Source of the DNA: Candidatus Peregrinibacteria bacterium
GTDB taxonomy: Bacteria; Patescibacteriota; Gracilibacteria; Peribacterales; Peribacteraceae
Length of the DNA: 64,000 nt
Assembly (NCBI GenBank): GCA_037143575.1
Contig: JBAWYM010000001.1
Location: forward strand, 8,327 to 72,326
Direction of reading: 5' to 3'
The stretch's first letter is position 1. Each line of letters begins with the position of its first letter. The translations under genes were made by a program, and so were the position numbers. The notes beneath the pieces were generated by a model. That model was not told where the DNA came from. It saw nothing but the letters and a program-made list of their open reading frames with translations, and made no database searches. This document shows, in pieces, positions 1-64,000 of the stretch.

Positions 1-1049
1 TCACCGGTGACCTCGTGACCGCCGGAGGGAACATCACCATCAATGGAGCCGTGGATCAAGATATCCTGGCAGCCGGAGGCAATATTTTCATCAATGCTCC
101 TGCAGGAGGTGATGTCCGCATTGCGGGAGGAACACTGGTGACCAGTGGGAATGTGAATGGCGATCTCGTGGCAGCTGGAGGAACGATCTCGGTCAGCAGC
201 AATAGCATTGTTCGAGGTGATCTCCTGATCGGCGGTGGTCAGGTGACCATTGCCGGAACAGTGAATGGTGCTTCGACCATCCGATCCGGTACGGCAAATA
301 TCTCAGGGGAGCTCAAAGGAAAAACGGATATCAGCGCTGATCAGATTGTCATTTCCGGCACCTTCGACGGAGATACAGCCCTCGCAGGAAAGTCGATCAC
401 TCTGACTTCCACTGCAGTGCTCAAAGGAAAAATCCGCTATTGGCTTCCTGAAGCGGAGAAAGCAGCGTTCGAGGCAAGCCCGCAACTCAAAGGCTCTGTC
501 ACCTTCGACCCAACACTTGAGAAATCGGGGAAATCAGGACCTTCCAAAAATGAGATGGCAGGCGCGTTCCTTGCGCTCTTCCTGGGCTTCGAGCTCTACA
601 TGCTCTGCGCCATGGCGATCATCATTCTCCTCCTCGTCCTCGCATCCAAAACATTCGTCCCCGATGCAGCACGCGAACTCTCCGTAAATCCTTGGAAGTG
701 TCTTCTCCTGGGCTTCCTCTACTTCGCAGCCGTTCCCGTCGCCTCCTTCCTTCTCATACTCACGGTCATAGGCATCCCGCTCGCTGCCACCATTTTCGTA
801 GTCTACATGATCTCCCTCTTCTTCGCGAAAGCGGTGGCTGCCGTCGTCATAGCCGAAATGGTCAACCTCCGTCGCAAAGTCCGCTGGGGCACCTTCATGA
901 TGTTGCTCATGAGCATCGTCGCCTACATCCTCCTGAAGATTGTCGGCGCTGTCCCGCTCATCGGCTGGATCATCTCCATTGCTGTAATGTTCCTCTCGTA
1001 CGGAGCGATGCTGACGATCAAGTGGGAGCGGTGGAAGAAGGTACGATGA
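1..1049 (+). CDS. Bactofilin-like repeat protein with C-terminal multi-pass membrane domain (5' end outside window)
   Basis: ORF is open to the left window edge. The N-terminal half is a run of short G-x-[IV]-x-[IV] / AAGG turns like bactofilin (DUF583) beta-helices. The C-terminal ~160 aa has several hydrophobic helices. Confidence 0.6.
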   Translation, partial: TGDLVTAGGNITINGAVDQDILAAGGNIFINAPAGGDVRIAGGTLVTSGNVNGDLVAAGGTISVSSNSIVRGDLLIGGGQVTIAGTVNGASTIRSGTANISGELKGKTDISADQIVISGTFDGDTALAGKSITLTSTAVLKGKIRYWLPEAEKAAFEASPQLKGSVTFDPTLEKSGKSGPSKNEMAGAFLALFLGFELYMLCAMAIIILLLVLASKTFVPDAARELSVNPWKCLLLGFLYFAAVPVASFLLILTVIGIPLAATIFVVYMISLFFAKAVAAVVIAEMVNLRRKVRWGTFMMLLMSIVAYILLKIVGAVPLIGWIISIAVMFLSYGAMLTIKWERWKKVR

Positions 1050-1063
1050 GGAAGTTTGAGAGA

Positions 1064-1125
1064 TTGTAAGGGTTGTAAGGGTTGTAAATGTGAAACCTTT
1101 TGAACCCTTAGAACCTGTTCAACCA
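1064..1125. repeat. Short tandem array (TTGTAAGGG x2) with inverted partner AACCCTTA
   Basis: Read directly from the sequence. Lies between convergent genes. One of many locus-specific short arrays in this window. Confidence 0.6.
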
Positions 1126-1622
1126 TTACATACATGGGAACAAAGCCGCGCTATCCGCTCATCGCTCCCCGCTCTCAATCGATCCAGCGCCACTCCCGCC
1201 GCCACCGACACATTCAGCGATTCCTTCTTCCCGTGCATCGGGATGAAGACCACGGAATCACAGAGCTTCAGTAATTCCTCCGGCACACCCAGTACTTCCT
1301 GCCCCAGAATCAAACAAACCTTCTCGGGTGATGCAAACTTCGTAATATCGATCGCACCTTTGGTCAGTTCCAACGCAACGATGCTGTAGCCTTCCTTCCG
1401 TAACTTCCTGATCACCTTCACCGGATCGTCCTGCTGCTCCCAGGCAATCCACTCCTCCGCTCCCAGAGCGGTTTTGCTGATCTCCCGACGCGGCGGAGTG
1501 GCGGTGTAGCCGGTAAGGAAGATCTTCTCCACGCCGAAGGCATCCGCCGTCCGAAAGAACGAACCGATATTCCAGAGGGAACGGATGTTGTGAGCCAAGA
1601 GGACTATGTGAGGACGAAGCAT
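1119..1622 (-). CDS. SpoU/TrmH-family RNA 2'-O-methyltransferase
   Basis: 167-aa ORF. The C-terminal LILGQEVLGVPEELL...IPMHG..ESLNVSVAAGVAL resembles the SpoU knot motifs. Confidence 0.8.
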   Translation of the reverse strand: MLRPHIVLLAHNIRSLWNIGSFFRTADAFGVEKIFLTGYTATPPRREISKTALGAEEWIAWEQQDDPVKVIRKLRKEGYSIVALELTKGAIDITKFASPEKVCLILGQEVLGVPEELLKLCDSVVFIPMHGKKESLNVSVAAGVALDRLRAGSDERIARLCSHVCNG

Positions 1623-1627
1623 AACAA

Positions 1628-1760
1628 TGTCATAGTGAGCGTAGTCGAACTATGACATTGAATTGCATCCTTCGACTACGCTCAGGATGACAATGACTAC
1701 GCTCAGGATGATAATTGCTACTCTCAGAATGACAATTACTACGAGGATGACACGCTGAGT
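1628..1760. repeat. Cluster of palindromic REP-like elements (GTCAT..GAGCGTAGTCGAA..ATGAC family)
   Basis: Contains GTCATAGTGAGCGTAGTCGAACTATGAC and GCATCCTTCGACTACGCTCAGGATGAC plus degenerate copies. The same family recurs at 5577, 21290, 40141, 42410, 53483 and 55000. Confidence 0.75.
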
Positions 1761-1782
1761 GTATCACGATACCATCACTTCC

Positions 1783-2271
1783 ATGCTCACCTTTTCGCCT
1801 CCATCCGCCTTCCCACCCGGCACTATTGAGCGCCTCCTCCTGGAGAGCTACACACCGATCAAAACTCAACTGACAGAAGCAGAATGGACCAAGCTCACAG
1901 GGAAATTCAGCGAATTCGAACAGGAGGTCGCTCTCCACCCCGAAGTCGCCCGCTGCACGTTCATCAGCATCGTCGATGGAAGCCCCATCGGCGTCGGTTC
2001 TTACGATCCCCGCCTGTCCGACATGGGCATCATCGGAGACAATGTGATTCTTCCCGCTGCACAGGGCAAAGGCTATGGAAAGCTGCAACTCCTAGAAATC
2101 CTTCGCCAGCTCAAAGCAAAGGGATGTCATCACGTTCGCGTGAGCACCGGTGATCATCCGTTCTTCCTCTCCGCGCAGAAGAACTATCAGTCCGTGGGGT
2201 TCAAGGAAACGCGAAGGTTCATTGATGAAGACTGGCATGCCGGACAGATCGAATATGAGATGGATCTATGA
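1783..2271 (+). CDS. GNAT-family N-acetyltransferase
   Basis: ATG at 1783 chosen because the upstream GTG lies in repeat DNA. Q-G-K-G-Y-G acetyl-CoA motif, and the length is typical of GNAT proteins. Confidence 0.75.
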   Translation: MLTFSPPSAFPPGTIERLLLESYTPIKTQLTEAEWTKLTGKFSEFEQEVALHPEVARCTFISIVDGSPIGVGSYDPRLSDMGIIGDNVILPAAQGKGYGKLQLLEILRQLKAKGCHHVRVSTGDHPFFLSAQKNYQSVGFKETRRFIDEDWHAGQIEYEMDL

Positions 2272-2291
2272 GAATTTAATTTAACTGTCAT

Positions 2292-2391
2292 CCAATTTGT
2301 CACAGTGAGCCGAGCCTGTGCTGAGCCGGGACGAAGCATCGAACTGCGACAAATTGGCTCATGTCATGGTTCGACGCGGCTCACCATGACA
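2292..2391. repeat. Composite two-hairpin element, copy 1
   Basis: CCAATTTGTCACAG...CTGCGACAAATTGG followed by GTCATGGTTCGACGCGGCTCACCATGAC. A near-identical composite lies at 41797-41876. This copy supplies the last codons and the stop codon of the purQ ORF. Confidence 0.8.
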
Positions 2392-3724
2392 ACCTTTCCA
2401 TCACACTCGCATGCGGATTCCCAAAGATTTCCAAAACCGCAGACTGAAGTAATTGATCCTCCTTCACTCCACGACAGACATAACAAACTCCGGTCTGACT
2501 AGCCCCGCGAAGCTCCGAACCCGTAGGGAGCGTAGTGGGGCTTCCCTCCCCTATTGCCCCTGCACCGGTATCAGGAATATCACGTCGCAGAAACGCTACA
2601 GAACCTTCCAACGGTGATTTCCTCATCAGTTCAAGCTTCTTCGCTGCGCTATCCCAACGAAAGAACTTCCCATCCTTCCGAACAACCGCCGTTTCTTTAT
2701 TCGGATTGAAGAGGGACAAAGTAGACAAAATCGACTCCGGCGTTCTCTTCTCCGGCGAAAGATACTTGTACTGCGTGAGCCTCAGATCCGGAACAATCCG
2801 ATGCGCCGCCTGTTCCACTGTACGCTCCTCGTTATTGGTAATAATCGTCCCAATGAAAATCTCCGTGCTGCGAGGCCTTCGGGCTGTCACCGAAACTTTT
2901 TGCCCTATCTTGTCCAGCGAAGCTCCCGCAGGAGCGAAGTTGGATGCCATTTTGCCTTCTCTTGCCCCGCGAAGCTCCCGCAGGAGCGAAGTGGGGCGTT
3001 CTATCCACCTCCTCATCGAGCCAAAATACTCCACCCCATTCTCCGTCCGCTCCGGATGCGGCATCAGCGCTACCACATTCCCCGCAGGATTGCAGATTCC
3101 CGCGATAGCAAACGTCGAACCGTTGGGCGTAATCACCGGATCATCGGACACATTTCCGTGTTCGTCGCAGTAAGAAAATGCCAGCTGATCATTAGCCTTG
3201 AGCGTCTTCCACACATCCGGGTCTTTGGTAATGAATCTTCCTTCTCCGTGAGCAATCGGCAAATGTTGAGTACCTTCCCAATCCGACGTCGCACACCGGT
3301 CACGCTTGCACGTCGGCGTGATCCACACCCACTCGCTGATGAATCCGGGCGACTCGTTCCCTAAAGCATTTCTGGCAAGGCTCATCTTCAAACCATGATC
3401 CAACGGAACAAGCCCGCTTTCGACGAGCACCTGCGCCCCATTGCAGTTCCCGATGATCACTTTCCCCTTCGCGGATTCCTCATGAAGCAGAGCAAAGAGC
3501 GGATCCCGAGCGGCCACCATTCCGGCTCGCCCACGATCTTCATACGCGAATCCACCGACGAGGAAGTACCCGTCAACATTCTCGAGCTTGGAAACCGGAT
3601 CATTCCATTTGAAGAAGAGTGCATCCATTCCCGCATTCTTCACCGCCCGGATGGATTCCACTTCGCAGTTGTTGCCGGGGAAGGAAACTATAGCAATAAG
3701 CGGCTGTTTTGGGGGTTTTTGCAT
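2381..3724 (-). CDS. purQ: FGAM synthase glutamine amidotransferase subunit PurQ fused to a C-terminal PurS-like extension
   Basis: The N-terminal ~240 aa has amidotransferase motifs (GNCNGAQ, MPHPER). The C-terminal ~170 aa looks like two PurS-like repeats (LSLFNPNKE, LEIFGNPHASV). The linker is built from repeat DNA. Confidence 0.85.
   Translation of the reverse strand: MQKPPKQPLIAIVSFPGNNCEVESIRAVKNAGMDALFFKWNDPVSKLENVDGYFLVGGFAYEDRGRAGMVAARDPLFALLHEESAKGKVIIGNCNGAQVLVESGLVPLDHGLKMSLARNALGNESPGFISEWVWITPTCKRDRCATSDWEGTQHLPIAHGEGRFITKDPDVWKTLKANDQLAFSYCDEHGNVSDDPVITPNGSTFAIAGICNPAGNVVALMPHPERTENGVEYFGSMRRWIERPTSLLRELRGAREGKMASNFAPAGASLDKIGQKVSVTARRPRSTEIFIGTIITNNEERTVEQAAHRIVPDLRLTQYKYLSPEKRTPESILSTLSLFNPNKETAVVRKDGKFFRWDSAAKKLELMRKSPLEGSVAFLRRDIPDTGAGAIGEGSPTTLPTGSELRGASQTGVCYVCRGVKEDQLLQSAVLEIFGNPHASVMERLSW
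2503..2540. repeat. Imperfect palindrome (CCCCGCGAAGC...GTAGTGGGG family) in frame inside purQ
   Basis: Encodes ...PTGSELRGASQTG... on the minus strand. Related copies lie at 2914-2996, 32952-32996 and 8294-8319. Confidence 0.7.
2914..2996. repeat. Two copies of GCGAAGCTCCCGCAGGAGCGAAGT, in frame inside purQ
   Basis: The 24-nt unit occurs at 2918-2941 and 2969-2992. It translates as the linker RELRGAREG...NFAPAGASL between the PurQ and PurS-like parts. Confidence 0.75.
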
Positions 3725-3755
3725 AGTGAGTAGTGCGTAGTGAGTAGTGAGTAGG
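3725..3755. repeat. GTAGTGA-type heptamer array (left arm)
   Basis: Reads agtgagtagtgcgtagtgagtagtgagtagg. Its inverted partner is at 4125-4153. Confidence 0.8.
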
Positions 3756-4112
3756 TCACACTATAGATTTTGACAACTTATTGAGCATTTTCATAACTTC
3801 ATCGAGAAGTTCAACGGCTTCAGTATATTCATTCACATCAATCGGAAACAATTCTTTGCAGAGTTCTAGTTGTGTTTCCAATTCAGCACCAGACCCAAAG
3901 GCAATGAAAAGAAAATGTCTAAAATCTTTAGGAGTTCCTCTTCTACTGCCTTCTGCGATGTTTGATGGTATAGAGATAGCACAACGCTTCATTTGGGATG
4001 ATAAACCAAAAACCTCATCTTTCGGTAGAAAAGATATCAACTTATATACGGCTTTAGCAAGCTTCATCGATTTCTGCCAAACGATTAATTCACGATAACT
4101 TTGAACAGACAT
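3756..4112 (-). CDS. Four-helix-bundle protein (23S rRNA intervening-sequence protein family)
   Basis: 118-aa ORF with IPSNIAEG...F..F..IA.GS..E motifs typical of this family. Confidence 0.85.
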   Translation of the reverse strand: MSVQSYRELIVWQKSMKLAKAVYKLISFLPKDEVFGLSSQMKRCAISIPSNIAEGSRRGTPKDFRHFLFIAFGSGAELETQLELCKELFPIDVNEYTEAVELLDEVMKMLNKLSKSIV

Positions 4113-4124
4113 TGCCCGACCATT

Positions 4125-4153
4125 CTACCCACTACCCACTACCCACTACCAAC
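4125..4153. repeat. CTACCCA heptamer array (right arm, inverted relative to 3725-3755)
   Basis: Reads ctacccactacccactacccactaccaac, the reverse complement of a GTAGTGG array. Confidence 0.8.
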
Positions 4154-4698
4154 TAAACTTTCATAATTTCCTCCTCTTTCTTCTTCCGCACATTCTCAAT
4201 ATCCGCATTCGCCTTGTCCACCATCTTCTGGAGATCATCCTGCTGCGTGTAGCGGGCGTCTTCGTCCTTCTCCTCCGCCTTGATCTTGTCCAGAACCGTC
4301 TGGCGATGCTGGCGAATGGAAATCTTGGCTTCCTCAGCGAGCTTCTGGATGATTTTGACGAGATCCTTGCGCCGCTCCTCCGTCATCTGGGGCAGATTGA
4401 GGCGTATCACCGTTCCGTCATTCACCGGTGAAGCACCGAGGTCGGCCTGCTGCAGAGCCTTCTCCACGTTGGACATGATGGTGCGATCCCACGGCTGGAT
4501 CACGATGGTCCGCGCATCCTGGATGGAAATGCCGGCAAGCGTCTTGAGTGCCTGACGGTGACCGTAAGCCTCCACCTCCACATGATCGACCAGCGAAGCA
4601 TTGGCACGTCCCGTCTGGAGCTTACTGAATTCCGCGAGGAGGTACTTGATGACGTTTTCGGATTCGGTCTGGAAGGGAGCGAGGCGGAGATGCGGCAT
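4153..4698 (-). CDS. frr: Ribosome recycling factor
   Basis: Internal ATG at 4698 chosen because the upstream part of the ORF is repeat DNA. RRF-like over its full length (LQTGRANASLVDHVEVEAYG, QDARTIVIQPWD). Confidence 0.9.
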   Translation of the reverse strand: MPHLRLAPFQTESENVIKYLLAEFSKLQTGRANASLVDHVEVEAYGHRQALKTLAGISIQDARTIVIQPWDRTIMSNVEKALQQADLGASPVNDGTVIRLNLPQMTEERRKDLVKIIQKLAEEAKISIRQHRQTVLDKIKAEEKDEDARYTQQDDLQKMVDKANADIENVRKKKEEEIMKV

Positions 4699-4775
4699 AA
4701 TGCGGAGTGGAAAGTGGAAGGAAGAAGGAAAGAGGAAAGCGTGAGGTGAGCCGGTACAAACCAAGGAAAGTGACC

Positions 4776-4808
4776 AATCGCAATTCGCAAATCCGGAAAT
4801 CGCAAATC
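4776..4808 (-). repeat. Conserved post-stop motif (AATCGCAATTCGCAAATC..GAAATCGCAAATC family)
   Basis: Abuts the pyrH stop codon. The same ~33-nt motif abuts the stops of the genes ending at 9202, 9921 and 58229. Confidence 0.8.
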
Positions 4809-5516
4809 TCACCGATGCACGAGCGTGCCGATCTTCTCACCTTTGGCAGCTTTGAGCAATGTGCCTTCTTTGCCGAAGTCGAAGACGCGGATGGGGAGAT
4901 TCTGATCCGCACACAAGCTGAACGCCGCCTGATCCATCACATTGAGGTGCTGCTCGAGAGCCTGTTGGTAGGTCAGCTCATCGTACATCTTGGCGGTCTT
5001 CGAGGTCCGAGGATCCTTGTCGTAAATCCCTGCAACATTCGTGGCCTTCAGGAGGACATCGCAATTGAGCTCCAAAGCTCGCAAAGCGGCGGCGGAATCT
5101 GTGGTGAAGTAGGGATTACCGGTACCGCCGGCGCAGATCACAATCCTCCCCTTCTCCAGATGCCTTACCGCTCTGCGACGAATGAAGGCCTCGGCGAGCT
5201 GGGGAATATCGATGGCGGAGCAGACACGCGACTGACACCCGATCGATTCCAGTGCGGATTGCAGCGCCACACTGTTCATGATCGTCGCGAGCATCCCGAT
5301 GGCATCACTGGCCGTGCGCTCGATGCCGCTCTCCTGATTGTCGCGAAATCTCCAGATATTGCCGCCACCGATCACGATGACAACCTGAATCCCCTCCTCC
5401 AGCACTTCCTTGATGCGCTTGGCCATGCCCAGGAGAACTTTGTGATCCAGCCCAAAAGGCTGCTTACCGGCCATCGCTTCGCCGGAGATTTTCAACATAA
5501 TGCGTTTGTACTTCAT
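4809..5516 (-). CDS. pyrH: UMP kinase
   Basis: Start at ATG 5516. Motifs KISGEA and VIGGGNIWRF, with a full-length UMP-kinase-like sequence. Confidence 0.9.
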   Translation of the reverse strand: MKYKRIMLKISGEAMAGKQPFGLDHKVLLGMAKRIKEVLEEGIQVVIVIGGGNIWRFRDNQESGIERTASDAIGMLATIMNSVALQSALESIGCQSRVCSAIDIPQLAEAFIRRRAVRHLEKGRIVICAGGTGNPYFTTDSAAALRALELNCDVLLKATNVAGIYDKDPRTSKTAKMYDELTYQQALEQHLNVMDQAAFSLCADQNLPIRVFDFGKEGTLLKAAKGEKIGTLVHR

Positions 5517-5576
5517 CGTCGGAGAGTATAGCGGGAATACTTCAAAGGGCAAAAGAGCAAAGTATCCTGTCACAGA

Positions 5577-5618
5577 GCATCATGTCACAGTGAGCGTAGT
5601 CGAACTGCGACATGATGC
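5577..5618. repeat. Palindromic REP-like element
   Basis: GCATCATGTCACAGTGAGCGTAGTCGAACTGCGACATGATGC. Confidence 0.8.
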
Positions 5619-5657
5619 GATCTGTAGCCATGGACGATCGAAGGCCGTGTCATTTCC

Positions 5658-5685
5658 TTGACTTCCATCCATCCAAGTATATATT
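5658..5685 (+). promoter_or_regulatory. Sigma70-like promoter TTGACT-N16-TATATT
   Basis: Hexamers and spacing read directly from the sequence. Faces the Met-run mini-ORFs. Confidence 0.5.
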
Positions 5686-5718
5686 CCGACCGTGATCCAC
5701 CTCTCCTCCCTCGCCGCA

Positions 5719-5763
5719 ATGCAAATGATGATGCGCTCAATGCGAGGGCAGGTTGCTGCGTAG
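5719..5763 (+). CDS. Candidate leader peptide MQMMMRSMRGQVAA
   Basis: 14 codons, 5 of them Met. Embedded in alternating complementary 7-mers (CCCTCGC 5708, GCGAGGG 5742, CCCTCGC 5788, GCGAGG 5801). Confidence 0.35.
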   Translation: MQMMMRSMRGQVAA

Positions 5764-5787
5764 AAATAGATCAGCACCTGAAGTACC

Positions 5788-5813
5788 CCCTCGCACCGAA
5801 GCGAGGTTTTTTT
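5788..5813 (+). terminator. Intrinsic terminator (CCTCGC-accgaa-GCGAGG + T7)
   Basis: 6-bp GC-rich stem followed by seven T. No plus-strand gene lies upstream other than the mini-ORF. Confidence 0.6.
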
Positions 5814-5853
5814 GAAACGTACCCGCGGTACATCTCTACTCCCACTTCTCTCC

Positions 5854-5946
5854 ATGATCATCTCTTCCGCCTCCACCGTCCCCACCTCCATCATAATGAT
5901 GATGGCGATGATGATGACCCCTCTGCGAGGCGGGTGTGAGACGTAA
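5854..5946 (+). CDS. Candidate leader peptide MIISSASTVPTSIIMMMAMMMTPLRGGCET
   Basis: 30 codons with an MMMAMMM run. Followed by the hairpin and T-run at 5963-6001. Confidence 0.3.
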   Translation: MIISSASTVPTSIIMMMAMMMTPLRGGCET

Positions 5947-5962
5947 GGAAAAATATCTCACT

Positions 5963-6001
5963 TCAACCCCAACCCTCGCAGAAATGCGGGGGTTGATTTT
6001 T
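5963..6001 (+). terminator. Terminator-like hairpin (TCAACCCC...GGGGTTGA + T5)
   Basis: 8-bp outer stem with an inner CGCA-GAAA-TGCG hairpin, then ATTTTTA. Confidence 0.45.
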
Positions 6002-6027
6002 ATATCGTTCATTTCCGCCCTTCCCCA

Positions 6028-6115
6028 ATGCGCCTCTACATCCTCTATCTACGTACCGACTGCATGCTCATGCGACCTGTCTTTATCCCAAACTCTATTT
6101 CTTCATTTCTCCCCA
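6028..6115 (+). promoter_or_regulatory. Conserved 5' leader element, copy A
   Basis: The first 47 nt match copy B (7154-) at 41 of 47 positions by hand alignment. Ends in the C/T-rich tract before ATG 6116. Confidence 0.55.
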
Positions 6116-7135
6116 ATGACCATGACAACCTTTGAATCAACACCGGCAGAAGATACGGAATTTAAGCTCCGTAAACCCACGCGCACACTGTTCTACTCCG
6201 ATACCGTCGGCGGACAAACACTGCAACCGAACGGTGAACTCGAGCATCCATTCAACAGGCCATGCCTCGAGGAAATTCTCACGCAAGTCGTTCGCTCTCC
6301 AACCTTCGGAGGCAATCCGGAACGAGCCCATACCTTCGGAAGAGAAGGCTCCTTCGCACATCTCGTTGATGAGGCGCGCAGACTGCATAGAGAGCCCGCC
6401 ATCGTCGGACCGCAAGACAAAACGTTTTTCGCCCTCAATGGAGCACCAAGACTGACCACCAAAGCGGGATCCGGAAACGGCAATACCTTTTACTTCGGCA
6501 GACTGCACCCCAATTTGGAAGTCGTCGGTCCGGCGCATTGCTTTGCACGTGTACGACATCTTATTGAGGATGGACGAGTGCAATTATCCGAAGTGGATGG
6601 TGAAGGAGTGATCTGGCCCGAAAAATGTCAGGATCGTTCTTCTCATTTGCTGAGGTTGTCACAAGGAAGAGATCGGCTCAGGGGTCAGGGCAGAGCCGTT
6701 GGAGCTGAAGTGGTTCCAAAGATCCCTGAATGGACGGTGGGAGCGGTGGACAATTTCGGAGGATTCAAACTCTCCGTCGCAGATACTTGGAAATTCGTGG
6801 AGAGCGTTCGCAAAGAGGAAAGCCGTGGAAAAGATGGCCTGAAAACGATTGGCCTGGAGATAGGTGGCGTTCGTCAGGAAGTGGCTTCGGTACTCGATGC
6901 TGCTGCCCTTACAGATCTCCATCAACGCATCAAAGGTGATCCGACACGACTCGTGCTCTACCTGGACCACACGCGACCTCAGAAAGATGCAGAAGGAAAT
7001 CTCTTCGGTGCTCCAACGCTTTATTGGCCGTGGGCAGATCGATCCACTCCGAAGGAGAAATTGCTGACGCATTCTCCCTACGGAAAATTCGGCGCCAACC
7101 CGCACATCGAAGGTCTCCCCGTTAATATTTCCTGA
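6116..7135 (+). CDS. Hypothetical protein (339 aa)
   Basis: Long uninterrupted ORF. G-rich first codon positions and an ordinary soluble-protein composition. The antisense ORFs are compositional shadows (see rejected list). Confidence 0.6.
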   Translation: MTMTTFESTPAEDTEFKLRKPTRTLFYSDTVGGQTLQPNGELEHPFNRPCLEEILTQVVRSPTFGGNPERAHTFGREGSFAHLVDEARRLHREPAIVGPQDKTFFALNGAPRLTTKAGSGNGNTFYFGRLHPNLEVVGPAHCFARVRHLIEDGRVQLSEVDGEGVIWPEKCQDRSSHLLRLSQGRDRLRGQGRAVGAEVVPKIPEWTVGAVDNFGGFKLSVADTWKFVESVRKEESRGKDGLKTIGLEIGGVRQEVASVLDAAALTDLHQRIKGDPTRLVLYLDHTRPQKDAEGNLFGAPTLYWPWADRSTPKEKLLTHSPYGKFGANPHIEGLPVNIS

Positions 7136-7153
7136 TTTCATTCCCCTCATCCC

Positions 7154-7248
7154 ATGCGCTTCTACATCCTCTACCTCCGTACCACCTGCATGCTTATGCG
7201 GGATAGCTAAGCGCCAAAGCATTGTATTTCTTCTTCCCCCCAATTCTC
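7154..7248 (+). promoter_or_regulatory. Conserved 5' leader element, copy B
   Basis: ATGCGCTTCTACATCCTCTACCTCCGTACCACCTGCATGCTTATGCG..., then a C/T-rich tract before ATG 7249. Confidence 0.55.
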
Positions 7249-7785
7249 ATGACTAATGAATCTCCAGAAAATGACCGCCCACATACAAGTGATGACACAG
7301 TGCCGTCAAAGCCGCCAAGCGCTGATAGACATCAGCAAAACCATTCTATCCGACCCCACAATTATCAATCGGTATTCAAAAGAATGTATGAGGAAATTGA
7401 TGAAGAATTGAGACGGGCTTTCACAGAGTTACTGTCTAGCATGAGTTTGCCTTTTGATCTCAAAGGTGGTCTTCATCAAGCTAGTGACGAAAGTACTGTG
7501 TTTTTGCGGTGCGTACGATCAGAAACCGTCGAAGGAAAGGTGTTTCATTATTACGCAGGTTTTATACATGATTCATTTCCCGCTAGCGCAGCTGTTATAG
7601 GAATTCCATGGCAGATCATAGATGCTTCAACGAAGAAAGTGATTGGTGAAGGTACCACAGAAGTATGCGGCCACTTTGGATTCCGGATCAAAGATTCAGC
7701 TGTTTCGGAACCAAAGAAATTGGAATTGCGTTTTGGGCAACAACAATCAGCCATCGAGCAATCTGCGTCTCCTCCATCTGTATGA
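7249..7785 (+). CDS. Hypothetical protein (178 aa)
   Basis: ORF with ATG at 7249 directly after leader copy B. No family recognised. Visibly more A/T-rich than its neighbours. Confidence 0.5.
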   Translation: MTNESPENDRPHTSDDTVPSKPPSADRHQQNHSIRPHNYQSVFKRMYEEIDEELRRAFTELLSSMSLPFDLKGGLHQASDESTVFLRCVRSETVEGKVFHYYAGFIHDSFPASAAVIGIPWQIIDASTKKVIGEGTTEVCGHFGFRIKDSAVSEPKKLELRFGQQQSAIEQSASPPSV

Positions 7786-7828
7786 GATGTTCAAATTTCT
7801 CATTTCTCATTCATTCCCCCCCACTCCC

Positions 7829-8281
7829 ATGTCCGAGAAACCTTCAGAACATCAACGGCCAAAAAGATTGCTTACCTTTCCTGAATTCGTTCGTAAAGTA
7901 GAAATCTGTACCGATAGATTACTGGCAAGAGCTGATCAGAATTTAGATGACCATGAGGATGATGCACCAATGGATCAAGCACGAATTGATGAAATCCGCC
8001 GCAGAGTTGCTAAAAGACTCGCCTCCACTCCCAATCACGAAAACCTAGTTGACCACGATCAGCAAATATCTACATTTTCACTCGATGATATCGCTGAGAA
8101 TGATGGTGACACTCGTGCTGATTATGAAGAAATCGTAAGATTGCTTGAGAGCATGCCCGATGAACGTCTCTCTGATGAGGCAGCTGTTGTTCTCTATGGT
8201 AATTTCCGGGATAGGGTGAAGAGACAGTTGGGTATTGAATTACCCGAGAAATTACCTACAGCTCTTCCATCAGAGGAATAG
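7829..8281 (+). CDS. Hypothetical acidic protein (150 aa)
   Basis: ORF with ATG at 7829 preceded by TTTCTCATTCATTCCCCCCCACTCCC. No family recognised. Confidence 0.5.
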   Translation: MSEKPSEHQRPKRLLTFPEFVRKVEICTDRLLARADQNLDDHEDDAPMDQARIDEIRRRVAKRLASTPNHENLVDHDQQISTFSLDDIAENDGDTRADYEEIVRLLESMPDERLSDEAAVVLYGNFRDRVKRQLGIELPEKLPTALPSEE

Positions 8282-8293
8282 CCAGATTCAATC

Positions 8294-8319
8294 GTGGGGC
8301 GAATCCCCCTTCGCCCCAC
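8294..8319. repeat. Perfect 10-bp hairpin GTGGGGCGAA-tccccc-TTCGCCCCAC
   Basis: Read directly from the sequence. Related to the CGAAGTGGGG repeat family. No T-run follows. Confidence 0.7.
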
Positions 8320-8356
8320 TCATTGGATGACCCTTCCCAAATCCCGAAAACCCCCA

Positions 8357-8384
8357 TTGCTTAGCCCAGATTCGCTGCTACAAT
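8357..8384 (+). promoter_or_regulatory. Sigma70-like promoter TTGCTT-N16-TACAAT
   Basis: Hexamers and spacing read directly from the sequence, about 30 nt upstream of ATG 8415. Confidence 0.5.
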
Positions 8385-8414
8385 GGCATTCAGCACTTCC
8401 TCCTCTCTTTTCCC

Positions 8415-9074
8415 ATGGCCGATCCGACACCCCCCACGCCTCCCCGTCCCGGTGATCCCGTCCCCGCAGGAGGGCTCGATCCCACGCAGGTTTTCGGTAC
8501 GCCACCGCCACCGCCTCCACAGGCCGGTGCCGCTGGTGCTGCCGGAGCCAAGCCTGTAGCCGGTGCTGCTGGTGCGCAGGATGATGGTGCGATTCCACAG
8601 GACATGGGTCCGCCACCGCCTCCGGTGGGGACGATCGCGACCAAGGAAATGGGATTCGATGATGAGGACATCCGTATTCTCGGCGAAATCGGCAATTACC
8701 GCTTCGGGAGCATTACGGTTTCACTGACCAATGACAATATCATCGTCCCCGCTCATACCGAGACGAAGATGGACGAGCAGCTTTTCTTGACCTTGCTCCG
8801 CGGTTCCATCTCCCTCACACGCGACGAGAAGTGGCGCATCATCCAGGCCATTCCCAAGCTCAGTCAGTTCCAGATCGATGAGCTCCAGAAGATCCTGGAG
8901 GAGGAGAAGAAGAAGTTCTCCGAGCTCTCGCCCAAGCACCTCCTTCAGCTTCAGAAGTTGGAACAGAAGCACGCCGCCGACTGGACCGATCTGCAGGCTG
9001 TCACCGTGCAGACGGCCGCCAAGAGCGACGAAGCAGCGAAGGCAGAGGAGATCAGGAAACAACTGGGGCTATAA
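8415..9074 (+). CDS. Hypothetical protein with Pro/Ala/Gly-rich N-terminus and coiled-coil-like C-terminus
   Basis: 219-aa ORF. The low-complexity PPPPPP/AGAAGA N-terminal part is followed by a charged helical region. Confidence 0.55.
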   Translation: MADPTPPTPPRPGDPVPAGGLDPTQVFGTPPPPPPQAGAAGAAGAKPVAGAAGAQDDGAIPQDMGPPPPPVGTIATKEMGFDDEDIRILGEIGNYRFGSITVSLTNDNIIVPAHTETKMDEQLFLTLLRGSISLTRDEKWRIIQAIPKLSQFQIDELQKILEEEKKKFSELSPKHLLQLQKLEQKHAADWTDLQAVTVQTAAKSDEAAKAEEIRKQLGL

Positions 9075-9117
9075 TTGGATTTTTTGAGCATAGTGCTGTT
9101 ATGAGTATGTTGAGCAT

Positions 9118-9199
9118 TGGCGATTTGAAATTTGCGAATTGCGATTGATTACTGAATGGGACTACAAATCGCAATTCGCCAATCAAGAAATCGCAAATC
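9118..9199 (-). repeat. Inverted AATCGCAAAT-type array (13-bp perfect stem) directly after the stop of the 9202 gene
   Basis: GCGAATTGCGATT / AATCGCAATTCGC arms. Positions 9166-9199 match 9882-9915 with one mismatch. Confidence 0.8.
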
Positions 9200-9201
9200 T
9201 T

Positions 9202-9780
9202 TTAGATAACGTTCATCCGATACACCACAAACACTCCAATTCCAATGAGAGTGAAAAGTAGGCCGCTCTTCCAACTCCCCTCAATCTTCTTCCACATGCC
9301 GCTGAGGAGCAGAAAAAGCCACGCAGCGAACGTGAAACTGAGGACGAGGGGAGAGAGGAAGAGTCCCTCCAGGAAGGGAATATCAAAAGGGAGAAGCCGA
9401 AACGATGTGTACGACCCGATGGCGTAGACCAGGAAGTACCACGCGAGGAGCCAGCCCGCATAGAGCCGAAGCGTATCGATCAGCGGAAAATAGGTGGATG
9501 ACGCGGTTTCTGCAGGTGCTGGTGAAGAAGAATTGGGCGCAAATGCATCTGGCGGTTCTGCAACAGCCGAAAAAAGCTTCTCTGCTTTCTCGGGTGTCAG
9601 CTGCTCTCCGGTCACTTCCCAGGGAATCGCATTCTCCGCCATGGTTGTTTCGTGAATTTCCTGAACCGTAAGGGATAATTCCTTGAGAGCATCGCGGGCA
9701 TTCTCGAGGCTTTCGGCAGTTACCGTCCCTTCCTTCATCTTTCCATCACTGTCCTGGGCGGTATAGGAGAATTGGGGCAT
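9202..9780 (-). CDS. Membrane protein with GspF/PilC-like N-terminal motif
   Basis: The N-terminus FSYTAQDSDGKMKEGTVTAESLENARDALKELSLTVQEI resembles the start of type II secretion / type IV pilus platform proteins. The C-terminus has 4 hydrophobic helices. Confidence 0.5.
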   Translation of the reverse strand: MPQFSYTAQDSDGKMKEGTVTAESLENARDALKELSLTVQEIHETTMAENAIPWEVTGEQLTPEKAEKLFSAVAEPPDAFAPNSSSPAPAETASSTYFPLIDTLRLYAGWLLAWYFLVYAIGSYTSFRLLPFDIPFLEGLFLSPLVLSFTFAAWLFLLLSGMWKKIEGSWKSGLLFTLIGIGVFVVYRMNVI

Positions 9781-9837
9781 GGGAGGATCATAGCATATTG
9801 AGCTGCGACAATTGTACCTGTGAAGAATGAAGTGCTG

Positions 9838-9915
9838 ATATTTGCGATTTGCGATTTACGAATTGCGAATTGATCGTGGATAAATCGCAATTCGCAAATC
9901 AAGAAATCGCAAATC
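9838..9915 (-). repeat. Inverted AATCGCAAAT-type array directly after the stop of the 9921 gene
   Basis: Same family as 9118-9199. Together the two copies form direct repeats flanking gene 9202-9780. Confidence 0.8.
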
Positions 9916-9920
9916 GTCCT

Positions 9921-10910
9921 CTACTTCTTCTCCGTCGCCGTCAGGTGCGCCGTCATATAATCCACAGCGCCCTTCAGGCTTGCTGGAGCGGAGATCTCGA
10001 AATGCTGATTACCGGTCCAAGCCTTGAATCCAACGACCTTGTCTCCGGAAGACAAAACCTGCCCATCCGTAGCGCCGGTGGTCGAAATGTCTCCGCTGAG
10101 GAGATTGACGACGATCGGTCCGTCACCCACGGCATTAATTTCCGCTGCACTCGCCTCCACGCGCCAGAGCGCAGTTGTGTTGGCGGAGAAGGAAACGTAG
10201 TACCAGTATTTGTGCATGGGAACGCAGAAACCGATGTGATCGGTGCAATACTTCTGCGTCCAGTTGGCATCGGAGAAATCCTCTTTGGCCATTTTCTTGA
10301 CGAGTGCGAGGAAAGATTCGGTCGGCACTCCAGCAACAGGAGAAACTGCAGCGACTGAACTGCTCGAAACCGGATTCGGCTTGATGACCGGAGGAGTGAC
10401 AGAAGGTACGGCAGGAGCTTTGCTGGATGCTACGGTTGGGACCGAAGAAACCACTAGCGGGGCTTGGGACTGAACGGATGATGTCGGCGCGAAGCTCTCG
10501 GATGAAATCAGCGATGCCTCAGATGAGGACGATAAAGGTTCGACAAGGAGCTGAATTTTCTCGACGCGCATAATGGTCCCTCCCTGTTCTGTCGTCGGAC
10601 GCGTGGATCCTGTCACTTCCGCCTCTTCACCGACATAGCCATTGAGATCCACAGTCTCGCTCGACAGCAGAATGAAACCTCCGGTACTGAGCTGCAGTCG
10701 GTGTGTCCCTTCCATGTACACGCTCACGGTATTGGTCTGGACGATTCCCTGATAGACCACATTATGCGTTTCGACGACCAGTGCTTCGCTCGAAGCAGGA
10801 GCCGACGAGGAAGATTCCCCTGCAGAAGATGGAGTGGTCGTGCTGCTACAGGCGACGAGCAACGTGGGGAGAAGGATTGCTACGGAGAGAAGGACGGTGC
10901 GTGAACGCAT
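9921..10910 (-). CDS. Predicted lipoprotein with Ser/Pro/Val-rich linker
   Basis: ATG at 10910 gives MRSRTVLLSVAILLPTLLVAC-SS (lipobox). The longer ORF extension runs into a terminator. Confidence 0.6.
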   Translation of the reverse strand: MRSRTVLLSVAILLPTLLVACSSTTTPSSAGESSSSAPASSEALVVETHNVVYQGIVQTNTVSVYMEGTHRLQLSTGGFILLSSETVDLNGYVGEEAEVTGSTRPTTEQGGTIMRVEKIQLLVEPLSSSSEASLISSESFAPTSSVQSQAPLVVSSVPTVASSKAPAVPSVTPPVIKPNPVSSSSVAAVSPVAGVPTESFLALVKKMAKEDFSDANWTQKYCTDHIGFCVPMHKYWYYVSFSANTTALWRVEASAAEINAVGDGPIVVNLLSGDISTTGATDGQVLSSGDKVVGFKAWTGNQHFEISAPASLKGAVDYMTAHLTATEKK

Positions 10911-11031
10911 AATTTGGAGAGGAAATTGGAAAGTGGAAAGTGGAAAATGACGTCTTTGAAGCTTTGAGCATTCCACGAGAAAATAGATCTGTATTGTAGG
11001 CGACTTAAGGAGATGAGGATAGTTGTTCTCC

Positions 11032-11060
11032 AAAAAGAGCGGCCGAAGCCGCTCTCTTTT
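11032..11060 (-). terminator. Intrinsic terminator (AGAGCGGC-TTCG-GCCGCTCT, flanked by A5/T4)
   Basis: On the minus strand there is an 8-bp stem with a UUCG loop, then TTTTT, 20 nt after the stop of the DsbA-like gene. Confidence 0.7.
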
Positions 11061-11078
11061 CAATGACAAAATACGAAG

Positions 11079-11819
11079 CTACTTCGCGAGAAGAGCATCG
11101 ATGGCCGTCTGGAAGTTGGCAACCGGCTGCGCACCGGATACCTCCTTCACCTGCTTGGTCTCATGGTTCACGATAATATTTCCCGGAGTTCCGCTGATAC
11201 CGACCTTGCTGCCGGATTGCTCCATATCGCTGATCTTGGATGCAAACTTGCCACTATCGAGACAGGTCTTGAAGGCTGCCTCTTTGAGGCCGATGGCCTT
11301 GGCATACGTCGCAAGCTGAGCGATGTCGGCACCCTTTGCATAAATCATGTCTGTCATCTCCCAGAACTTCGTGTTCCCTCCCAATTCGGTAGCACACTCG
11401 GTGGCCTCAGCGGCCTTCTGAGCGTTCGGGTGCATTTGGGGCGGAAGCGGGAAGTGACGGAAGACCCAGTTCACCTTTCCGCTATTGTCTTTGATGATCT
11501 GCTCAATCGTAGGATGCACACGAGCACAGAACGGACATTCCAGATCCGAGTACTCGATGATCGTAATCGGAGCATTCACGTCACCACGGATGTGATCCGT
11601 CTGGGAATCTACGGGCAGAATATCCGCATAAGCGGGAGCTGTGTCTGCGGGAGGAGCCGCAGGAGGAGTAGGCTGCTGAGCCGTGGGAGCTATAGCAGTA
11701 GGAGCCTTGATGGGTATACTAGTCATTTTCGCTGCGGTGAAACCGACGATGATGCCAATGAGGACCATCGCAATGCCAAACCACATCTTGGTATCGGATT
11801 GCTGAGAAGAATCAGCCAT
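11079..11819 (-). CDS. DsbA-family thiol:disulfide oxidoreductase, membrane anchored
   Basis: CPFC active site in a thioredoxin-like context (IIEYSDLECPFCARVHP). N-terminal transmembrane helix. ATG at 11819. Confidence 0.8.
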   Translation of the reverse strand: MADSSQQSDTKMWFGIAMVLIGIIVGFTAAKMTSIPIKAPTAIAPTAQQPTPPAAPPADTAPAYADILPVDSQTDHIRGDVNAPITIIEYSDLECPFCARVHPTIEQIIKDNSGKVNWVFRHFPLPPQMHPNAQKAAEATECATELGGNTKFWEMTDMIYAKGADIAQLATYAKAIGLKEAAFKTCLDSGKFASKISDMEQSGSKVGISGTPGNIIVNHETKQVKEVSGAQPVANFQTAIDALLAK

Positions 11820-11948
11820 AGGAGTAGGGGGAAAAATGCCCGCCCAGTGTGCGGGAGGTTTATGAGGTTGTAAAGTCAGGAAATCTTTCAGCAATGATTG
11901 ACGAAATTCCGATCGACATTCTGCGCTGCTGTTCAGGAATGTCTCCCC

Positions 11949-13367
11949 TCAAATGCCGCTACCGGATACCGTCGAACCGGACTCTGCACTCGCATGTAAC
12001 AATGCGTACTTTCGGGGAATAGACAAGGGCATTCCCTTATAACGTGAAATCAGCGGACGATCTTCGATGCGACCATCGCTGTAGGAAACTTCCTGAACCC
12101 AAGCGATTTCATTGGAACGAATCGTCTTCGATTCCAACGACTGCTCAGACTGGTCCGTATCGGCGAAATATGGGCCACGGATGTCAGTCATCCTCCCGTC
12201 GGGTGTGCCGTAAATATTCACCACTACTTCCGTTCCTTCATCGTACGACTGAATAAGAATCCAACTTGAAGAATCATTCATAAACGTAAGATCCTGCACC
12301 CCCGGAAGAACCGTTGCATCAATTCCGACGCCAAATTTTTCATAATAGGACACATATAGGCTGTGATTCGCGCGCTTTTCGATCGGAAATCCCGCACTCA
12401 GAGCTGCTCGGAGAGCTGTCGTAGAAACCTGGCAGATTCCGCCACCGGGAGCCATCACAAGTGTCCCCCCATCGATGATGATTTTCGCCATGTACCAGCC
12501 GTTGCCCGTCGTGACCGGCTTGCCAATCGTCGCGTTGAACGAGAAGGTTTCACCCGGGCCTACGAGAACATTACTGAGATGATCATTCGCAGCTTTTTGG
12601 ACATTCCTGATACGAGCAGCCGGAGAACCACTGAAATCCGAGCGACCACTGCCGAGAATCGTAAGACTCCCGAGTTCCCTGCCGGTTGCATTGATAATCG
12701 GCCCACCGGACCATGTCAGTGGCAAGGACACACGATCACCACCGGTGACCAGGACATTGGCGATATCATTGGTTGTTTTCGTCACATCGAACGTGTAACC
12801 GAACTTGGCCACTCCATCAGAAATCACACGAAGAACGTCGCCATCATCCACCGTTTCTTGGAGTGTCGATCCGACGGGACGAATGATGCCTTCGATAGAT
12901 GCATACGTGAGCGTCTCTGCAATACTTGCGGTGTCAAGAATGAAATGGGCTTGTGTTGTCGAAATTTCCGGGCGCATCCACTGCGGATAGGTCTGTACGC
13001 CGACAATCCAAGGGTGCGTCGTACCATCAGGAAATCGGAGATCAACTGTGACAGAGCGATTCATGAGAGCGTGCTGTTCACGAATCGCCGTGACAAGAGC
13101 GGATATCGAAGGAGTCGGAAGAGAGCGCTTCGCAAGTCTCCTACTGAGTCGCGCGGCAATACGCAGGAGCGCGGCATCACTATCGGAAAGAGAGACCGGA
13201 ACCTCAGATGATTTCCACGATGGCAATAACGGAAGGTTGACGGACGCCGAGAATATCAATGGAGATTGCTTCGACGAAAGCATGAATCCCACAGAAAGAC
13301 TAAGACACAGCGCTCCCAGAGTCAGCGCAATTCCTGTTCGAAAATACTTTGAGTGTTTGAAGTTCAT
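11949..13367 (-). CDS. VanW-domain protein
   Basis: GGGICQVSTTALRAALSAGFPIEKRANHS matches the VanW core motif. N-terminal signal/anchor. Confidence 0.75.
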   Translation of the reverse strand: MNFKHSKYFRTGIALTLGALCLSLSVGFMLSSKQSPLIFSASVNLPLLPSWKSSEVPVSLSDSDAALLRIAARLSRRLAKRSLPTPSISALVTAIREQHALMNRSVTVDLRFPDGTTHPWIVGVQTYPQWMRPEISTTQAHFILDTASIAETLTYASIEGIIRPVGSTLQETVDDGDVLRVISDGVAKFGYTFDVTKTTNDIANVLVTGGDRVSLPLTWSGGPIINATGRELGSLTILGSGRSDFSGSPAARIRNVQKAANDHLSNVLVGPGETFSFNATIGKPVTTGNGWYMAKIIIDGGTLVMAPGGGICQVSTTALRAALSAGFPIEKRANHSLYVSYYEKFGVGIDATVLPGVQDLTFMNDSSSWILIQSYDEGTEVVVNIYGTPDGRMTDIRGPYFADTDQSEQSLESKTIRSNEIAWVQEVSYSDGRIEDRPLISRYKGMPLSIPRKYALLHASAESGSTVSGSGI

Positions 13368-13532
13368 AAATGTGGTTGTTATGTATATTATAATATATTA
13401 TTATTAATTTAGCAAATGATTACTCCATACGTGATATGAGGCAGAATCCCCTTCATCAGATGATTCAAACATACAATATGAACAATTTATGTATGCAATA
13501 CTATGACTACTGAGTGTCGCAAGCCCTGCTGA

Positions 13533-13560
13533 TTGAATCTCGGCCATTCTGGCCTAGTAT
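13533..13560 (+). promoter_or_regulatory. Promoter-like TTGAAT-N16-TAGTAT, 6 nt before the rsmH GTG
   Basis: Hexamers read directly from the sequence. The spacing implies a leaderless transcript. Confidence 0.4.
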
Positions 13561-13566
13561 CGCGAA

Positions 13567-14469
13567 GTGCAAAAGCAGCCATTTCATGATCCGGTTCTGC
13601 TGGCGGAAGTCCTTTCCCTTCTCGATCCGGTCTCTGGTGAATCCGTTCTCGATGTCACACTCGGGCTCGGGGGACATGCATTGGCATTTTTGAAAAAGAT
13701 AGGGCAGAAAGGTTCTTTCGTCGGAATGGAAGCAGACGCGGAGAATCTCCTTCTCGCGACCAATCGTCTGTCCTCCTCTCCGGCTGCCGTGAAGCTCATC
13801 CACGGAAATTTCCGGGATATCGCTTCGTTCACAATCGACCCAGTGGATATACTTTTTGCTGATTTGGGATTGAGCTCGCCGCATATCGATGATGCCACAC
13901 GCGGTTTCTCTTTCCGTGAAGACGCTCCACTCGATTTGCGCTTCGATCGCACGCGGGGACTGAGTGCGGCACAGTGGCTCTCCGATGCCTCTGAAGCCTC
14001 TGTACGTTCAGTGCTACGGGAATACGGTGAGCTTGCTCAAGCCCATCAGATTGCTCGCTCTCTGTGCGCGAAGCAGCCACAGACAACGAGCGGCGTACAG
14101 CAAGCGGTAGAGCAGGCTTGTGGCTGGCGTGCGCGCTCGGTACTGCCACAAGTGTTTCAAGCTCTGCGCATCGCCGTGAACGATGAATTGGTTGCTCTCG
14201 ATACTCTCCTTTCCATCGGCCCTACCCTCCTTCTTCCTGGCGGACGTATGGGAATCATCTCGTACCATTCCCTCGAAGACCGAAGAGTGAAGCAATCTTT
14301 CCGTACGCTCGTAACTCCAGAAATTGATCCCCGAACTGGAGGCATCAGTATTCCTGCACCTTTCGCTCTCATCACGAGAAAACCCGTTGCCCCATCATCC
14401 GAAGAAGTCTCTATCAATCCCCGCGCACGCAGTGCAAAATTTCGGGCGATCCGGAAGATGCGTCTGTGA
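13567..14469 (+). CDS. rsmH: 16S rRNA (cytosine1402-N4)-methyltransferase
   Basis: HDPVLLAEV and DVTLGLGGHA motifs. GTG start. Confidence 0.9.
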   Translation: MQKQPFHDPVLLAEVLSLLDPVSGESVLDVTLGLGGHALAFLKKIGQKGSFVGMEADAENLLLATNRLSSSPAAVKLIHGNFRDIASFTIDPVDILFADLGLSSPHIDDATRGFSFREDAPLDLRFDRTRGLSAAQWLSDASEASVRSVLREYGELAQAHQIARSLCAKQPQTTSGVQQAVEQACGWRARSVLPQVFQALRIAVNDELVALDTLLSIGPTLLLPGGRMGIISYHSLEDRRVKQSFRTLVTPEIDPRTGGISIPAPFALITRKPVAPSSEEVSINPRARSAKFRAIRKMRL

Positions 14470-14553
14470 ATATTGCTCTATCTGCTACACTCCTCATCCG
14501 TGACCCGACAGTCGACGCCATCGGCTCTCCCCAATCGCTCCTCTTTGGGCCAA

Positions 14554-14874
14554 ATGGTGAATCAGAGCACCGTATTACTTATGATATCTATAGGATCACT
14601 CATCTTGTTACTCGCTCTGCTCATTCTCTTCCATCAAAACGCAACAGCGACGAAAGGGTACCAGCTGCGCACCCTCGAGCGGGAACGATCTCAGCTGCTC
14701 CTCGAAGAAGAAATTCTCAATATGCAGGTGGCAGAAGCGCAAGCCCTGCACCGATTGACGGAAGATTCCTTGGTTCAAGTAATGATTCCGATGAAGAATG
14801 TCCACTACGTGCAGCAGGATGTAACTGTTGCGGAACGAGAAAAAGACATTGGAAATGGAAATATTACGAAATAG
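14554..14874 (+). CDS. FtsL-like small bitopic protein
   Basis: 106 aa with one transmembrane helix and then a coiled segment. Sits directly after rsmH, as ftsL does in dcw clusters. Called from position and topology only. Confidence 0.45.
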   Translation: MVNQSTVLLMISIGSLILLLALLILFHQNATATKGYQLRTLERERSQLLLEEEILNMQVAEAQALHRLTEDSLVQVMIPMKNVHYVQQDVTVAEREKDIGNGNITK

Positions 14875-15022
14875 CCATTTGAATGAATATTCCTTTAGTA
14901 TTCAACAATTCTTCCAGTTTTCCCGGGTGGGATTATTATTAATAGAACATATCTCGTGTACCATGCAAGTTTCAGAGGAAGATAAAAGTGCGATTCTCTG
15001 CTAAAATAACAGGAAAACAAAC

Positions 15023-17041
15023 ATGCATTCCTTTCGACCTCTCTCGCTGGCATTCCTCTTCTGCCTCTTGGGCAGCGCATTTGGATTCATCCTCCCGAAT
15101 ACATTTCTTCGAGCCGCTGTCACGACTCCAACATTCACTGAATGCATTGGCAAAACGTACCCATCGCCCGGTTGTCCTCTCAAAGGCATCGGCACCGATA
15201 TCATCAACTCGTTGGGGCGACCAGTTCATTGCGGAGACGCCATTGTACAATCGAACGAAGGGGAGGAATGCGATCTTGGTCGATTTAATGGTATCAGCAC
15301 GTGCTCAGATGCCTGCACTCTTCTCTACTGTGGCGATACGGTGGTGACACCTTTCCTCGGCGAGGAATGTGAGCCGACCTTCAATGAAGTGTATGCCATT
15401 GATCCGAAGACCGGACAGATTGGAACACAGCGCACATTTACAATCCCCACCTGTGGAAAATCCTGTAGTCCTCCATTGTGTGATGTGACAGGTAATTGCT
15501 CTGGGGGGTGTGAATGGATATTTCTCGCAACCTGTGCGGGATCAGGAAGCAGCACTTCCCAAAATTCGCCACTGGAGGTCGTATCGATTGCGCAATCCTC
15601 TCTTTTCTCATCTCAGGCTTCCGAGTTGATGCACACAGTTGCGCCCACAGTGCGCTGTGGCGATGGAGTTCTTCAGGATAGCGAAGAGTGTGATGATGGA
15701 ATGAGGAATTCTGACCTTCTCCCCAACGCATGCCGGACGAACTGTCGGAAATCCTACTGTGGAGATGCGACGACTGACCACGGGGAACAGTGTGATACTG
15801 GGGCACGGAACGGACAACTTTGCATATCATCCTACGGGCAAAGCTGCACGTATTGTGCAAGTGATTGTCGCATGCTAGCAATCCAGGGTCCACGCTGTGG
15901 TGATGGAACAGTCGATGAAAGCGAGCAATGTGATGATGCTGCACGCAATGGACAGATCTGTACGCCGACCTACGGTCAGAGCTGCACGTATTGCATCAGT
16001 GATTGCCGCACAAAGACAGTCCAAGGTCCACGCTGCGGAGACGGAACAGTCGATCAGAGCGAGCAGTGTGATGACGGTGCACGCAATGGACAGGTCTGTA
16101 CTGCTTCATACGGCCAGAATTGCTCATACTGTGCAAATGATTGCCGTGAGCTCACATTCCAAGGTCCGCGCTGCGGTGATGGAGCGGTGGATAAAAGCGA
16201 ACAGTGCGATGACGGGGCTCGCAACGGACAGATCTGCAGCGCGTCCTATAATCAGACGTGTGACTACTGCACGAATGAATGCGCCTTAACAACCATTCAT
16301 GGCCCTCATTGCGGTGATGCAACGATCAACCTCGGGGAACAATGTGATGATGGCCCAAGAAATTCTGACGTCATCCAGAATAGCTGTCGTACCAATTGCA
16401 CTCTGCCACACTGTGGTGATGAAATCATCGACAAAGGAGAGCAGTGCGATAATGGAGTTCGCAACGGACAGCGGTGTACAGTTTCCGATGGACAAAGCTG
16501 CGATTTCTGTTCACTAGAATGTTCGACCGTTACCCTCAGCGGACCGCGCTGCGGAGACGGCATACTTCAATCCTCAGAACAGTGTGACGATGGTCCAAGA
16601 AATTCGGACGTGATGTCCAATGCCTGCAGAACGACCTGCACTCTCCCCCGGTGTGGAGACGACATTCTCGACAAAAGTGAATCCTGCGATCAGGGAGCTG
16701 CGAATTCTGATGTCGCACCCAATACCTGCCGACTCGACTGCTCACTTCCTCACTGCGGAGATTTCGTCATCGACAGAGGAGAGGAATGCGATGGGGGCAA
16801 AGATTGCACCTCGCAATGTCGCACAATCGGCTTCTTCGCAGCCCATGCAGGGACCATTGCATCAGGCGGGATCGCCGCGATCTTCCTCTCACTCATTCTG
16901 AGCTTCCTCTTCCGCAGAAACATCCTGTCTACACTGGGATCAGAAATGAATGGGCACACTATTGTTCCCTCCATCGATGATGTGCCACTCGATACCATCG
17001 AAATGCCGTGGCAGAAGTTCGGAGGAAAGCCGGGGAAGTAA
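15023..17041 (+). CDS. Secreted, C-terminally anchored cysteine-rich repeat protein (CGDG..D.GEQCDDG.RN repeats)
   Basis: Signal peptide, then about 10-12 repeats of 34 or 46 aa, each starting CGD[GA]x[IV]D and containing EQCDDG. Resembles the Myxococcus-type cysteine-rich repeat. C-terminal transmembrane helix. Confidence 0.8.
   Translation: MHSFRPLSLAFLFCLLGSAFGFILPNTFLRAAVTTPTFTECIGKTYPSPGCPLKGIGTDIINSLGRPVHCGDAIVQSNEGEECDLGRFNGISTCSDACTLLYCGDTVVTPFLGEECEPTFNEVYAIDPKTGQIGTQRTFTIPTCGKSCSPPLCDVTGNCSGGCEWIFLATCAGSGSSTSQNSPLEVVSIAQSSLFSSQASELMHTVAPTVRCGDGVLQDSEECDDGMRNSDLLPNACRTNCRKSYCGDATTDHGEQCDTGARNGQLCISSYGQSCTYCASDCRMLAIQGPRCGDGTVDESEQCDDAARNGQICTPTYGQSCTYCISDCRTKTVQGPRCGDGTVDQSEQCDDGARNGQVCTASYGQNCSYCANDCRELTFQGPRCGDGAVDKSEQCDDGARNGQICSASYNQTCDYCTNECALTTIHGPHCGDATINLGEQCDDGPRNSDVIQNSCRTNCTLPHCGDEIIDKGEQCDNGVRNGQRCTVSDGQSCDFCSLECSTVTLSGPRCGDGILQSSEQCDDGPRNSDVMSNACRTTCTLPRCGDDILDKSESCDQGAANSDVAPNTCRLDCSLPHCGDFVIDRGEECDGGKDCTSQCRTIGFFAAHAGTIASGGIAAIFLSLILSFLFRRNILSTLGSEMNGHTIVPSIDDVPLDTIEMPWQKFGGKPGK
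15652..16830 (+). repeat. Tandem coding repeats (about 102 and 138 bp units) within the Cys-rich gene
   Basis: Consecutive units share long identical DNA stretches (for example ggtccacgctg[tc]gg[ta]ga[tc]gg). Confidence 0.75.
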
Positions 17042-17129
17042 TATCCATAGGATAGTATGAAGGGAACAGTATTCAGTATTATGGGATCACAAACGAACCC
17101 TTATCGCTGTATACTTGCCCCTTACCCCA

Positions 17130-18566
17130 TCATTCGATCTCCCTCAGCTGCACCGTCGTCACGTGTGCATCGCCTTTCGCGAGGACATCCGTGAGAAGAA
17201 CAACACGCATACCACCCTTGATCAATCCCGCCTTCTTGGCACCATCCAGAGAATCCTCGATAGTTTTCTCGGGCAAAGCGAAGGGAACAACGAGCGGGAA
17301 GATACCGTACACGATCGTGAGAGAGTGCTGAACTGCCGCTGTGGGCGTACAGGCGATGACGGGCAAATCTGGGCGGAATCGAGCTACTTCGCGGGCCGTT
17401 TGGCCGGAACGGGTGATAACGATCATCGCATCGGCTTCGGTGGTCTTGGCGAGACGCACAGCCGCTTCAGCTCGTGCATCGCGATCATTACGGATAGCGA
17501 TATCATCGAAATGATGGAAACGAAATTCCCGTGTCTCCGTGGCGCGGATAATGCGGTCCATCATCTCCACGCACTTCACCGGATGCTTGCCGGCCGCCGT
17601 TTCACCAGAGAGCATGGTGGTATCCGTCCGGGTCGCTGTCGCATGTGCCACATCGGTAACCTCCGCACGGGTCGGCAACGGAAACGCACTCATACTTTCA
17701 AGCATGTGCGTCGCGACGATCACGGGCTTGCCGGCATCGATACAGAGCGACACAATCTCATCCTGATACGCAGGAAGCTCCTCAATCGGAATATCCGTTC
17801 CGAGATCACCGCGCGCAACCATAATGGCATCGGACGCATCGATGATCTCCCGGAGATTCTTCCCGACGGCAACCTTCGTCTCGATCTTCGTAATGATCTG
17901 CATCGCACTCTTCTTTTTCATGAGAAGTGCACGAACTTCTTCGATTTCTTCCGCAGTACGGATGAAGGACAGTGCAACGGCATCCACGCCCTCGTCGGCA
18001 CCGTAGGCGATGTCGTCCCAGTCCTTCTGCGTAAGTGATGGAAGATCAATATCGGCGCCGGGAAGATTAATGTGGCGGCGGGAACCGATGGATCCAGCGT
18101 CGAGAGCCTTGGCGATGACGGCGCCATCCTTCTCGATGGAGACAATATCAAAGGAAATACTGCCATTATCGAGGAGGATGCTCTTGGTCTCACGAACATC
18201 CTGCGCGAAACTATCGTAGTTCACTTCGATGACGGCACGATTTTTCGGATCCTGATATTTGGGATTACTGGAGAAGACCACTTCCTGTCCCAGAGCGATG
18301 GGAATCGGCTGAATGACAACGCCGCTGCGAATCTCCGCCCCGCGGGTATCCATGAAGTGCCCGATGCAATAGCCCTCTTCGTTCAAACGACGAATATGCG
18401 CAATGACGGCGGCGTGCTCCTCACGCTTGCCATGCGAAAGGTTGATGCGGGCGATATTCATGCCTGCCTCTGCCAGAGCGCGGATCTGCTCATACGTATC
18501 GGATGCCGGGCCAAGAGTACAAATGATCTTGGTGAGGCGGGAAGTTTTGGAAGAAGTGGTATTCAT
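17130..18566 (-). CDS. pyk: Pyruvate kinase
   Basis: TKIICTLGPAS and MVARGDLG motifs. ATG at 18566. Confidence 0.9.
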   Translation of the reverse strand: MNTTSSKTSRLTKIICTLGPASDTYEQIRALAEAGMNIARINLSHGKREEHAAVIAHIRRLNEEGYCIGHFMDTRGAEIRSGVVIQPIPIALGQEVVFSSNPKYQDPKNRAVIEVNYDSFAQDVRETKSILLDNGSISFDIVSIEKDGAVIAKALDAGSIGSRRHINLPGADIDLPSLTQKDWDDIAYGADEGVDAVALSFIRTAEEIEEVRALLMKKKSAMQIITKIETKVAVGKNLREIIDASDAIMVARGDLGTDIPIEELPAYQDEIVSLCIDAGKPVIVATHMLESMSAFPLPTRAEVTDVAHATATRTDTTMLSGETAAGKHPVKCVEMMDRIIRATETREFRFHHFDDIAIRNDRDARAEAAVRLAKTTEADAMIVITRSGQTAREVARFRPDLPVIACTPTAAVQHSLTIVYGIFPLVVPFALPEKTIEDSLDGAKKAGLIKGGMRVVLLTDVLAKGDAHVTTVQLREIE

Positions 18567-18776
18567 GAGAAGATGATAACAGGAGTAGAAATAGAACGTT
18601 AACAAATCAGGAGAGTCGCATGAGCAATAAGAATGCAAATAGTGCACTCATGATATCTACGAAACTGAAGACAACAATGCCGGCAAGGATGAATGAATGG
18701 CTTTTGAGAATATGCATGTATGTATATTATGACATACATTGTAACTATTTGCAATTTCGTCACTTCCTCGTAAACG

Positions 18777-18796
18777 AAAAGCCCCCCAAGGGGGGC
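18777..18796 (-). terminator. Intrinsic terminator (GCCCCCC-TT-GGGGGGC + TTTT on minus strand)
   Basis: 7-bp G/C stem with the T-run on the minus strand, about 100 nt after the stop at 18897. Confidence 0.6.
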
Positions 18797-18896
18797 TATC
18801 GTCTCCTCCTGATACGGCTTCCTGATTTCCTGCCGTGATAATTCAGGTCATCGTAAGTATGCATTCTCCGCAATGTTCGCCGTTCCGAAATTCAGA

Positions 18897-19406
18897 TCAA
18901 TAGTAATACATCGGTGCGTCGTAGGTCTGCTGGTAATAGCGACGCATGGGGGTACCGGGGGACGTGTACCGCGCATCGGACCACTGGTAATCGCAGGGAG
19001 TGGATCCGTAGTACGCACCGGAGATCCCACAATTATTCGACCCATTGTACGAGGTGTTGTAGTACGGGCTTACGACACCAGAGGTGATATACGGGCTCCT
19101 GTAGACGGGCTGGTTGGTATCACAGCCGTTGTAGTACGAATTGCAGTTATTGGAATTATAGTATGTGGATCCATTCTGATATCCCGTGTTGTAAGAATTG
19201 CGCTGATTGGAGCGGCTGCTTGTCTGATAAGCATCACAGGTATATTGCTGGCAGGATCCATTGGGATCTGAGAAGAGACAAACACAATCATATGTGTAAT
19301 TCTGTGATCGGCCTGCAGAGCCACGCGTGTAATTCCCTGCAAGAGCAATCGGAGAAAGAGCAAAAAGTGAGAGGAGCGTGCCGATGGCAATCAAAGGCTT
19401 GTTCAT
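18897..19406 (-). CDS. Secreted Tyr/Asn/Ser/Cys-rich low-complexity protein
   Basis: ATG at 19406 gives MNKPLIAIGTLLSLFALSPIALA (signal peptide). The mature part is dominated by Y, N, S, G and C. Confidence 0.5.
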   Translation of the reverse strand: MNKPLIAIGTLLSLFALSPIALAGNYTRGSAGRSQNYTYDCVCLFSDPNGSCQQYTCDAYQTSSRSNQRNSYNTGYQNGSTYYNSNNCNSYYNGCDTNQPVYRSPYITSGVVSPYYNTSYNGSNNCGISGAYYGSTPCDYQWSDARYTSPGTPMRRYYQQTYDAPMYYY

Positions 19407-19594
19407 ACGATGGGAGGGAAGAGTAAAATGAAGACTGAAGAAGGAAATCATCATTATGCTCTGATCATCTTTGGTCAAGAATGACTGGTAGACACTTTGC
19501 AGGTATTAGTTCTTTGTTATTATTTTGGAATGAAGGAAGAGAAAAGGAAGGAAAGGATTGAAATGAACATCAGAACCGAGACTCCCTTCACAGT

Positions 19595-20143
19595 TTACCA
19601 CTGCACCTTCTGCGGCATGATCTGCTGGCGCAGCTGCAGCTCGTATTCCGTCATGGCGATATCGAGCTCATTATTCTCCGAATCCCGTCGCAGAGAAATG
19701 CGCTTCAGTCTCTGCGTATGAGCGGTACTGGTCAGCTGACGAATTCTCGTGAGTATCTTCAGATTCCCCTGCAGCCTCTGATATTCCTCCGCCTGATTCT
19801 TGTCACCGGAGAGCTGGCTGATTATGAGCTGTACCATGGAGATTTCGCGCTCCATCCGGAGATCCGCATCCTTCCAGCGATAATTCTCATCATTCACCAG
19901 AGCATCATCGCAGGCTTTGATCTCTGCACGACGTTTATCGATCGTCAACTTGTACGACGCAATCTGAGCAGTGATCTCCGTCTCCTGTTCTGCCTGCCTG
20001 CACTTCAGTCCGGCTGCAGATCCCTGTTTCTGCTGGATGGCGTCACAGCTCTGCGCTGCCTGAGCGCTTCCGGCGATCATCAGTGATCCGATCAACATGC
20101 CCATGATGGTGAGGCGCAAACGCAAGGAAAGTATTCCTAACAT
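19595..20143 (-). CDS. Secreted coiled-coil hypothetical protein
   Basis: Signal-like N-terminus ending SAQAAQ, then a charged helical sequence. No family recognised. Confidence 0.5.
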   Translation of the reverse strand: MLGILSLRLRLTIMGMLIGSLMIAGSAQAAQSCDAIQQKQGSAAGLKCRQAEQETEITAQIASYKLTIDKRRAEIKACDDALVNDENYRWKDADLRMEREISMVQLIISQLSGDKNQAEEYQRLQGNLKILTRIRQLTSTAHTQRLKRISLRRDSENNELDIAMTEYELQLRQQIMPQKVQW

Positions 20144-20212
20144 GAAGACTCTCCCATCGAAAGCCAAAGACTATTGTTCTTTCGATAGGATGATTGCGTA
20201 GTATTCGATGAG

Positions 20213-20788
20213 TTACGGCGTTTTCCCCTGACGGAAGAACTCCTCGATCGACGCAATACGGGTACGGGCAAGCTCCCGCAAATGCATCAGCTGCTCGTAG
20301 CGCTGCGAAATGAGTGGTGTGAAGTGGACGCGAACTTCCGTCTCCTGCGCCTCCAGGATCAGACTTCCGTACCCCAGGAGATTTTGGATGATGCCATGCT
20401 GCCGTTTGTGAATATCCTGAATCACCCAGAGATCGGTGGATTCGTGATCATCGGTGGTGATGAGCGTCTTCTTGATCCGGTGGAGCTTCTTGTCCGTCAC
20501 CACGATCACGTAGAGAAGGTAATGAAACCAGCGATCGAGGTATTCGAAATGCGAAAGCAGGAAAAAGGCGGTAAGAATGAGAAGAATTGTCTGGCGTATG
20601 TACGGCTCATTCAAGGATCCAGTTCCCAGGATGGCGAATCCCGCGGCAACAATCAGCACATTCCAGAGGATCAAACGAAACGTGGGCCACAGCATCCTGA
20701 TCCAGTGCTGATGGAAGTAAAACTGGAAGTGCTCCTCTTCATCCTTCCCCTGGAAGCGGTAGCCGGCGGTGCGATCGGAGATCATCAT
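20213..20788 (-). CDS. Membrane protein with bacterial PH-like C-terminal domain
   Basis: Two transmembrane helices followed by DLWVIQDIHKRQHGIIQNLLGYGSLILE, which resembles YdbS/YdbT-type bPH domains. Confidence 0.5.
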   Translation of the reverse strand: MMISDRTAGYRFQGKDEEEHFQFYFHQHWIRMLWPTFRLILWNVLIVAAGFAILGTGSLNEPYIRQTILLILTAFFLLSHFEYLDRWFHYLLYVIVVTDKKLHRIKKTLITTDDHESTDLWVIQDIHKRQHGIIQNLLGYGSLILEAQETEVRVHFTPLISQRYEQLMHLRELARTRIASIEEFFRQGKTP

Positions 20789-20828
20789 GATTTCAGGGAA
20801 GATGCAGTGAAGAAGTGAAAGTGGAAAG

Positions 20829-21107
20829 TCATGGCCACAAGAAGATGTAAGCAATGACGATGACCGCGATGAGGAAAGAAATATGCAGGATCATGGCGAG
20901 GCGATTTCTCCAGATCGTGTAGTAACTGAAGAACGTACGCTCGCCCTGATTGGGGAGGCAGATCTGATGGAATCTTCTATTGAAAAGCATCCACATCGTT
21001 CCCTCGATCAGGAGAATGAAGACGATCCAACTGCCGATGGCGATCCAGAGGGAGGACATCGACTGTCCATTATACACCCTGATCCCAGAGGACAGGAACA
21101 TGCGCAC
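20829..21107 (-). CDS. Small membrane protein (hypothetical)
   Basis: Two hydrophobic helices. The start could instead be ATG 21059. Confidence 0.4.
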   Translation of the reverse strand: MRMFLSSGIRVYNGQSMSSLWIAIGSWIVFILLIEGTMWMLFNRRFHQICLPNQGERTFFSYYTIWRNRLAMILHISFLIAVIVIAYIFLWP

Positions 21108-21143
21108 CGATTACGGCATGGTCAGGCTTCAGCTCATGGCGGC

Positions 21144-21172
21144 GCCACGTGCGGCGCAGGCGTTATACGTGG
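21144..21172 (-). repeat. Conserved tRNA 3'-trailer hairpin GCCACGTGCGGCGCAGGCGTTATACGTGG
   Basis: Overlaps the CCA end of tRNA-Arg. Other copies are at 25593-25621, 25718-25746 and 33078-33106. Confidence 0.8.
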
Positions 21173-21246
21173 TACCCCCGGCAGGACTCGAACCTGCGGC
21201 CAACAGGTTAGAAACCTGCTGCTCTATCCAACTGAGCTACGGGGGC
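21170..21246 (-). tRNA. tRNA-Arg (anticodon TCT), CCA encoded
   Basis: Hand-folded cloverleaf: acceptor GCCCCCG/CGGGGGT, D arm GCTC-AGTTGGATA-GAGC, anticodon loop TTTCTAA, T arm GCAGG-TTCGAGT-CCTGC. Confidence 0.9.
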
Positions 21247-21289
21247 ACATGATGCGAAACAAGGATCGGACATCCACTGAAAGACCATA

Positions 21290-21321
21290 CTGTCATCCTG
21301 AGCGTAGTCGAAGGATGACAG
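21290..21321. repeat. Palindromic REP-like element CTGTCATCCTGAGCGTAGTCGAAGGATGACAG
   Basis: Read directly from the sequence. Same family as 1628-1760. Confidence 0.85.
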
Positions 21322-21405
21322 GTGGATGCTGAATGAATTATACCACAAAACACACCCAATCTTTTAAATGGAGGAGGATCACCATCGAAATAGTGACCTC
21401 CGAAA

Positions 21406-23442
21406 CTAACCCTCCCCCATCACTTTCTCCGCAGCCTTCCTCACCCGGATCACAAATTCCGGCTGGAAGAATTTGCTGAGCATCGGACCGGAGAATCCGC
21501 TCTGCCGCAGTCCGAAGAGCTCTCCGGGGCCGCGGATTTTCAAATCGATTTCTGCAAGGATGAATCCATTATTGTGCTTCTCCATCGCTTTGAGTCGCTG
21601 CGAATGGGATTGCTCGGGAGTGGTGGTGAAGAGGAAACAATGACTTTGGAAATCACTGCGCCCCACTCTCCCGCGAAACTGATGCAGCTGAGCGAGGCCG
21701 AAGCGCTCCGCTCCTTCGATGAGAATAATCGTCGCATTGGGGATATCGATTCCCACTTCGATCACCGAGGTCGATACGAGAATATCGAACTTCCTGTCCT
21801 TGAATTCCCGCATGATCCGCTCCTTGTCCTTGGGAACCATCTGCCCGTGGAGTGCGATGATCCGACGTCGCGGAAAGCTCTGTTTTAGGCGCTTCTCCTC
21901 ACTCTCCACACTCTTGATCTCTAGCATCTCCGGGTCCTTGGATTCTCCGATGAGCGGGCAGATGACGAAGACCTGCCTCCCCTCCCCTATCTCGTGATCC
22001 ACGAAGTGCTCGACGGTGATGCGATCGAGCGGAGAGGTGACTTTGGTGTGAATGACTTTGCGATTCCCCGGCTTCTCCAGGAGAACCGAAAGATCGTGAT
22101 GGCCGTACGCGGTCAGCGCCAGAGTGCGCGGAATGGGAGTAGCAGTCATGGCGAGGAAATGCGGATTGCCCTTCTCCGTGAGCTTGGTGCGCTGCTCCAC
22201 GCCGAAGCGATGCTGCTCGTCAACGATTACAAGCTTGAGATCGTGGAAGGACACGGAATCCTGGATCAGTGCGTGTGTTCCGATCAGAACGTCAACCGTC
22301 CCGAGAGCGATATCATGGCGGACGGCGTCTGCTTCCCCTTGCGTGAGCGATCCGGTCAGCAAAGCAACACGCGGCATCCGGTAGGCTGGAACAGGCTCCC
22401 CTGCCCTCTTGCGCTCCTGGAGAAAATTATGCAGTCCGATCAATGTACGCCCGACCGTTTCGCAGTGCTGCCTCGCAAGCACTTCGGTGGGAACCATGAA
22501 GGCACACTGGCCTCCGGTCGAAAGCACATTCGCCATGACTGCCGTCGCCACAAGAGTTTTTCCAGAGCCGACATCCCCTTCCAGTAACCGCGACATCGCG
22601 ACGTCCTTCTCCATGTCTTTGAGAATTTCGTAAATCGCGATCTTCTGACTAGCCGTGGGCGTGAACTTCAGCGAGGCAAAGAACACTTTGATCAGCTCCA
22701 CATTCATCGGGATCTTCAGGCGTTCCTGCCGTACACGCTGCCATTCCTGACGACGATGGAGCGCATCCATCTGCATGTTGTAGAGCTCCTCGAAGGCGAT
22801 GCGCTCGAGGGCTTTTTCGACATCTTCGGGTTTGTCGGGGAAGTGTAGCGTTTCGATGGCCTCGGTTCGGGTCATCAGCTTCTCCTCGGCCAGAATCTCC
22901 TTCGGCAATGTCTCCGGAAGATTCTTCATCAACGGTCGCACAAGTGCCATCTTCTCGCGGAGCCACTTGGTATTGATGATGGCGTGCTGCGGATAAAGAG
23001 GAACCAGACGTCCGGCATGGACGAGCGGCTTGGAACCGGCCTTCTCGAATGTCGGGCTCTTCATCTTCAGCGCGTACCCGTCTTCCACGATCTTGCCCGT
23101 CAGGACGACCTCGTCATCTTCCTTGAGCATCCGCATGATGTGCGGCTGGTTGAACCACGTCACTTCCAGCGACGCTCCGTCACTGTCGGTGAGGAGCGCT
23201 TTCACGAGCCTCTTGCCTGCCCGCAACCGCACGAGCTCAATGCGGCTGATCGTTCCGCGCACCGTTGTCTTCTCATTGAGAACAGCCTGCTCGATGGTGT
23301 GAATCTGACTGAGGTCTTCGTGGCTGCGTGGCAAAAAGAGAATCATCTGCTCCACCGTCCTGATTCCCATCTCCTCCAATGCCAGCACGTGCGCCGTCGT
23401 CGTGTGCAGAACGGTGCTGAGAGGAGAGGTGAGGTCCATCAT
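21406..23442 (-). CDS. recG: ATP-dependent DNA helicase RecG
   Basis: GDVGSGKT (Walker A), VIVDEQHRFG (DEQH) and an N-terminal wedge-like region. Length is typical of RecG. Confidence 0.9.
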   Translation of the reverse strand: MMDLTSPLSTVLHTTTAHVLALEEMGIRTVEQMILFLPRSHEDLSQIHTIEQAVLNEKTTVRGTISRIELVRLRAGKRLVKALLTDSDGASLEVTWFNQPHIMRMLKEDDEVVLTGKIVEDGYALKMKSPTFEKAGSKPLVHAGRLVPLYPQHAIINTKWLREKMALVRPLMKNLPETLPKEILAEEKLMTRTEAIETLHFPDKPEDVEKALERIAFEELYNMQMDALHRRQEWQRVRQERLKIPMNVELIKVFFASLKFTPTASQKIAIYEILKDMEKDVAMSRLLEGDVGSGKTLVATAVMANVLSTGGQCAFMVPTEVLARQHCETVGRTLIGLHNFLQERKRAGEPVPAYRMPRVALLTGSLTQGEADAVRHDIALGTVDVLIGTHALIQDSVSFHDLKLVIVDEQHRFGVEQRTKLTEKGNPHFLAMTATPIPRTLALTAYGHHDLSVLLEKPGNRKVIHTKVTSPLDRITVEHFVDHEIGEGRQVFVICPLIGESKDPEMLEIKSVESEEKRLKQSFPRRRIIALHGQMVPKDKERIMREFKDRKFDILVSTSVIEVGIDIPNATIILIEGAERFGLAQLHQFRGRVGRSDFQSHCFLFTTTPEQSHSQRLKAMEKHNNGFILAEIDLKIRGPGELFGLRQSGFSGPMLSKFFQPEFVIRVRKAAEKVMGEG

Positions 23443-24353
23443 GGCAAGTATAACCTACCATCAACGCTCACCGTGACATCCGTCACCACACGAAACTGCT
23501 TCGCGGTACGCACAATCTGATCCAGCATTCCCCTCTCGCGACAGGTTGTTCCGCTGCCGGATGCTGCGATACCAACGATATTCACAGACAAATTCCCCTT
23601 TCGCAAATCCAGAGATTGCAGCCCTGCTCCTTCGGGAATCTGTGTGAAAAATGCCTGTCGAAGGTCCAGCTCCGTCGGTCCCTTGAGCAATTCCGCAATG
23701 GCTCCTCGCAGCGGATCATCCGTCAACGGAAGCCGGCGGACCACTGGATACGACACATCGCAGAATGCATCTGCAGGATTGCGCTCAGCATTGCTGAAGT
23801 AGACCTTCACATCCTGCGACGGGATGGAGGCAAATCGGATGGGGATGAGAACGGAAGTCATGAACTTCATTCTTCGGGAATACAGGGAAACATCGAGAAT
23901 TCCGCCGGTTCCTTGCGGAACATCGTAACTCAGATATTCATCGAAATGCACAAACTTCCCTGAACCCGCAGAAGGGTAATGCCGGATAACCTCCGTGAGC
24001 GAGGAGCCGTCACGATCCAGGAGAGCAAGCTGGAGAATATTCCCGCTCCCGATGATCGCATCACCCACAATGTGCAGAGGAAGATCGATGGATGCTCCCT
24101 GAGACGGGGCGAAGATCCGAATGGGTGAAGAGACGTCCTCCCAGAACATCCGCACTCCGGCACGACATTGGCGCGGAAAAGTGGGGATGATGGGAAAGCC
24201 GGCAGTCTCACACGAAACAAAATCCGTCGCCTTCGACAGGGAATTGAGAGAGAAGAACACGCAGCCGGGACCCGTACACGCAATCGTGAGATACACAATG
24301 GCCATCACCAGACCCACGCAACCGATGACCAGCATTTGCAGAATGGCCCTCAT
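23439..24353 (-). CDS. GerMN-domain protein with N-terminal Ig-like (Gmad2-type) domain, membrane anchored
   Basis: VKVYFSN...C..SYPVVRRLP...PLRGAIAELLKGPT...IPEGAGLQS pattern of GerMN. N-terminal transmembrane helix. Its end overlaps the recG start (ATGA). Confidence 0.6.
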   Translation of the reverse strand: MRAILQMLVIGCVGLVMAIVYLTIACTGPGCVFFSLNSLSKATDFVSCETAGFPIIPTFPRQCRAGVRMFWEDVSSPIRIFAPSQGASIDLPLHIVGDAIIGSGNILQLALLDRDGSSLTEVIRHYPSAGSGKFVHFDEYLSYDVPQGTGGILDVSLYSRRMKFMTSVLIPIRFASIPSQDVKVYFSNAERNPADAFCDVSYPVVRRLPLTDDPLRGAIAELLKGPTELDLRQAFFTQIPEGAGLQSLDLRKGNLSVNIVGIAASGSGTTCRERGMLDQIVRTAKQFRVVTDVTVSVDGRLYLP

Positions 24354-24429
24354 AAATACATACGGTATCGAATATGAGCCTCAATGGCTATTGCGCATTT
24401 TCTCTGATCTCAGATTCTGCGGCTGAGAT

Positions 24430-25221
24430 CTACACTCCGAAAGATGTGCGAATCTTTTCCAGCTTTTCTCTGTATTTTCCTTCAATAGCAGTACCAGTAT
24501 TAAAGATCCTATCGATGGCAAATATCTGATTCGATATCCAGTTGCACATCAATCGCACCGTGCCAGATCGAGCTGCTGCATCCATTGATTGGAAATAGTC
24601 TTTCTGTTGCAGGAAATATAATGCCGCGATCATTTTTTCAATCCGTCGGATCTTGGCATTAGCTTCGATAAGCTCATGGTTGTCCTCCAGGTTTTGACCT
24701 TCCTCTGTATGATCGATATCCTCTTCCTGTTCCTCTGGAGAAATGAACAAATACGGTTGTGCATTCACAGAATCAATATCCACTGCGGAGTACAGGGCGT
24801 CCAGAAACATAATTGCATGTTCCGCCTTCATGTAACGTCTCCATTCCGTTGATTGTATTTCATGCTGTGCCTGTGCCAACCTTAAATCAGGTAACATCGC
24901 GACATATCTCTGTGGGTCTGCGACATTTCCAGTTTCCAAAGCACAATCGATATCTTTTTGCAGTCCCCTCAATAGATCATTGATGCTTTCTGCAGGTACT
25001 GAGAGACAGGAAAGAACTTGCTTTCTTGTTTCATTGTAGGGCCTTTGCAGAGTTAAGTCGGCACCGTATCCCCCTTCATTCAGATACTGAAAATCGGCAA
25101 AAACGCGAAGGTGCTCTGCCTCTTTCATCAGCTGTAGTGCCTTTTCAGTATCCATCACATTCGCTGCGTCACGAGCTTCTCGGAGTAACTCAAAAGTTTT
25201 ATCCTGAATAATGTTATTCAT
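24430..25221 (-). CDS. Hypothetical protein (263 aa)
   Basis: Clean ORF, visibly A/T-richer than the flanks. No family recognised. Confidence 0.55.
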   Translation of the reverse strand: MNNIIQDKTFELLREARDAANVMDTEKALQLMKEAEHLRVFADFQYLNEGGYGADLTLQRPYNETRKQVLSCLSVPAESINDLLRGLQKDIDCALETGNVADPQRYVAMLPDLRLAQAQHEIQSTEWRRYMKAEHAIMFLDALYSAVDIDSVNAQPYLFISPEEQEEDIDHTEEGQNLEDNHELIEANAKIRRIEKMIAALYFLQQKDYFQSMDAAARSGTVRLMCNWISNQIFAIDRIFNTGTAIEGKYREKLEKIRTSFGV

Positions 25222-25227
25222 ATTAAC

Positions 25228-25257
25228 ATTATAACATAGTTAGTGCATGAATGTCGA
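25228..25257 (-). promoter_or_regulatory. Promoter TCGACA-N18-TATAAT, 6 nt before ATG 25221 (leaderless)
   Basis: Perfect -10 hexamer on the minus strand (plus-strand attata at 25228-25233). Exactly 6 nt to the start codon. Confidence 0.5.
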
Positions 25258-25289
25258 ATCTGGATAAATGGCTTTCTATGAGGAGAAAC

Positions 25290-25590
25290 GGGGGCAGCGC
25301 TCAATGAATAACCCCGCACTCTAAGTGCGAGGTATCCCCGCCCAGTCTGCAGAACTAAGTTTGTGATGTTTTCAAAGTAATTCAAAAACCGTCCACCCCC
25401 AGCAGAGGAACCATTCTACCGACGAGGATCATGATCAATCACTTGCATCAGATAGCTATGAGCAGACGTAGGTTTACCCCGCTCTCGAAGAGCGAGGTAT
25501 CACGGAATGAATAGCCTGGCGGTGCCCCGTATAGGGGACGTGTCCCCACGGGGACTATACGTCCACGTGCGCCCTCAGGATGATGTGGCC
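25290..25590. other. Structured non-coding region with paired hairpin motifs
   Basis: There is no ORF of 60 aa or more. CCCCGC-hairpin-GAGGTATC occurs twice (25312-25336 and 25477-25501) with a compensatory A:T to T:A swap in the stem. Nested hairpins lie at 25527-25568. Confidence 0.3.
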
Positions 25591-25637
25591 GTGCCACGTG
25601 CGCCGCAGGCGTTATACGTGGTCGGGGCGAAAGGACT
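25591..25637 (-). repeat. Duplicate of tRNA-Pro 3' end (19 nt) plus trailer hairpin
   Basis: 47 nt that closely match 25716-25762 (a few mismatches). Beyond it the tRNA sequence is replaced by CCTTCGGCTCGCTC..GCTCAGGATAAAC. Confidence 0.8.
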
Positions 25638-25717
25638 TCCTTCGGCTCGCTCCGCTCGCTCAGGATAAACTTCTCGTCCTTTTTTCAGAGAGAAAATCTG
25701 CAAAATGATCTGGCTGT

Positions 25718-25746
25718 GCCACGTGCGGCGCAGCCGTTTTACGTGG
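25718..25746 (-). repeat. Conserved tRNA 3'-trailer hairpin (copy at tRNA-Pro)
   Basis: GCCACGTGCGGCGCAGCCGTTTTACGTGG, overlapping the CCA end of tRNA-Pro. Confidence 0.8.
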
Positions 25747-25820
25747 TCGGGGCGAAAGGACTCGAACCTTCGACCTTACGGTCCCGAACCGTACGCTCTA
25801 GCCAACTGAGCTACGCCCCG
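25744..25820 (-). tRNA. tRNA-Pro (anticodon CGG), CCA encoded
   Basis: Hand-folded: acceptor CGGGGCG/CGCCCCG, D arm GCTC-AGTTGGCTA-GAGC, anticodon loop TTCGGGA, T arm GAAGG-TTCGAGT-CCTTT. Confidence 0.9.
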
Positions 25821-25956
25821 ATGGTGTTCATAACTGGATCTAGGATTCATCGGTGCGAAGACGGGAGCAACACTCCGATAGCCGCGACATCCTAGCAGAG
25901 CCCGGCCCGAGGGGAAGCAAATATCCGGCTCCCTTTCCATCTCACGAATCTCATTC

Positions 25957-25984
25957 TTGACTACACGCAAACCAGTGCTAGATT
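25957..25984 (+). promoter_or_regulatory. Sigma70-like promoter TTGACT-N16-TAGATT
   Basis: Read directly from the sequence. 11 nt upstream of the leader-peptide ATG. Confidence 0.45.
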
Positions 25985-25995
25985 TAATGCAGTCC

Positions 25996-26052
25996 ATGAC
26001 CACCCGGTCCACGATCATCAGCATTATCATTACCACCCCCACCACGGCGTGA
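25996..26052 (+). CDS. Candidate leader peptide MTTRSTIISIIITTPTTA
   Basis: 18 codons, of which 7 are Thr and 5 are Ile. The stop overlaps a segment that can pair with the 5' arm of the downstream terminator. Confidence 0.45.
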   Translation: MTTRSTIISIIITTPTTA

Positions 26053-26087
26053 GGAGATAACTGTTGAACAATTCCTTCCCTTTCTCT

Positions 26088-26108
26088 CCCGCGCCAAGCG
26101 GGTTTTTT
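26088..26108 (+). terminator. Terminator/attenuator hairpin CCCGC-gccaa-GCGGG + T6
   Basis: 5-bp G/C stem and six T, ending 3 nt before ATG 26111. Confidence 0.5.
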
Positions 26109-26110
26109 GT

Positions 26111-26725
26111 ATGAGCCACTCTCCAACCCTTTCTTCAGAACAACCCTTCTCTTCAGCTACCACAGCATCAGACAATACTGATCCGCAACTCGAGCTCGTC
26201 CCAGAAGAGCACGCCGAAACGAACGGTCGCCATAATGGCAAATCATCCTTTGACAGAATCCGACAAATTGGAGATACCGACTGGAGAGGATGTATGACAC
26301 TCATTATCAGCGCAGGCAATGTGGCTGAATTTTCCGCCATTCGAAGAGCAATTGATGAAATCATCAGTGATGAATGCGGGCTCATACACCAGCTTATACA
26401 TGACTCACGCAGAAATCATGCATCTTCCGCGCCATCCATCGTTATCACGATGCCCTATCACCATCAAACACCAAGCAATCCCGACTATAGAATGATGACC
26501 GTGAAATTCGGTCCAAATGGATACAATTTTCAGAGGGCCGAAGCCGGTAGAGATTACGAGGTTGTCGGGAGAAATGACCAGGAATTCGACGAGGAATCGA
26601 CAGGTGAATTCATCAAACATGCCATAAGAATGATCGCGCAGCGCGTTGACCAGACGACTGCTACTACAGCAGCAGCCACGTCAGATACAGCGATGTATCA
26701 GCAGGAATTCTTCGCGAAATCGTGA
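26111..26725 (+). CDS. Hypothetical protein (204 aa)
   Basis: Clean ORF. Shares a local motif (E.S..R.A.D...S.ECGL) with the ORF at 59685. Confidence 0.55.
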   Translation: MSHSPTLSSEQPFSSATTASDNTDPQLELVPEEHAETNGRHNGKSSFDRIRQIGDTDWRGCMTLIISAGNVAEFSAIRRAIDEIISDECGLIHQLIHDSRRNHASSAPSIVITMPYHHQTPSNPDYRMMTVKFGPNGYNFQRAEAGRDYEVVGRNDQEFDEESTGEFIKHAIRMIAQRVDQTTATTAAATSDTAMYQQEFFAKS

Positions 26726-26916
26726 ATACTTAAAACATATTATTTATAGTATGTAAAATTTAGCTTCTAATATCAACGGATTTCGAAACTGATTGTACAA
26801 ATTATTTGTACGATAAACCGTATCCATTTCCTTGCGCTTAGAAGCAGCTATTTTTGTTTATGATAAGCCTAAATGTCATAATTCATGACCATCAATAACG
26901 CCATCGAACACAAAAG

Positions 26917-26947
26917 TTGACACTCTTCATCTGGACAACAATATCAC
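26917..26947 (+). promoter_or_regulatory. Promoter TTGACA-N17-19-(A)ATATCAC
   Basis: Perfect -35 hexamer and a moderate -10. Faces an ORF-less region that ends in a terminator. Confidence 0.45.
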
Positions 26948-26952
26948 GGTGA

Positions 26953-27232
26953 GTACACTCCCGCGCTTCTATGAGTATTCATACCATGATAGGCGTGAAG
27001 CAACATCTTCATCTTGCTTCCACCCCGCTCGTGCTCACGCACGCGCTGCTCATCACCTTCCTTTCTCTCGTGATGGTGATGAGTCTCCCGGTCCTCGGCT
27101 AACGAGGCGGGTCAGGGTGGAAGACTGCAGCCCCGATTGGGTGCCAAACATACAAACGCACATTCAAACGGGTTTCACCGCCTCTCAGGCTTACCAGCCA
27201 GCAGAGGACAGCAGGATTCTTGAATCCTTTTT
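26953..27232 (+). ncRNA. Candidate structured ncRNA (~280 nt) with SRP-RNA helix-8-like motif
   Basis: Bounded by a promoter and an intrinsic terminator. Contains several 7-9-bp hairpins. Positions 27107-27134, CGGGUCAGG-GU-GGAAG-AC-UGCAGCCCCG, parallel the E. coli 4.5S GGUCAGGUCCGGAAGGAAGCAGCC. Confidence 0.4.
27212..27232 (+). terminator. Intrinsic terminator AGGATTC-tt-GAATCCT + T6
   Basis: 7-bp stem with a T-run on the plus strand only. Confidence 0.7.
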
Positions 27233-27244
27233 TGGGAATAGAGA

Positions 27245-27751
27245 TCACTTGCTGCGCTTCAGTTCCTTCAGCTGAGCGGTCGCTACCGTCAAACCCTCTG
27301 CAGAGTTGTCAGAATCTTTCTTCAGTGTGATGATCACATCAGTATACGCCGTCAAATCCTTGGTGGATTCGAAGGTGAGGGAATGACGGACATCGCCGCC
27401 AATGCTCTTCACGTGGCCCACAGAGACCTTTTCGCCTGTCGCAGGATTCTTGAGCCAACCCTCGTAGAACGTCCCTTCCTTCTCCATGATGATATTCATC
27501 TGAAGAGTATGCATGAACTGTCCTTTCTCGAATCGATGAGACTTGGCGAGCCCATTGGCAGGAGTTTCCTTGGTTCCGGTGATGGCGCCGTACGAGAACC
27601 ACACCTCTTTCCCGAAGCGCTCATCCACAATTGCGCCATTGGGACCCTGCAGGCCAATGGCAGGAGGCTTGCCGGCATTATTCTTGCCACCGCAGGCAGT
27701 GAGGAGGGCGAATGAGAAGAGGAGCGGAAGAATGATGTGGAGCTTTTTCAT
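27245..27751 (-). CDS. Lipoprotein with anti-sigma-K (RskA) C-terminal-like domain
   Basis: MKKLHIILPLLFSFALLTAC lipobox. FYEGWLKNP..GEKVSVGHV......LTF.......YTDVIITLK resembles the RskA extracytoplasmic domain pattern. Confidence 0.55.
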   Translation of the reverse strand: MKKLHIILPLLFSFALLTACGGKNNAGKPPAIGLQGPNGAIVDERFGKEVWFSYGAITGTKETPANGLAKSHRFEKGQFMHTLQMNIIMEKEGTFYEGWLKNPATGEKVSVGHVKSIGGDVRHSLTFESTKDLTAYTDVIITLKKDSDNSAEGLTVATAQLKELKRSK

Positions 27752-27778
27752 GGAGTTGGGAGAAAGTGGCGGAAGTCT

Positions 27779-27854
27779 AATGGCAAAAAGGCAAAATGGC
27801 AAAAAGGCAATAGGGTTCGTACTTCTTGCCCTATTGCCATCTTGCCCTATTGCC
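27779..27854. repeat. Inverted short-array pair (TGGCAAAAAGGCAAAA / TTGCCCTATTGCC)
   Basis: GGCAATAGGG...CCCTATTGCC stem with tandem sub-repeats on both arms. Confidence 0.75.
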
Positions 27855-27893
27855 TTCGTAAACACGGTCAAGTTTCAAAAAAAACCTTAACCT

Positions 27894-29996
27894 TTACCAA
27901 AACAGCCCCGGCACCCTCGCGCCCATCTTCTCCCGCTCCGTCTTGGCAATCCTCGCAACCGCAGCAGCCATCACCTGGTACTTCGGCTCATCTGCCGGAT
28001 ACCACTCGCTGAGGATGGTTGTGATCTTCAGGAATTCATCGGTACTAGGAGAAACTGCCACGTAATGGGCATTACGACCGATGGCAGCGAAGAAAAGACG
28101 CAGAACACCATCGAAATCTGCCTTTCGTGTATCCATCTCCGTTTTACCAGCAGAATTGGCAAGTACTTGAACCAATCGGCGCATCGTTCCCAAGTCCGTC
28201 ATCCGTCCATTGCGGTACGCAAGTACGGCATGGGTGTAAGCCGCTTTTTGATCATTTTGAATCAGATCGATATCTGTCAGGAGAGCGAATGCCCGGGCAT
28301 CACTCTGATTCATGTGCGCGGCAACAGTCGCAACCTTCAAGGCTTCGGTGTAGCGCTTCTGTTGATAGAGCAGCTGCGCCTCAGTGAGATACAGATCCCG
28401 CGGATACCACTCACCCCGAGACTTCTCAAACCAGCGGATGGCAGTGGGAATGTCATTGCGCGCTAATGCACGGCGTCCGAGGGAGGAAGTAACAATATAC
28501 GGAACTTCCCGTAAAGCGATGAATAGTAATAATGTCGCAAGAAGAAGCTCTGATATCCGAACACATTTGTTGATCGTCATAGAAGAATTCCCCTGGGCTT
28601 TCGCTGGAACGAGGAACCCTAGGAAGAGCATGAACGGCAGAATAATACCGACGAACTGGAGATTATAGTCCACGAGATTGTGGGCGAGGACGCCCGTCAC
28701 CGCGGTGAAGAGGAATAAAGCAAGGGGCAGAGCAGCCTCGGTACCACGAGCTTCTCCGGTGAAATTCGGACCATGGGCTTCCGAGCCCATGAATCTCCGT
28801 TCCAACCGCAACCACCGTGTCTTGTCAGTAGAAGACCACAGATCTGACAACCGATTCCTCGTCTGAGAAAGAATCTCTCGAACATGAATATGGGGAACGA
28901 GAATCAGACATAGGACAATAAACAGCAACCCCGCCGCTGGCCAGCCGCTGTCCATCGCCGCTTTGAGGAACACATTATGTGCATGATCCGAAGTCGCAAG
29001 CACACCCTGCGCAGCCCGAGGTTGGACGAAGCGAAAGCTCCCCAGCCCCCACCCAAGGATCGGCTTCTCATTGGCGAAAGCAAAAGCCTGCTTCCAGAAT
29101 TGCATCCGCTCGGTGATCGATGTCGTCCCTTCGTCTGCCAAAAAGAGCGCCTTCTCGGCGAGCGACTGCACGGGATACTGCGTCGCCCTCCACACATTCG
29201 CCGCGCCATACACCGAGACCGCTATGGCCATACTCGTCACGATCACGACGATCCCGCGCCGAAGTCCTCGGTTATACACGAATCCCCACACCAGAAGCAC
29301 AGCACACTGCCCAACGAACGCAATGATGGAAGCACGGGAGTAGCTCAAAAGAAGGGTGCCGAAGACGACGCCGAGAGGAGCAGAGCGAAATATCAGACGT
29401 AAGAATTGCCGAAACTTGCCTCCATTGCCCGGATTCTTCAGAAGCAAATACAGCAGAACCGGCCAACTGAGGAGCACGAGCTCCGCCCAGGCATTGGGCC
29501 AGTAATCTCCCTGGAAGCGGAAATCGAAGAACGTCCCGACGAAGCGATTGGCGGGCTGCAGGGCATAGACCGCGATGCCTGCCAGAGAAGCAATCAATAC
29601 AGCCACGGAGAACACGCGCAAAATCATCGTCCGGACCCGCGCCTCCAGAGGAAGACGCGCAGCCCAGAGCAGCAGCAGGGAAAGTGATGCAGTGCGAAGC
29701 AGCTCATCGAGTCCGTAGTTGCGAACCGAAGAAAAGTACCAACTGAGCCCCGTCCATGTGACATACAGCATGATCGTTCCCCAGAGCAGCACACTCACCC
29801 GCCGCTCCCCTTCCCGGGGATAGAGGAACGCAATGAAGACCACGAGCCACATGACGAAGACGAGCGCCCACGTACTCTCCAACGTCTTGCCGCCCTTCCA
29901 GAGGACAGAGAGGAAGACGAGCATGAGGAGTGAAAAGGGCGCAAGCCACTGGAAAAACTTTCCGGTGCGGGAAGTAGGACGTGAAGAAGAATTCAT
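27894..29996 (-). CDS. O-antigen-ligase-like (Wzy_C) polytopic membrane protein with C-terminal TPR-like repeats
   Basis: About 12 hydrophobic helices with a YSRASIIAF-type loop. The C-terminal ~220 aa is helical-repeat-like (YQQKRYTEALK...). Confidence 0.6.
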   Translation of the reverse strand: MNSSSRPTSRTGKFFQWLAPFSLLMLVFLSVLWKGGKTLESTWALVFVMWLVVFIAFLYPREGERRVSVLLWGTIMLYVTWTGLSWYFSSVRNYGLDELLRTASLSLLLLWAARLPLEARVRTMILRVFSVAVLIASLAGIAVYALQPANRFVGTFFDFRFQGDYWPNAWAELVLLSWPVLLYLLLKNPGNGGKFRQFLRLIFRSAPLGVVFGTLLLSYSRASIIAFVGQCAVLLVWGFVYNRGLRRGIVVIVTSMAIAVSVYGAANVWRATQYPVQSLAEKALFLADEGTTSITERMQFWKQAFAFANEKPILGWGLGSFRFVQPRAAQGVLATSDHAHNVFLKAAMDSGWPAAGLLFIVLCLILVPHIHVREILSQTRNRLSDLWSSTDKTRWLRLERRFMGSEAHGPNFTGEARGTEAALPLALFLFTAVTGVLAHNLVDYNLQFVGIILPFMLFLGFLVPAKAQGNSSMTINKCVRISELLLATLLLFIALREVPYIVTSSLGRRALARNDIPTAIRWFEKSRGEWYPRDLYLTEAQLLYQQKRYTEALKVATVAAHMNQSDARAFALLTDIDLIQNDQKAAYTHAVLAYRNGRMTDLGTMRRLVQVLANSAGKTEMDTRKADFDGVLRLFFAAIGRNAHYVAVSPSTDEFLKITTILSEWYPADEPKYQVMAAAVARIAKTEREKMGARVPGLFW

Positions 29997-30057
29997 CCGG
30001 AACAGTATGACAGAAAAATACTCGCAAGTGATACATCCAAAGGGGAATCAGGCAGTA

Positions 30058-30789
30058 TCACTCCGGCAGGAAACGGATACTCGCCATGATCGGTCCATCA
30101 TACCCACCCTCCGTGCTCCCATCGGGCATCAAGATCGGAGTGGAACCAGACCACTTGTACCCGCCACCCGTTTTGCTCCCAAGAGGACTGAACAGAGCGA
30201 CATTCGATATGCGATCCCAGGAAATGGACTCACCGCACTGGAAATCAGGCGCATCGGTGGGAGGATGCTTCGATTGGAGAAACACATGCGTGATCCCGGG
30301 CTCACTGCTTTGCTCTGTAATCACACAATCGTACGGAAAGACATGATCAATAAACGTCTTGAGTTCTGTCTGATTATGAACACGCGCTGCATAAATGGTT
30401 GCAACGGCAGACTTCGAAGTATGATCATCGGAAATGGTTCTGCAAAGATCGCTGAAATACGGATCTTGCAGGAATTCGATGGAGTATGCGTTTTCGCGAA
30501 CCTTCACCGAGATCGTGTTGTTGCAAGCATTGATGAACGATGATGGATAGCGGAATGCGATGCCCAGTTTCTGCGTGGTGTAGCTCGTATCTAATGCCTG
30601 CAGCAAAGGAAGTACGGCAAACGTAGATGAACTTGCTCCACTCACTGGCTCGAAGGATGGAACGGATGAAGTGACGATCGGGACTGCCGGAAAACTCGAT
30701 GAAGCGTTAAAATTCCCGTTCACGAAGTTCTGCGCAGCGCAGGATGTCAGGAGGAGAAGGCAAATCGGAAGGAAAAGGTGATAACGCAT
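30058..30789 (-). CDS. Predicted lipoprotein (hypothetical)
   Basis: ATG at 30789 gives MRYHLFLPICLLLLTSC (lipobox). Confidence 0.55.
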   Translation of the reverse strand: MRYHLFLPICLLLLTSCAAQNFVNGNFNASSSFPAVPIVTSSVPSFEPVSGASSSTFAVLPLLQALDTSYTTQKLGIAFRYPSSFINACNNTISVKVRENAYSIEFLQDPYFSDLCRTISDDHTSKSAVATIYAARVHNQTELKTFIDHVFPYDCVITEQSSEPGITHVFLQSKHPPTDAPDFQCGESISWDRISNVALFSPLGSKTGGGYKWSGSTPILMPDGSTEGGYDGPIMASIRFLPE

Positions 30790-30847
30790 GGCAGATGGCT
30801 TGAGAAAGAGATAGAGGAATCTGGTCACCGCTGATATTCTATAGGAG

Positions 30848-32524
30848 ATGTCTTCTGTTTGTCTCCAGTGTGGATCGGCTTTCGACATATCCAAGGATGA
30901 TCTCGACTTCTACACTCTTGTCTCACCGGTGTTTCTAGGGAAGAAAGAACTGATCCCGCCGCCCACCCTCTGCCCACGCTGCCGCCTCCAGCGCAGACTC
31001 GCTTTCCGCAATCAGATCTTCGTCTACCAGCGACCATCGTCCATCACCGGCAAAACCGTCTTCTCCCGCTTCACTCCTGATGTCCCCTTCCCTGTGGTGG
31101 AGAATGACTGGTGGTACGGCAATGCTTGGGATGCGACGTCGCTGGGACGAGACTTCGACGACCATTATTCTTTCTTCGAACAATTCCTCACGCTGCGAAA
31201 CGTCGTCCCGCACCGTACCCTCTCCCTCCATCAGGCCGAGAACTGCGACTACTGCAACAATGCGACAGGGATCAAGAACTGCTACCTCACCTTCAATACC
31301 AACGCCGCGGAAGATTGCCTCTACTGCGAGAACTGTACCAAGGCGAAGGACTGCATCGACTGCACGTACTGTCCCGCTTCGGAGCTCTGCTATGACTGTG
31401 TCCGATCGGAGCGGTGCTACAGACTCCACAGCAGCTCCTTCTGTGAGGACTGCAGTGACAGTGCTTTCCTGACGTTTTGCTATTCCTGCAAAGACTGCTT
31501 CGGGTGCATCAACCTTTCGCACAGACAATTCTGCGTCTTCAACGAACAGAAGACCGAAGAGGAGTACCGGACATTTCTGCTATCATTCGATGCCTCATCC
31601 TGGCAAGCACGAGAAGCGATGATAAGCCGATGCACAGAACTCTGGAAAACCCATCCGCGTCCCTCCAGCATCATCCACAATACGGAAGCCGCCGAAGGGA
31701 ACCACATCCTCAATTCCAAGAACGTCTCGGGGAGCTTCTTCATCGAAGACTGTGAAGACGTGAAAAACTGCTTCAGCCTCTACGGACCCGTGAAGACCAG
31801 TCAGGACTTCTCCTTTTTCGGCAAAGACAGCGAACTCCTCTACGAAGCCGCTCAGTGCGGCATCGGTGATAGCGCCGTCGTCCTCTCCTTCGACTGCTGG
31901 GGCAATAATAGTAACCTCCTCTACTGCTGGATGTGCGAGGGATGCCACGACTGCTTCGGCTGCGTGGGGCTCCAGAAGAAACAGTTCTGTGTCCTCAACA
32001 AGCAGTATTCCAAAGATGAGTATCACGCCCTCGTCCCGAAGATTATTGAGCACATGCGGCAGACGAAGGAGTTCGGCGAATTCTTCCCGATGACGCTCTC
32101 GCCTATTCCCTACAACCACTCTGTCGCACAGCGCTATTTCCCGCAGACACCGGATACCACCCGCCAACAAGGTTGTGTTTGGTATGAGCAGAACACGGAG
32201 AATGTAAAACAAGCAATTGAATCATCCTCGCTACCCGACGGAGTTCCGACATCTGATGATGCCATCGTTGTGAAGAGCCTCAAAAGTGGCCGCCCCTTTC
32301 GCATCACCACGCAGGAGATCAAGCGTTATCGTCAAATGCAGGTACCTTTACCACGATGGACCTACGACGAACGCATGGAGGACCGCATCGCGATGCTCGG
32401 AGGGATCACGCTCCATGAGCGAACGTGCGATAAGACGAAGAAGCCCATGCTCACCACGTATTTACCTGATACCGAATTCCCCGTGTGGGAACGGGAGATC
32501 TATAACAGGGAGCTTCGGGGGTAG
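30848..32524 (+). CDS. Cysteine-rich protein with N-terminal zinc-ribbon and two internal C-x2-C-rich repeat blocks
   Basis: CLQCG...CPRCR at the N-terminus. Two similar blocks are dense in NC.YC, DC..C and CF.C patterns. No family named with confidence. Confidence 0.6.
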   Translation: MSSVCLQCGSAFDISKDDLDFYTLVSPVFLGKKELIPPPTLCPRCRLQRRLAFRNQIFVYQRPSSITGKTVFSRFTPDVPFPVVENDWWYGNAWDATSLGRDFDDHYSFFEQFLTLRNVVPHRTLSLHQAENCDYCNNATGIKNCYLTFNTNAAEDCLYCENCTKAKDCIDCTYCPASELCYDCVRSERCYRLHSSSFCEDCSDSAFLTFCYSCKDCFGCINLSHRQFCVFNEQKTEEEYRTFLLSFDASSWQAREAMISRCTELWKTHPRPSSIIHNTEAAEGNHILNSKNVSGSFFIEDCEDVKNCFSLYGPVKTSQDFSFFGKDSELLYEAAQCGIGDSAVVLSFDCWGNNSNLLYCWMCEGCHDCFGCVGLQKKQFCVLNKQYSKDEYHALVPKIIEHMRQTKEFGEFFPMTLSPIPYNHSVAQRYFPQTPDTTRQQGCVWYEQNTENVKQAIESSSLPDGVPTSDDAIVVKSLKSGRPFRITTQEIKRYRQMQVPLPRWTYDERMEDRIAMLGGITLHERTCDKTKKPMLTTYLPDTEFPVWEREIYNRELRG

Positions 32525-32588
32525 AAAGAAAATCGACATGTTCCTTCTTTGCCGCTTCTCTCGCGTGTCAGGTCTTGCTACAGTGTCA

Positions 32589-32666
32589 ATGTGCCGACGT
32601 GTCCCTCGACCCCGCCTGCACTGAGCGTAGTCGAAGTGCTCGGGATGACATGGAATTGGTAGACGC
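32589..32666 (+). pseudogene. tRNA-Leu 5' fragment interrupted by a palindromic element
   Basis: ATGTGCCGACGTG and GGAATTGGTAGACGC match the real tRNA-Leu (32738-32768) but are split by a 51-nt REP-like insert. They are followed by CCTTCGGTTCGCTCAGGATAAAC. Confidence 0.7.
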
Positions 32667-32741
32667 CCTTCGGTTCGCTCAGGATAAACTGCGCTAGCTC
32701 ATTATAGTTCATCGCTGTTGATACTTCAGAATAGGCCATGT

Positions 32742-32828
32742 GCCGACGTGGCGGAATTGGTAGACGCGCACGCTTCAGGAGCGTGTGAGAGCAATCTCTT
32801 GAGAGTTCGATTCTCTCCGTCGGCACCA
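32742..32828 (+). tRNA. tRNA-Leu (anticodon CAG), long variable arm, CCA encoded
   Basis: Hand-folded: acceptor GCCGACG/CGTCGGC, anticodon stem CACGC/GCGTG with loop TTCAGGA, T arm GAGAG-TTCGATT-CTCTC. Confidence 0.9.
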
Positions 32829-32914
32829 TCCGGCTTCGTCCCGTGCGCGGGACTGCGCCGAGATTGAACATAGTCATCACCAAAGCCACGGCGTAGCTCG
32901 CAAGCGAAGCTGGG

Positions 32915-32930
32915 CTCTCCGTCGGCACCA
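32915..32930 (+). pseudogene. Duplicate of the last 16 nt of tRNA-Leu
   Basis: CTCTCCGTCGGCACCA is repeated about 100 bp downstream of the gene. Confidence 0.7.
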
Positions 32931-32951
32931 CACTTCGCGCAGCGATGTGTG

Positions 32952-32996
32952 CCCCGCGAAGCCCTACGGAACGAAGTGGAGTGGGGCGAAGTGGGG
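32952..32996. repeat. CCCCGCGAAGC...CGAAGTGGGG family element
   Basis: Same family as the in-frame copies inside purQ. Confidence 0.7.
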
Positions 32997-33077
32997 CATT
33001 TATAACTCAAGCTGCGCTCCGCGTGGCACAGCCACTAACTCAACGGCTGTGCTTCTTTGTATATAAGCGTTTTACGT

Positions 33078-33106
33078 GCCACGTGCCGCGCAGCGGTTAT
33101 ACGTGG
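33078..33106 (-). repeat. Orphan copy of the tRNA 3'-trailer hairpin
   Basis: GCCACGTGCCGCGCAGCGGTTATACGTGG with no adjacent tRNA. Confidence 0.75.
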
Positions 33107-33161
33107 CTTCAGCGGATCTAACAAACAAAAATCGTAGCACAGCCATTAGCATCCTACAGCA

Positions 33162-33485
33162 CTACCTCACCTTGCTCCCCGCCGGAATGTCCTTCTCTGG
33201 ATGGAGAAGTATCGGATGACCGTCGACGTCCGCAGCGATAATCATTCCATGGCTCTGGTAGCCCCTGAACATGCGAGGTTCGATATTCATGAGGATCGGC
33301 ATCTCTTTGCCGACGAGCATGGAAGGATCGATGAAGAACTCCGCCATCCCCGCTATGATCTGCCTCTCTTCACTCCCCACATCGAAGACAAACTTCAGCA
33401 GCTTGTCGGCATCGGGAACCTTCTCGACGGATGTCACTTTGCCGATGCGAATGTCGAGTTTCTTGAAATCTTCAAAGGTGATCAT
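33162..33485 (-). CDS. tRNA-binding domain protein (CsaA/EMAP-like)
   Basis: 107 aa. KLDIRIGKVTSVEKVPDADKLLKFVFDVGSEERQIIAGM matches the OB-fold tRNA-binding domain pattern. Confidence 0.8.
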   Translation of the reverse strand: MITFEDFKKLDIRIGKVTSVEKVPDADKLLKFVFDVGSEERQIIAGMAEFFIDPSMLVGKEMPILMNIEPRMFRGYQSHGMIIAADVDGHPILLHPEKDIPAGSKVR

Positions 33486-34305
33486 GGCTTGAAGAGGAAA
33501 AGAGAAATTCTGGTATTTCAACAGCCGGAAGGATGATGGATGCCCGCATTGCACGGCATATCTCCGCGATTTTCTGAACGTTTGGAATCTCTTTCACAAT
33601 TCTGCTCGCCACGATCACGCCATCGGCTCCGGCTTGAGTCACGGCACGCACCTGCTCGGGAGTATTGATACCGAATCCGACGATCAGCGGCAGTGAGCTG
33701 TATTTACGTGCCCGTCTGATCGTCTCACGGATCTTTTCTCCAAACACCACATCGGTGATGCCTGTCACACCGAGATATGAAACGATGTAGAGGTATCCTT
33801 CGGCGATTTCGGCGATCTTCTCCATCCGCTCGTCGGTGGTGACTTCGCTTACCAGAAAAACCGGAGCAATCCTATGGGACTTCGCAATCGGCACGACTTC
33901 CTGCGCATGTTCAAGCGGCAGATCCGCAACGAGAACGGAATTGACTCCACACTCTCGGCAATCCTGATAAAACTTTTCGATTCCCCTCTGGAGGATAAGG
34001 TTGAAGTAAATCAGGAGACCGATCGGAATCGTGGTGAAAGCGCGGACTTCCCGGAGGATTCCGAAACAATCATCGACGGTGATCCCTGCTTTGAGTGCAC
34101 GGGTATCCGCGACCTGAATCACGGGACCGTCGGCGGGCGGATCACTGAAGGGAAACCCGAGTTCCAGTGCATCGGCGCCGCTCTCGACGAGCGTGCGAAT
34201 CATCTGAACAGACAGCTTCCGATCGGGATCACCGAGGACGACGAACGGAACGAACAGAGGTTTCCCTTTCCGCAGGAGTGCTAATTGATAGGGATTAGAG
34301 TTCAT
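33472..34305 (-). CDS. trpA: Tryptophan synthase alpha chain
   Basis: [18 protein letters not shown] motif. Follows trpB with a short overlap. Confidence 0.9.
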
Positions 34306-35497
34306 GGTTTTTGAGGTAATGAAGGACATGATCGATGTCTTTGTCTCCTCTGCCTGAGAGATTGATCAGAAGGATGTCTTCTCGCTTCAGAGAAGACCCG
34401 ATCTTCTGCGCGGCGGCGATCGCATGGGACGGCTCCAGCGCCGGGATGATGCCTTCCGTCTTCGTGAGGAGAAGGAACGCCGCGACGGCATCCTGATCGG
34501 TGACGGACACGTACCGCGCACGATCGATGTCCTTGAGGTGACTATGCTCCGGACCCACGCCCGGGTAATCGAGCCCTGCGGAGATACTGTGCGCTTCCAG
34601 AATCTGCCCGTCCTTATTCTGCAGACAGTAGCTGTAGGAGCCGTGGAGTGACCCCGGCCGTCCCATGCCGAGAGCAGCGCCATGCTTGCCGGTCTCCAGC
34701 CCTTCTCCCGCAGGTTCCACGCCGACGAGTCGCACGTCAGGGTCATCGAGGAACGCCTTGAAGATGCCAATGGCGTTGCTCCCGCCGCCAACGCAGGCGC
34801 ACACGGTATGCGGCAACTTTCCATATCTTTCCAAGCACTGCGCTCTCGCTTCGTCGCCAATCACGCGCTGGAAGTGTGCCACGAGAGTCGGAAATGGGTG
34901 AGGACCCGCGACCGTCCCGAAGACGTAGTACGTCTCCCTGCTCCTGGCTGTCCAGTACCGCAGCGCTTCGTTGATCGCGTCCTTGAGACTCTGCGAACCG
35001 GATTCGACCGCGATCACTTCCGCTCCGAAGAGCTTCATGCGTTGGACATTGGGATACTGCCGCTGAATATCCTTCGCTCCCATAAAGATTTTTGTGGGCA
35101 GCCCGAAGAGCGCACCCGCCATAGCGGTTGCCACTCCGTGCTGTCCCGCTCCAGTCTCGGCGATCAGCTCCTTCTTCCCCATGCGCAAAGCAAGCAGAGC
35201 CTGCCCGAGGACATTGTTCGTCTTGTGCGCTCCGCCATGGAGCAAATCTTCGCGCTTGAGAACGACGGTGCAACCAAACAGTTTGCTCAAATTCTTCATC
35301 TCCGTGATCGGGGTCGGTCGTCCGGCGAAATCCCGGAGCATATTGCTCAGCTCCTCTTGGAACGCTGGATCATCCTTGAATTTCAAGAAGGCAGCTTCTA
35401 CTTCAGTCAGAACGGGGACCAGCAGCTCTGAAACATAACAGCCGCCGTATGCCTGTCCAGAGTTATTTGAAGGCCCGAAGTTTCCGAGTGTTTTCAT
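34295..35497 (-). CDS. trpB: Tryptophan synthase beta chain
   Basis: [15 protein letters not shown] (PLP lysine) and [10 protein letters not shown] motifs. Confidence 0.95.
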
Positions 35498-36087
35498 GAG
35501 AAAGATTGGGAGAAGGAGAACATCCTTTGATAATCTTTGATTCCCGGGTGAAATTCGATACCGCGAGCCGTGTCCACGGCAAAAGGCTGAACCGCATCCG
35601 CAACTTCTCTGACATTCGCAGGAGTGAGTCCTCCGGCGAGGAAGAGTTTCGATCGAATGGCAGAAGGCAATGCCGCAACCGAAGAAAAATCCGCCTCATC
35701 TGCACCTTCCGCCTTATCCAGAAGGAAATAGGGGCAAACGGAAAGAAACGACTCCAAAGTCGCAAGATTGGGAATACCACGGAACGCCTGAATGACCGGT
35801 TTACTGATGGCTTTCACCTTTTCCAGATCCGGTCTTCCGTGCAGCTGAACGTAATCGAGGTGGAGTGTGCGTGCGTAGTCTTCGATGACCTCAACAGAGT
35901 GATCTGCGAACACGCCCACGAATTTTGCTTTGCGAATGTCGCGACGGAGAAGCTTTGCTTCGCTCAGGGAAACTGAACGCGCGGAGGAAGGGACAAAAAT
36001 CAGTCCGAGGAAATCCACGTTCAGCGCTTCCGCTGACGTAATGTCGCATCCTCGGGTCATGCCGCAAAATTTGATCTTCGGTTTCAT
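35494..36087 (-). CDS. trpF: Phosphoribosylanthranilate isomerase
   Basis: KFCGMT start motif. Length and operon position fit. ATGA overlap with trpB. Confidence 0.85.
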
Positions 36088-36869
36088 GATTCTGGGGAGA
36101 AGCAAGAAAAAAGGGGCTTGTGGTCACTGGCCTTCAGAAGGGATGTGCCGATGAGGAATCCCTGCACGAACGGAGCAAGACGGCGAACGTCGCGTGGAGC
36201 AGAAATGCCGCTCTCGGCAATGACGGCACGCATCGTGGGGAGCTCATCTCTGAGCATTCCCGCAAGCAATTTGGTCGTGAGGAGATTCATCTTTCCGGTG
36301 TGGAGATCACGGTTATTGATCCCCAGCAGAAGGTGTTCTCTCCGGGCGTCATTAAACGTCCGCAGAACCTCCGCAATCTTCGTAACGTCTTCCTGTGAGT
36401 GAGATTCCAGAAGCACATCGAGGCCAAGATTGAACGCACAATCCATGAGATGGCGAAGATCATCACCGGAAAGGATCGCGGCGATGAGCAGAATGGCATC
36501 CGCTCCATGCAGTGCTGCAAGGTGAATCTGACGCTCCGAGAGAATGAACTCTTTGGCGAGGAGTGGTAGAGACGTGAGGGAGCGGACTTCGGCGAGGAGA
36601 TCGAAGCCTCCGCCGAAGAACTGGTGATCGCAAAGGATGGAGATTGCCTGGGCATGGCGGTTGAAAAGCGCCACCTGGGAAGGAACATCCTTGAGCTCCA
36701 GGAGCCTGCCACCCGAAGGCGAGATCGGCTTGATCTCCGCTATCAATGAAGGACGCTGGTTCATCACTGCAGAAACGAGAGAGGGATGATCTCTTCGTGT
36801 TGCCATAACCTCGGGAAGGAGGGCAATCTCCTCTCTCTTGTGCGCGACGATGGCATCGAGGAGGGTCAT
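36084..36869 (-). CDS. trpC: Indole-3-glycerol-phosphate synthase
   Basis: LIAEIKPISPSGG and ILLIAAIL motifs. ATG at 36869 overlaps the stop of the upstream gene. Confidence 0.9.
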   Translation of the reverse strand: MTLLDAIVAHKREEIALLPEVMATRRDHPSLVSAVMNQRPSLIAEIKPISPSGGRLLELKDVPSQVALFNRHAQAISILCDHQFFGGGFDLLAEVRSLTSLPLLAKEFILSERQIHLAALHGADAILLIAAILSGDDLRHLMDCAFNLGLDVLLESHSQEDVTKIAEVLRTFNDARREHLLLGINNRDLHTGKMNLLTTKLLAGMLRDELPTMRAVIAESGISAPRDVRRLAPFVQGFLIGTSLLKASDHKPLFSCFSPES

Positions 36870-38434
36870 CGGTATTGTTGGGAAAGGTCTCGGTATCGAA
36901 GGAAGAGCGCATGTACCGCGCCGGAATCGAGGGTTTTGCGGGCCAGAAAGAAAGCGGAGCGGAGAGACAATGCCGCACCCGCTAGAAGCAGCGCATGAGA
37001 AGCGTTCACGAGAACAAGGTTCCGTTGTGCTTCTGTTCCCTCGCCCTTCGCAACAGCAGCGAAGATCTTCGCATTCTCCTCGGCCGATCCACCTTCGATA
37101 GCGGAAGGCTGAGCAATCGGCAGACCCAAATCGGAGGGAAGGAAGAACTCTTCTTTGCCGGTCTCGGTATTCCGGATGACCGTCGGAGCGCAAACCGACA
37201 CCTCATCCAGTCCATCGAGTCCCGAAACGACAATGCCCCTGCCAATGCCGAGAATCTTCAAGCTCTCCGCCAACATTGTCGCATCCTCTGCTTTCCCCGT
37301 GCCGAGGAGCTGATGCGTGGCACCGGCGGGATTGCAGAGGGGTCCGAGGAAGTTGAAAATTGTCTTCTTGCCGTAGCGCTTGCGGAGCAGTGCGACGAAG
37401 CGCAGTGCCGGATGATGGAGAGGGGCAAAGAGGAAAACGATTCCAAGCTCATCGAATAACCGTCGTTCCGCTTCGGGCGAAAGCATGATATTCACCCCCA
37501 GATGTTTCAGGAGATCGAAGCAACCGCAGTTCCCGCTCGCCGATCTGTTCCCGTGCTTGGCAACCTTCCCTCCTGCCGCGGCGACGAGGAAAGCTGTCAG
37601 AGTAGAAGTGTTGATTGTCCTCTTGCCGCTGCCTCCGGTGCCACAGGTATCGATGGCCTCTGTACCAAGAGAAACAGGAACCATACGTTTCCTCAGAGCC
37701 AGTACTCCGTCAGCGAGAACGTCAGGGGTCATAGGAAGTTGGACCAATTTCTGAAAAGCCTGATTTCTCTGATCTTCAGAAGTTGCCTCAGAAAGAAGTA
37801 GATAGAGCAATGATTCGATGGATTGATGATCCGTTTCCTCCCTTGTAGATGAGGCCAGCGAAAGAAAGTTTTTGAGTATGCTCTTCCCTGACGGTGTGCC
37901 AATCGACTCCGGATGGAACTGTACACCGAAGAGCGGCAGGGACTCGTGCTCCATCGCCATCACGACCCCGTCCTCTGTCTCTGCAGTGACATGAAACTCT
38001 GGCGGTAGGGTTTCCGGTTCGACACAGAGCGAGTGGTAGCGCATAGCCTCGAATCCATCGACAATTCCGGCGAAGAGCGGACTGCTATGACGGAGCTGAA
38101 TACTCGATGCCTTGCCGTGAAATACGGAGGGTGCTCTGGAGACGGTCGCCCCGAAGTGCTTGCCGAGCACTTGATGACCCAGGCACACGCCGAGGAGAGG
38201 GATCTTCTCTGCGGCGGCGTAATCGATGAGCTCCTCCGAAATCCCGATATCCCGCTTCGTCGAGGGATTCCCAGGACCCGGACTGATGATGATGTGCGTG
38301 AAATGCAGACGACGAATATCGTCGATACTCACGGCATCGTTGCATTCGACGATCGGGTTACCGCCAAGTTCTCCGATCTCCTGATAGAGATTGAAAGTGA
38401 AAGAATCGTAGTTATCGAGGATGAGAGTTTTCAT
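36866..38434 (-). CDS. trpGD: Bifunctional anthranilate synthase component II / anthranilate phosphoribosyltransferase (TrpG-TrpD fusion)
   Basis: N-terminal part: ILDNYDSFTFNL and LGVCLGHQ. C-terminal part: DTCGTGGSGKRTINTST. Confidence 0.9.
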   Translation of the reverse strand: MKTLILDNYDSFTFNLYQEIGELGGNPIVECNDAVSIDDIRRLHFTHIIISPGPGNPSTKRDIGISEELIDYAAAEKIPLLGVCLGHQVLGKHFGATVSRAPSVFHGKASSIQLRHSSPLFAGIVDGFEAMRYHSLCVEPETLPPEFHVTAETEDGVVMAMEHESLPLFGVQFHPESIGTPSGKSILKNFLSLASSTREETDHQSIESLLYLLLSEATSEDQRNQAFQKLVQLPMTPDVLADGVLALRKRMVPVSLGTEAIDTCGTGGSGKRTINTSTLTAFLVAAAGGKVAKHGNRSASGNCGCFDLLKHLGVNIMLSPEAERRLFDELGIVFLFAPLHHPALRFVALLRKRYGKKTIFNFLGPLCNPAGATHQLLGTGKAEDATMLAESLKILGIGRGIVVSGLDGLDEVSVCAPTVIRNTETGKEEFFLPSDLGLPIAQPSAIEGGSAEENAKIFAAVAKGEGTEAQRNLVLVNASHALLLAGAALSLRSAFFLARKTLDSGAVHALFLRYRDLSQQYR

Positions 38435-39837
38435 GATGCGCTGTGGGAAGTATTTGCTAATTGCAAAGCCGCAAGGCAGCTCCTCGCTTTGTGCAGACAT
38501 TCATCATCCTCATGTTCCGGAACGCTATCTTTGACGATCCCCGCCCCTACCCGAAGGCTGATGGAATCGTTCTGAAAGAGCATTGTCCTAATCGTGATCG
38601 CGAAATCGAGGTTGCCCGAGAGATCGATGTACCCGAACGCCCCGCCGTAGACCCCTCTCGGAGAACGCTCCAGACGACGAATGATCTCCATCGCCCGGAC
38701 TTTCGGCGCACCCGTGAGAGTCCCGGCCGGAAAGACCGACCGCACGACATCGAGCGATGTTTTGTCCGATCGTACCTGTCCGACAATCTCCGAGACGAGG
38801 TGGTAGACGTGCGCGTACTGCTCGATGTGCACGGGATCCCGCACCTTCACCGAGCCGATCTCCGCGACCCTCCCCACATCATTCCTCCCGAGATCGACAA
38901 GCATCTGGTGCTCGCAGAGCTCCTTCTCATCATGGAGAAGATCTTCCTGTGATGCTTCGTCTTTCACTGCGTCTCCCGTCCTCTTCCGTGTTCCGGCGAT
39001 GGGTCGGTAGAGAATCTGCCGCCCTTCGACGCGTACGAGCGTTTCCGGTGAAGCTCCGACGATAATGAATGCGGGTGTCTGGAAGTAATACATGTACGGC
39101 GAAGGATTGATCCTTCGAAGCTCTTCGTAGACGCGATCAGGGGGAACAGTGCTGGGCATACGCAATTCCTGGCTCAGGACGACTTGGAATGCCTCGCCGG
39201 AAAGAATCTCTTCCTGGATGTTCTGTACGGATGCACAGAAATCCTCTCGCGATGTCTGACGATACGGTTCGATCTCTTCGAGAGTCGGCATGAGTACAGA
39301 AGGCTCGGCAACGCCGTCTTTCCACTTCCGATCATCGAAGAAAGGTGATGAGAGAATGATGCGTTCGATCTCGTAAAGATCTTCTTTCGAGTCTTCGTGT
39401 GTGATCATGGTAATCTCTTGAGCGGCATGGTCGATCTTCAAGATGACCTCCGGAAGAATGAATAATGCATCGGGAATGGTTGGGTCAGGAGTCAATTCAA
39501 TGAATTCAAACTGGCGCGCTGCTTCGTAACTTAGAAATCCGACGTAGCCCATTCGTAGCCGTGTATCGTTCGTTCCAGATCCGATCAATCCCTGAAAGAC
39601 CGAAAGAACATCGTGAACTTTCCCATCCGGAATGTACCGGGATCCACGGACTTCGCCATTCTGCACGGTGAGCACGTCACGCGCCCCCAAGCAGACGAAC
39701 GAGAGATCGTTATTGCCCTTGCGATCCGCAGATTCCAGGAGTGCGCAGTAATCGCGCTTGATCCCCAGTTTCCGCAGGAGGAAGAGTGGATCGCAGTGCT
39801 GAGGCCGGAGGGTGGTGAAGGTGAGAGGGAAGTCCAT
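38431..39837 (-). CDS. trpE: Anthranilate synthase component I
   Basis: YRPIAGTRKRT and GAFGYIDLSGNLDFAITIRT motifs. ATG at 39837. Confidence 0.9.
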   Translation of the reverse strand: MDFPLTFTTLRPQHCDPLFLLRKLGIKRDYCALLESADRKGNNDLSFVCLGARDVLTVQNGEVRGSRYIPDGKVHDVLSVFQGLIGSGTNDTRLRMGYVGFLSYEAARQFEFIELTPDPTIPDALFILPEVILKIDHAAQEITMITHEDSKEDLYEIERIILSSPFFDDRKWKDGVAEPSVLMPTLEEIEPYRQTSREDFCASVQNIQEEILSGEAFQVVLSQELRMPSTVPPDRVYEELRRINPSPYMYYFQTPAFIIVGASPETLVRVEGRQILYRPIAGTRKRTGDAVKDEASQEDLLHDEKELCEHQMLVDLGRNDVGRVAEIGSVKVRDPVHIEQYAHVYHLVSEIVGQVRSDKTSLDVVRSVFPAGTLTGAPKVRAMEIIRRLERSPRGVYGGAFGYIDLSGNLDFAITIRTMLFQNDSISLRVGAGIVKDSVPEHEDDECLHKARSCLAALQLANTSHSAS

Positions 39838-39868
39838 GGGAGAGGGTCGGGGTGAGGGAATTGAGAAA

Positions 39869-39900
39869 CAAAAAAAGCCCCTCCGCTCAGGGAAGGGCTT
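39869..39900 (-). terminator. Attenuator terminator upstream of trpE (GCCCTTCC-ctgagc-GGAGGGGC + T7)
   Basis: On the minus strand an 8-bp stem is followed by TTTTTTT, ending about 30 nt before the trpE ATG. Confidence 0.7.
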
Positions 39901-39923
39901 TGGATTCAAAGTTCAGAGCACCC

Positions 39924-39992
39924 TTACCGCGAAGCGAAATGTGTAAGGCTCTGCCACCAACCAAGCCGACGGGAAGTGCTGTACTTATACAC
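39924..39992 (-). CDS. Candidate trp leader peptide with tandem Trp codons (...RRLGWWQSLTHFASR)
   Basis: TGG TGG at 39959-39954. The frame is open upstream to in-frame GTG 39992, TTG 40028 and GTG 40046, with no in-frame ATG. The stop TAA at 39926-39924 lies inside hairpin segment 2. Confidence 0.45.
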   Translation of the reverse strand: MYKYSTSRRLGWWQSLTHFASR

Positions 39993-40140
39993 CGGTACAA
40001 TGGTACATATAGGTTTGGATGAATGCAAGGGATTTTTTCCGGTCACACCCGAGCATAATCCGCATTCCTCGTTTGGGATGCGAAAGCGGTTCGAAATTCC
40101 TCAAACACGGTGCACCATCGAAGAAAATCAGGAATGAAAA

Positions 40141-40198
40141 AATGTCATCCTTCGATGCTTCGTCTGTGCTCAGCACAGGCTCCGCTCAGGATGACATT
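40141..40198. repeat. Palindromic REP-like element
   Basis: AATGTCATCCTTCGATGCTTCG...GCTCCGCTCAGGATGACATT. The core is nearly identical to 42410-42456. Confidence 0.85.
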
Positions 40199-40227
40199 TC
40201 TTCATTAATTCTCGTCAAAGAAAACGT

Positions 40228-41670
40228 CTACGACCCCGATATCGTCACGGTCGCAGCAGTGGAAGTCACTCCCAGCGAAGCACGAGTCGGGCTGGAGAGA
40301 CCCACGGTGAAGTTTTTGCCGATAGACCCACCCGGCTTCAAAATCGGGATGGCAATCGTCTTGCTGTACTCACCGGGGAAGAATGTGAGCGTACCGGAGA
40401 ACTGGGTGAACTCTTTGCTCGGCAACGCTGTACCGGCAATGGTCGTGTACACCACTGAAGCCTGACCGATCGTCCCACCGATACGATTGACCGTGAGAAT
40501 GGCATTGGCTCCTTCGGGCGCACTCACCGACGTATTGTCGAAGAGGAACGAACCACTGCCGGGCTTCTCCACCTCATCATCGGTGATCGCAAGATTGATA
40601 AGGGAAGGAGCGGCAATCGTCGCGCCTCCTGTGGGAGTGGTGATGTTGAGCCGAAGAAGCTTCTTCCCATCGGGCGTCGCATTGTAGATGACCGCCACAG
40701 TAAAGGTCTTCGTCGTCTCGCCTGCTGCGAAGGTGATCACTCCTGCAGAGGGCTGGTAATTGATACCACTCCGGGCGGTATTGTCTGATGTCGTATAGGA
40801 AACGCCAACCTGACCATTCGTTCCATTCGTGCGATTGAGAGTGATCGTCGCAAGTCCGATACTCTCGGATACTTCGTAGGCTGCCGCACTGAAACCGATC
40901 GTCCCTGCTCCGCTCACGGCACCTGCCGACGTCTGAGAAGCGGCACTGGAAGACGCTGTGCCCACAGGCTGACTACCAAGAATGGTGAGTGTCGCTGTGT
41001 TGATAGACCCAAGTGTCGCGCCGCCAGTGGGATTGGCGAGGGAGAGAAGCACCGTACGCGCAGAGAGCCCACTCTTGTTTTTGAGCTGTATCGAAAAGGT
41101 CTTCGTGGCTTCGCCATCGCGGAAGTTCAAGACGGAATTGGTGACCTCGATGAAGTCTGTACCGACGACCGCCGTGCCGGCTTTCACAGAGTAGGCGACG
41201 GAGACCACACCGCGAGACCCACCCGCACGTGTCACACTGAAGACCATCGTGGGGATAGACTGCGGAACGGTGAAGGAAGACATGGCAAAGGTAAAGGCTC
41301 CGATAGGATTGGCTGCAACGGCTCCCGCACTACTGGAACTCACGACTGTCGATGCAGTGGAAGAAGGAGTCGTTTGCGTCGGAGTATAGCTCGATCCACG
41401 GATATCGTCACGAAGACGCTTGAGCAAGACTGCAAGTTCTCCGCGTGTGACAGGATTATCCGGTCCGAACGTGCCGTTGCTGTACCCTTTGATAATATTG
41501 AGGTTGTACATCTCTCCCACGGCCTCATCGTAAAAAGTTCCTTCCGACATATCAGTGAAAACGGCTGAGCCTCGCATGGTAGCGAGAGCACCCATCGAGA
41601 GTCCGCCGAGGAGAACACCGGCGAGCAGTGATGGAACGGCGATCGTGAACAATCGTGAGGGGAGACGCAT
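40228..41670 (-). CDS. Surface protein: SLH domain plus four Calx-beta-like repeats
   Basis: Signal peptide. GYSNGTFGPDNPVTRGELAVLL (SLH). Repeated ...V.R.GG..G...V.Y.T..GTA..G.D[FY]......L.F..GE..KT[FI].I blocks. Confidence 0.65.
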   Translation of the reverse strand: MRLPSRLFTIAVPSLLAGVLLGGLSMGALATMRGSAVFTDMSEGTFYDEAVGEMYNLNIIKGYSNGTFGPDNPVTRGELAVLLKRLRDDIRGSSYTPTQTTPSSTASTVVSSSSAGAVAANPIGAFTFAMSSFTVPQSIPTMVFSVTRAGGSRGVVSVAYSVKAGTAVVGTDFIEVTNSVLNFRDGEATKTFSIQLKNKSGLSARTVLLSLANPTGGATLGSINTATLTILGSQPVGTASSSAASQTSAGAVSGAGTIGFSAAAYEVSESIGLATITLNRTNGTNGQVGVSYTTSDNTARSGINYQPSAGVITFAAGETTKTFTVAVIYNATPDGKKLLRLNITTPTGGATIAAPSLINLAITDDEVEKPGSGSFLFDNTSVSAPEGANAILTVNRIGGTIGQASVVYTTIAGTALPSKEFTQFSGTLTFFPGEYSKTIAIPILKPGGSIGKNFTVGLSSPTRASLGVTSTAATVTISGS

Positions 41671-41796
41671 AGAAAAAGGGGGGAAGGACAAAGAGGAAAC
41701 CGGAGAGAGTATGGGAACGATGAAAGGAATAAAGCAAGTGACAGCGGCAAAATCCGTAGGACATGATTATTTCTGTCCTATGGAACCTCTGAATAA

Positions 41797-41876
41797 TTGC
41801 CAATTTGTCACAGTGAGCCGTGTCGAACTGCGACAAATTGGCAAATGTCATGGTTCGACACGGCTCACCATGACAT
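41797..41876. repeat. Composite two-hairpin element, copy 2
   Basis: TTGCCAATTTGTCACAG...CTGCGACAAATTGGCAA followed by TGTCATGGTTCGACACGGCTCACCATGACA. Confidence 0.85.
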
Positions 41877-41920
41877 GCTCGAAAATATTTCAGAGGTTCC
41901 CTTGTATTTGCCCTCCCTAC

Positions 41921-41948
41921 TTGACTCTCCGAATTAGCACTCTACAAT
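41921..41948 (+). promoter_or_regulatory. groESL promoter TTGACT-N16-TACAAT
   Basis: Read directly from the sequence. Overlaps the CIRCE operator. Confidence 0.65.
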
Positions 41949-41960
41949 ACCGACTGCTAA
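41934..41960 (+). promoter_or_regulatory. CIRCE (HrcA) operator TTAGCACTC-N9-GACTGCTAA
   Basis: One mismatch to the consensus TTAGCACTC-N9-GAGTGCTAA. Positioned upstream of groES. Confidence 0.8.
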
Positions 41961-42073
41961 TTCCGTCATTGTCCTAACAAAAGAATAGGATGATTCTCGG
42001 GCATTGGCGCGAAAAAGCCCGCGCGAAGCATCGCGCACTGTAGAAATTATTTTTCATTTTCCCCATCCTTTCT

Positions 42074-42409
42074 ATGTCCACCCCCAAAATTCCGCAGCTC
42101 GCGGTGAAGATCGCTCCGCTCGGTGACCGCGTGGTCGTGCATCCTCTTGCACAGGAACAAGTGACGGCTTCCGGCCTCATCATCCCCGATACCGCTTCCG
42201 GTGAGAAACCACAGGAAGGAGTAGTCCTCGCCATGGGCAAGGGCGGCATCAGCAAAGACACGGCCAATCCGTCGGAATTCCTGAAGGTCGGCGATCGCGT
42301 CCTCTTCGGCAAGTACGCCGGTGACGATGTGAAGCTGAAGGATAAGGACGGCAAAGACGTGGAAGTGAAAGTCCTCCACCTCGATTCCATCTTAGGTAAA
42401 GTCGAATAG
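42074..42409 (+). CDS. groES: Co-chaperonin GroES
   Basis: IAPLGDRVVV...ASGLIIPDTA...GVVLAMGKG pattern. Confidence 0.95.
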   Translation: MSTPKIPQLAVKIAPLGDRVVVHPLAQEQVTASGLIIPDTASGEKPQEGVVLAMGKGGISKDTANPSEFLKVGDRVLFGKYAGDDVKLKDKDGKDVEVKVLHLDSILGKVE

Positions 42410-42456
42410 TTCGATGCTTCGACTCGGCTCAGCACAGGCTCCGCTCACTATGACAT
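42410..42456. repeat. REP-like element between groES and groEL
   Basis: TTCGATGCTTCGACTCGGCTCAGCACAGGCTCCGCTCACTATGACAT. Followed by a TTCTTAA-type simple repeat extending to 42492. Confidence 0.8.
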
Positions 42457-42485
42457 TTTCTTAATTCTTCATTCCTAATTCTTAA

Positions 42486-44138
<1,653 letters not shown>

Positions 44139-44145
44139 TCCGAAG

Positions 44146-44188
44146 TTAAAAAACGTAGGACAGGAATATTCCTGTCCTACGTTTTTTT
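44146..44188. terminator. Bidirectional intrinsic terminator (12-bp stem, A6 / T7 flanks)
   Basis: AAAAAACGTAGGACAGG-aatatt-CCTGTCCTACGTTTTTTT between convergent genes. Confidence 0.85.
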
Positions 44189-44200
44189 GTACGGAATCCA

Positions 44201-45106
44201 TTACTCCAGTCTCAGCGTGTACTGCGGCACTGTCGGGAAGAGCTTCGCCTTCACCGTCTCTGGTTCCACCTCGGAGAAGTCGAGTGATGTCGTCTGATGA
44301 TCGAGCGCGAATTGGATATCGAGGAGATTCATGAAGTGCCCAATCCCCGGGAAACGCTGCACGTCGGAGCCGCAAAATAAAGGATAAAAAATCGAATTCC
44401 AAGAGAAGGCACAGTCGACAGCGGCAAGTACACCGCCAATCCGCACAGAAAGCACATGCACCTTGTACGGCTTTGGCCTCGTCGGATCCACGAGCTTCCT
44501 CAGACACGCGAGCATCTTCTCATCGTGCCACGGGGAATCCGTGAACTTCGCCCTGTTCCATCCGATCATCGCATCCAGATCTTCCAGGTGATTCTCGGAG
44601 ATAATGGGTGACTGCGCAGTGATGACGCGCTGATCGTGACGAACGTTGCTTCGCAGTTTCTTCGGGAGCGTCATCAGATAGTCATCAACACTCCCAATGG
44701 CAGAGAGCGAAAGCACGGACTTCGAATTCTGAGACGTAAGAACTGCGCGCTCGCCGATCTGATGACGCAGGAGCTCAGCACAGGAATTCAGAAGACACGG
44801 ACGTGGAAGATGCGATAGAAGCTCTTCAATGTCACAGCTTTCCCGAACCCAGAACGCATTGTCCTCCTGCCAGTTGAACTCATCGCCGGTATCGCCGAAC
44901 CACAGGTACCGCTTCTGCTCCGGATGAAACCACAGCGGCACCATTCCCTTGTCCGGAAGCACGACGAACGCGGGCGCGAATCCGTAAACTTCGTAAAACG
45001 GCATGCGAAATTCCCACAATTCATAGAGGCTCCGCCTCGGGGAGAACTCGTCCCAGAGTGCTCTGCAGTAATCGATGTTGCTTTCGATGGAAGGGAAAGA
45101 AGGCAT
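44201..45106 (-). CDS. CelD/BioF2-like GNAT-fold acyltransferase
   Basis: The C-terminal half (VLSVRIGGVLAAVDCAFSWNSIFYPLFCGSD...FPGIGHFMNLLDIQFA) resembles the Acetyltransf_6 / FemAB-like fold pattern. ATG at 45106. Confidence 0.5.
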   Translation of the reverse strand: MPSFPSIESNIDYCRALWDEFSPRRSLYELWEFRMPFYEVYGFAPAFVVLPDKGMVPLWFHPEQKRYLWFGDTGDEFNWQEDNAFWVRESCDIEELLSHLPRPCLLNSCAELLRHQIGERAVLTSQNSKSVLSLSAIGSVDDYLMTLPKKLRSNVRHDQRVITAQSPIISENHLEDLDAMIGWNRAKFTDSPWHDEKMLACLRKLVDPTRPKPYKVHVLSVRIGGVLAAVDCAFSWNSIFYPLFCGSDVQRFPGIGHFMNLLDIQFALDHQTTSLDFSEVEPETVKAKLFPTVPQYTLRLE

Positions 45107-45223
45107 AGCTATTGTGATGAACCAACAATTCAATTGTCAAAAGCTGAAGCCGAAGCTCGGTTCCTATGATGAAGGAAAATCGTGAAACGACTACTTTACA
45201 AGTTGCAGCATAAGTAATATAGT

Positions 45224-46258
45224 ATGTACATGACAAAACCATCTAATTTGGAAAATGTAGTTCCGACATCTGCAGATGCAGCACCTCAAGTAGATCACAA
45301 CCGCGGATTGGAACGTCGTGCTGAGACTTTATCGACCATCGCAACTGAAAGACGCAGTGATACACAAGGTATGCTGGAGCGTCCGATGAGTAACAGACTC
45401 GCTCAAGAGCTCGCAGGCATGGCAACGATTACTCCTGTCGAAAGCCCCGAAGATCCTACATTGGAAGTCTTTACCATCAACGTCACTGATCCGGAGAAAT
45501 TCAATTCCAGAGAGAACCATGAACGTATGTTCACTCTCTTCGGGCCAATGCTCTATCGAACATATTATCCTGAAGTGACTCACGTTCCGAAGTTCGATGC
45601 ATGGGAAGATCACGAAGAAGAGGACTTCGGTAGTACAGACATTGGTTCCGCAGACGAGATCACTGTTGCTGCAAAAAATGACAAAGTAAGGTCCCTTGTG
45701 ATGATGAAGAAGGGAGAACCGCTCCCAAGCGGACAGAAAACCGCACTACTGCTCGTCTCTGCCGCACGCGGAAAAAGCAAAGCAAAAATTGCAGAAGACA
45801 TGGTCAATCGTACCTTGAGTAAAAACTACAAAGATACGGTCGTCTTCGCGGGTACCCATGAGCACCCAGCCTTGGTGTCTGCACTCAATATCGCCAACAG
45901 AGAAGACCCCAGTCACCGATTCTTCTTCCGCGGACGGGCAAATGGCGATAAGGACATTCCCGTCAGTCAGGAGGACGTTGCCACATTGGCAGAAGTTAAA
46001 GCGCAATTTACAAAAATGCTCTCACCAGGCGGTTCATTCTATATCGAAGAATCCGATCAAACTGACACAACCGTAAACGATGTAGACTACGGACGCTATG
46101 GCATCCATTGGAACTTCAATATCCATAAAGTTGATGGAGATCAATATCCCGCAGCAAATGAAACGTACAACGAATTGCGTGAACACGTCAGAGCGACCGG
46201 TAAAAAGAAGCATGGTTACTACGGAATGACCGTATGGCTTCCGAATGAGAAAAAATGA
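45224..46258 (+). CDS. Hypothetical protein (344 aa)
   Basis: Clean ORF, relatively A/T-rich. No family recognised. The start may be the second ATG (45230), which lies 6 nt after a TATAGT -10 hexamer. Confidence 0.55.
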   Translation: MYMTKPSNLENVVPTSADAAPQVDHNRGLERRAETLSTIATERRSDTQGMLERPMSNRLAQELAGMATITPVESPEDPTLEVFTINVTDPEKFNSRENHERMFTLFGPMLYRTYYPEVTHVPKFDAWEDHEEEDFGSTDIGSADEITVAAKNDKVRSLVMMKKGEPLPSGQKTALLLVSAARGKSKAKIAEDMVNRTLSKNYKDTVVFAGTHEHPALVSALNIANREDPSHRFFFRGRANGDKDIPVSQEDVATLAEVKAQFTKMLSPGGSFYIEESDQTDTTVNDVDYGRYGIHWNFNIHKVDGDQYPAANETYNELREHVRATGKKKHGYYGMTVWLPNEKK

Positions 46259-46361
46259 AGGATCTGGAGAGAAATAGTTCCTCCCATCCTTTCTCCACGC
46301 TCGTGAGCCGACATCAGGAATTCCTGTATATTCCCTATACACCTCTTCCTGACCTTCTCGC

Positions 46362-47645
46362 ATGCTCCGTATCGCCGCTGTCGAAAGCAGTGAATTGCTC
46401 TTCTCGCCTGCTCAGAAGTCCACGCTGTTTCTCACGTCCCCCGCAAGTCCGTTCCGCTCTCTCCTCCAATCACTCGCGAGCACAGTGAGCGTTCTTGAGT
46501 GGATTTTCCATACGAGGCTCGTCATGGTGGAAGAGGAAGTCCTGCTCCATCCCAAGACCACAGAGCTCCTCCATCAGAAGGATATTCAGGCCATCTGGCT
46601 CAACGACTGGTCGTCCCCGACACTGGAGGAATGGGCTAAGACCAATCACTTCACGCTGCTGTGCAATGCCTTCCGCGATCAGGAGCGACTGGAGAATAAG
46701 CTCTCCTTCGATGCGCTCGCCCGCAAGCATGCTCTTCCAGTTCCCGATGGCTGTACGGTGAAGACGATCGAAGAAGCCAGGAACTCCGGACTCTTCCCCG
46801 GTGTCCTCCAGAAGCCCGAGAGCTTCGGAGCGATGGGAACGTATTTCGTAGGGAATCCAAAAGCGCTGGATGCTCTCGAAAACGTCTTTGACGGCACTCC
46901 CCTCCTCCTCCGGAAATTCGAGAAAGGTCTCCCGATTGGCATCACGGTTCTGGTCGGGCCGAACAGAAGCCTCTTCTCCGCTCTGCGCGTTCAGCTCAAC
47001 TGGATCGACAGCTCAGAGGGCAATGTGCACTACGGCGTGCAGTGGCTTCCCCGCTCCCTCCTTCCATCTGGCGCGGTTGTCGCACTGGAACAGATGCTGC
47101 ATCGCACTGTCACGGCCCTCCGGTCCGAAGGCTTCCAGGGCCTCCTGAGTTTCGACTGCCTCATGACAGCGTCGCAGACACTCCTCATCGAGTGCAATCC
47201 CCGCCACTCCGGCGCGACCCTGCAGCTCAGCGCCCACCCAGAGCTCCTGCATGGACTGGATTATGCCGAGCAGTGCATCCGCGTCTTTTCGCACGACGAT
47301 CCCGCAATCGATGCGCCGACAATTCCAGAGACGATCTTCGAAGGAACCTCGATCGATCTCGATTCCCTTCCGATCGGAAAAGGAGCAGACCTCTCAGCTG
47401 TCCCTCAGAGCGGCTTCTATCAACTGCAATCTGACGGACTTCGAAGAACTGAAAATCAGAGTATTCCTTCCAATTCTCAGAATCTGTTTCTCTGGACACA
47501 GCCACCTGATGAAGAATCGCACTACCGCGGATTCGCCTTTGCCAATCTTCCGCTCACCACACTCTCCGGGCTACGATGCTCCGTGCATCCGCAGGGGCAG
47601 TCGTTCATCGATGCGCTCTCCGCTCTCTTCCGCCGCCAATCATGA
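46362..47645 (+). CDS. ATP-grasp-fold enzyme (unassigned specificity)
   Basis: Central LPVPDG...GVLQKPESFGAMGTYFV and C-terminal LLIECNPRHSGAT resemble ATP-grasp B and C subdomains. Confidence 0.55.
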   Translation: MLRIAAVESSELLFSPAQKSTLFLTSPASPFRSLLQSLASTVSVLEWIFHTRLVMVEEEVLLHPKTTELLHQKDIQAIWLNDWSSPTLEEWAKTNHFTLLCNAFRDQERLENKLSFDALARKHALPVPDGCTVKTIEEARNSGLFPGVLQKPESFGAMGTYFVGNPKALDALENVFDGTPLLLRKFEKGLPIGITVLVGPNRSLFSALRVQLNWIDSSEGNVHYGVQWLPRSLLPSGAVVALEQMLHRTVTALRSEGFQGLLSFDCLMTASQTLLIECNPRHSGATLQLSAHPELLHGLDYAEQCIRVFSHDDPAIDAPTIPETIFEGTSIDLDSLPIGKGADLSAVPQSGFYQLQSDGLRRTENQSIPSNSQNLFLWTQPPDEESHYRGFAFANLPLTTLSGLRCSVHPQGQSFIDALSALFRRQS

Positions 47646-48919
47646 TGCACGATTCCATCGCTCAACGTTTCCCGGACATCGAACGACTCCGACCGATCAT
47701 GCGTGCAATCGCCCAAGACCATCCGACCCCGCTGTACGTTTACGATTCCGACGAAGTCCGGAAGAACTATCGTGCCTTCGTTGCGGCCTTCCAGGCACAG
47801 CACATCCCTATGGACGTCTACTACGCTACGAAGAGCAATCCCTACATCGGTGTGCTCCGGACCGTCGTGGAGGAGGGCGGCGGTCTCGATATCTCGAGCC
47901 CCCGCGAACTCGCCCTGGCGCTGGAGGCAAAGGCGAAACGCATCATTTTCACGGGACCTGCCAAATCCGAAGCGGACTTCCGGGCGATCCTCCCGCTCGC
48001 CGACCGCATCATGGTCAATCTCGAAAGCCTGCGTGAACTGCGTCTCTTGTCCAGGATTGCGAGTGAAGCGGGACAGACGATCCGCTGTGGCGTACGCGTC
48101 TGCTGCAGACATCAGCAACACTGGAAGAAGTTCGGCATCGCACTCGAAACCCTTAGTGCATTTCTGCAGGAAGCACGAACCCTCCCGGGTATCCGCTGCT
48201 GCGGGATCCACTACCACGTGAGCCACGACGGCACACCGGAACGTTCCGTGCAGACCATTGATGAACTCGGAGAGATCCTGAAGCAGGATCTTTCCCCCGA
48301 AGAACTGCAACATTTGGAATATCTGGATATCGGAGGCGGATTTGCCCCACATGAATTTGAGGGAAAGCACTCCTGGAATCCGGAGCAGGAGACACTCCTG
48401 ATTTCCGAAGGACTGGATGTGGAGAATCTTCTCAGAGAGAACATCACTGATCGTTACATCACGGATACCATCGTGCCAATTGAGGAATTTGTTGCGCAAA
48501 TTGGATCGGCGTTGCGACGGAGTATCTTTTCGCTCCAACCGAACATCCACATATTCACAGAACCCGGTCGTTATCTCTGTCACAGCGCGATGCACATGCT
48601 CCTCACCCTCGTCGAAAAGAAGTCGAAGACCATGGGTATCGCCGACGGTGGCGTAAACATGGTCGGCTGGGAGAAATATGAATGCTACTACTACGTGCCG
48701 ATCTTCAACCTCACGCACTTCTCCCTCAATACGGAGATTCCGTTCCTTCTGTACGGTTCACTCTGCACCCCGGACGATGTGTGGGGCTACTCCGTGCACT
48801 GCTCATCTATAAAGGAAGGAGACGTCGTCTGGCTCCCCTACCAGGGTGCGTACACCTTCACGACTGCCGCCACATTCATCCGCGACATTCCTCCGGTGAT
48901 AGATCTCCCGACGAAATAA
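47642..48919 (+). CDS. PLP-dependent decarboxylase, Orn/DAP/Arg decarboxylase family (fold III)
   Basis: YYATKSNP (PLP lysine), YLDIGGGFAP and YGSLCTPDDVW motifs. The start overlaps the upstream stop (ATGA). Confidence 0.8.
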   Translation: MMHDSIAQRFPDIERLRPIMRAIAQDHPTPLYVYDSDEVRKNYRAFVAAFQAQHIPMDVYYATKSNPYIGVLRTVVEEGGGLDISSPRELALALEAKAKRIIFTGPAKSEADFRAILPLADRIMVNLESLRELRLLSRIASEAGQTIRCGVRVCCRHQQHWKKFGIALETLSAFLQEARTLPGIRCCGIHYHVSHDGTPERSVQTIDELGEILKQDLSPEELQHLEYLDIGGGFAPHEFEGKHSWNPEQETLLISEGLDVENLLRENITDRYITDTIVPIEEFVAQIGSALRRSIFSLQPNIHIFTEPGRYLCHSAMHMLLTLVEKKSKTMGIADGGVNMVGWEKYECYYYVPIFNLTHFSLNTEIPFLLYGSLCTPDDVWGYSVHCSSIKEGDVVWLPYQGAYTFTTAATFIRDIPPVIDLPTK

Positions 48920-49021
48920 TTGTTGAACTTTCACGAAGAAATTTTCCGATGACCTGATTCGTTTTTCATTATTCGCGATGAACTTGTTTTTGTTCAATGA
49001 AGTGCATACCCTCCTTGCACA

Positions 49022-50311
49022 ATGACCGACACCCCGAAAAGATTTCTCTTCGTCTCCTACGATGGCTCGACAACCGATCTCGCCTGGACCGTCGCGCAGG
49101 AAGGACATGAGGTTCGCCTCTGTCTGGTGGCGCCGGGTTTCGAGGACGTGGGGAAAGGATTCGTCAATGTGGTTTCTGACTGGAAGAAAAGCGTGGATTG
49201 GGCCGATATCGTCCTTTTCGATTACATCGGCGCGGGAGAAGAAGCGCAAGAAATCCGCAAGAGCGGCAAGCTCTGCATCGGAGGAACGCCGTACACCGAC
49301 CGACTCGAGAATGACCGCACGTTCGGTCAGGAAGAGCTCAAGCGCAACAAAATTCGCATTATTCCCTACCAGGAATTCCATTCCTTCGACGAAGGCATCG
49401 CCTACGTGCAGACGAATCCCGGACGGTATGTCATCAAACCTTCCGGAAGAGCGCAGGATCTCAAGCAGCTGCTCTTCGTCGGGAATGAAGATGACGGAAG
49501 CGATGTCGTCCGCGTGCTCGGGGCCTACCGCGACACGTGGAGCGACACCATCGATATTTTCCAGCTGCAGAAGAAAGTGACGGGCGTGGAAGTGGCGGTC
49601 TGTGCGTTCTTCGATGGAAAGAAATTTGTGCATCCCATCTACGTGAGCTTCGAGCACAAGAAGCTCTTCCCGGGAGAGCTGGGCGTCTCCACCGGAGAAA
49701 TGGGCACGAGCGGCTTCTGGGCTCCCAAGAATCCAATCTTCGAAACCGTGCTCCGCCCCTTCGAGCAGAAGCTCGCCGAGGAGAACTACATCGGATTCAT
49801 CGATGTGAATAGCATCGTCAACGGGTACGGCATCTACCCGCTGGAATTCACCTGCCGCTTCGGCTATCCGCAGATCAGCCTGCAGCAGGAAGGGATCAGC
49901 GAACCGATGGGCACGCTTCTCCTCCGGCTGGCTGCCGGTGAAAGTAATGGCGGTATCAAGGTAAAGCGCGGGTACCAGGTCTGCGCACTGATCGTGGTGC
50001 CCCCGTTCCCCTTCGAAGATCCCAAGACGTTCGAATCCTTCTCGAAGGACGCCGTGGTGGTCTTCAAGAAGAAAATCCCGGACGGCATCCACATCGGTGA
50101 CCTCCGTAAGAAGAATGAGGAATGGCTCATCACCGGAGCGGAGGGGGTAGCACTCGTCGTCTCCGGATCCGGCACAACCATGCGTGATGCACAAAGGCAA
50201 ATGTACGCGCGCATCCAGAATATCCTCATCAGCAATATGTACTACCGCACGGATATCGGTGACCGCTGGATCGACGATAGCGACCGCCTGAATTCTTGGG
50301 GATATTTGTAG
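49022..50311 (+). CDS. PurD-like ATP-grasp ligase paralogue
   Basis: YVIKPSG...LEFTCRFGYPQ parallels IEYNARFGDPEA in the canonical purD at 58356. Otherwise divergent. Confidence 0.65.
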   Translation: MTDTPKRFLFVSYDGSTTDLAWTVAQEGHEVRLCLVAPGFEDVGKGFVNVVSDWKKSVDWADIVLFDYIGAGEEAQEIRKSGKLCIGGTPYTDRLENDRTFGQEELKRNKIRIIPYQEFHSFDEGIAYVQTNPGRYVIKPSGRAQDLKQLLFVGNEDDGSDVVRVLGAYRDTWSDTIDIFQLQKKVTGVEVAVCAFFDGKKFVHPIYVSFEHKKLFPGELGVSTGEMGTSGFWAPKNPIFETVLRPFEQKLAEENYIGFIDVNSIVNGYGIYPLEFTCRFGYPQISLQQEGISEPMGTLLLRLAAGESNGGIKVKRGYQVCALIVVPPFPFEDPKTFESFSKDAVVVFKKKIPDGIHIGDLRKKNEEWLITGAEGVALVVSGSGTTMRDAQRQMYARIQNILISNMYYRTDIGDRWIDDSDRLNSWGYL

Positions 50312-50371
50312 AAACGTCACCACGATCCGGTAAGCACTGAAAGAATGCATACAATTGCCGGTACTGGTCGC

Positions 50372-50401
50372 TTGACTCTCGCGAAGACTGACGATTAGAG
50401 T
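50372..50401 (+). promoter_or_regulatory. Promoter TTGACT-N18-TAGAGT upstream of the first SET gene
   Basis: Read directly from the sequence. 11 nt before ATG 50413. Confidence 0.4.
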
Positions 50402-50412
50402 TCGCACACTTT

Positions 50413-50805
50413 ATGCTTCACATACGATCAACCGGTGAAAAAGGAAACGGCGTTTTTACTACTGCTGCAATCAGCAAAGGTGAAACTATCGAAGAATGCC
50501 CTGTGCTCATCCTTTCTCCCGAAGATACGAAAACACTCGAAAATACTATTCTGGATAATTACCTTTATCTGTGGGGGAAAGATCAATGCTGCATCGTCTT
50601 CGGTTACGGCATGCTTTACAACCACAGTGAACATCCTAATGTCACTGTCCGTGAAGATTTTGCGAACAATCGCTACATCCTCACTGCGCTACGTGACATC
50701 AAACCCAATGAGGAGCTCTGCCATAACTATGCCGATGGTCGTCCTTCTGGCACGACGGTAGTGTTTACAGGTCACGAGTTTGAGTTCATCCACCCCAAAA
50801 GCTGA
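50413..50805 (+). CDS. SET-domain methyltransferase (short form, 130 aa)
   Basis: EKGNGVFT, LYNHSEHPN and NEELCHNY motifs. Confidence 0.75.
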   Translation: MLHIRSTGEKGNGVFTTAAISKGETIEECPVLILSPEDTKTLENTILDNYLYLWGKDQCCIVFGYGMLYNHSEHPNVTVREDFANNRYILTALRDIKPNEELCHNYADGRPSGTTVVFTGHEFEFIHPKS

Positions 50806-50886
50806 CGAAGTCCCGCGAAACCCTCCCGTATCCTTGACACTCCCCACCCCTCCTCAGCACACTGTGGTCCATCTTCCTCCTCATTT

Positions 50887-51453
50887 ATGTACGGAATTAC
50901 CGAACTGAAACCCGGCCGCGCCATCCAGATCGACGGCATCCCTTACCTCATCATCTCCTCGATATTCGGCCGCAAGAGCCAGAGCAAGGCCAACATGCAG
51001 TGCAAGATCAAGAACATGCGCACCGGAGCGGTGATCCCCCGCAACTTCCAGGGAGCAGACATGATAGAGCCTGCAGATGTGGGGTACCGCAAATGCCAGT
51101 TCCTCTTTACCGATGGAGAGCAATTCACCTTCATGGACCTCAATTCCTACGATCAATTTTTTCTCAACAAAGAGACGCTGGGACCGGTAGCGGACTTTCT
51201 CGTGGAAGGCGGCGAAGTGGATGCACTCCTCTTCGAGGACAATCCCATCGGCATCAAGCTCCCATCAACTGTGGATCTGAAGGTGAAGGAGACGATCCCG
51301 GGAGTGAAGGGTGACACCGCAAGCGGCGGAGGCAAGCCTGCCACCATGGAGAGTGGCGTGGTGGTCTCCGTTCCGCTCTTCATCGAAGAAGGCGACATCG
51401 TCCGTGTGAATACGGAAACGGGCGAATATATGAGAAAAGTGGATCAAAAATGA
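50887..51453 (+). CDS. efp: Elongation factor P
   Basis: Full-length EF-P with VKGDTASGGGKPATMESG. The tip loop reads FGRKSQSKA instead of the canonical VKPGKGQA. Confidence 0.9.
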   Translation: MYGITELKPGRAIQIDGIPYLIISSIFGRKSQSKANMQCKIKNMRTGAVIPRNFQGADMIEPADVGYRKCQFLFTDGEQFTFMDLNSYDQFFLNKETLGPVADFLVEGGEVDALLFEDNPIGIKLPSTVDLKVKETIPGVKGDTASGGGKPATMESGVVVSVPLFIEEGDIVRVNTETGEYMRKVDQK

Positions 51454-51474
51454 TCTACCACATGAATTGTTTTA

Positions 51475-51975
51475 CTATTTTTCCTCCGGAAGAATAAATT
51501 TGCGAAAACCCTGAGTGAGAATGCGCACTTCATCCGGGTGGATATCTGCTAAAGTTTTAGCCATCGCGCCTCTGACTTCTTTAGGAATTTTTGTTGTAGC
51601 ATCACCATCGAACTCAAAATAATTACAATTGATTTCGCGACCCTTTGGAATAAATTTCCTTGCAACAGTAATACCCTCTGGGTGAGCAGCATCATTTTTT
51701 TGAATCGTATTGGAATCCTGTGCATGATTCATCATTTGCGCAGCCGCATCGCAGAAAACATATCCACGCTGGGATCTGTACGCGTGCACATCGAGATCTT
51801 CCTTCTCTTGTTTGGATAAATTGGCAACTGCATCGAGGGGAATGAGCCTGTCAATTCCCTCTCGGAATCTCCACACAATCGTGCCTGGATAAATATCTTC
51901 ATCTGCAATCAATCCTTGTCCTGCACCCGGTATTTCACTTGGTCCTACGTGTGCTTTCACTGTAATCATAAGCAT
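51475..51975 (-). CDS. SET-domain methyltransferase (short form, ~166 aa)
   Basis: GAGQGLIA, MMNHAQDSN and GREINCNYF motifs. The start is taken at ATG 51975 (or 51969). The longer ORF is antisense to the next SET gene. Confidence 0.7.
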   Translation of the reverse strand: MLMITVKAHVGPSEIPGAGQGLIADEDIYPGTIVWRFREGIDRLIPLDAVANLSKQEKEDLDVHAYRSQRGYVFCDAAAQMMNHAQDSNTIQKNDAAHPEGITVARKFIPKGREINCNYFEFDGDATTKIPKEVRGAMAKTLADIHPDEVRILTQGFRKFILPEEK

Positions 51976-52050
51976 ATTATAGATTATTATGCTATTATAG
52001 TCAATTTCCTTCAATTGCAAACAGATTTCATCTCCATAAGCTGTGCGCAA

Positions 52051-52626
52051 ATGATCGAACTCTTCTCCGGGTCTACGACTCACAAAGGAACAGGACTCTT
52101 CACCCGTCACGCTCTCGCCAAAGACGACATCCTCCTCGAGATGCAGGGCCCGCGTCTCAATTTCGCAGAGCTCGTCGTCTCTCCGTACTACGCCGTGGAT
52201 CACTACTTCCAGATCGCTGCGGACGAATATATCGGATCCTCTGGTGGCCTGGATGATCTCATCAACCACTCCTGCGAACCCAATTGCGGCATACGCGAGA
52301 AGGATGGCCGGTTTTTCCTGTGCGCCATTCGCGACCTGCCCGCAGGTACAGAAATCTCCTTCGACTACTCCACGGTGATGAATGACGGCAGCTACAAAAT
52401 GGACTGCGCGTGCGGCAGCCCCGTTTGTCGGCGCGTCGTCGGAGACTTCCGGGATCTTCCCGAGCACCTCATGATCAAGTACCTCGGCCTCGGCATTGTC
52501 CTGCCCTACATCGCCAAGGATTTCGGCCACCTCAACGTTCCTGCTCCGGAAGTCGAGCGTGAACTCGTGCCGGTAAGAGCCCGGAAGAAGAAGCAGACGA
52601 TGCGCCTGCAGCCGGCCATGGTCTGA
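52051..52626 (+). CDS. SET-domain methyltransferase with post-SET Cys motif (191 aa)
   Basis: HKGTGLFT, LINHSCEPNC, GTEISFDY and CACGSPVC motifs. Basic C-terminal tail. Confidence 0.8.
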   Translation: MIELFSGSTTHKGTGLFTRHALAKDDILLEMQGPRLNFAELVVSPYYAVDHYFQIAADEYIGSSGGLDDLINHSCEPNCGIREKDGRFFLCAIRDLPAGTEISFDYSTVMNDGSYKMDCACGSPVCRRVVGDFRDLPEHLMIKYLGLGIVLPYIAKDFGHLNVPAPEVERELVPVRARKKKQTMRLQPAMV

Positions 52627-52892
52627 ACTGATCAGTGCAGATCACCACATCCGATTTTTACGATAGCTTTGTCTTCATCGATAAATGTTCTTTCTCGGAT
52701 TACACAAATTCATTTTCCTTCCCGAAGTCGGTCGAATGGTTGTTCGGTGCATCTATCAGGACTGATCACGATGATGCGTTCTCATTTTCCGTTGCGAATA
52801 CCAACCAGCGAACTTCAATCAAAATACGACATCCAAAAAGTACAACCCATCTTTATTGCATCGTGGGATGAGATTACTACAATTCGCCGCAA

Positions 52893-53462
52893 ATGAATGA
52901 ACTGTACTTGGGCGCTACCGCCCACAAAGGAAATGGAGTCTTCTCGTCATCGGATATCCAGAGCGGAGACCTCATCATGGAGTTCACCGGCCCCCTCGTC
53001 ACTCGCAGTGAACTTCCCCAGCCGTACTCTTCCGTACTCGACCACTACACACAGGTGGACGAGGATTTGTACATGGGACCGTCTGGCGATCTGGATGACA
53101 TCATCAATCACTCGTGCAATCCCAACTGTGGACTCCGGGAAGAGGACGGCCGCCTGATGTGCTACGCCATCCGCGATATCGCGCAGGGCCAGGAACTGAG
53201 CTGGGACTACTCCACTATGCAGCAGAGCGGCTGGTGGGAAATGGACTGCCTGTGCGGGAGCGTGCTGTGCCGCGGTCGTATTGCGGACTTCCAGGATCTG
53301 CCCACATTCATCCGCCGCAAGTACCTGGACCTCCGGATCGTTGCACCCTACATCGCCAAGCAGTACGAGGAAGCACCGGTCCATGTTCGCCCGAAGCGTC
53401 GTGCTGTCCCGTCACGCAGGATGCACCTGCCACTGATCGGTCAGGGAGCGGTGATGGCGTGA
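52893..53462 (+). CDS. SET-domain methyltransferase with post-SET Cys motif (189 aa), tandem paralogue
   Basis: HKGNGVFS, IINHSCNPNC, GQELSWDY and CLCGSVLC motifs. Roughly half the residues are identical to 52051-52626 by eye. Confidence 0.8.
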   Translation: MNELYLGATAHKGNGVFSSSDIQSGDLIMEFTGPLVTRSELPQPYSSVLDHYTQVDEDLYMGPSGDLDDIINHSCNPNCGLREEDGRLMCYAIRDIAQGQELSWDYSTMQQSGWWEMDCLCGSVLCRGRIADFQDLPTFIRRKYLDLRIVAPYIAKQYEEAPVHVRPKRRAVPSRRMHLPLIGQGAVMA

Positions 53463-53482
53463 ACGAGCGGTGAGCGGATAAA

Positions 53483-53599
53483 GTGTCATCCTGAGGAGGA
53501 GCGCCGCAGCGCGACGTCTCGAAGGAGGACACGTCTTCGAGTATGCTTCGAGACGTCCTTCGCTTCGCTGCGCTCGCTCAGGACTCCTCAGCATGACAC
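53483..53599. repeat. Long nested palindrome (~117 nt) of the REP-like family
   Basis: Outer arms GTGTCATCCTGAGGAG / CTCCTCAGCATGACAC enclose inner arms GAGCGCCGCAGCG / CGCTGCGCTCGCTC and a central hairpin. Confidence 0.8.
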
Positions 53600-53667
53600 T
53601 CAGAACAGAATGACTGTGAAATCATTTTCAATTTATCCATTTTCCATTCGCCGTTATACTTCCCCCA

Positions 53668-54264
53668 ATGACTTCGCCCCTCTTCATCGTCCTGGAAGGC
53701 CCCGATGGTGCAGGAACCACCAAGCACAGTGTCATCCTGGAAGAACGCCTGAAGCGCGAAGGGCACACAGTACTGAGAACATTCGAACCTACGGACGGGC
53801 CCATCGGTGCGCAGATTCGCGCTGACCTGCGGGCAGGGAATCTCAGCGATCCGGAGGCGATTCAGCGAAGATTCTGCGAAGATCGTGCGTGGCATCTGGA
53901 ACATGTCATCGAACCGGCCATGAAGAATGGCACGATCGTCATTAGCGACCGGTATGCCGCATCCACCATCACCTACGGTCTGGCTCTCGGCATCGACCGC
54001 GCCATTCTGGAAGAAATGAATGCCGCATTTCGAAAACCAGATATTCAGCTTTTCTTGTTGCCGCCATTCGCAATGCTTCAGGAGCGCCTCGCACGACGGG
54101 AATCCACCGATGCCTTCGAGAAAGCGGAATTCCAGAAGAAGGTCTATGCGGAGTACCGGAGGCTGGCGGCGGAAGATCCTTCTATTATCGTCATTGATAC
54201 GTCGGGGGAGCTGGAAGTGGTGGCGGATATTATTTTGAAAGCGACGAAGAAGAATGACGAATGA
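53668..54264 (+). CDS. tmk: Thymidylate kinase (variant P-loop)
   Basis: FIVLEGPDGAGTTKH...TFEPTDGPIG...ISDRY pattern of dTMP kinase. The P-loop reads GAGTTK rather than G.GK[ST]T. Confidence 0.8.
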   Translation: MTSPLFIVLEGPDGAGTTKHSVILEERLKREGHTVLRTFEPTDGPIGAQIRADLRAGNLSDPEAIQRRFCEDRAWHLEHVIEPAMKNGTIVISDRYAASTITYGLALGIDRAILEEMNAAFRKPDIQLFLLPPFAMLQERLARRESTDAFEKAEFQKKVYAEYRRLAAEDPSIIVIDTSGELEVVADIILKATKKNDE

Positions 54265-54410
54265 CCAAGGACCAAGCACCAATGACCAGGGAAATCCCAA
54301 ATCAAAAGCACCAATGAGACGTTATATCATTTTTGATTTGGTCATTGGTCATTCCTTGGTCATTGGAATTTGGGATTTGGTCATTCCGCGGTCATTGGGA
54401 TTTGGTCATT
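54255..54410. repeat. Inverted pair of GGTCATT/TGACCAA short arrays with only ~14 nt between the arms
   Basis: The left arm aatgaccaaggaccaagcaccaatgaccagg... faces the right arm ...tttggtcattggtcattccttggtcattgg.... Spans the tmk stop to the rlmN stop. Confidence 0.8.
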
Positions 54411-55515
54411 CCGCTGCGGCTAATTGTCCACACGCCGCCGCAATATCCTCCCCCATCGTCCTCCTCTCCGTGACATCCAATCCATGCCGCAGGATTTCGG
54501 CTTTGAATGCCTCGATGTTGTCGCGCTTCGCCGCGAAGTAAATTTTGCCGGAGACCGGGTTTAAGGGAATCACATTGAGCTTGGGCGCTCCGGCACTCTT
54601 GATGTACCGCACGAGCTCCCGGGCGTGGTCCAGGGAATCATTCACGCCGCTGATCAGCGTGTACTCGAAGGTGACGTAGTGACGGCGATTGCCCTTCTCC
54701 ACTTCGTAGCGCTTGCACCAGGTCGCGAGCTTGGTGAGGAAGTCGGGGACAGTGGAAGGAACGATTGCTGTACGACGCTTTTGATCGGCGCTATGAAGAG
54801 AAACCGCGATGCGCACATTGGGCCAGTCGGGATCGGTGAGGACTTTCTCGAGCGCAGGCAGAATGCCGACGGTGGAGAGCGTGATGTGCGTGGGACCGAT
54901 GTCGGCATACGTCGTCCAGAGGTGAATTGCCTTCTTCACGTTCTCGATGTTGTTGAAGGGCTCACCCATGCCCATAAAAACGACGTTGCTAATGCGCAGC
55001 ATTGTCATCCTGAGCGGAGTCGAAGGATGACAATGCGTGTTCATGGTTCGTTCCTCGACACGGCTCGGAATGACAGGACAATGCAGCAGATAGTTATTCC
55101 AAAACCGTATCTGATCCGCGATCTCATCCGAAGATAAATTCCGCTTGAATCCCATCGCTCCGGTTGCGCAGAACACGCACCCCATCGCGCAGCCAATCTG
55201 GGAGGAGACGCACACCGTCCACTGATCCTTGGCATTGGCCATCAGAACCGTCTCGAAGAGCTGCCCATCGCTTCCTTTCAACAATGCCTTGAACGTATCG
55301 CCGCGCTTGCTCTCGAGGACCTTCGAAGCCTCCACGGAAATCCACGGAATCTCCCGCGCGATGACCTCACGCATGGGTTTAGGGAAAACGGTAACGTCCT
55401 GCCAGCTCTTGAAATGGGGGCTAAAGACTGCCTCTTCGATCTGCCGGGCTCTGAACTTCGGAACCTTGGGAAAGAGTTCCGCGAATCGCTCGGTGCGGGT
55501 AACGGGGACGGGCAT
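54406..55515 (-). CDS. rlmN: 23S rRNA/tRNA adenine-C2 methyltransferase RlmN (radical SAM) carrying an in-frame repeat insertion
   Basis: CAMGCVFC (Cx3Cx2C), VVFMGMGEPFNN and C-terminal Cys region. ATG at 55515. Confidence 0.9.
   Translation of the reverse strand: MPVPVTRTERFAELFPKVPKFRARQIEEAVFSPHFKSWQDVTVFPKPMREVIAREIPWISVEASKVLESKRGDTFKALLKGSDGQLFETVLMANAKDQWTVCVSSQIGCAMGCVFCATGAMGFKRNLSSDEIADQIRFWNNYLLHCPVIPSRVEERTMNTHCHPSTPLRMTMLRISNVVFMGMGEPFNNIENVKKAIHLWTTYADIGPTHITLSTVGILPALEKVLTDPDWPNVRIAVSLHSADQKRRTAIVPSTVPDFLTKLATWCKRYEVEKGNRRHYVTFEYTLISGVNDSLDHARELVRYIKSAGAPKLNVIPLNPVSGKIYFAAKRDNIEAFKAEILRHGLDVTERRTMGEDIAAACGQLAAAE
55000..55075. repeat. Two REP-like palindromes inserted in frame within rlmN
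   Basis: CATTGTCATCCTGAGCGGAGTCGAAGGATGACAATG plus TCATGGTTCGTTCCTCGACACGGCTCGGAATGACA. Translated (minus strand) as ...HCPVIPSRVEERTMNTHCHPSTPLRMTML.... Confidence 0.8.
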
Positions 55516-55538
55516 GGGGAGAGTATAGAGGAAAGCCG

Positions 55539-55620
55539 TTTCCGTAGCTGGGGTTCTGCTTCCGTAGCTGGGGTTCACCTGTAGTGAGCTTGTCGAACTA
55601 TGAACCCCAGCTACGGAAAC
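55539..55620. repeat. TTCCGTAGCTGGGGTT x2 with inverted AACCCCAGCTACGGAA partner
   Basis: Read directly from the sequence. Lies in the divergent rlmN/folD intergenic region. Confidence 0.8.
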
Positions 55621-55668
55621 TGGGCTCCATCCCTTCCACTCTCCCCCGTCCATCCCTATCATAGAACC

Positions 55669-56520
55669 GTGACTCCCCTTCTCCTCTCCGGCCGCGAAGC
55701 CGCCGACGCACTCCTCGCAGAACTCAAGCCGAAGGTCCAGGAACTCGATCCCAAGCTCGTGGTCGTGCAGGTGGGTGACGATCCGGCGAGTGCCAGCTAC
55801 ATCAAGCAGAAGATCAAGAGCTGCGATGCTGTAGGGATGCGCCATGAGCACCGGCATCTTCCCGCAACGACGACGCTAAAGGAATTGATGGCACTCATTG
55901 ACGAGCTGAATACCGATCCGGACGTCACAGGATTCATCGTCCAAGTTCCCCTCCCCGGCGAACTCCAGAAGCACGTTCCGCAGATCATCCGCGCTATCGA
56001 TCCCAAGAAAGACATCGATGGCTTCGGCGCCTATAACCTCGGCAAGATGTTCCTCTCCCAGGAATTCGAGCACCTGCCGCCGGCAACCCCGGCAGGAATT
56101 ATCGCCATGCTGGATCACTACAAAATTCCCGTTGCCGGTAAGCACGTCGTGGTCGTGGGACGGAGCAATACCGTCGGCAAGCCCATCGGCATCATGCTCC
56201 TCAACCGTGACGCCACAGTGACGCTCTGCCACAGCAAGACCGCGAACCTCGCAGAAATCACCAAGCAGGCCGATATCCTGATTGCGGCTGTAGGAAGACG
56301 TAACCTGATCACCGCTGCGATGGTGAAAGACGGAGTGGTCGTCATCGACGTCGGAATGAACAAGAACGACGAAGGTAAGCTCTGTGGGGATGTGGACTTC
56401 GATGAAGTTTCGAAGAAAGCCTCAGCGATTACTCCGGTCCCTGGTGGCGTAGGTCCGATGACGGTGGCGGCACTAATCAGGAATTGTGTGAGGGCGAAGG
56501 AACGACAACACGGAGAATAA
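55669..56520 (+). CDS. folD: Bifunctional methylene-THF dehydrogenase / methenyl-THF cyclohydrolase
   Basis: VVQVGDDPASASYIKQK, GFIVQVPLP and VVVVGRSNTVGKP motifs. GTG 55669 is preferred because the upstream ATG 55600 lies inside the repeat. Confidence 0.85.
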   Translation: MTPLLLSGREAADALLAELKPKVQELDPKLVVVQVGDDPASASYIKQKIKSCDAVGMRHEHRHLPATTTLKELMALIDELNTDPDVTGFIVQVPLPGELQKHVPQIIRAIDPKKDIDGFGAYNLGKMFLSQEFEHLPPATPAGIIAMLDHYKIPVAGKHVVVVGRSNTVGKPIGIMLLNRDATVTLCHSKTANLAEITKQADILIAAVGRRNLITAAMVKDGVVVIDVGMNKNDEGKLCGDVDFDEVSKKASAITPVPGGVGPMTVAALIRNCVRAKERQHGE

Positions 56521-56726
56521 CGGAATAACAGATTATCGGAATATCCGTCCAGTTATTCAGATATTCCGATATTCATCACCTCGTTTTCTTGCGTCCCCAA
56601 AACAAATCGGTACTATCTCTTCGTGGAAACACCGTTTCCCTCTGTTTCGGCCTTTCGGATTTCCTTCCGTCTGGCCCGCTTGCGCGTTCACCAAATCCAA
56701 TCCCTAACCCCTAATCCCTAACCCCC

Positions 56727-58229
56727 ATGTGTGGAATTATCGCTGTTTCCGGCTTCCGCGACGTCATCCAGGATCTGTATGACGGGCTACTCCTGCTCCA
56801 GCACCGCGGTCAGGATGCTGCGGGCATCGTCACGTACAACAGCCAGTTCCATCTGAAGAAATCCAACGGCATGGTGCGCGACGTCTTCCACACACGCTCC
56901 CTGGAACGCCTGAAGGGAACGGTGGGAATCGGGCATGTGCGTTATCCCACGGCAGGCTGCTCGAGTGAATTCGAGGCACAGCCATTCTTCGTGAATACGC
57001 CTTTCGGTATCGCTTTGGCGCATAACGGAAACCTCACAAATTCTGCGGATCTGCGCCGGTTCCTCTTGGAGCACGAGTACCGCCACCTCAATACCAATTC
57101 CGATTCCGAGGCACTCCTGAATATGCTCAGCGTAGCGCTCAAGAATCAGCGCCCCAAAGGTCACCTCTCCCCCGATCAGATCTTCAATGCGATGAAGAGT
57201 GTGTACCGGCACTGTAAGGGCGCCTACTCCGCTGTTGCGCTCATCGGCGGCCAGGGCATCATCGGCTTCCGTGACCCGCACGGCATCCGCCCGCTCCAGC
57301 TCGGCAAACGGAAATTCGGTATGAAGGAGGAGTACATCATCGTCTCGGAAAATACCTGCATGAAGGCGCTCGAATTCGAATTCATCCGTGACATCCGCCC
57401 GGGAGAAGTGGTCTTCATCGATCACCAGAATCACCTCCACAGCCGCATCGTGCACCCGGGCATCCTCACCCCCTGCATCTTCGAGTGGGTCTACCTCGCA
57501 GCACCGGATTCCACCATCGACGGAGTGAACGTGTACAAGGCTCGCCTGCGCATGGGAGAGTACCTCGCAGCCCAAATCAAAGCCTCGGGCATCCACATCG
57601 ATTCCGTCATTCCGATCCCCGATACGGGCCGCCCCAGTGCCGCAGGACTCGCCGACAAGCTCAAAGTCCGTTACCGCGAAGGCTTCGTGAAGAACCGCTA
57701 CATCGGGCGCACCTTCATCATGCCGGGGCAGAGTCTGCGCAAGCGAAGTCTCCAATTCAAGCTCCACCCGATCGAGCTCGAGTTTAAAAATAACTCTGTC
57801 CTCCTCGTGGATGATTCCATCGTCCGGGGCAACACCTCTAAGAAGATCGTGGAGATCGCCCGCGAGGCAGGAGCCAAGAAAGTCTACTTCGCCACCGCAG
57901 CACCCCCAATCATCGCCCCAGACCCCTACGGTATCGATCTCCCGACGACCGATGAACTGATCGCCGGGGACAAGAGCATCGAGGAGATCCGCAAGTACAT
58001 CGGCGCTGACGGACTCTTCTACGGCAAGATCGAAGATCTCCACAAGTCCATCCAACACGGTAATCCCCGCATCACCGCCTTCAGCGAAGGCTGCTTCACC
58101 AAGAAGTACCCCACCCCCGAAGTGACACCCAAGCTCCTCAGGGAAATGGGCTGCGGCCGCAATCAGACCCGCGATGCTTATCAGGATGAAGATGAGCCGG
58201 AGTCGCAGAAGATGCTGGCACTCGTGTAA
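56727..58229 (+). CDS. purF: Amidophosphoribosyltransferase
   Basis: MCGI N-terminal nucleophile and a DDSIVRGNT PRPP loop. Confidence 0.95.
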   Translation: MCGIIAVSGFRDVIQDLYDGLLLLQHRGQDAAGIVTYNSQFHLKKSNGMVRDVFHTRSLERLKGTVGIGHVRYPTAGCSSEFEAQPFFVNTPFGIALAHNGNLTNSADLRRFLLEHEYRHLNTNSDSEALLNMLSVALKNQRPKGHLSPDQIFNAMKSVYRHCKGAYSAVALIGGQGIIGFRDPHGIRPLQLGKRKFGMKEEYIIVSENTCMKALEFEFIRDIRPGEVVFIDHQNHLHSRIVHPGILTPCIFEWVYLAAPDSTIDGVNVYKARLRMGEYLAAQIKASGIHIDSVIPIPDTGRPSAAGLADKLKVRYREGFVKNRYIGRTFIMPGQSLRKRSLQFKLHPIELEFKNNSVLLVDDSIVRGNTSKKIVEIAREAGAKKVYFATAAPPIIAPDPYGIDLPTTDELIAGDKSIEEIRKYIGADGLFYGKIEDLHKSIQHGNPRITAFSEGCFTKKYPTPEVTPKLLREMGCGRNQTRDAYQDEDEPESQKMLALV

Positions 58230-58304
58230 TTGGCGATTTCTTAATTTGCGAATGGCGATTTAGTCATCAATATATCGCAACTCGCAAATTTTAAATCGCA
58301 AATA
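58229..58304 (+). repeat. Post-stop AATCGCAAAT-family inverted array after purF
   Basis: TTGGCGATTTCTTAATTTGCGAATGGCGATTT...ATCGCAACTCGCAAATTTTAAATCGCAAAT. Has the same orientation relative to its gene as the minus-strand copies. Confidence 0.8.
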
Positions 58305-58355
58305 GTTCGCTGTTGCCCCATACTTCTAACACCTTACTGCTTTCCAGAAACTCCC

Positions 58356-59678
58356 ATGAAAATCCTCCTCATCGCCTCAACAGCCAGAGAGCACGCCCTC
58401 GCCGAAACCTTCGCCCGAAGTTCCCACCATCCGGAGATCATCGCTCTCTGCCCATCGCAAAATCCGGGGCTCAAGAAGCTCACGGATCTTCACGTGGGAA
58501 ACATCCTCGATTTCGACTGGGTAATGGAGATCGCGAAGAAGACGAACCCGGACATCGCTTTCATCGGACCGGACGATCCAATCGGTGCCGGTCTCGCTGA
58601 TCCTCTGGAAGCCGCCGGTATCCCAACCGTCGCTCCGAAGAAGAAATTGGCGCAAATAGAGTCGAGCAAGTCCTTTGCAAGAGATCTTCTATTACAAGTA
58701 GACAAAGAATCTCTGCCAAAGTATCTTGTTCAGACTTCATTTGAGCCGAAAGAGATGTACACATTTATTGATCGAGAATTGCACGGACAGTGCGTGGTGA
58801 AGTACGATGCACTGAAAGGTGGCAAAGGAGTCAAAGTGATGGGAGAACATCTTAATAATATCGAAGAAGCCCTAGCCTATGCCAAAGAGTGTATCGATGA
58901 GTGCGGGAGGGTTGTCATCGAAGAGAAACTGGTCGGAGTGGAATTTAGTCTGCTTTCCTTTGTGTCCGGTCTACAGGTTGTAGACATGCCAGCCGTGCAG
59001 GATCACAAACGAGCCTACGAAGGTGACACTGGTCCAAATACCGGCGGCATGGGAACATATACCGATACCCATCACTCGCTCCCCTTCCTTATGCCGGAGG
59101 AACTCAATCGTGCAAAAGAGCTCAACCGGATCACAGCCAAAGCCCTCATGGATCAGTGTGGCGAACCCTACCACGGCATCCTCTACGGCGGCTTCATCGC
59201 CACAGCCTCAGGAGTGAAAGTGATCGAATACAATGCTCGCTTCGGCGACCCCGAGGCACTCAATATCCTCCCGCTCCTCTCCTCCGACCTCGTGGATATC
59301 TGCCTAGCCATCAAGAGTGGAGAGCTCACCGAGGACCTCGTGCGCTTCGAGAATAAGGCAACAGTGTGCAAGTACATCACGCCGGAGAGTTACCCCGTGA
59401 GCAAAGATCAGAAAGGCGCAGCCGTCACATTCCCCACGATGCCAGGGAATGCACGACTGTACTACGGAGACATCGCTGAGGCCGCTGATGGCTCACTGAC
59501 ACTCGGAGGTTCCAGAACCGCTGGAATCGTCGGCATAGGAGATACACTGGAAGCGGCGGAGAAGATTGCTGAAGAACTGTGCGAAAAGGTAACGGGGCCG
59601 GTGAGGTTTCGGAAGGATATCGGCACGAAGAAACTCATTGATCTCCGTATCGCGATGATGCACGATCTGAGAGGATAG
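58356..59678 (+). CDS. purD: Phosphoribosylamine-glycine ligase
   Basis: MKILLIAS..AREHAL, GKGVKV and IEYNARFGDPEA motifs. Confidence 0.95.
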   Translation: MKILLIASTAREHALAETFARSSHHPEIIALCPSQNPGLKKLTDLHVGNILDFDWVMEIAKKTNPDIAFIGPDDPIGAGLADPLEAAGIPTVAPKKKLAQIESSKSFARDLLLQVDKESLPKYLVQTSFEPKEMYTFIDRELHGQCVVKYDALKGGKGVKVMGEHLNNIEEALAYAKECIDECGRVVIEEKLVGVEFSLLSFVSGLQVVDMPAVQDHKRAYEGDTGPNTGGMGTYTDTHHSLPFLMPEELNRAKELNRITAKALMDQCGEPYHGILYGGFIATASGVKVIEYNARFGDPEALNILPLLSSDLVDICLAIKSGELTEDLVRFENKATVCKYITPESYPVSKDQKGAAVTFPTMPGNARLYYGDIAEAADGSLTLGGSRTAGIVGIGDTLEAAEKIAEELCEKVTGPVRFRKDIGTKKLIDLRIAMMHDLRG

Positions 59679-59684
59679 AACATC

Positions 59685-60026
59685 ATGCCCCTTCGACAGA
59701 CTGACATCACGGAAGCTTCCATAGCGCGGCAGGCGCTGGATGATGCCCTATCAGAAGAATGCGGGCTCCCCAGTTATGTGCAGCTTCGCCCGTCACTGCA
59801 CGTACACAAAATCATTGAAGATGAAAATCTCGAAGCCTTCATCATTCACTTCGAAGACTGGGTAAATCACCTGCTCTCTGCCCCATTCCACGATCGCTAT
59901 CACAATGCATTCCATTGCGATAAACCTCCGTCGGAAATCGCATCCATGGATCTCTCATCACTCCTAAGATACATCGAAGACCGCTTACATGTGCTGCTAC
60001 ATAACGGAAAGAACGATGTCTCGTAG
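59685..60026 (+). CDS. Hypothetical protein (113 aa)
   Basis: ORF starting 6 nt after purD. Its N-terminal motif EASIARQALDDALSEECGL resembles part of the 26111 ORF. Confidence 0.5.
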   Translation: MPLRQTDITEASIARQALDDALSEECGLPSYVQLRPSLHVHKIIEDENLEAFIIHFEDWVNHLLSAPFHDRYHNAFHCDKPPSEIASMDLSSLLRYIEDRLHVLLHNGKNDVS

Positions 60027-60038
60027 CAATCCCCAACA

Positions 60039-61091
60039 TCACTGCGCCTTCGCCAGCTTCTCCTCTGCATCCTTTTCGCGTAACGCTTGAAGGAGATCCC
60101 CGATGCCTCCTTCCATTATCGAGGGGAGGTTGCTGAAGTTCTGACCGATGCGGTGGTCCGTTACGCGGTCCTGCGGGAAATTGTAGGTGCGGATCTTCTC
60201 GCTGCGGTCGCCAGTACCGATCTGCCCTGAGCGCATTTCCCCGCGTTCTTTTGCTAACCGTTCACGTTCAGATTCATAGATACGACTGCGTAGCAAATTC
60301 ATCGCGAGCTCACGGTTCCGCAGCTGGCTGCGCTCCGTCTGACAGGCAACGACAGTATTCGTAGGAATGTGGGTAATGCGGATGGCGGATTCCACTTTGT
60401 TGACGTTCTGACCCCCGGCACCACCGCTGCGGAACGTATCGATCCTCAGGTCCTGGGGACGAATCTGAATATCCACCTCTTCGGCTTCCGGCAAAACAGC
60501 GACGGTCGCAGCAGATGTATGCACACGACCTTTGCTCTCGGTCGATGGAATGCGTTGGACGCGATGCGCGCCAGATTCGAACTTGAGCTCACCGAACACC
60601 GGTCCCTCGATACGGACAACCACCTCCTTCACTCCCCCACCCTCGGCCTCCGTCATACTCATCATCTCCGTCTTCCATCCCTTCTCTTCGGCATACCGCA
60701 GATACATCCGCAGCAATTCCGAAGCGAAGAGTGCAGCCTCCTCTCCACCGGTCCCCGCCCGCACTTCCAGAATGACGTTCCTCCCGTCCATCGGATCCTG
60801 TGGAACGAGGAATGAACGCATCTTCTGCTCGAGCACCGGAAGCAGAGCACGCGCCTCAGACGCTTCCAGCTCGGCCAATTCCTTAAGCTCCTTCTCTTGG
60901 ACCTCGCCGGCAAACCGGATAGCCGCCTCTGCGCGGTCATACTGCGCAATGATCTCCACGAGAGGCTCGAGGAACTTCAGTCTTCTGCCAATTTCAATGA
61001 TGCGCTTGCGATCCTCATGGATTGCAGGGTCTTGCAGCGACAACTGAAGATCCTGATACTCCTTGGCCAATGCACGAATTTTATCAATCAC
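60039..61091 (-). CDS. prfA: Peptide chain release factor 1
   Basis: GGQ motif (SGGAGGQNVNKVES) and an RF1-type P-x-T tripeptide (RIPSTES). GTG 61091 is preferred as the start. The ORF extends to TTG 61145. Confidence 0.9.
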   Translation of the reverse strand: MIDKIRALAKEYQDLQLSLQDPAIHEDRKRIIEIGRRLKFLEPLVEIIAQYDRAEAAIRFAGEVQEKELKELAELEASEARALLPVLEQKMRSFLVPQDPMDGRNVILEVRAGTGGEEAALFASELLRMYLRYAEEKGWKTEMMSMTEAEGGGVKEVVVRIEGPVFGELKFESGAHRVQRIPSTESKGRVHTSAATVAVLPEAEEVDIQIRPQDLRIDTFRSGGAGGQNVNKVESAIRITHIPTNTVVACQTERSQLRNRELAMNLLRSRIYESERERLAKERGEMRSGQIGTGDRSEKIRTYNFPQDRVTDHRIGQNFSNLPSIMEGGIGDLLQALREKDAEEKLAKAQ

Positions 61092-61168
61092 GGCGGCAGT
61101 ATGGACGAGGAGAGGGTCAAGAGGAAGTCCTTTGCCTGAAATCAACCGGAATAGTACATTAAGACTCT

Positions 61169-61672
61169 ATGGACATTCGCAAAAACTCCACCCTTATCAT
61201 CGGCCTGCTCATTCCTGTACTCATGATCGTCTTCGTCGCAGGAAGCATCTATATTCCCGGGCTCTTCGCTCCTGCTCCAACCTACAATTTCCTGTACACC
61301 AGCTCCAACGACTACAACTACAATTGGACGGTGGAAGTTCGCGGAGACAAGCTGGTACGCCTCAATCGTGATGCTCCGAAAGATTCCAATCTTCTGGATG
61401 CCGAGCCCGCGATCTACCTCTTCGACGTCGCTACCCGCAAGAGTCGCATCATCACCCTGGCAGAAGCACAGAAGCTCAAGCTGAATCCGAATGCCGAGTC
61501 TCCCGATGGCTACCAGGTAAATCAGAGCAGTAACGGCGGTGGATTTCCCTTCGGATTCAATAACGAAAGCCGACTGTACATGCGAGGGCATTCCACGAGC
61601 TTTAGGATCGATGTAAACATCGATAATGGCTACTGGAATTTCCGGTTCCTCGGTTGGGTGATTCCTCAGTAA
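61169..61672 (+). CDS. Membrane-anchored hypothetical protein
   Basis: N-terminal transmembrane helix (LIIGLLIPVLMIVFVAG). No family recognised. Confidence 0.5.
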   Translation: MDIRKNSTLIIGLLIPVLMIVFVAGSIYIPGLFAPAPTYNFLYTSSNDYNYNWTVEVRGDKLVRLNRDAPKDSNLLDAEPAIYLFDVATRKSRIITLAEAQKLKLNPNAESPDGYQVNQSSNGGGFPFGFNNESRLYMRGHSTSFRIDVNIDNGYWNFRFLGWVIPQ

Positions 61673-61756
61673 TCGAAGGCATACACTTTTTCATTTTCTC
61701 GACGAAGCTCTGAACATTCTGGTAATGAGCTTCAGCGATCCCTCCCCCTCACACCC

Positions 61757-62737
61757 ATGGATAAGCACGCTCTCCTCTCAGAAGTGACAGCACTCGCTCG
61801 CTCAGGAGCGCTCTCGCAATCGGAATTGAATCAGGCATTCCAGGCAGGCTCTTCTACTCACCCGCACGGCATGGCTGAGCGGATTCGCTTCACCGAGATC
61901 CTCTACTACCTTGGCGGGTTCATCATCTTCCTCGGGCTCGTAATCCTTCTGGGTCAGAATTGGGAACATCTCAACTCCATCGCTCGGATCCTGATCACGC
62001 TCGGCAGCGGTATTGCCGCGTATTTCATGGCCGTCCTCTTCCTCCAAAACGCTGCGGCCTCCCGTCTTTCCATCGCCTTCTTCTTCCTTTCCGCCATCCT
62101 CCTGCCGATCGGCATCTTCGTCACGTTCAATGAGGCTGGGTTCTCCACGGATGATTCAGGGATCAATACCGTCCTCTCGGGCATCCTCTTTGCAGTGTAT
62201 CTCGCATCATTCTTCCAGATGAAGCGCACACTGTTCCTCTTCTTCTCAGTGGTCTTCGGCACATGGCTCTTCTTCGCCTTCACGAGCTTCCTCATGAGTA
62301 CGAGCGGTATGGACTTCGGTTGGCGCTTTTATGCGTACCGGATTCTCCTCACAGGACTCAGCTATGTCCTCCTCGGTCAATCATTCCGTAGCAAGAACCT
62401 CAGTGGAGATCTCACCGGCTTCCTCTTCGCCACCGGGACATTCGGATTTCTGGGTGCTGCCCTGACTCTCGGAGGATGGACCCCCGAGCAATCGATGATT
62501 TGGGAGCTCCTCTTCCCCGGTATTGTCTTTGCGATCATGTTCCTGAGCATTCCTCTCAAGAGCCGATCTTTCCTGATTGTCGGAGCAGGCTATCTGATGG
62601 TGTACCTCGTAAAGATCACATCCGAATACTTTTCGGAGGGTTTGGGCTGGCCACTCGCGTTGATCCTTCTCGGATTTGCTATCATCGGAGTCGGGTATTA
62701 CGCATACCATCTGAATAAGAAATATCTGACGACGTAA
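61757..62737 (+). CDS. Polytopic membrane protein (hypothetical)
   Basis: Soluble N-terminal ~45 aa followed by about 9 hydrophobic helices. Confidence 0.55.
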   Translation: MDKHALLSEVTALARSGALSQSELNQAFQAGSSTHPHGMAERIRFTEILYYLGGFIIFLGLVILLGQNWEHLNSIARILITLGSGIAAYFMAVLFLQNAAASRLSIAFFFLSAILLPIGIFVTFNEAGFSTDDSGINTVLSGILFAVYLASFFQMKRTLFLFFSVVFGTWLFFAFTSFLMSTSGMDFGWRFYAYRILLTGLSYVLLGQSFRSKNLSGDLTGFLFATGTFGFLGAALTLGGWTPEQSMIWELLFPGIVFAIMFLSIPLKSRSFLIVGAGYLMVYLVKITSEYFSEGLGWPLALILLGFAIIGVGYYAYHLNKKYLTT

Positions 62738-62745
62738 CTCAGAAG

Positions 62746-62784
62746 ATGTCATTCAGAGCCATGTCGAGGAACGAACCATGACAT
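62746..62784. repeat. REP-like palindrome ATGTCATTCAGAGCCATGTCGAGGAACGAACCATGACAT
   Basis: Same subtype as the second element inside rlmN. Confidence 0.8.
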
Positions 62785-62834
62785 TTTCATATGATTCACC
62801 ATGCGTATGGATCTGAAACAGATACACTGATCTT

Positions 62835-63926
62835 ATGCGCGTCCTCGTCGCCATGTCCGGGGGTATCGATTCCAGTGTGGTGGCCTGCCTGCTAAAAGAG
62901 CAGGGGCATGAAGTAATCGGAACCCACTTCCACCTCTGGCAGGATCCGAAGGCACCGGCACTCGCTACCCTTCTGCCGAGCAAGTGCTGTACGGCGCAAT
63001 CCTTTGCCCGTGTCCGGAAAGTAGCGAAGAACTTGAATATCCCACTCCACATCCTGGATCTGCAGAAAGAATTCAAGAAAGAGGTGGTAGATCCGTTCAT
63101 CGCTGCGTACAAGAAGGGACTGACTCCGAACCCCTGTATACTCTGCAATCGCCACTTCAAATTCGATCGATTGCTCACGCTTGCTGACAAGCTCTATTGT
63201 ACGCATGTCGCGACCGGTCACTATGCCAGAATCCTTACGAGAAGGAGGGGTAATATTTCATATTCAGCCCTACTGGAAGCCTCGGACAAGAAGAAAGACC
63301 AGAGCTACTTTCTGTATCGACTCACCCAGAAAGAACTAAAGCGCACGCTGCTCCCTCTGGGGAACATCACGAAGAAGAAGGTCTTCTCGTTAGCAGAAAA
63401 GTTCCAGATTCCTTTGAATCGAAGCAGCTATCGCGAAAGTCAGGATCTCTGCTTCTTCCCGGAGAAATCCCCTGATGCCTTCCTGCATCGCTATCTGAAG
63501 GGCGTCAAAGCAGGAGTCATCCTTTCGAAAGATGGAGTGACACTTGGAATGCATGAAGGACTGCCTTTCTACACCATCGGGCAGCGCCGTGGGCTCCATG
63601 TAGGGGGCCAAATGATCCCACTGTATGTCCTCAAGAAAGAACACAAAAGTAATGCATTAATTATCGCTCCATTAAGGGATCTCCGTGATAACAAAGTTTT
63701 AATCCGATCATGCACATTCACTCGAGGAAAGCTCGTGCATTCTTCCCGTTTTTCGCTTTCTGCCCGTATCCGATCGCAAGGGAAGAAGATGAAGGGAATG
63801 CTGCGAAAGCGCTCACGGGATTTTCTCTTCACTACAACGAAACCCATGATGAGTATTACCCCTGGTCAATCCCTAGTCCTCTATCAAGGGAATGAGGTAT
63901 TGGGAGGAGGAATAATTGAAACATGA
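62835..63926 (+). CDS. mnmA: tRNA 2-thiouridine(34) synthase
   Basis: VAMSGGIDSS PP-loop, a TPNPCILCN region and typical MnmA length. Confidence 0.9.
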   Translation: MRVLVAMSGGIDSSVVACLLKEQGHEVIGTHFHLWQDPKAPALATLLPSKCCTAQSFARVRKVAKNLNIPLHILDLQKEFKKEVVDPFIAAYKKGLTPNPCILCNRHFKFDRLLTLADKLYCTHVATGHYARILTRRRGNISYSALLEASDKKKDQSYFLYRLTQKELKRTLLPLGNITKKKVFSLAEKFQIPLNRSSYRESQDLCFFPEKSPDAFLHRYLKGVKAGVILSKDGVTLGMHEGLPFYTIGQRRGLHVGGQMIPLYVLKKEHKSNALIIAPLRDLRDNKVLIRSCTFTRGKLVHSSRFSLSARIRSQGKKMKGMLRKRSRDFLFTTTKPMMSITPGQSLVLYQGNEVLGGGIIET

Positions 63927-64000
63927 ATACCTTCCCGAAGTACTGATACAAGGCTAACATACGGTACCTTTCCCCTGTTCTGCTTCATCGTTTTCTGCTA

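Follow-up and report, generated by a model that had tools for sequence, protein, structure and literature searches.

A widespread couple of an ATP-grasp ligase and a fold-III PLP decarboxylase, and a surrounding cassette that may tailor small molecules in a Candidatus Peregrinibacteria bacterium

The AHBA side chain of butirosin is assembled by the ATP-grasp ligase BtrJ and the decarboxylase BtrK, a fold-III, diaminopimelate decarboxylase (DAPDC)-like enzyme, which follow a ligate-then-decarboxylate logic with Glu and work on a protein carrier, BtrI; BtrH, which performs the transfer in the same pathway, is papain-like in fold and no GNAT (PMC2922099). In the NIS siderophore pathways, the fold-III decarboxylases SbnH, FslC, and PvsE (of staphyloferrin B, rhizoferrin, and vibrioferrin, respectively) act on a side-chain amide-linked free amino acid; the ligases are IucA/IucC synthetases, the acid is citrate, and an MFS transporter is present. 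The exosortase-A/PEP-CTERM gene set combines a carboxylate-activating (adenylating) acyl-CoA ligase, an ACP, a fold-III decarboxylase (TIGR03099), and a FemAB-like GNAT (TIGR03019), whose joint function is unassigned. Finally, the NAGGN synthetase Ngg and the L-amino-acid ligases pair GNAT and ATP-grasp enzymes to make small capped peptides, such as the N-acetylated dipeptide osmolyte of Ngg, with neither an NRPS nor a carrier, and the NAGGN pathway has no decarboxylase.

The window analyzed here, a 64,000-nt stretch of DNA from a Candidatus Peregrinibacteria bacterium (GCA_037143575.1), carries a cassette of five adjacent genes, hereafter A to E, that a preliminary description had singled out as a non-housekeeping pathway. 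All five ORFs are found where that description had placed them, and the folds predicted for A, C, D, and E are borne out. Gene A (44201-45106, minus strand) is divergent from B (45224-46258, plus strand), and the intergenic region between them (45107-45223) contains weak promoter-like hexamers on both strands (sigma-70-like matches at 45140-45111 on the minus strand and 45195-45223 on the plus strand), the number of such matches being no higher than expected from shuffled sequence. Genes C (46362-47645), D (47642-48919), and E (49022-50311) follow on the plus strand; the start codon of D overlaps the stop codon of C in an ATGA that can be read directly from the sequence and that couples D to C in translation, and no gap within the cassette exceeds 117 nt. 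Downstream of E lies SET1 (50413-50805, plus strand), coding for a minimal SET-domain methyltransferase of 130 aa (Pfam SET, E = 1.4e-16). The adjacency of A to E goes beyond chance, since the same families co-recur in many unrelated genomes.

The ATP-grasp assignment of C holds at the level of its family. By itself, C matches ATP-grasp_3 with E = 0.007 and 16.9 bits, under the Pfam cut-off of 23.2. The criteria used for this superfamily were the fold, a Lys that binds ATP, and an Asp/Glu-x-Asn that binds Mg; in the family alignment, K113, D265, E277, N279, and R281 are invariant, which include the ATP-grasp Lys and the Asp/Glu-x-Asn/Arg positions, and the family profile matches the structure of carbamoyl-phosphate synthetase (E = 1e-9), as well as those of PurK, Ddl, and PGM1. 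C is also homologous to a sister ATP-grasp cluster of the L-amino-acid-ligase type (hhalign probability 97.8%), which itself matches LAL_C2, DdaF, and, weakly, TIGR03103, with all scores far under the respective cut-offs. The searches found no close characterized relative of C, the PDB entries that it matches best being ATP-grasp domains of a generic kind. C is best described as a divergent, predicted amide ligase.

The product of D had been recognized as an Orn/DAP/Arg-family decarboxylase by its YATKSN, DIGGGF, and CTPDD motifs; all three are present, and the protein matches Orn_Arg_deC_N with E = 1e-30 (107 bits, versus 28.6 bits for Ala_racemase_N). Fold-III enzymes were recognized by the PLP lysine, the His, the Gly-rich phosphate loop, the EPGR motif, the catalytic Cys, the Asp, and the Tyr, together with a TIM-barrel plus beta-domain structure. 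Across 85 D sequences, K64, H192, D229, the GGG stretch (G231-233), EPGR (E307-R310), C375, D379, and Y404 are all conserved, along with the family-specific motifs G342-W343-E344 and C-T-P, the latter shared with SbnH as C-T-P-x-D; the AlphaFold2 model of D (pLDDT 90.9) gives Foldseek probabilities of 1.0 to many fold-III decarboxylase structures. D is therefore a member of this superfamily, about equidistant (19-24% identity, TM 0.66-0.76) from DAPDC, D-Orn/Lys decarboxylase, SbnH, and FslC. Its scores remain well under the cut-offs of the lysA model TIGR01048 (152.7 bits for the window D and 143 for a member from a type-2 locus, versus 297.9), the FslC model NF041039 (58-88 bits, with 58 for the window D, versus 500), and the exosortase-A-associated model TIGR03099 (105 bits versus 478). 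The residues that bind the distal L-center of DAP in DAPDCs are the Arg of IRPxxY and the Glu of C-E-S/T-G-D. In the alignment with D, the Arg of LIRPxxY falls on G342/W343 and the Glu of C-E-S-G-D on Thr376; these residues are found in 85/85 (G342), 78/85 (W343), and 65/85 (T376) sequences of the family, where neither Arg nor Glu is among the five commonest residues at positions 342, 343, and 376. The position equivalent to Asp361 of ODC is likewise a Thr. Judged by its sequence, D is predicted to be a competent decarboxylase for a substrate other than DAP, Orn, or Lys; its assignment as lysA was rejected on account of a score at half of the cut-off and the missing distal-site Arg and Glu.

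E was correctly set apart from the genuine purD, which lies at 58356-59678 and encodes all three GARS domains (Pfam). E contains GARS_A and GARS_C with no match to GARS_N, scores 100 bits against the purD model TIGR00877 (cut-off 288), shares 22% identity with the true PurD of the window, and carries TTD where PurD has its N-terminal REH motif; thus, neither the score nor the domain content of a GAR synthetase (288 bits; GARS N, A, and C) is reached. The PurD fold is full-length, with residues 7-417 aligning with the PDB PurDs and the EHKK...STGEMGT segment corresponding to DHKR...PNTGGMG. With at least 5990 homologues and a mean column identity of 71%, the E family is a huge, very conserved, and usually solitary family of PurD paralogues. 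Unlike PurD, its members are found next to enzymes of the amine-capping type (a small GNAT in 8 loci, an A-type GNAT in 3, SET in 2, and a class-I methyltransferase in 2) and not next to purine genes, except for purH in one locus.

Of the two remaining proteins, A is a GNAT and B probably is one. A, proposed as a CelD/BioF2-like acyltransferase, is a borderline match to Acetyltransf_6 (PF13480; 21.2 bits, gathering score 22), and all 23 of the 23 aligned members of its family match the same domain (best E = 1.8e-25), a few of them additionally matching FemAB_like or LPG_synthase_C. B was listed as a protein of unknown function, and by itself it indeed has no Pfam or NCBIfam match; its family is rare, 18 representatives being all that a set of 1.8 billion proteins contains, and a single-sequence AlphaFold2 model reached a pLDDT of 35. 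However, 5 or 6 of 22 B-family members match Acetyltransf_1/7/10 (also Acetyltransf_9) with E values down to 2.9e-7, which argues that B is not fold-less, and the family alignment contains a motif-A-like R-x-x-G-x-G/A stretch (R-G-K-S-K-A in the window B, versus R-x-x-G-x-G in its relatives). B thus appears to be a very divergent GNAT acetyltransferase-like protein.

The gene neighborhoods of the D family were surveyed in 82 non-redundant loci from more than 10 phyla, including CPR, Myxococcota, Bdellovibrionota, Zixibacteria, Ignavibacteria, the PVC group, and Desulfobacterales. The gene set is thus widespread, and it is uncharacterized. A C-type or sister ATP-grasp gene is located within 2.5 kb of D in 70/82 loci and another type of ATP-grasp in 3 more, so that, of the 77 loci whose flanks are long enough, at least 73 have an ATP-grasp neighbor; in 5 of the remaining loci, the flank is too short to show one. 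C and D are an obligate enzyme couple whose linkage is near-universal and syntenic across these phyla. The five genes travel together only in part: an A-type FemAB/CelD-like GNAT accompanies the ATP-grasp-D pair in 34/82 loci (about 40%), but the PurD-like E does so in just 6/82, and small SET methyltransferases are found in 9/82. B adjoins D in five loci. A, C, D, and E recur jointly in L037, where the order GNAT-E-C-D is contiguous, and in L021, where E, SET, C, A, and D are all present; E-C-D is also contiguous in L081, and L052 has the order E-c2-C-D. The closest relative, L005, has kept C-D-E and has no A, B, or SET genes. E adjoins SET in the window and in L021, L052, and two further loci, and an A-family gene is located directly downstream of E in two others. 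Neither C nor D was detected beside E in any of the 83 E-centered loci, and E, usually solitary, is therefore an occasional partner of the couple and not part of its core. Type-1 loci additionally encode an L-amino-acid-ligase/Ddl fusion, L-amino-acid ligases, and MurL-like and Ala-Glu-epimerase-like proteins, and type-2 loci a TetR regulator, an MFS transporter, and an AdoMetDC-fold protein. Because the window lacks the added ligases, epimerases, transporter, and regulator, evidence from these other loci carries over to it only in part.

The description of the cassette as abutting a SET/efp cluster is borne out for SET1 and not for efp. SET1 orthologues (39-41% identical) adjoin D in three Sorangium loci and in L011, L021, and L026; in L011 and L026, the SET gene is inside the operon, on the same strand as the operon's last gene. 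By contrast, efp was found in 0/82 D-family loci other than the window and, in a non-adjacent position, in 1/83 E loci; it is a mere neighbor, outside the conserved set, and the efp linkage expected of EF-P modification systems of the EpmA/B/C, EarP, or YmfI type was not detected in these loci. The absence of a carrier-protein gene, noted earlier, is upheld: the gaps in the cassette are at most 117 nt, no conserved small ORF (30-95 aa) that could encode a carrier or precursor peptide was found across the D-family loci, and no PP-binding Pfam domain was seen in the three annotated contexts.

This bears on the parallel with BtrJ/BtrK that had been drawn for the cassette. Its ligate-then-decarboxylate logic remains the most economical one, but its carrier-dependent mechanism does not carry over: with no carrier conserved in the D-family loci examined, the BtrI-dependent reaction is not the model, and the closest analogues are enzymes of free substrates, such as SbnH and FslC. 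The PDB matches of the D profile include BtrK (E = 9e-35), which ranks behind several DAPDCs, SbnH, and FslC and shows no closer relationship to D than the DAPDCs do; the best TM score, 0.76 (rmsd 3.6), is to FslC, from which D nonetheless differs in sequence (identity about 21%). The NIS systems differ in their ligases, C being an ATP-grasp enzyme, and no NIS synthetase matched any recurrent neighbor cluster of the D loci; an MFS transporter is common to them and the type-2 loci. The exosortase set, which also joins a ligase, a fold-III decarboxylase, and a FemAB-like GNAT, has an adenylating ligase where the cassette has an ATP-grasp, and the cassette has neither an ACP nor an exosortase context. 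The resemblance to BtrJ/BtrK and to SbnH/FslC is one of logic, not of membership.

The reading favored here, with a probability of roughly 0.5, is a carrier-independent "ligate, decarboxylate, then cap amine" pathway that would tailor a small molecule or short peptide. PLP decarboxylases require a free alpha-amine next to the carboxylate, so the product of the ligase would fit D only if it is side-chain linked. Among the structural neighbors of D, SbnH, FslC, and BtrK do work on amino acids that are conjugated through their side chains. The putative reaction order, linkage, substrates, and product would then be as follows. C would use ATP to form an amide bond of the side-chain, isopeptide type, in which one amino acid keeps its free alpha-amino and alpha-carboxyl groups; D would remove the alpha-carboxylate of this amino acid, so that a primary aminoalkyl tail without branches remains; and the terminal amine could be extended or capped by E, A, B, and SET1. 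In this last step, E may add a glycine-like amino acid to the amine in the PurD manner, A may perform a FemAB/CelD-like acyl or aminoacyl transfer, B an acetyl transfer, and SET1 an N-methylation, and the other neighbors of E (GNATs, SET, or class-I methyltransferases) are of the amine-capping type. A small-molecule context is suggested by the TetR, MFS, and AdoMetDC-fold extras of type-2 loci and by the ligase and epimerase extras of type-1 loci. A more tentative suggestion, with the odds well against it, is that the SET enzymes of these operons (SET1 and those of Sorangium, L011, and L026) methylate a lysine-side-chain-like aminoalkyl amide that is not part of a protein and that the ligase and the decarboxylase would have produced. 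If so, they would be the first SET enzymes whose substrate is a small molecule or a short peptide of non-ribosomal origin, and CPR and other little-studied phyla would be producers of quaternary-amine or capped-amine metabolites that form a new family. Such a finding would agree with the proposal that lysine modifiers of the chromatin type originated in the peptide secondary metabolism of bacteria.

The two core reactions could also take place in the reverse order. It is possible, if rather unlikely, that D makes a free amine or diamine to which C (and E) attach amino acids or other acids before the GNATs and SET cap the product, yielding polyamine or amine conjugates; methanofuran biosynthesis (MfnA/MfnD), phevamine, and E-64-type pathways are models of such chemistry. 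The AdoMetDC-fold gene directly upstream of GNAT-ATP-grasp-D in type-2 loci gives these loci a polyamine flavor, the coupling of amino acids to amines, as in PurD-type chemistry, is a step for which E would be suited, and ATP-grasp ligases act on decarboxylase-made amines in literature analogues (PMC6187163, PMC12568646). However, the AdoMetDC-like gene is missing from the window, the gene order and the ATGA coupling put C upstream of D, and D has neither the ODC and L/ODC residue (Asp after the catalytic Cys) nor those of the DAPDC distal site, which argues against a simple free diamino-acid substrate.

FemAB-like GNATs and SET domains classically act on macromolecules, namely the cell wall and proteins, SET domains being familiar as methyltransferases of lysines in proteins. 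C could add an amino acid to a cell-wall or envelope polymer, or to a carboxylate of a protein, in the style of RimK, LysX, or D-aspartate ligase, with D trimming it to an amine and the FemAB-like GNAT and SET modifying it, for a synthetic acylated or methylated lysine-like side chain. Such a pathway would agree with the resemblance of A to two envelope enzymes that depend on aminoacyl-tRNA, FemAB and (in its C-terminal domain) LPG synthase, with the Ddl-like, MurL-like, and Ala-Glu-epimerase-like genes of CPR loci, which recall the chemistry of peptidoglycan stem peptides, and with the protein-bound substrate of BtrK. It is nevertheless unlikely, given that no conserved acceptor or carrier gene and no conserved mur, fts, or ribosomal neighbors were seen in D-family loci, that efp is absent from all 82 of them, and that the MFS exporter and TetR regulator of type-2 loci are typical of small molecules.

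The cassette might also consist of two unrelated modules, B-C-D and E-SET1 (perhaps with A), the latter acting on a common cellular amine, and be in part an accident of gene order in Peribacteraceae. The absence of C and D from 83/83 E-centered loci means that E and SET1 may form a separate module whose usual company is GNATs, SET, and a class-I methyltransferase, and the identities to L005 (91% for E, versus 56% for D and 46% for C) point to different constraints. This arrangement is distinctly unlikely, however, as three loci from unrelated lineages (L037, L081, and L052) have E contiguous with C-D, SET is directly beside D without E in Sorangium, L011, and L026, and about 30 loci that have no E combine A with the ATP-grasp-D pair; these families thus all belong to a single association network.

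It is highly improbable that D is simply lysA (or the alanine racemase that PGAP names some of its homologues) amid unrelated genes of primary metabolism, for even though lysA is its best NCBIfam match, DAPDCs are its top Foldseek matches, and some sources call its homologues "diaminopimelate decarboxylase" or "alanine racemase," its lysA score is half of the cut-off, its Pfam match favors Orn_Arg_deC_N over Ala_racemase_N, the DAP-binding Arg and Glu are absent in 85/85 sequences, and an obligate ATP-grasp neighbor does not characterize lysA. Sorangium, with a genome of 14.6 Mb, has its D in a C-D-SET locus.

The five open reading frames that the preliminary description had grouped into one tailoring cassette (44201-50311) are all present as it described them. 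A (44201-45106, minus strand) scores 21.2 bits with the Acetyltransf_6 model, just below the gathering score of 22. The other four lie on the plus strand: the window protein B (45224-46258) matches no Pfam or NCBIfam model, C (46362-47645) is a weak match to ATP-grasp_3, D (47642-48919) matches Orn_Arg_deC_N (E value of 1e-30), and E (49022-50311) carries GARS_A and GARS_C domains. In the window sequence, the TGA stop codon of C (47643-47645) overlaps the ATG start codon of D (47642-47644). The base composition of the region is unremarkable, the best database matches assign the organism to Peregrinibacteria/Peribacteraceae, and the long antisense ORFs opposite E (48803-50407, minus strand, 534 aa) and opposite groEL (42429-43928, minus strand, 499 aa) are artefacts. 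A role in anti-phage defence is unsupported, as PADLOC returned no defence match for A to E or for SET1, the small SET-domain gene directly after E.

The conserved core of the cassette is the C-D couple, in which the ATP-grasp enzyme is the obligate partner of a widely distributed and hitherto uncharacterised decarboxylase family. The D family comprises more than 300 sequences (36-58% identity). A scan with one genome per species yielded 80 loci, which belong to many CPR lineages, Myxococcota (including the cultivated Sorangium), Bdellovibrionota, Zixibacteria, Ignavibacteria, the PVC group, Desulfotignum and Gammaproteobacteria; linkage counts use 82 non-redundant loci, and ORFs in all loci were called with conservation weighting and then clustered. 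In 70 of these 82 loci, a gene of the C type or of a sister ATP-grasp cluster, homologous to C (hhalign probability, 97.8%), lies within 2.5 kb of D. Three more loci (L045, L054 and L060) have a different ATP-grasp gene adjoining D, and five of the remaining nine are truncated at D. The C family alignment shows no variation at the positions that fit the ATP-binding Lys and the Mg-binding Asp/Glu-x-Asn. Many candidate-phyla bacteria keep this ligase-decarboxylase cluster despite their tiny genomes, as do members of at least 10 other phyla, and such retention suggests an important amine-containing metabolite or envelope modification.

Judging from its sequence, D is a decarboxylase with intact catalytic residues and an active site that is not of the lysA type. 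The PLP lysine, His192, the DxGGG loop, EPGR, Cys375, Asp379 and Tyr404 are conserved across 85 family members. When the family profile is aligned with DAPDC structures, the Arg of the motif LIRPxxY falls on the family-specific G342-W343 and the Glu of C-E-S/T-G-D on Thr376; in DAPDC, these two residues bind the distal L-centre of the substrate. The position equivalent to Thr376 is Asp361 in ODC, and this Asp is not conserved in the D family either. The AlphaFold2 model of D (pLDDT, 90.9) is about equidistant (19-24% identity; TM-scores of 0.66-0.76) from DAPDCs, D-Orn/Lys decarboxylase, L/ODC, SbnH and FslC, with the best TM-score and rmsd (0.76 and 3.6 Å) to FslC; the C-T-P-x-D motif is common to D and SbnH.

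The general model that we favour, with a probability of roughly one-half, combines side-chain ligation by C, decarboxylation by D, and extension or capping of the amine by partner enzymes. PLP-dependent decarboxylation requires a free alpha-amino group next to the alpha-carboxylate, so any linkage made by C must run through the side chain. C would form an amide leaving an amino-acid moiety with its alpha-NH2 and alpha-COOH free, and D would remove the carboxylate to give a primary aminoalkyl tail. E may extend an amine by a small amino acid; acylation or methylation of the terminal amine would be the task of A, B and SET1. A lysine side chain is mimicked by an aminoalkyl amide without branches, which would explain the recruitment of a SET enzyme. 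The same couple could act in the reverse order, with the amine made first and ligated afterwards, but this appears unlikely. In function, D is best compared with the siderophore decarboxylases SbnH, FslC and PvsE, although these are paired with NIS synthetases as ligases; the substrate of SbnH and FslC, as of BtrK, is an amino acid already conjugated via its side chain. A parallel combination, equally uncharacterised, is the exosortase-A-associated set of a ligase, a decarboxylase and a FemAB-like GNAT, and looser analogues include NAGGN synthesis (GNAT plus ATP-grasp), methanofuran MfnA/MfnD, phevamine and E-64. Literature searches for a characterised cluster of ATP-grasp, decarboxylase and GNAT or SET genes, and for a PurD-like paralogue of the E type, returned analogues only.

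The preliminary description, sound in its observations, had likened the cassette to BtrJ/BtrK of butirosin synthesis, and this interpretation stands only in part. The ligate-then-decarboxylate logic is common to both systems, but BtrK is not the nearest relative of D, no conserved counterpart of the butirosin carrier BtrI was found in the D-family loci, and BtrH has a papain-like fold and is not a GNAT (PMC2922099). A search of the D-family loci for conserved small ORFs that might encode a carrier or precursor found none, so a RiPP or carrier-protein model was rejected; the annotated D-locus contexts contain no PP-binding gene.

The window locus is a minimal version of wider architectures, with B, E and SET1 added. 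In type 1 loci, mostly from CPR (L006-L009, L011-L018, L032, L038, L044, L080 and others), C-D lies behind an 800-aa L-amino-acid ligase/Ddl fusion and further L-amino-acid ligases, accompanied by a 460-aa protein with weak similarity to MurL, a peptide epimerase (NF041275; E value of 1.4e-6), and an L-Ala-D/L-Glu-epimerase-like member of the enolase superfamily (6e-56). Such gene content suggests a peptide with D-amino acids built by ATP-grasp ligases, and the product may be reminiscent of peptidoglycan stem-peptide chemistry. Type 2 loci (L039, L043, L050, L053 and L057-L083), found in Zixibacteria, Ignavibacteria, Deltaproteobacteria and the PVC group, have the order TetR, fasciclin, AdoMetDC-fold protein, A-type GNAT, ATP-grasp, D, MFS, with TetR and fasciclin upstream in many loci and the MFS transporter gene downstream in several. 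The AdoMetDC-fold gene is divergent (PF02675, 1e-22; 26 bits with the SpeH model, versus 76). No homologue of the ligase/Ddl fusion or of the MurL-like, epimerase, AdoMetDC-like, TetR or MFS genes is present in the window. The type 2 gene set is of the kind usually seen where a small molecule is exported. That the target is instead a macromolecule seems rather improbable, and somewhat more so than the reverse order of steps.

E is not the genuine purD, in line with the preliminary description: the canonical gene (58356-59678), located after purF and folD, encodes all three GARS domains, and its product is only 22% identical to E, which has T-T-D in place of the conserved R-E-H. The E family is very large (at least 5990 matches at E values of 1e-20 or lower) and highly conserved, with a mean column identity of 71% and 57-60% identity between Peregrinibacteria, Bacteroidota (Ekhidna), Alphaproteobacteria (Hyphobacterium and Parvularcula) and others. 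It is annotated inconsistently, purD being the sole NCBIfam model that matches E. A phage origin was rejected: phage records gave a best match of 30% identity, and their remaining matches were ordinary purD genes. Neither C nor D occurs in the 83 E-centred loci, where E has a variable context and is usually solitary (in L087, it directly follows purH). This favours the view that E and SET1 form an independent module, which we nevertheless consider improbable, even more so than a macromolecular target: divergent E genes are contiguous with C-D in L037 (GNAT-E-C-D), L081 (E-C-D) and L052 (E-c2-C-D, where c2 is a recurrent neighbour gene), making E an occasional partner of the couple. The recurrent partners of E itself, which repeatedly come after it, are a 151-aa GNAT (8 E-centred loci), an A-type GNAT directly downstream (L090, 51% identical to A, and L105, with a 4-nt overlap), a SET gene directly downstream (L089 and L159) and a class-I methyltransferase (L087 and L153); a third A-type GNAT, in L130, does not adjoin E. 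All of these partners are amine-capping enzymes, which fits PurD-like chemistry. In the PurD-type reaction, an amine receives an amino acid whose alpha-amine stays free and is then capped, as when GAR is formylated.

The recurrent SET link of the decarboxylase/ATP-grasp loci was unexpected. SET1-type genes, whose products are 39-41% identical to that of SET1, are present in 9 of the 82 D loci. They directly adjoin D in Sorangium, adjoin E in L021 and L052, and end the same-strand operons of L011 (c2-c6-C-D-SET) and L026 (c2-C-D-c4-SET), c4 and c6 being further recurrent neighbours. This repeated occurrence inside C-D operons gives a specific starting point for testing what prokaryotic SET proteins do, and the Sorangium strains with a C-D-SET locus are cultivable, which makes the question experimentally accessible. 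In the window, four SET-domain genes surround efp within ∼3 kb (50413-53462), which is striking as unusual for a bacterium. SET1 (50413-50805, plus strand) is the only one orthologous to those found by D or E elsewhere; the others are at 51475-51975 (minus strand; Pfam SET, 2.8e-7), about 52060-52626 (plus strand) and 52893-53462 (plus strand). A cassette role in EF-P modification was rejected because efp is absent from every other D locus. In the EF-P sequence (50887-51453), the loop that elsewhere bears the modified Lys or Arg reads, in an alignment by eye, F-G-R-K-S-Q-S-K-A (V-K-P-G-K-G-Q-A in E. coli), and no link to the cassette was found.

That D is merely a housekeeping lysA is the least credible alternative: the lysA equivalog model outscores the exosortase-associated, FslC, DokD and NspC models by far, yet its 153 bits are well short of the cut-off of 298, and D does not group with lysA, whereas firm grouping with lysA was what the preliminary description had named as refuting its reading. 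Members of this new family of fold-III decarboxylases are currently annotated as "diaminopimelate decarboxylase" or "alanine racemase," the latter, a PGAP name given to some homologues, probably stemming from a weak Ala_racemase_N match (28.6 bits on D, versus 107 bits for the decarboxylase domain). When the metabolism of uncultured bacteria is reconstructed, either name would falsely suggest lysine or cell-wall capability.

The A family is a genuine Acetyltransf_6 family, as all 23 of 23 members match (best E value, 1.8e-25), occasionally also matching FemAB_like or LPG_synthase_C; sequence and profile searches with A against PDB found nothing. A-type genes occur in 34 of the 82 D loci. The B family is tiny: a full HMMER search of 1.8 billion proteins found 18 representatives, a word-based search retrieved only B itself, and the single-sequence AlphaFold2 model of B is uninformative (pLDDT, 35). 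Members of the family match classical GNAT models (best E value, 2.9e-7), and the family alignment contains a motif-A-like segment. B-type genes flank D in five CPR loci besides the window, never together with A; the two co-occur in the window only and show no relationship by hhalign (probability, 0.7%).

The closest relative found, L005 (Peribacteraceae STF2_188), keeps the order SLH-groES-groEL...C-D...E...tmk, with identities of 91% for E, 86% for GroEL, 56% for D and 46% for C. In the comparison with window positions 42074-54264, neither A nor B, nor any SET gene or efp, is found at this place in L005, and a gene for a 661-aa protein with an HExxH motif lies between D and E; the groEL-tmk stretch is therefore variable. 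The 487-aa protein encoded at 40228-41691 (minus strand), with an SLH domain and three Calx-beta domains, is likely an S-layer or cell-surface protein (47% identical in L005). The flanks carry trpE, a trpG-trpD fusion, trpC and a PALP-family gene, probably trpB (34295-39909), and the purine/folate genes folD, purF and purD (55600-59678), so that biosynthetic capacity looks fuller than expected for a CPR bacterium.

Follow-up and report, generated by a model that had tools for sequence, protein, structure and literature searches.

An inverted pair of REP-type hairpins lies in frame within rlmN of a Peribacteria genome

Palindromic repeats that lie in frame within protein-coding genes are already in print. 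Di Nocera et al. (2013) described intragenic REPs, tagged with GTAG or CGTC, in frame in several bacteria and phyla; more than half of the inserts were dimers encoding 20-30 residues, and different REPs occupied approximately the same recB site in two Xanthomonas species (PMC3733652). The rlmN case reported here fits this description. Like the intragenic REPs, the repeat family in rlmN consists of 20-40-nt stem-loops that are present in high copy number, are mostly intergenic and often form inverted dimers; a minority of both lies in frame within genes, where the inserts are mostly dimers. The rlmN family differs from the intragenic REPs in that it carries no terminal GTAG or CGTC tag, its conserved part being the loop GAGCnnnGTCGA. 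It also differs in its host, a member of the CPR, and in that one and the same enzyme loop was filled in at least seven lineages by at least three hairpin families.

In Rickettsia, palindromic elements (RPEs) were found in frame in many unrelated housekeeping genes, and they appear to be compatible with the protein fold and function (PMC10969869). The original prediction for this locus had compared the rlmN hairpins with RPEs. As regards behaviour, the comparison is apt, since the rlmN family was likewise found in frame in unrelated protein-coding genes (rlmN and ten Pfam-matched frames, with the insertions in SodA and ProC described below). By size and host, however, the rlmN hairpins are set apart from RPE families 1-10: RPEs measure about 100-150 bp, occur in Rickettsia and have a conserved peptide module, whereas the units of the rlmN family measure 28-40 nt, are often doubled and occur in Peribacteria. 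A relationship at the sequence level is not expected.

The REP, BIME and REPIN sequences of E. coli and Pseudomonas (PMC3116915, PMC3337134) resemble the rlmN family as short hairpins that form inverted doublets, reach about 100 copies or more and are mostly intergenic. A published abstract characterizes REPIN populations as lineage-specific and vertically inherited, whereas identical rlmN hairpins occur across many phyla. MITEs are likewise small, non-autonomous and repeated, and they are occasionally intragenic with in-frame fusions. However, MITEs measure 70-300 bp and possess TIRs and a target-site duplication, whereas the rlmN hairpins are far shorter and have no separate TIRs. An identity as MITEs was rejected because the hairpins are too short and no duplication was seen at the filled and empty sites of relatives. 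A literature search for the GAGCnnnGTCGA hairpin family or for REPs in CPR genomes retrieved no paper.

The window, i.e., the entire stretch of 64,000 nt that was analyzed, corresponds to contig C1:8327-72326 of a genome of the Peribacteria/Peregrinibacteria (CPR), as judged by the names of the closest RlmN homologues and of genomes in which the hairpin also occurs. The genome is a metagenome assembly of 1.64 Mb in 85 contigs with 53% G+C and was rated 99.7% complete. The gene and the palindrome upstream of it are located as follows:

54406-55515, minus strand: rlmN coding sequence, 369 codons plus stop, counted from the first ATG within the conserved region
55541-55620, intergenic, immediately upstream of rlmN: composite palindrome with arms TTCCGTAGCTGGGGTTCA, sequence read directly

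The loop of the composite palindrome contains a GAGCTTGTCGA hairpin, which belongs to the same family as the hairpins within rlmN. A 483-codon ORF that reaches position 55857 is a spurious upstream extension of rlmN across an intergenic repeat. The rlmN product is a radical-SAM 23S rRNA/tRNA adenine-C2 methyltransferase; RlmN and Cfr were its best matches in the PDB, and those orthologues that carry a source name are RlmN. With 261.9 bits, the product scored below the curated equivalog cut-off of TIGR00048 (290 bits). A search of the whole genome showed that rlmN is a single-copy gene. Thus, the second intact rlmN beside a pseudogene, which had been named as an outcome that would speak against the original prediction, was not present in the genome. 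The gene had also been called essential, which is too strong, given that rlmN is dispensable in E. coli. An Rfam scan of the window returned three tRNAs only, and no Rfam family matched the hairpins.

Two palindromes had been predicted inside rlmN at 55000-55075, and both were found at these positions:

54997-55083, minus strand: insert segment, 29 codons from His145 to Leu173, between helix alpha1 and strand beta2
54999-55036: hairpin element A, perfect 13-nt stem and 12-nt loop GAGCGGAGTCGA on the plus strand
55042-55076, minus strand: hairpin element B, inner hairpin TCATTCC-GAGCCGTGTCGA-GGAACGA and, after it, the right outer arm GAACCATGA

The core of element A is CATTGTCATCCTGAGCGGAGTCGAAGGATGACAATG (55000-55035), and one further base on each side completes the perfect stem. 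Element A is reversed relative to the coding strand of rlmN and is read as CHPSTPLRMTM. Element B, an imperfect palindrome, has the orientation opposite to that of element A and runs forward in the coding sense; its translation is VIPSRVEERTM. The insert is one inverted +/- pair of family hairpins and was identical to the family consensus at 28 of 28 nt. The reading frame is open across both elements, and re-translation reproduced the translation given earlier (...HCPVIPSRVEERTMNTHCHPSTPLRMTML...); the peptide that spans the insert junction is TMNTHCHPSTPLR. The RNA fold of 54990-55085 was calculated to have -32.9 kcal/mol (z = -3.4). Since no terminator-like features were found at the rlmN hairpins, a role as terminator or promoter was set aside.

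Copies of the two elements had been expected near 21290 and 62746, and each was found there in intergenic DNA:

21292-21319, plus strand: copy of element A with one mismatch, between the tRNA gene 21173-21246 and the ORF 21406-23442 (678 aa)
62748-62776, plus strand: copy of element B with two mismatches, between the co-directional ORFs 61757-62737 and 62835-63926

Shuffled sequence gave no match to either element. Elsewhere in the genome, element B was found as an exact 29-nt copy and as several copies with one or two mismatches.

The length of the linker between helix alpha1 and strand beta2 was compared among RlmN proteins, measured from Trp139 to Arg174 (the Arg of RISNVVFMGMGEP) in 118 of the 120 closest homologues. 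The linker comprises 34 residues here, as compared to 11-13 residues (usually 12) in 100 of the 118 homologues. At the DNA level, it comprised 12-13 residues in all ten same-family rlmN genes, which came from seven species-representative genomes. A protein query on 61 relatives matched rlmN in 13 of them, a yield that is attributed to low first-pass sensitivity and not to a missing gene. The alignment with solved RlmN and Cfr structures covers residues 16-136 and 174-367, and its break falls exactly at residues 137-173. The alignment with orthologues, a check proposed with the original prediction, thus showed that most of them lack the extra residues. The prediction had put the insertion at about 29 extra residues: a segment of 29 residues is indeed present, but the net gain is 22 residues (66 nt), because about 7 of the 29 residues replace the ancestral xRPxLPQ linker.

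Every internal insertion of at least five residues in the alignment of 120 homologues was located in this same linker (core columns 143-150). These insertions lie within about seven residues of one another, while their exact insertion points vary. In a maximum-likelihood tree of the RlmN homologues that was built with the linker masked, insert-bearing proteins occupied at least seven separate positions, which corresponds to at least seven independent events. The inserts in relatives derive from at least three hairpin families. Several filled proteins have close relatives with an empty linker:

Filled P0004 and empty P0007: 92% protein identity
Filled P0013 and empty P0010: 87.5% protein identity
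Filled P0027 and empty P0030: 87.7% protein identity
Filled P0026 and empty P0031: 97% protein identity and 94% DNA identity

At the DNA level, the insert of P0004 is a forward and reverse pair of the GAGCGTAGTCGA family, the same family as the rlmN hairpins. The inserts of P0003, P0013 and P0027 contain a TCTCTCCC...GGGAGAGA hairpin, and the insert peptide of P0023, TRSLPLTRERSSGGAS, looks like this hairpin type. In P0015 and P0026, the loop of the insert hairpin contains another, nested hairpin, and the insert of P0060 holds several hairpins of the CCTCTCCTT/AAGGAGAGG type. No target-site duplication was seen when the filled and empty sites of relatives were compared, and the flanking linker codons were altered as well. 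Therefore, the borders are not clean cut-and-paste scars. For the lineage of rlmN itself, no closely related empty site, against which the exact borders and a target duplication could be read, was found among the homologues.

The closest orthologue, L009, stems from another sample and shares 79% protein identity with the rlmN product. It carries hairpin B at the identical place and in the same orientation and frame (VILSRVEEG as compared to VIPSRVEER here), followed by different elements. Since hairpin B is shared with an orthologue of only 79% identity, the gene stayed open long after the insertion. Within hairpin B, eight of nine third codon positions are identical between L009 and the gene studied here, as compared to 52% for the whole gene (binomial probability of about 0.03). 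This match may be due to gene conversion, to constraint on the hairpin or to separate recent insertions, and it hints against simple neutral drift.

The structure of the RlmN protein was predicted by AlphaFold2 with the 120-sequence alignment. The model showed a confident RlmN fold, with a mean pLDDT of 92.3 and a pTM of 0.90. In comparison, residues 146-174 were modelled as coil with block means of pLDDT of about 51 and values below 50 at residues 157-164. This low-confidence coil lies between a helix (residues 129-145) and a strand (residues 175-180). The insertion had been placed just before the MGMGEP strand, and in the model the predicted disordered loop precedes the beta-strand that leads into MGMGEP. 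The structure prediction, which had likewise been proposed as a check, is thus consistent with an insertion in a surface loop. In the radical-SAM barrel, the alpha1-beta2 connection lies at the N-terminal end of the strand, opposite the Fe-S cluster and the SAM site. By analogy, the insert loop would face away from the Fe-S cluster and the SAM site. All columns that are invariant across the 120 homologues were found to be kept in the rlmN product. They include Cys102, Cys109, Cys113, Cys116 and Cys362; Cys109, Cys113 and Cys116 form the radical-SAM CX3CX2C motif, and Cys102 and Cys362 are taken to correspond to Cys118 and Cys355, the two mechanistic cysteines of E. coli RlmN. Judged from its sequence, RlmN with the insert is most likely still a working enzyme.

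The hairpin family is defined by the conserved loop GAGCnnnGTCGA and a stem GTCAYnn/nnRTGAC. Two or three inner bases of the stems covary (CC/GG, GG/CC, AG/CT, CCC/GGG), and the outer extensions are variable. A strict family pattern gave 119 matches in the genome, while the reversed-pattern control gave none. A generic pattern matched eight times in the window and not at all in shuffled sequence. Besides the copies described above, the window contains the following:

1629-1691: inverted family doublet
41807-41874: second inverted family doublet
2363-2390 and 5584-5611: single family copies

The number of copies in the genome is about 120-145, depending on whether the strict pattern or a stem-checked census is used. 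In the latter, 145 copies were placed on a crude gene map made from the longest ORFs, which numbered 1403 and left 88% of the genome as coding. With 98 of 145 copies (68%), the majority was intergenic, as compared to about 12% non-coding DNA; 33 copies were located at ORF ends and 14 deep inside long ORFs. Thus, the GAGCnnnGTCGA hairpin family is strongly depleted from genes, yet it survives in loops. Adjacent copies with a gap of at most 40 nt formed 26 pairs, 24 of them in +/- orientation. Nested composites were common as well: about 30 of the 33 listed pattern matches represented a hairpin within the loop of another hairpin. GTAG or CGTC occurred only within the loop of some subfamilies (GAGCGTAGTCGA, GAGCCGCGTCGA), and the stem feet were variable. 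Separate palindromes of the CCGTAG... type are also present in the genome.

Beyond this genome, the strict pattern was found with 0-17 copies each in 36 genomes of the same GTDB family and was present in 1 of 24 genomes of the class outside that family. Identical 28-mers were found in Peribacteria, other CPR groups, Bacteroidota, Ignavibacteriales, Spirochaetes, Omnitrophota and others.

Besides rlmN, at least 12 other real genes of this genome carry in-frame family copies, including those for SodA, ProC, HisF and RibD. The census that had been suggested for copies inside and outside ORFs shows a family that is mainly intergenic, with a minority of copies in frame within genes. Among further long frames with in-frame copies, ten of ten scanned matched Pfam domains, namely a GT1 glycosyltransferase, a LysRS-DUF2000 fusion, RibD, a HisA/HisF fusion, SodA, Dus, RsmB/F, ProC, a 2-oxoacid:ferredoxin oxidoreductase and TsaB. 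When SodA was aligned with Bacillus MnSOD (2rcv), a single clean gap of 17 residues coincided exactly with the hairpin. In ProC, the comparison with a solved homologue revealed about 39 extra residues, which hold two hairpins.

Explanations other than the incorporation of a hairpin doublet into an intact gene were weighed against these results. It is barely conceivable that RlmN has long had these residues as a lineage-specific loop whose likeness to the repeats arose by chance. The loop is variable in general, and nothing further speaks for chance likeness; the insert matches the consensus at 28 of 28 nt, intergenic copies are one or two bases off, shuffled sequence gave no match, and genomes of the same family have a 12-residue linker. 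A repeat-induced misassembly that pasted intergenic REP copies into rlmN is very improbable. The genome is a metagenome assembly of 85 contigs, and contigs tend to break at repeats. However, the insert is free of stops and keeps the frame, and a 1392-nt contig of ENA assembly ERZ27300140 (L036) was 100% identical over 1278 nt including the insert, although the read sets are possibly common and the alignment ends at repeat-rich DNA on both sides. The insert-bearing rlmN frame was also found on contigs of 73,752 nt (NCBI/JGI) and 73,856 nt (ENA), for which different starts were called. Moreover, hairpin B occupies the same position and frame in L009, which stems from another sample, and this loop contains hairpin inserts in more than ten further orthologues of unrelated assemblies. 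Nor does rlmN look like a decaying pseudogene that encodes an inactive RlmN and in which the insert is the first lesion; this is quite unlikely. The dispensability of rlmN in E. coli suggests that a loss would be tolerable, and the score for TIGR00048 falls below the cut-off. However, the frame of 369 codons is intact, the product retains the residues that do not vary among 120 homologues, with the five mechanistic cysteines among them, the fold was predicted with high confidence, and hairpin B is common to a lineage that is only 79% identical in protein.

Two further explanations concern the way in which the linker came to be filled and kept. The insert may have been co-opted: as a hairpin in the mRNA it would modulate translation or decay, or its peptide would be a useful loop of RlmN. 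The strong local RNA fold, the conservation of the third positions in hairpin B and the persistence of inserts in several clades are in line with co-option. However, the sequence and the family of the inserts differ completely between lineages, 100 of 118 homologues do without one, the insert peptide was predicted to be disordered, and no terminator-like feature was found at the hairpins. The conservation of the hairpin can also result from gene conversion with the roughly 100 copies in the genome or from a recent re-insertion. We consider co-option unlikely. Alternatively, the loop may be a targeted landing site, for example through GAG-CGN (Glu-Arg) codons of the linker that resemble the 5' half of the family loop. 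The roughly 30 composites with a hairpin in a hairpin loop suggest a preference for such loops, nested hairpins also occur in the insert of P0026 and in the element upstream of rlmN, and the insertions in the 120 homologues all lie within about seven residues. However, GAGC was present in only 4 of the 12 empty linkers read, so that the support for target mimicry by GAG-CGN codons is weak, and the word occurs far too often to define a target. In addition, the insertion points vary and three unrelated hairpin families use the linker, and survivorship in the only permissive loop accounts for the pattern without targeting. A targeted landing site is thus rather improbable.

Very probably, the DNA for the alpha1-beta2 loop of RlmN holds an incorporated REP-type hairpin doublet that is a tolerated passenger, and the gene is intact. 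In the mechanism proposed for this incorporation, hairpins would land throughout the genome and would be purged from genes, surviving only in frame within a permissive loop. Such survival would explain the repeated filling of the RlmN loop in relatives, and we infer that survivorship is the cause of the linker hot spot. The canonical hairpin, read directly from its sequence, is free of stops in three of six reading frames. Because the inserted length is a multiple of three and both elements lie in stop-free frames, rlmN would be read straight through and the insert would be translated. The predicted product is an RlmN whose flexible loop, at the N-terminal end of strand beta2, gains about 22 residues in length.

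With regard to mobilisation, RAYT-type tyrosine transposases are obvious candidates. As in REPIN-RAYT systems, RAYT proteins above the NCBIfam cut-off are encoded in this genome, with three proteins above that of NF047646; stand-alone RAYT proteins are encoded on contigs C11, C18 and C2. In contrast to these systems, in which RAYT is usually single-copy, seven Y1_Tnp (RAYT-like) matches were found, and no GAGCnnnGTCGA hairpins flank any of the RAYT genes of the genome. When the RAYT and DUF559 proteins of the genome were compared by tblastn to 109 hairpin loci in other genomes, no RAYT and one DUF559 were detected. Thus, no link between RAYT and the hairpin family was found. A link to DUF559 in this genome was rejected, since the hairpins that bracket the two DUF559 genes are of another type, CCCTCTCCC...GGGAGAGG.

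What goes beyond the routine at this locus is the repeated filling of the RlmN loop, the occurrence of identical hairpins across phyla and the self-nested composites. These observations might be read jointly as signs of an undescribed cross-phylum mobile hairpin family. Its mover would be neither an adjacent RAYT nor DUF559, it would prefer single-stranded hairpin loops, and it would routinely enter protein loops in the CPR, with the alpha1-beta2 loop of RlmN as a recurrent landing pad. A preference for single-stranded hairpin loops, if true, would explain the about 30 self-nested composites. As a whole, this joint reading is doubtful.

Since in-frame insertion of palindromic repeats has been published, no principle is changed by the rlmN case. 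The genome represents a natural experiment in which selfish hairpin DNA coexists with 88% coding sequence. Filled and empty RlmN alleles at 87-97% identity make the tolerance of insertions directly testable. For annotation, the family matters in that such inserts lower the scores of good genes to below curated HMM cut-offs, TIGR00048 being the example here, and in that intergenic copies lengthen ORFs spuriously, as in the 483-residue call for rlmN.

Element B of the rlmN insert corresponds to part of a larger structure. Genome-wide, about 30 self-nested hairpin composites were found (e.g., at C50:5747, C23:6855 and C14:10697 of genome G000), in which the loop of an outer GTCAYnnTGAGC...TCGAAnnRTGAC hairpin encloses a further hairpin built on the same motif, either CTGTSCTGAGCCGGGACGAAGSATCG or TGTCATTCCGAGCCGTGTCGAGGAAC. 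In rlmN, element B consists of the inner unit of such a composite together with the right outer arm. Elsewhere in the window, a cluster at 1629-1740 comprises one complete inverted doublet, after which the right half of the hairpin (...CTACGCTCAGGATGA...) recurs as several partial copies in tandem.

In the relatives, the rlmN alleles with and without an insert (L039 and L040) showed almost 100% identity across the 3'-most ~600 nt, and their divergence was clearly higher upstream of the insert. The pattern of differences resembles a recombination mosaic whose breakpoint lies close to the insert. Short tandem repeats with periods of 7, 14 and 32 nt occur in the spacer that separates the 3' end of rlmN from tmk (window 54243-54410), and the match between the window and the independent rlmN contig L036 ends at this spacer.

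Exact GTCATGGTGAGCnnnGTCGAACCATGAC hairpins also occurred beyond Peribacteria. Among the matches listed (L041-L149), they were present in assemblies of Saccharibacteria, Parcubacteria, Bacteroidota, Ignavibacteriales and Caldithrix as well as of Spirochaetes, Omnitrophota, Thermodesulfovibrionales and Zixiibacteriota.

Genes of two families considered as possible mobilisers, DUF559 nucleases and REP-associated tyrosine transposases (RAYTs), were found with hairpins, palindromes or other genes at the following loci:

G000:C57:4663-4980 (L150), DUF559 (Vsr-like endonuclease) gene with CCCTCTCCC...GGGAGAGG hairpins on either side
G000:C41:1315-4503 (L002), minus strand, leuS open frame with a RAYT/IS200-like Y1-transposase domain (PF01797, 67 bits)
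G000:C42:11321-12640 (L003), minus strand, RAYT domain (NF047646, 99.7 bits) and RdgB/HAM1 NTP pyrophosphatase in one frame

The hairpins at the DUF559 gene are similar to those in the rlmN loops of the homologues P0003, P0013 and P0027 and, judged from the peptide, to the rlmN-loop insert of P0023. The leucyl-tRNA synthetase frame of L002 spans 1062 codons and includes the Y1-transposase domain in frame, with the HUH motif MPDHLHVL and preceded by a duplicated Ser-rich segment. This domain may represent either an in-frame mobile gene within leuS or a domain fusion. The RAYT part of the L003 fusion itself harbors, in frame, a perfect palindrome with 26-nt arms (...TCCGTAGGACAGGAA...).

The TCCGTAGGACAGGAA palindromes (68 half-sites in the genome) form a family related to a second palindrome family, the arm of which, CCGTAGCTGGGGTTC, contains GTAG (27 half-sites in the genome). 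Two further copies were located as follows:

G000:C2:60908-60951 (L008), copy of the second or related palindrome type, in frame within a RAYT gene
Window 55541-55620, palindrome copy upstream of rlmN, the loop of which encloses a GAGCTTGTCGA hairpin
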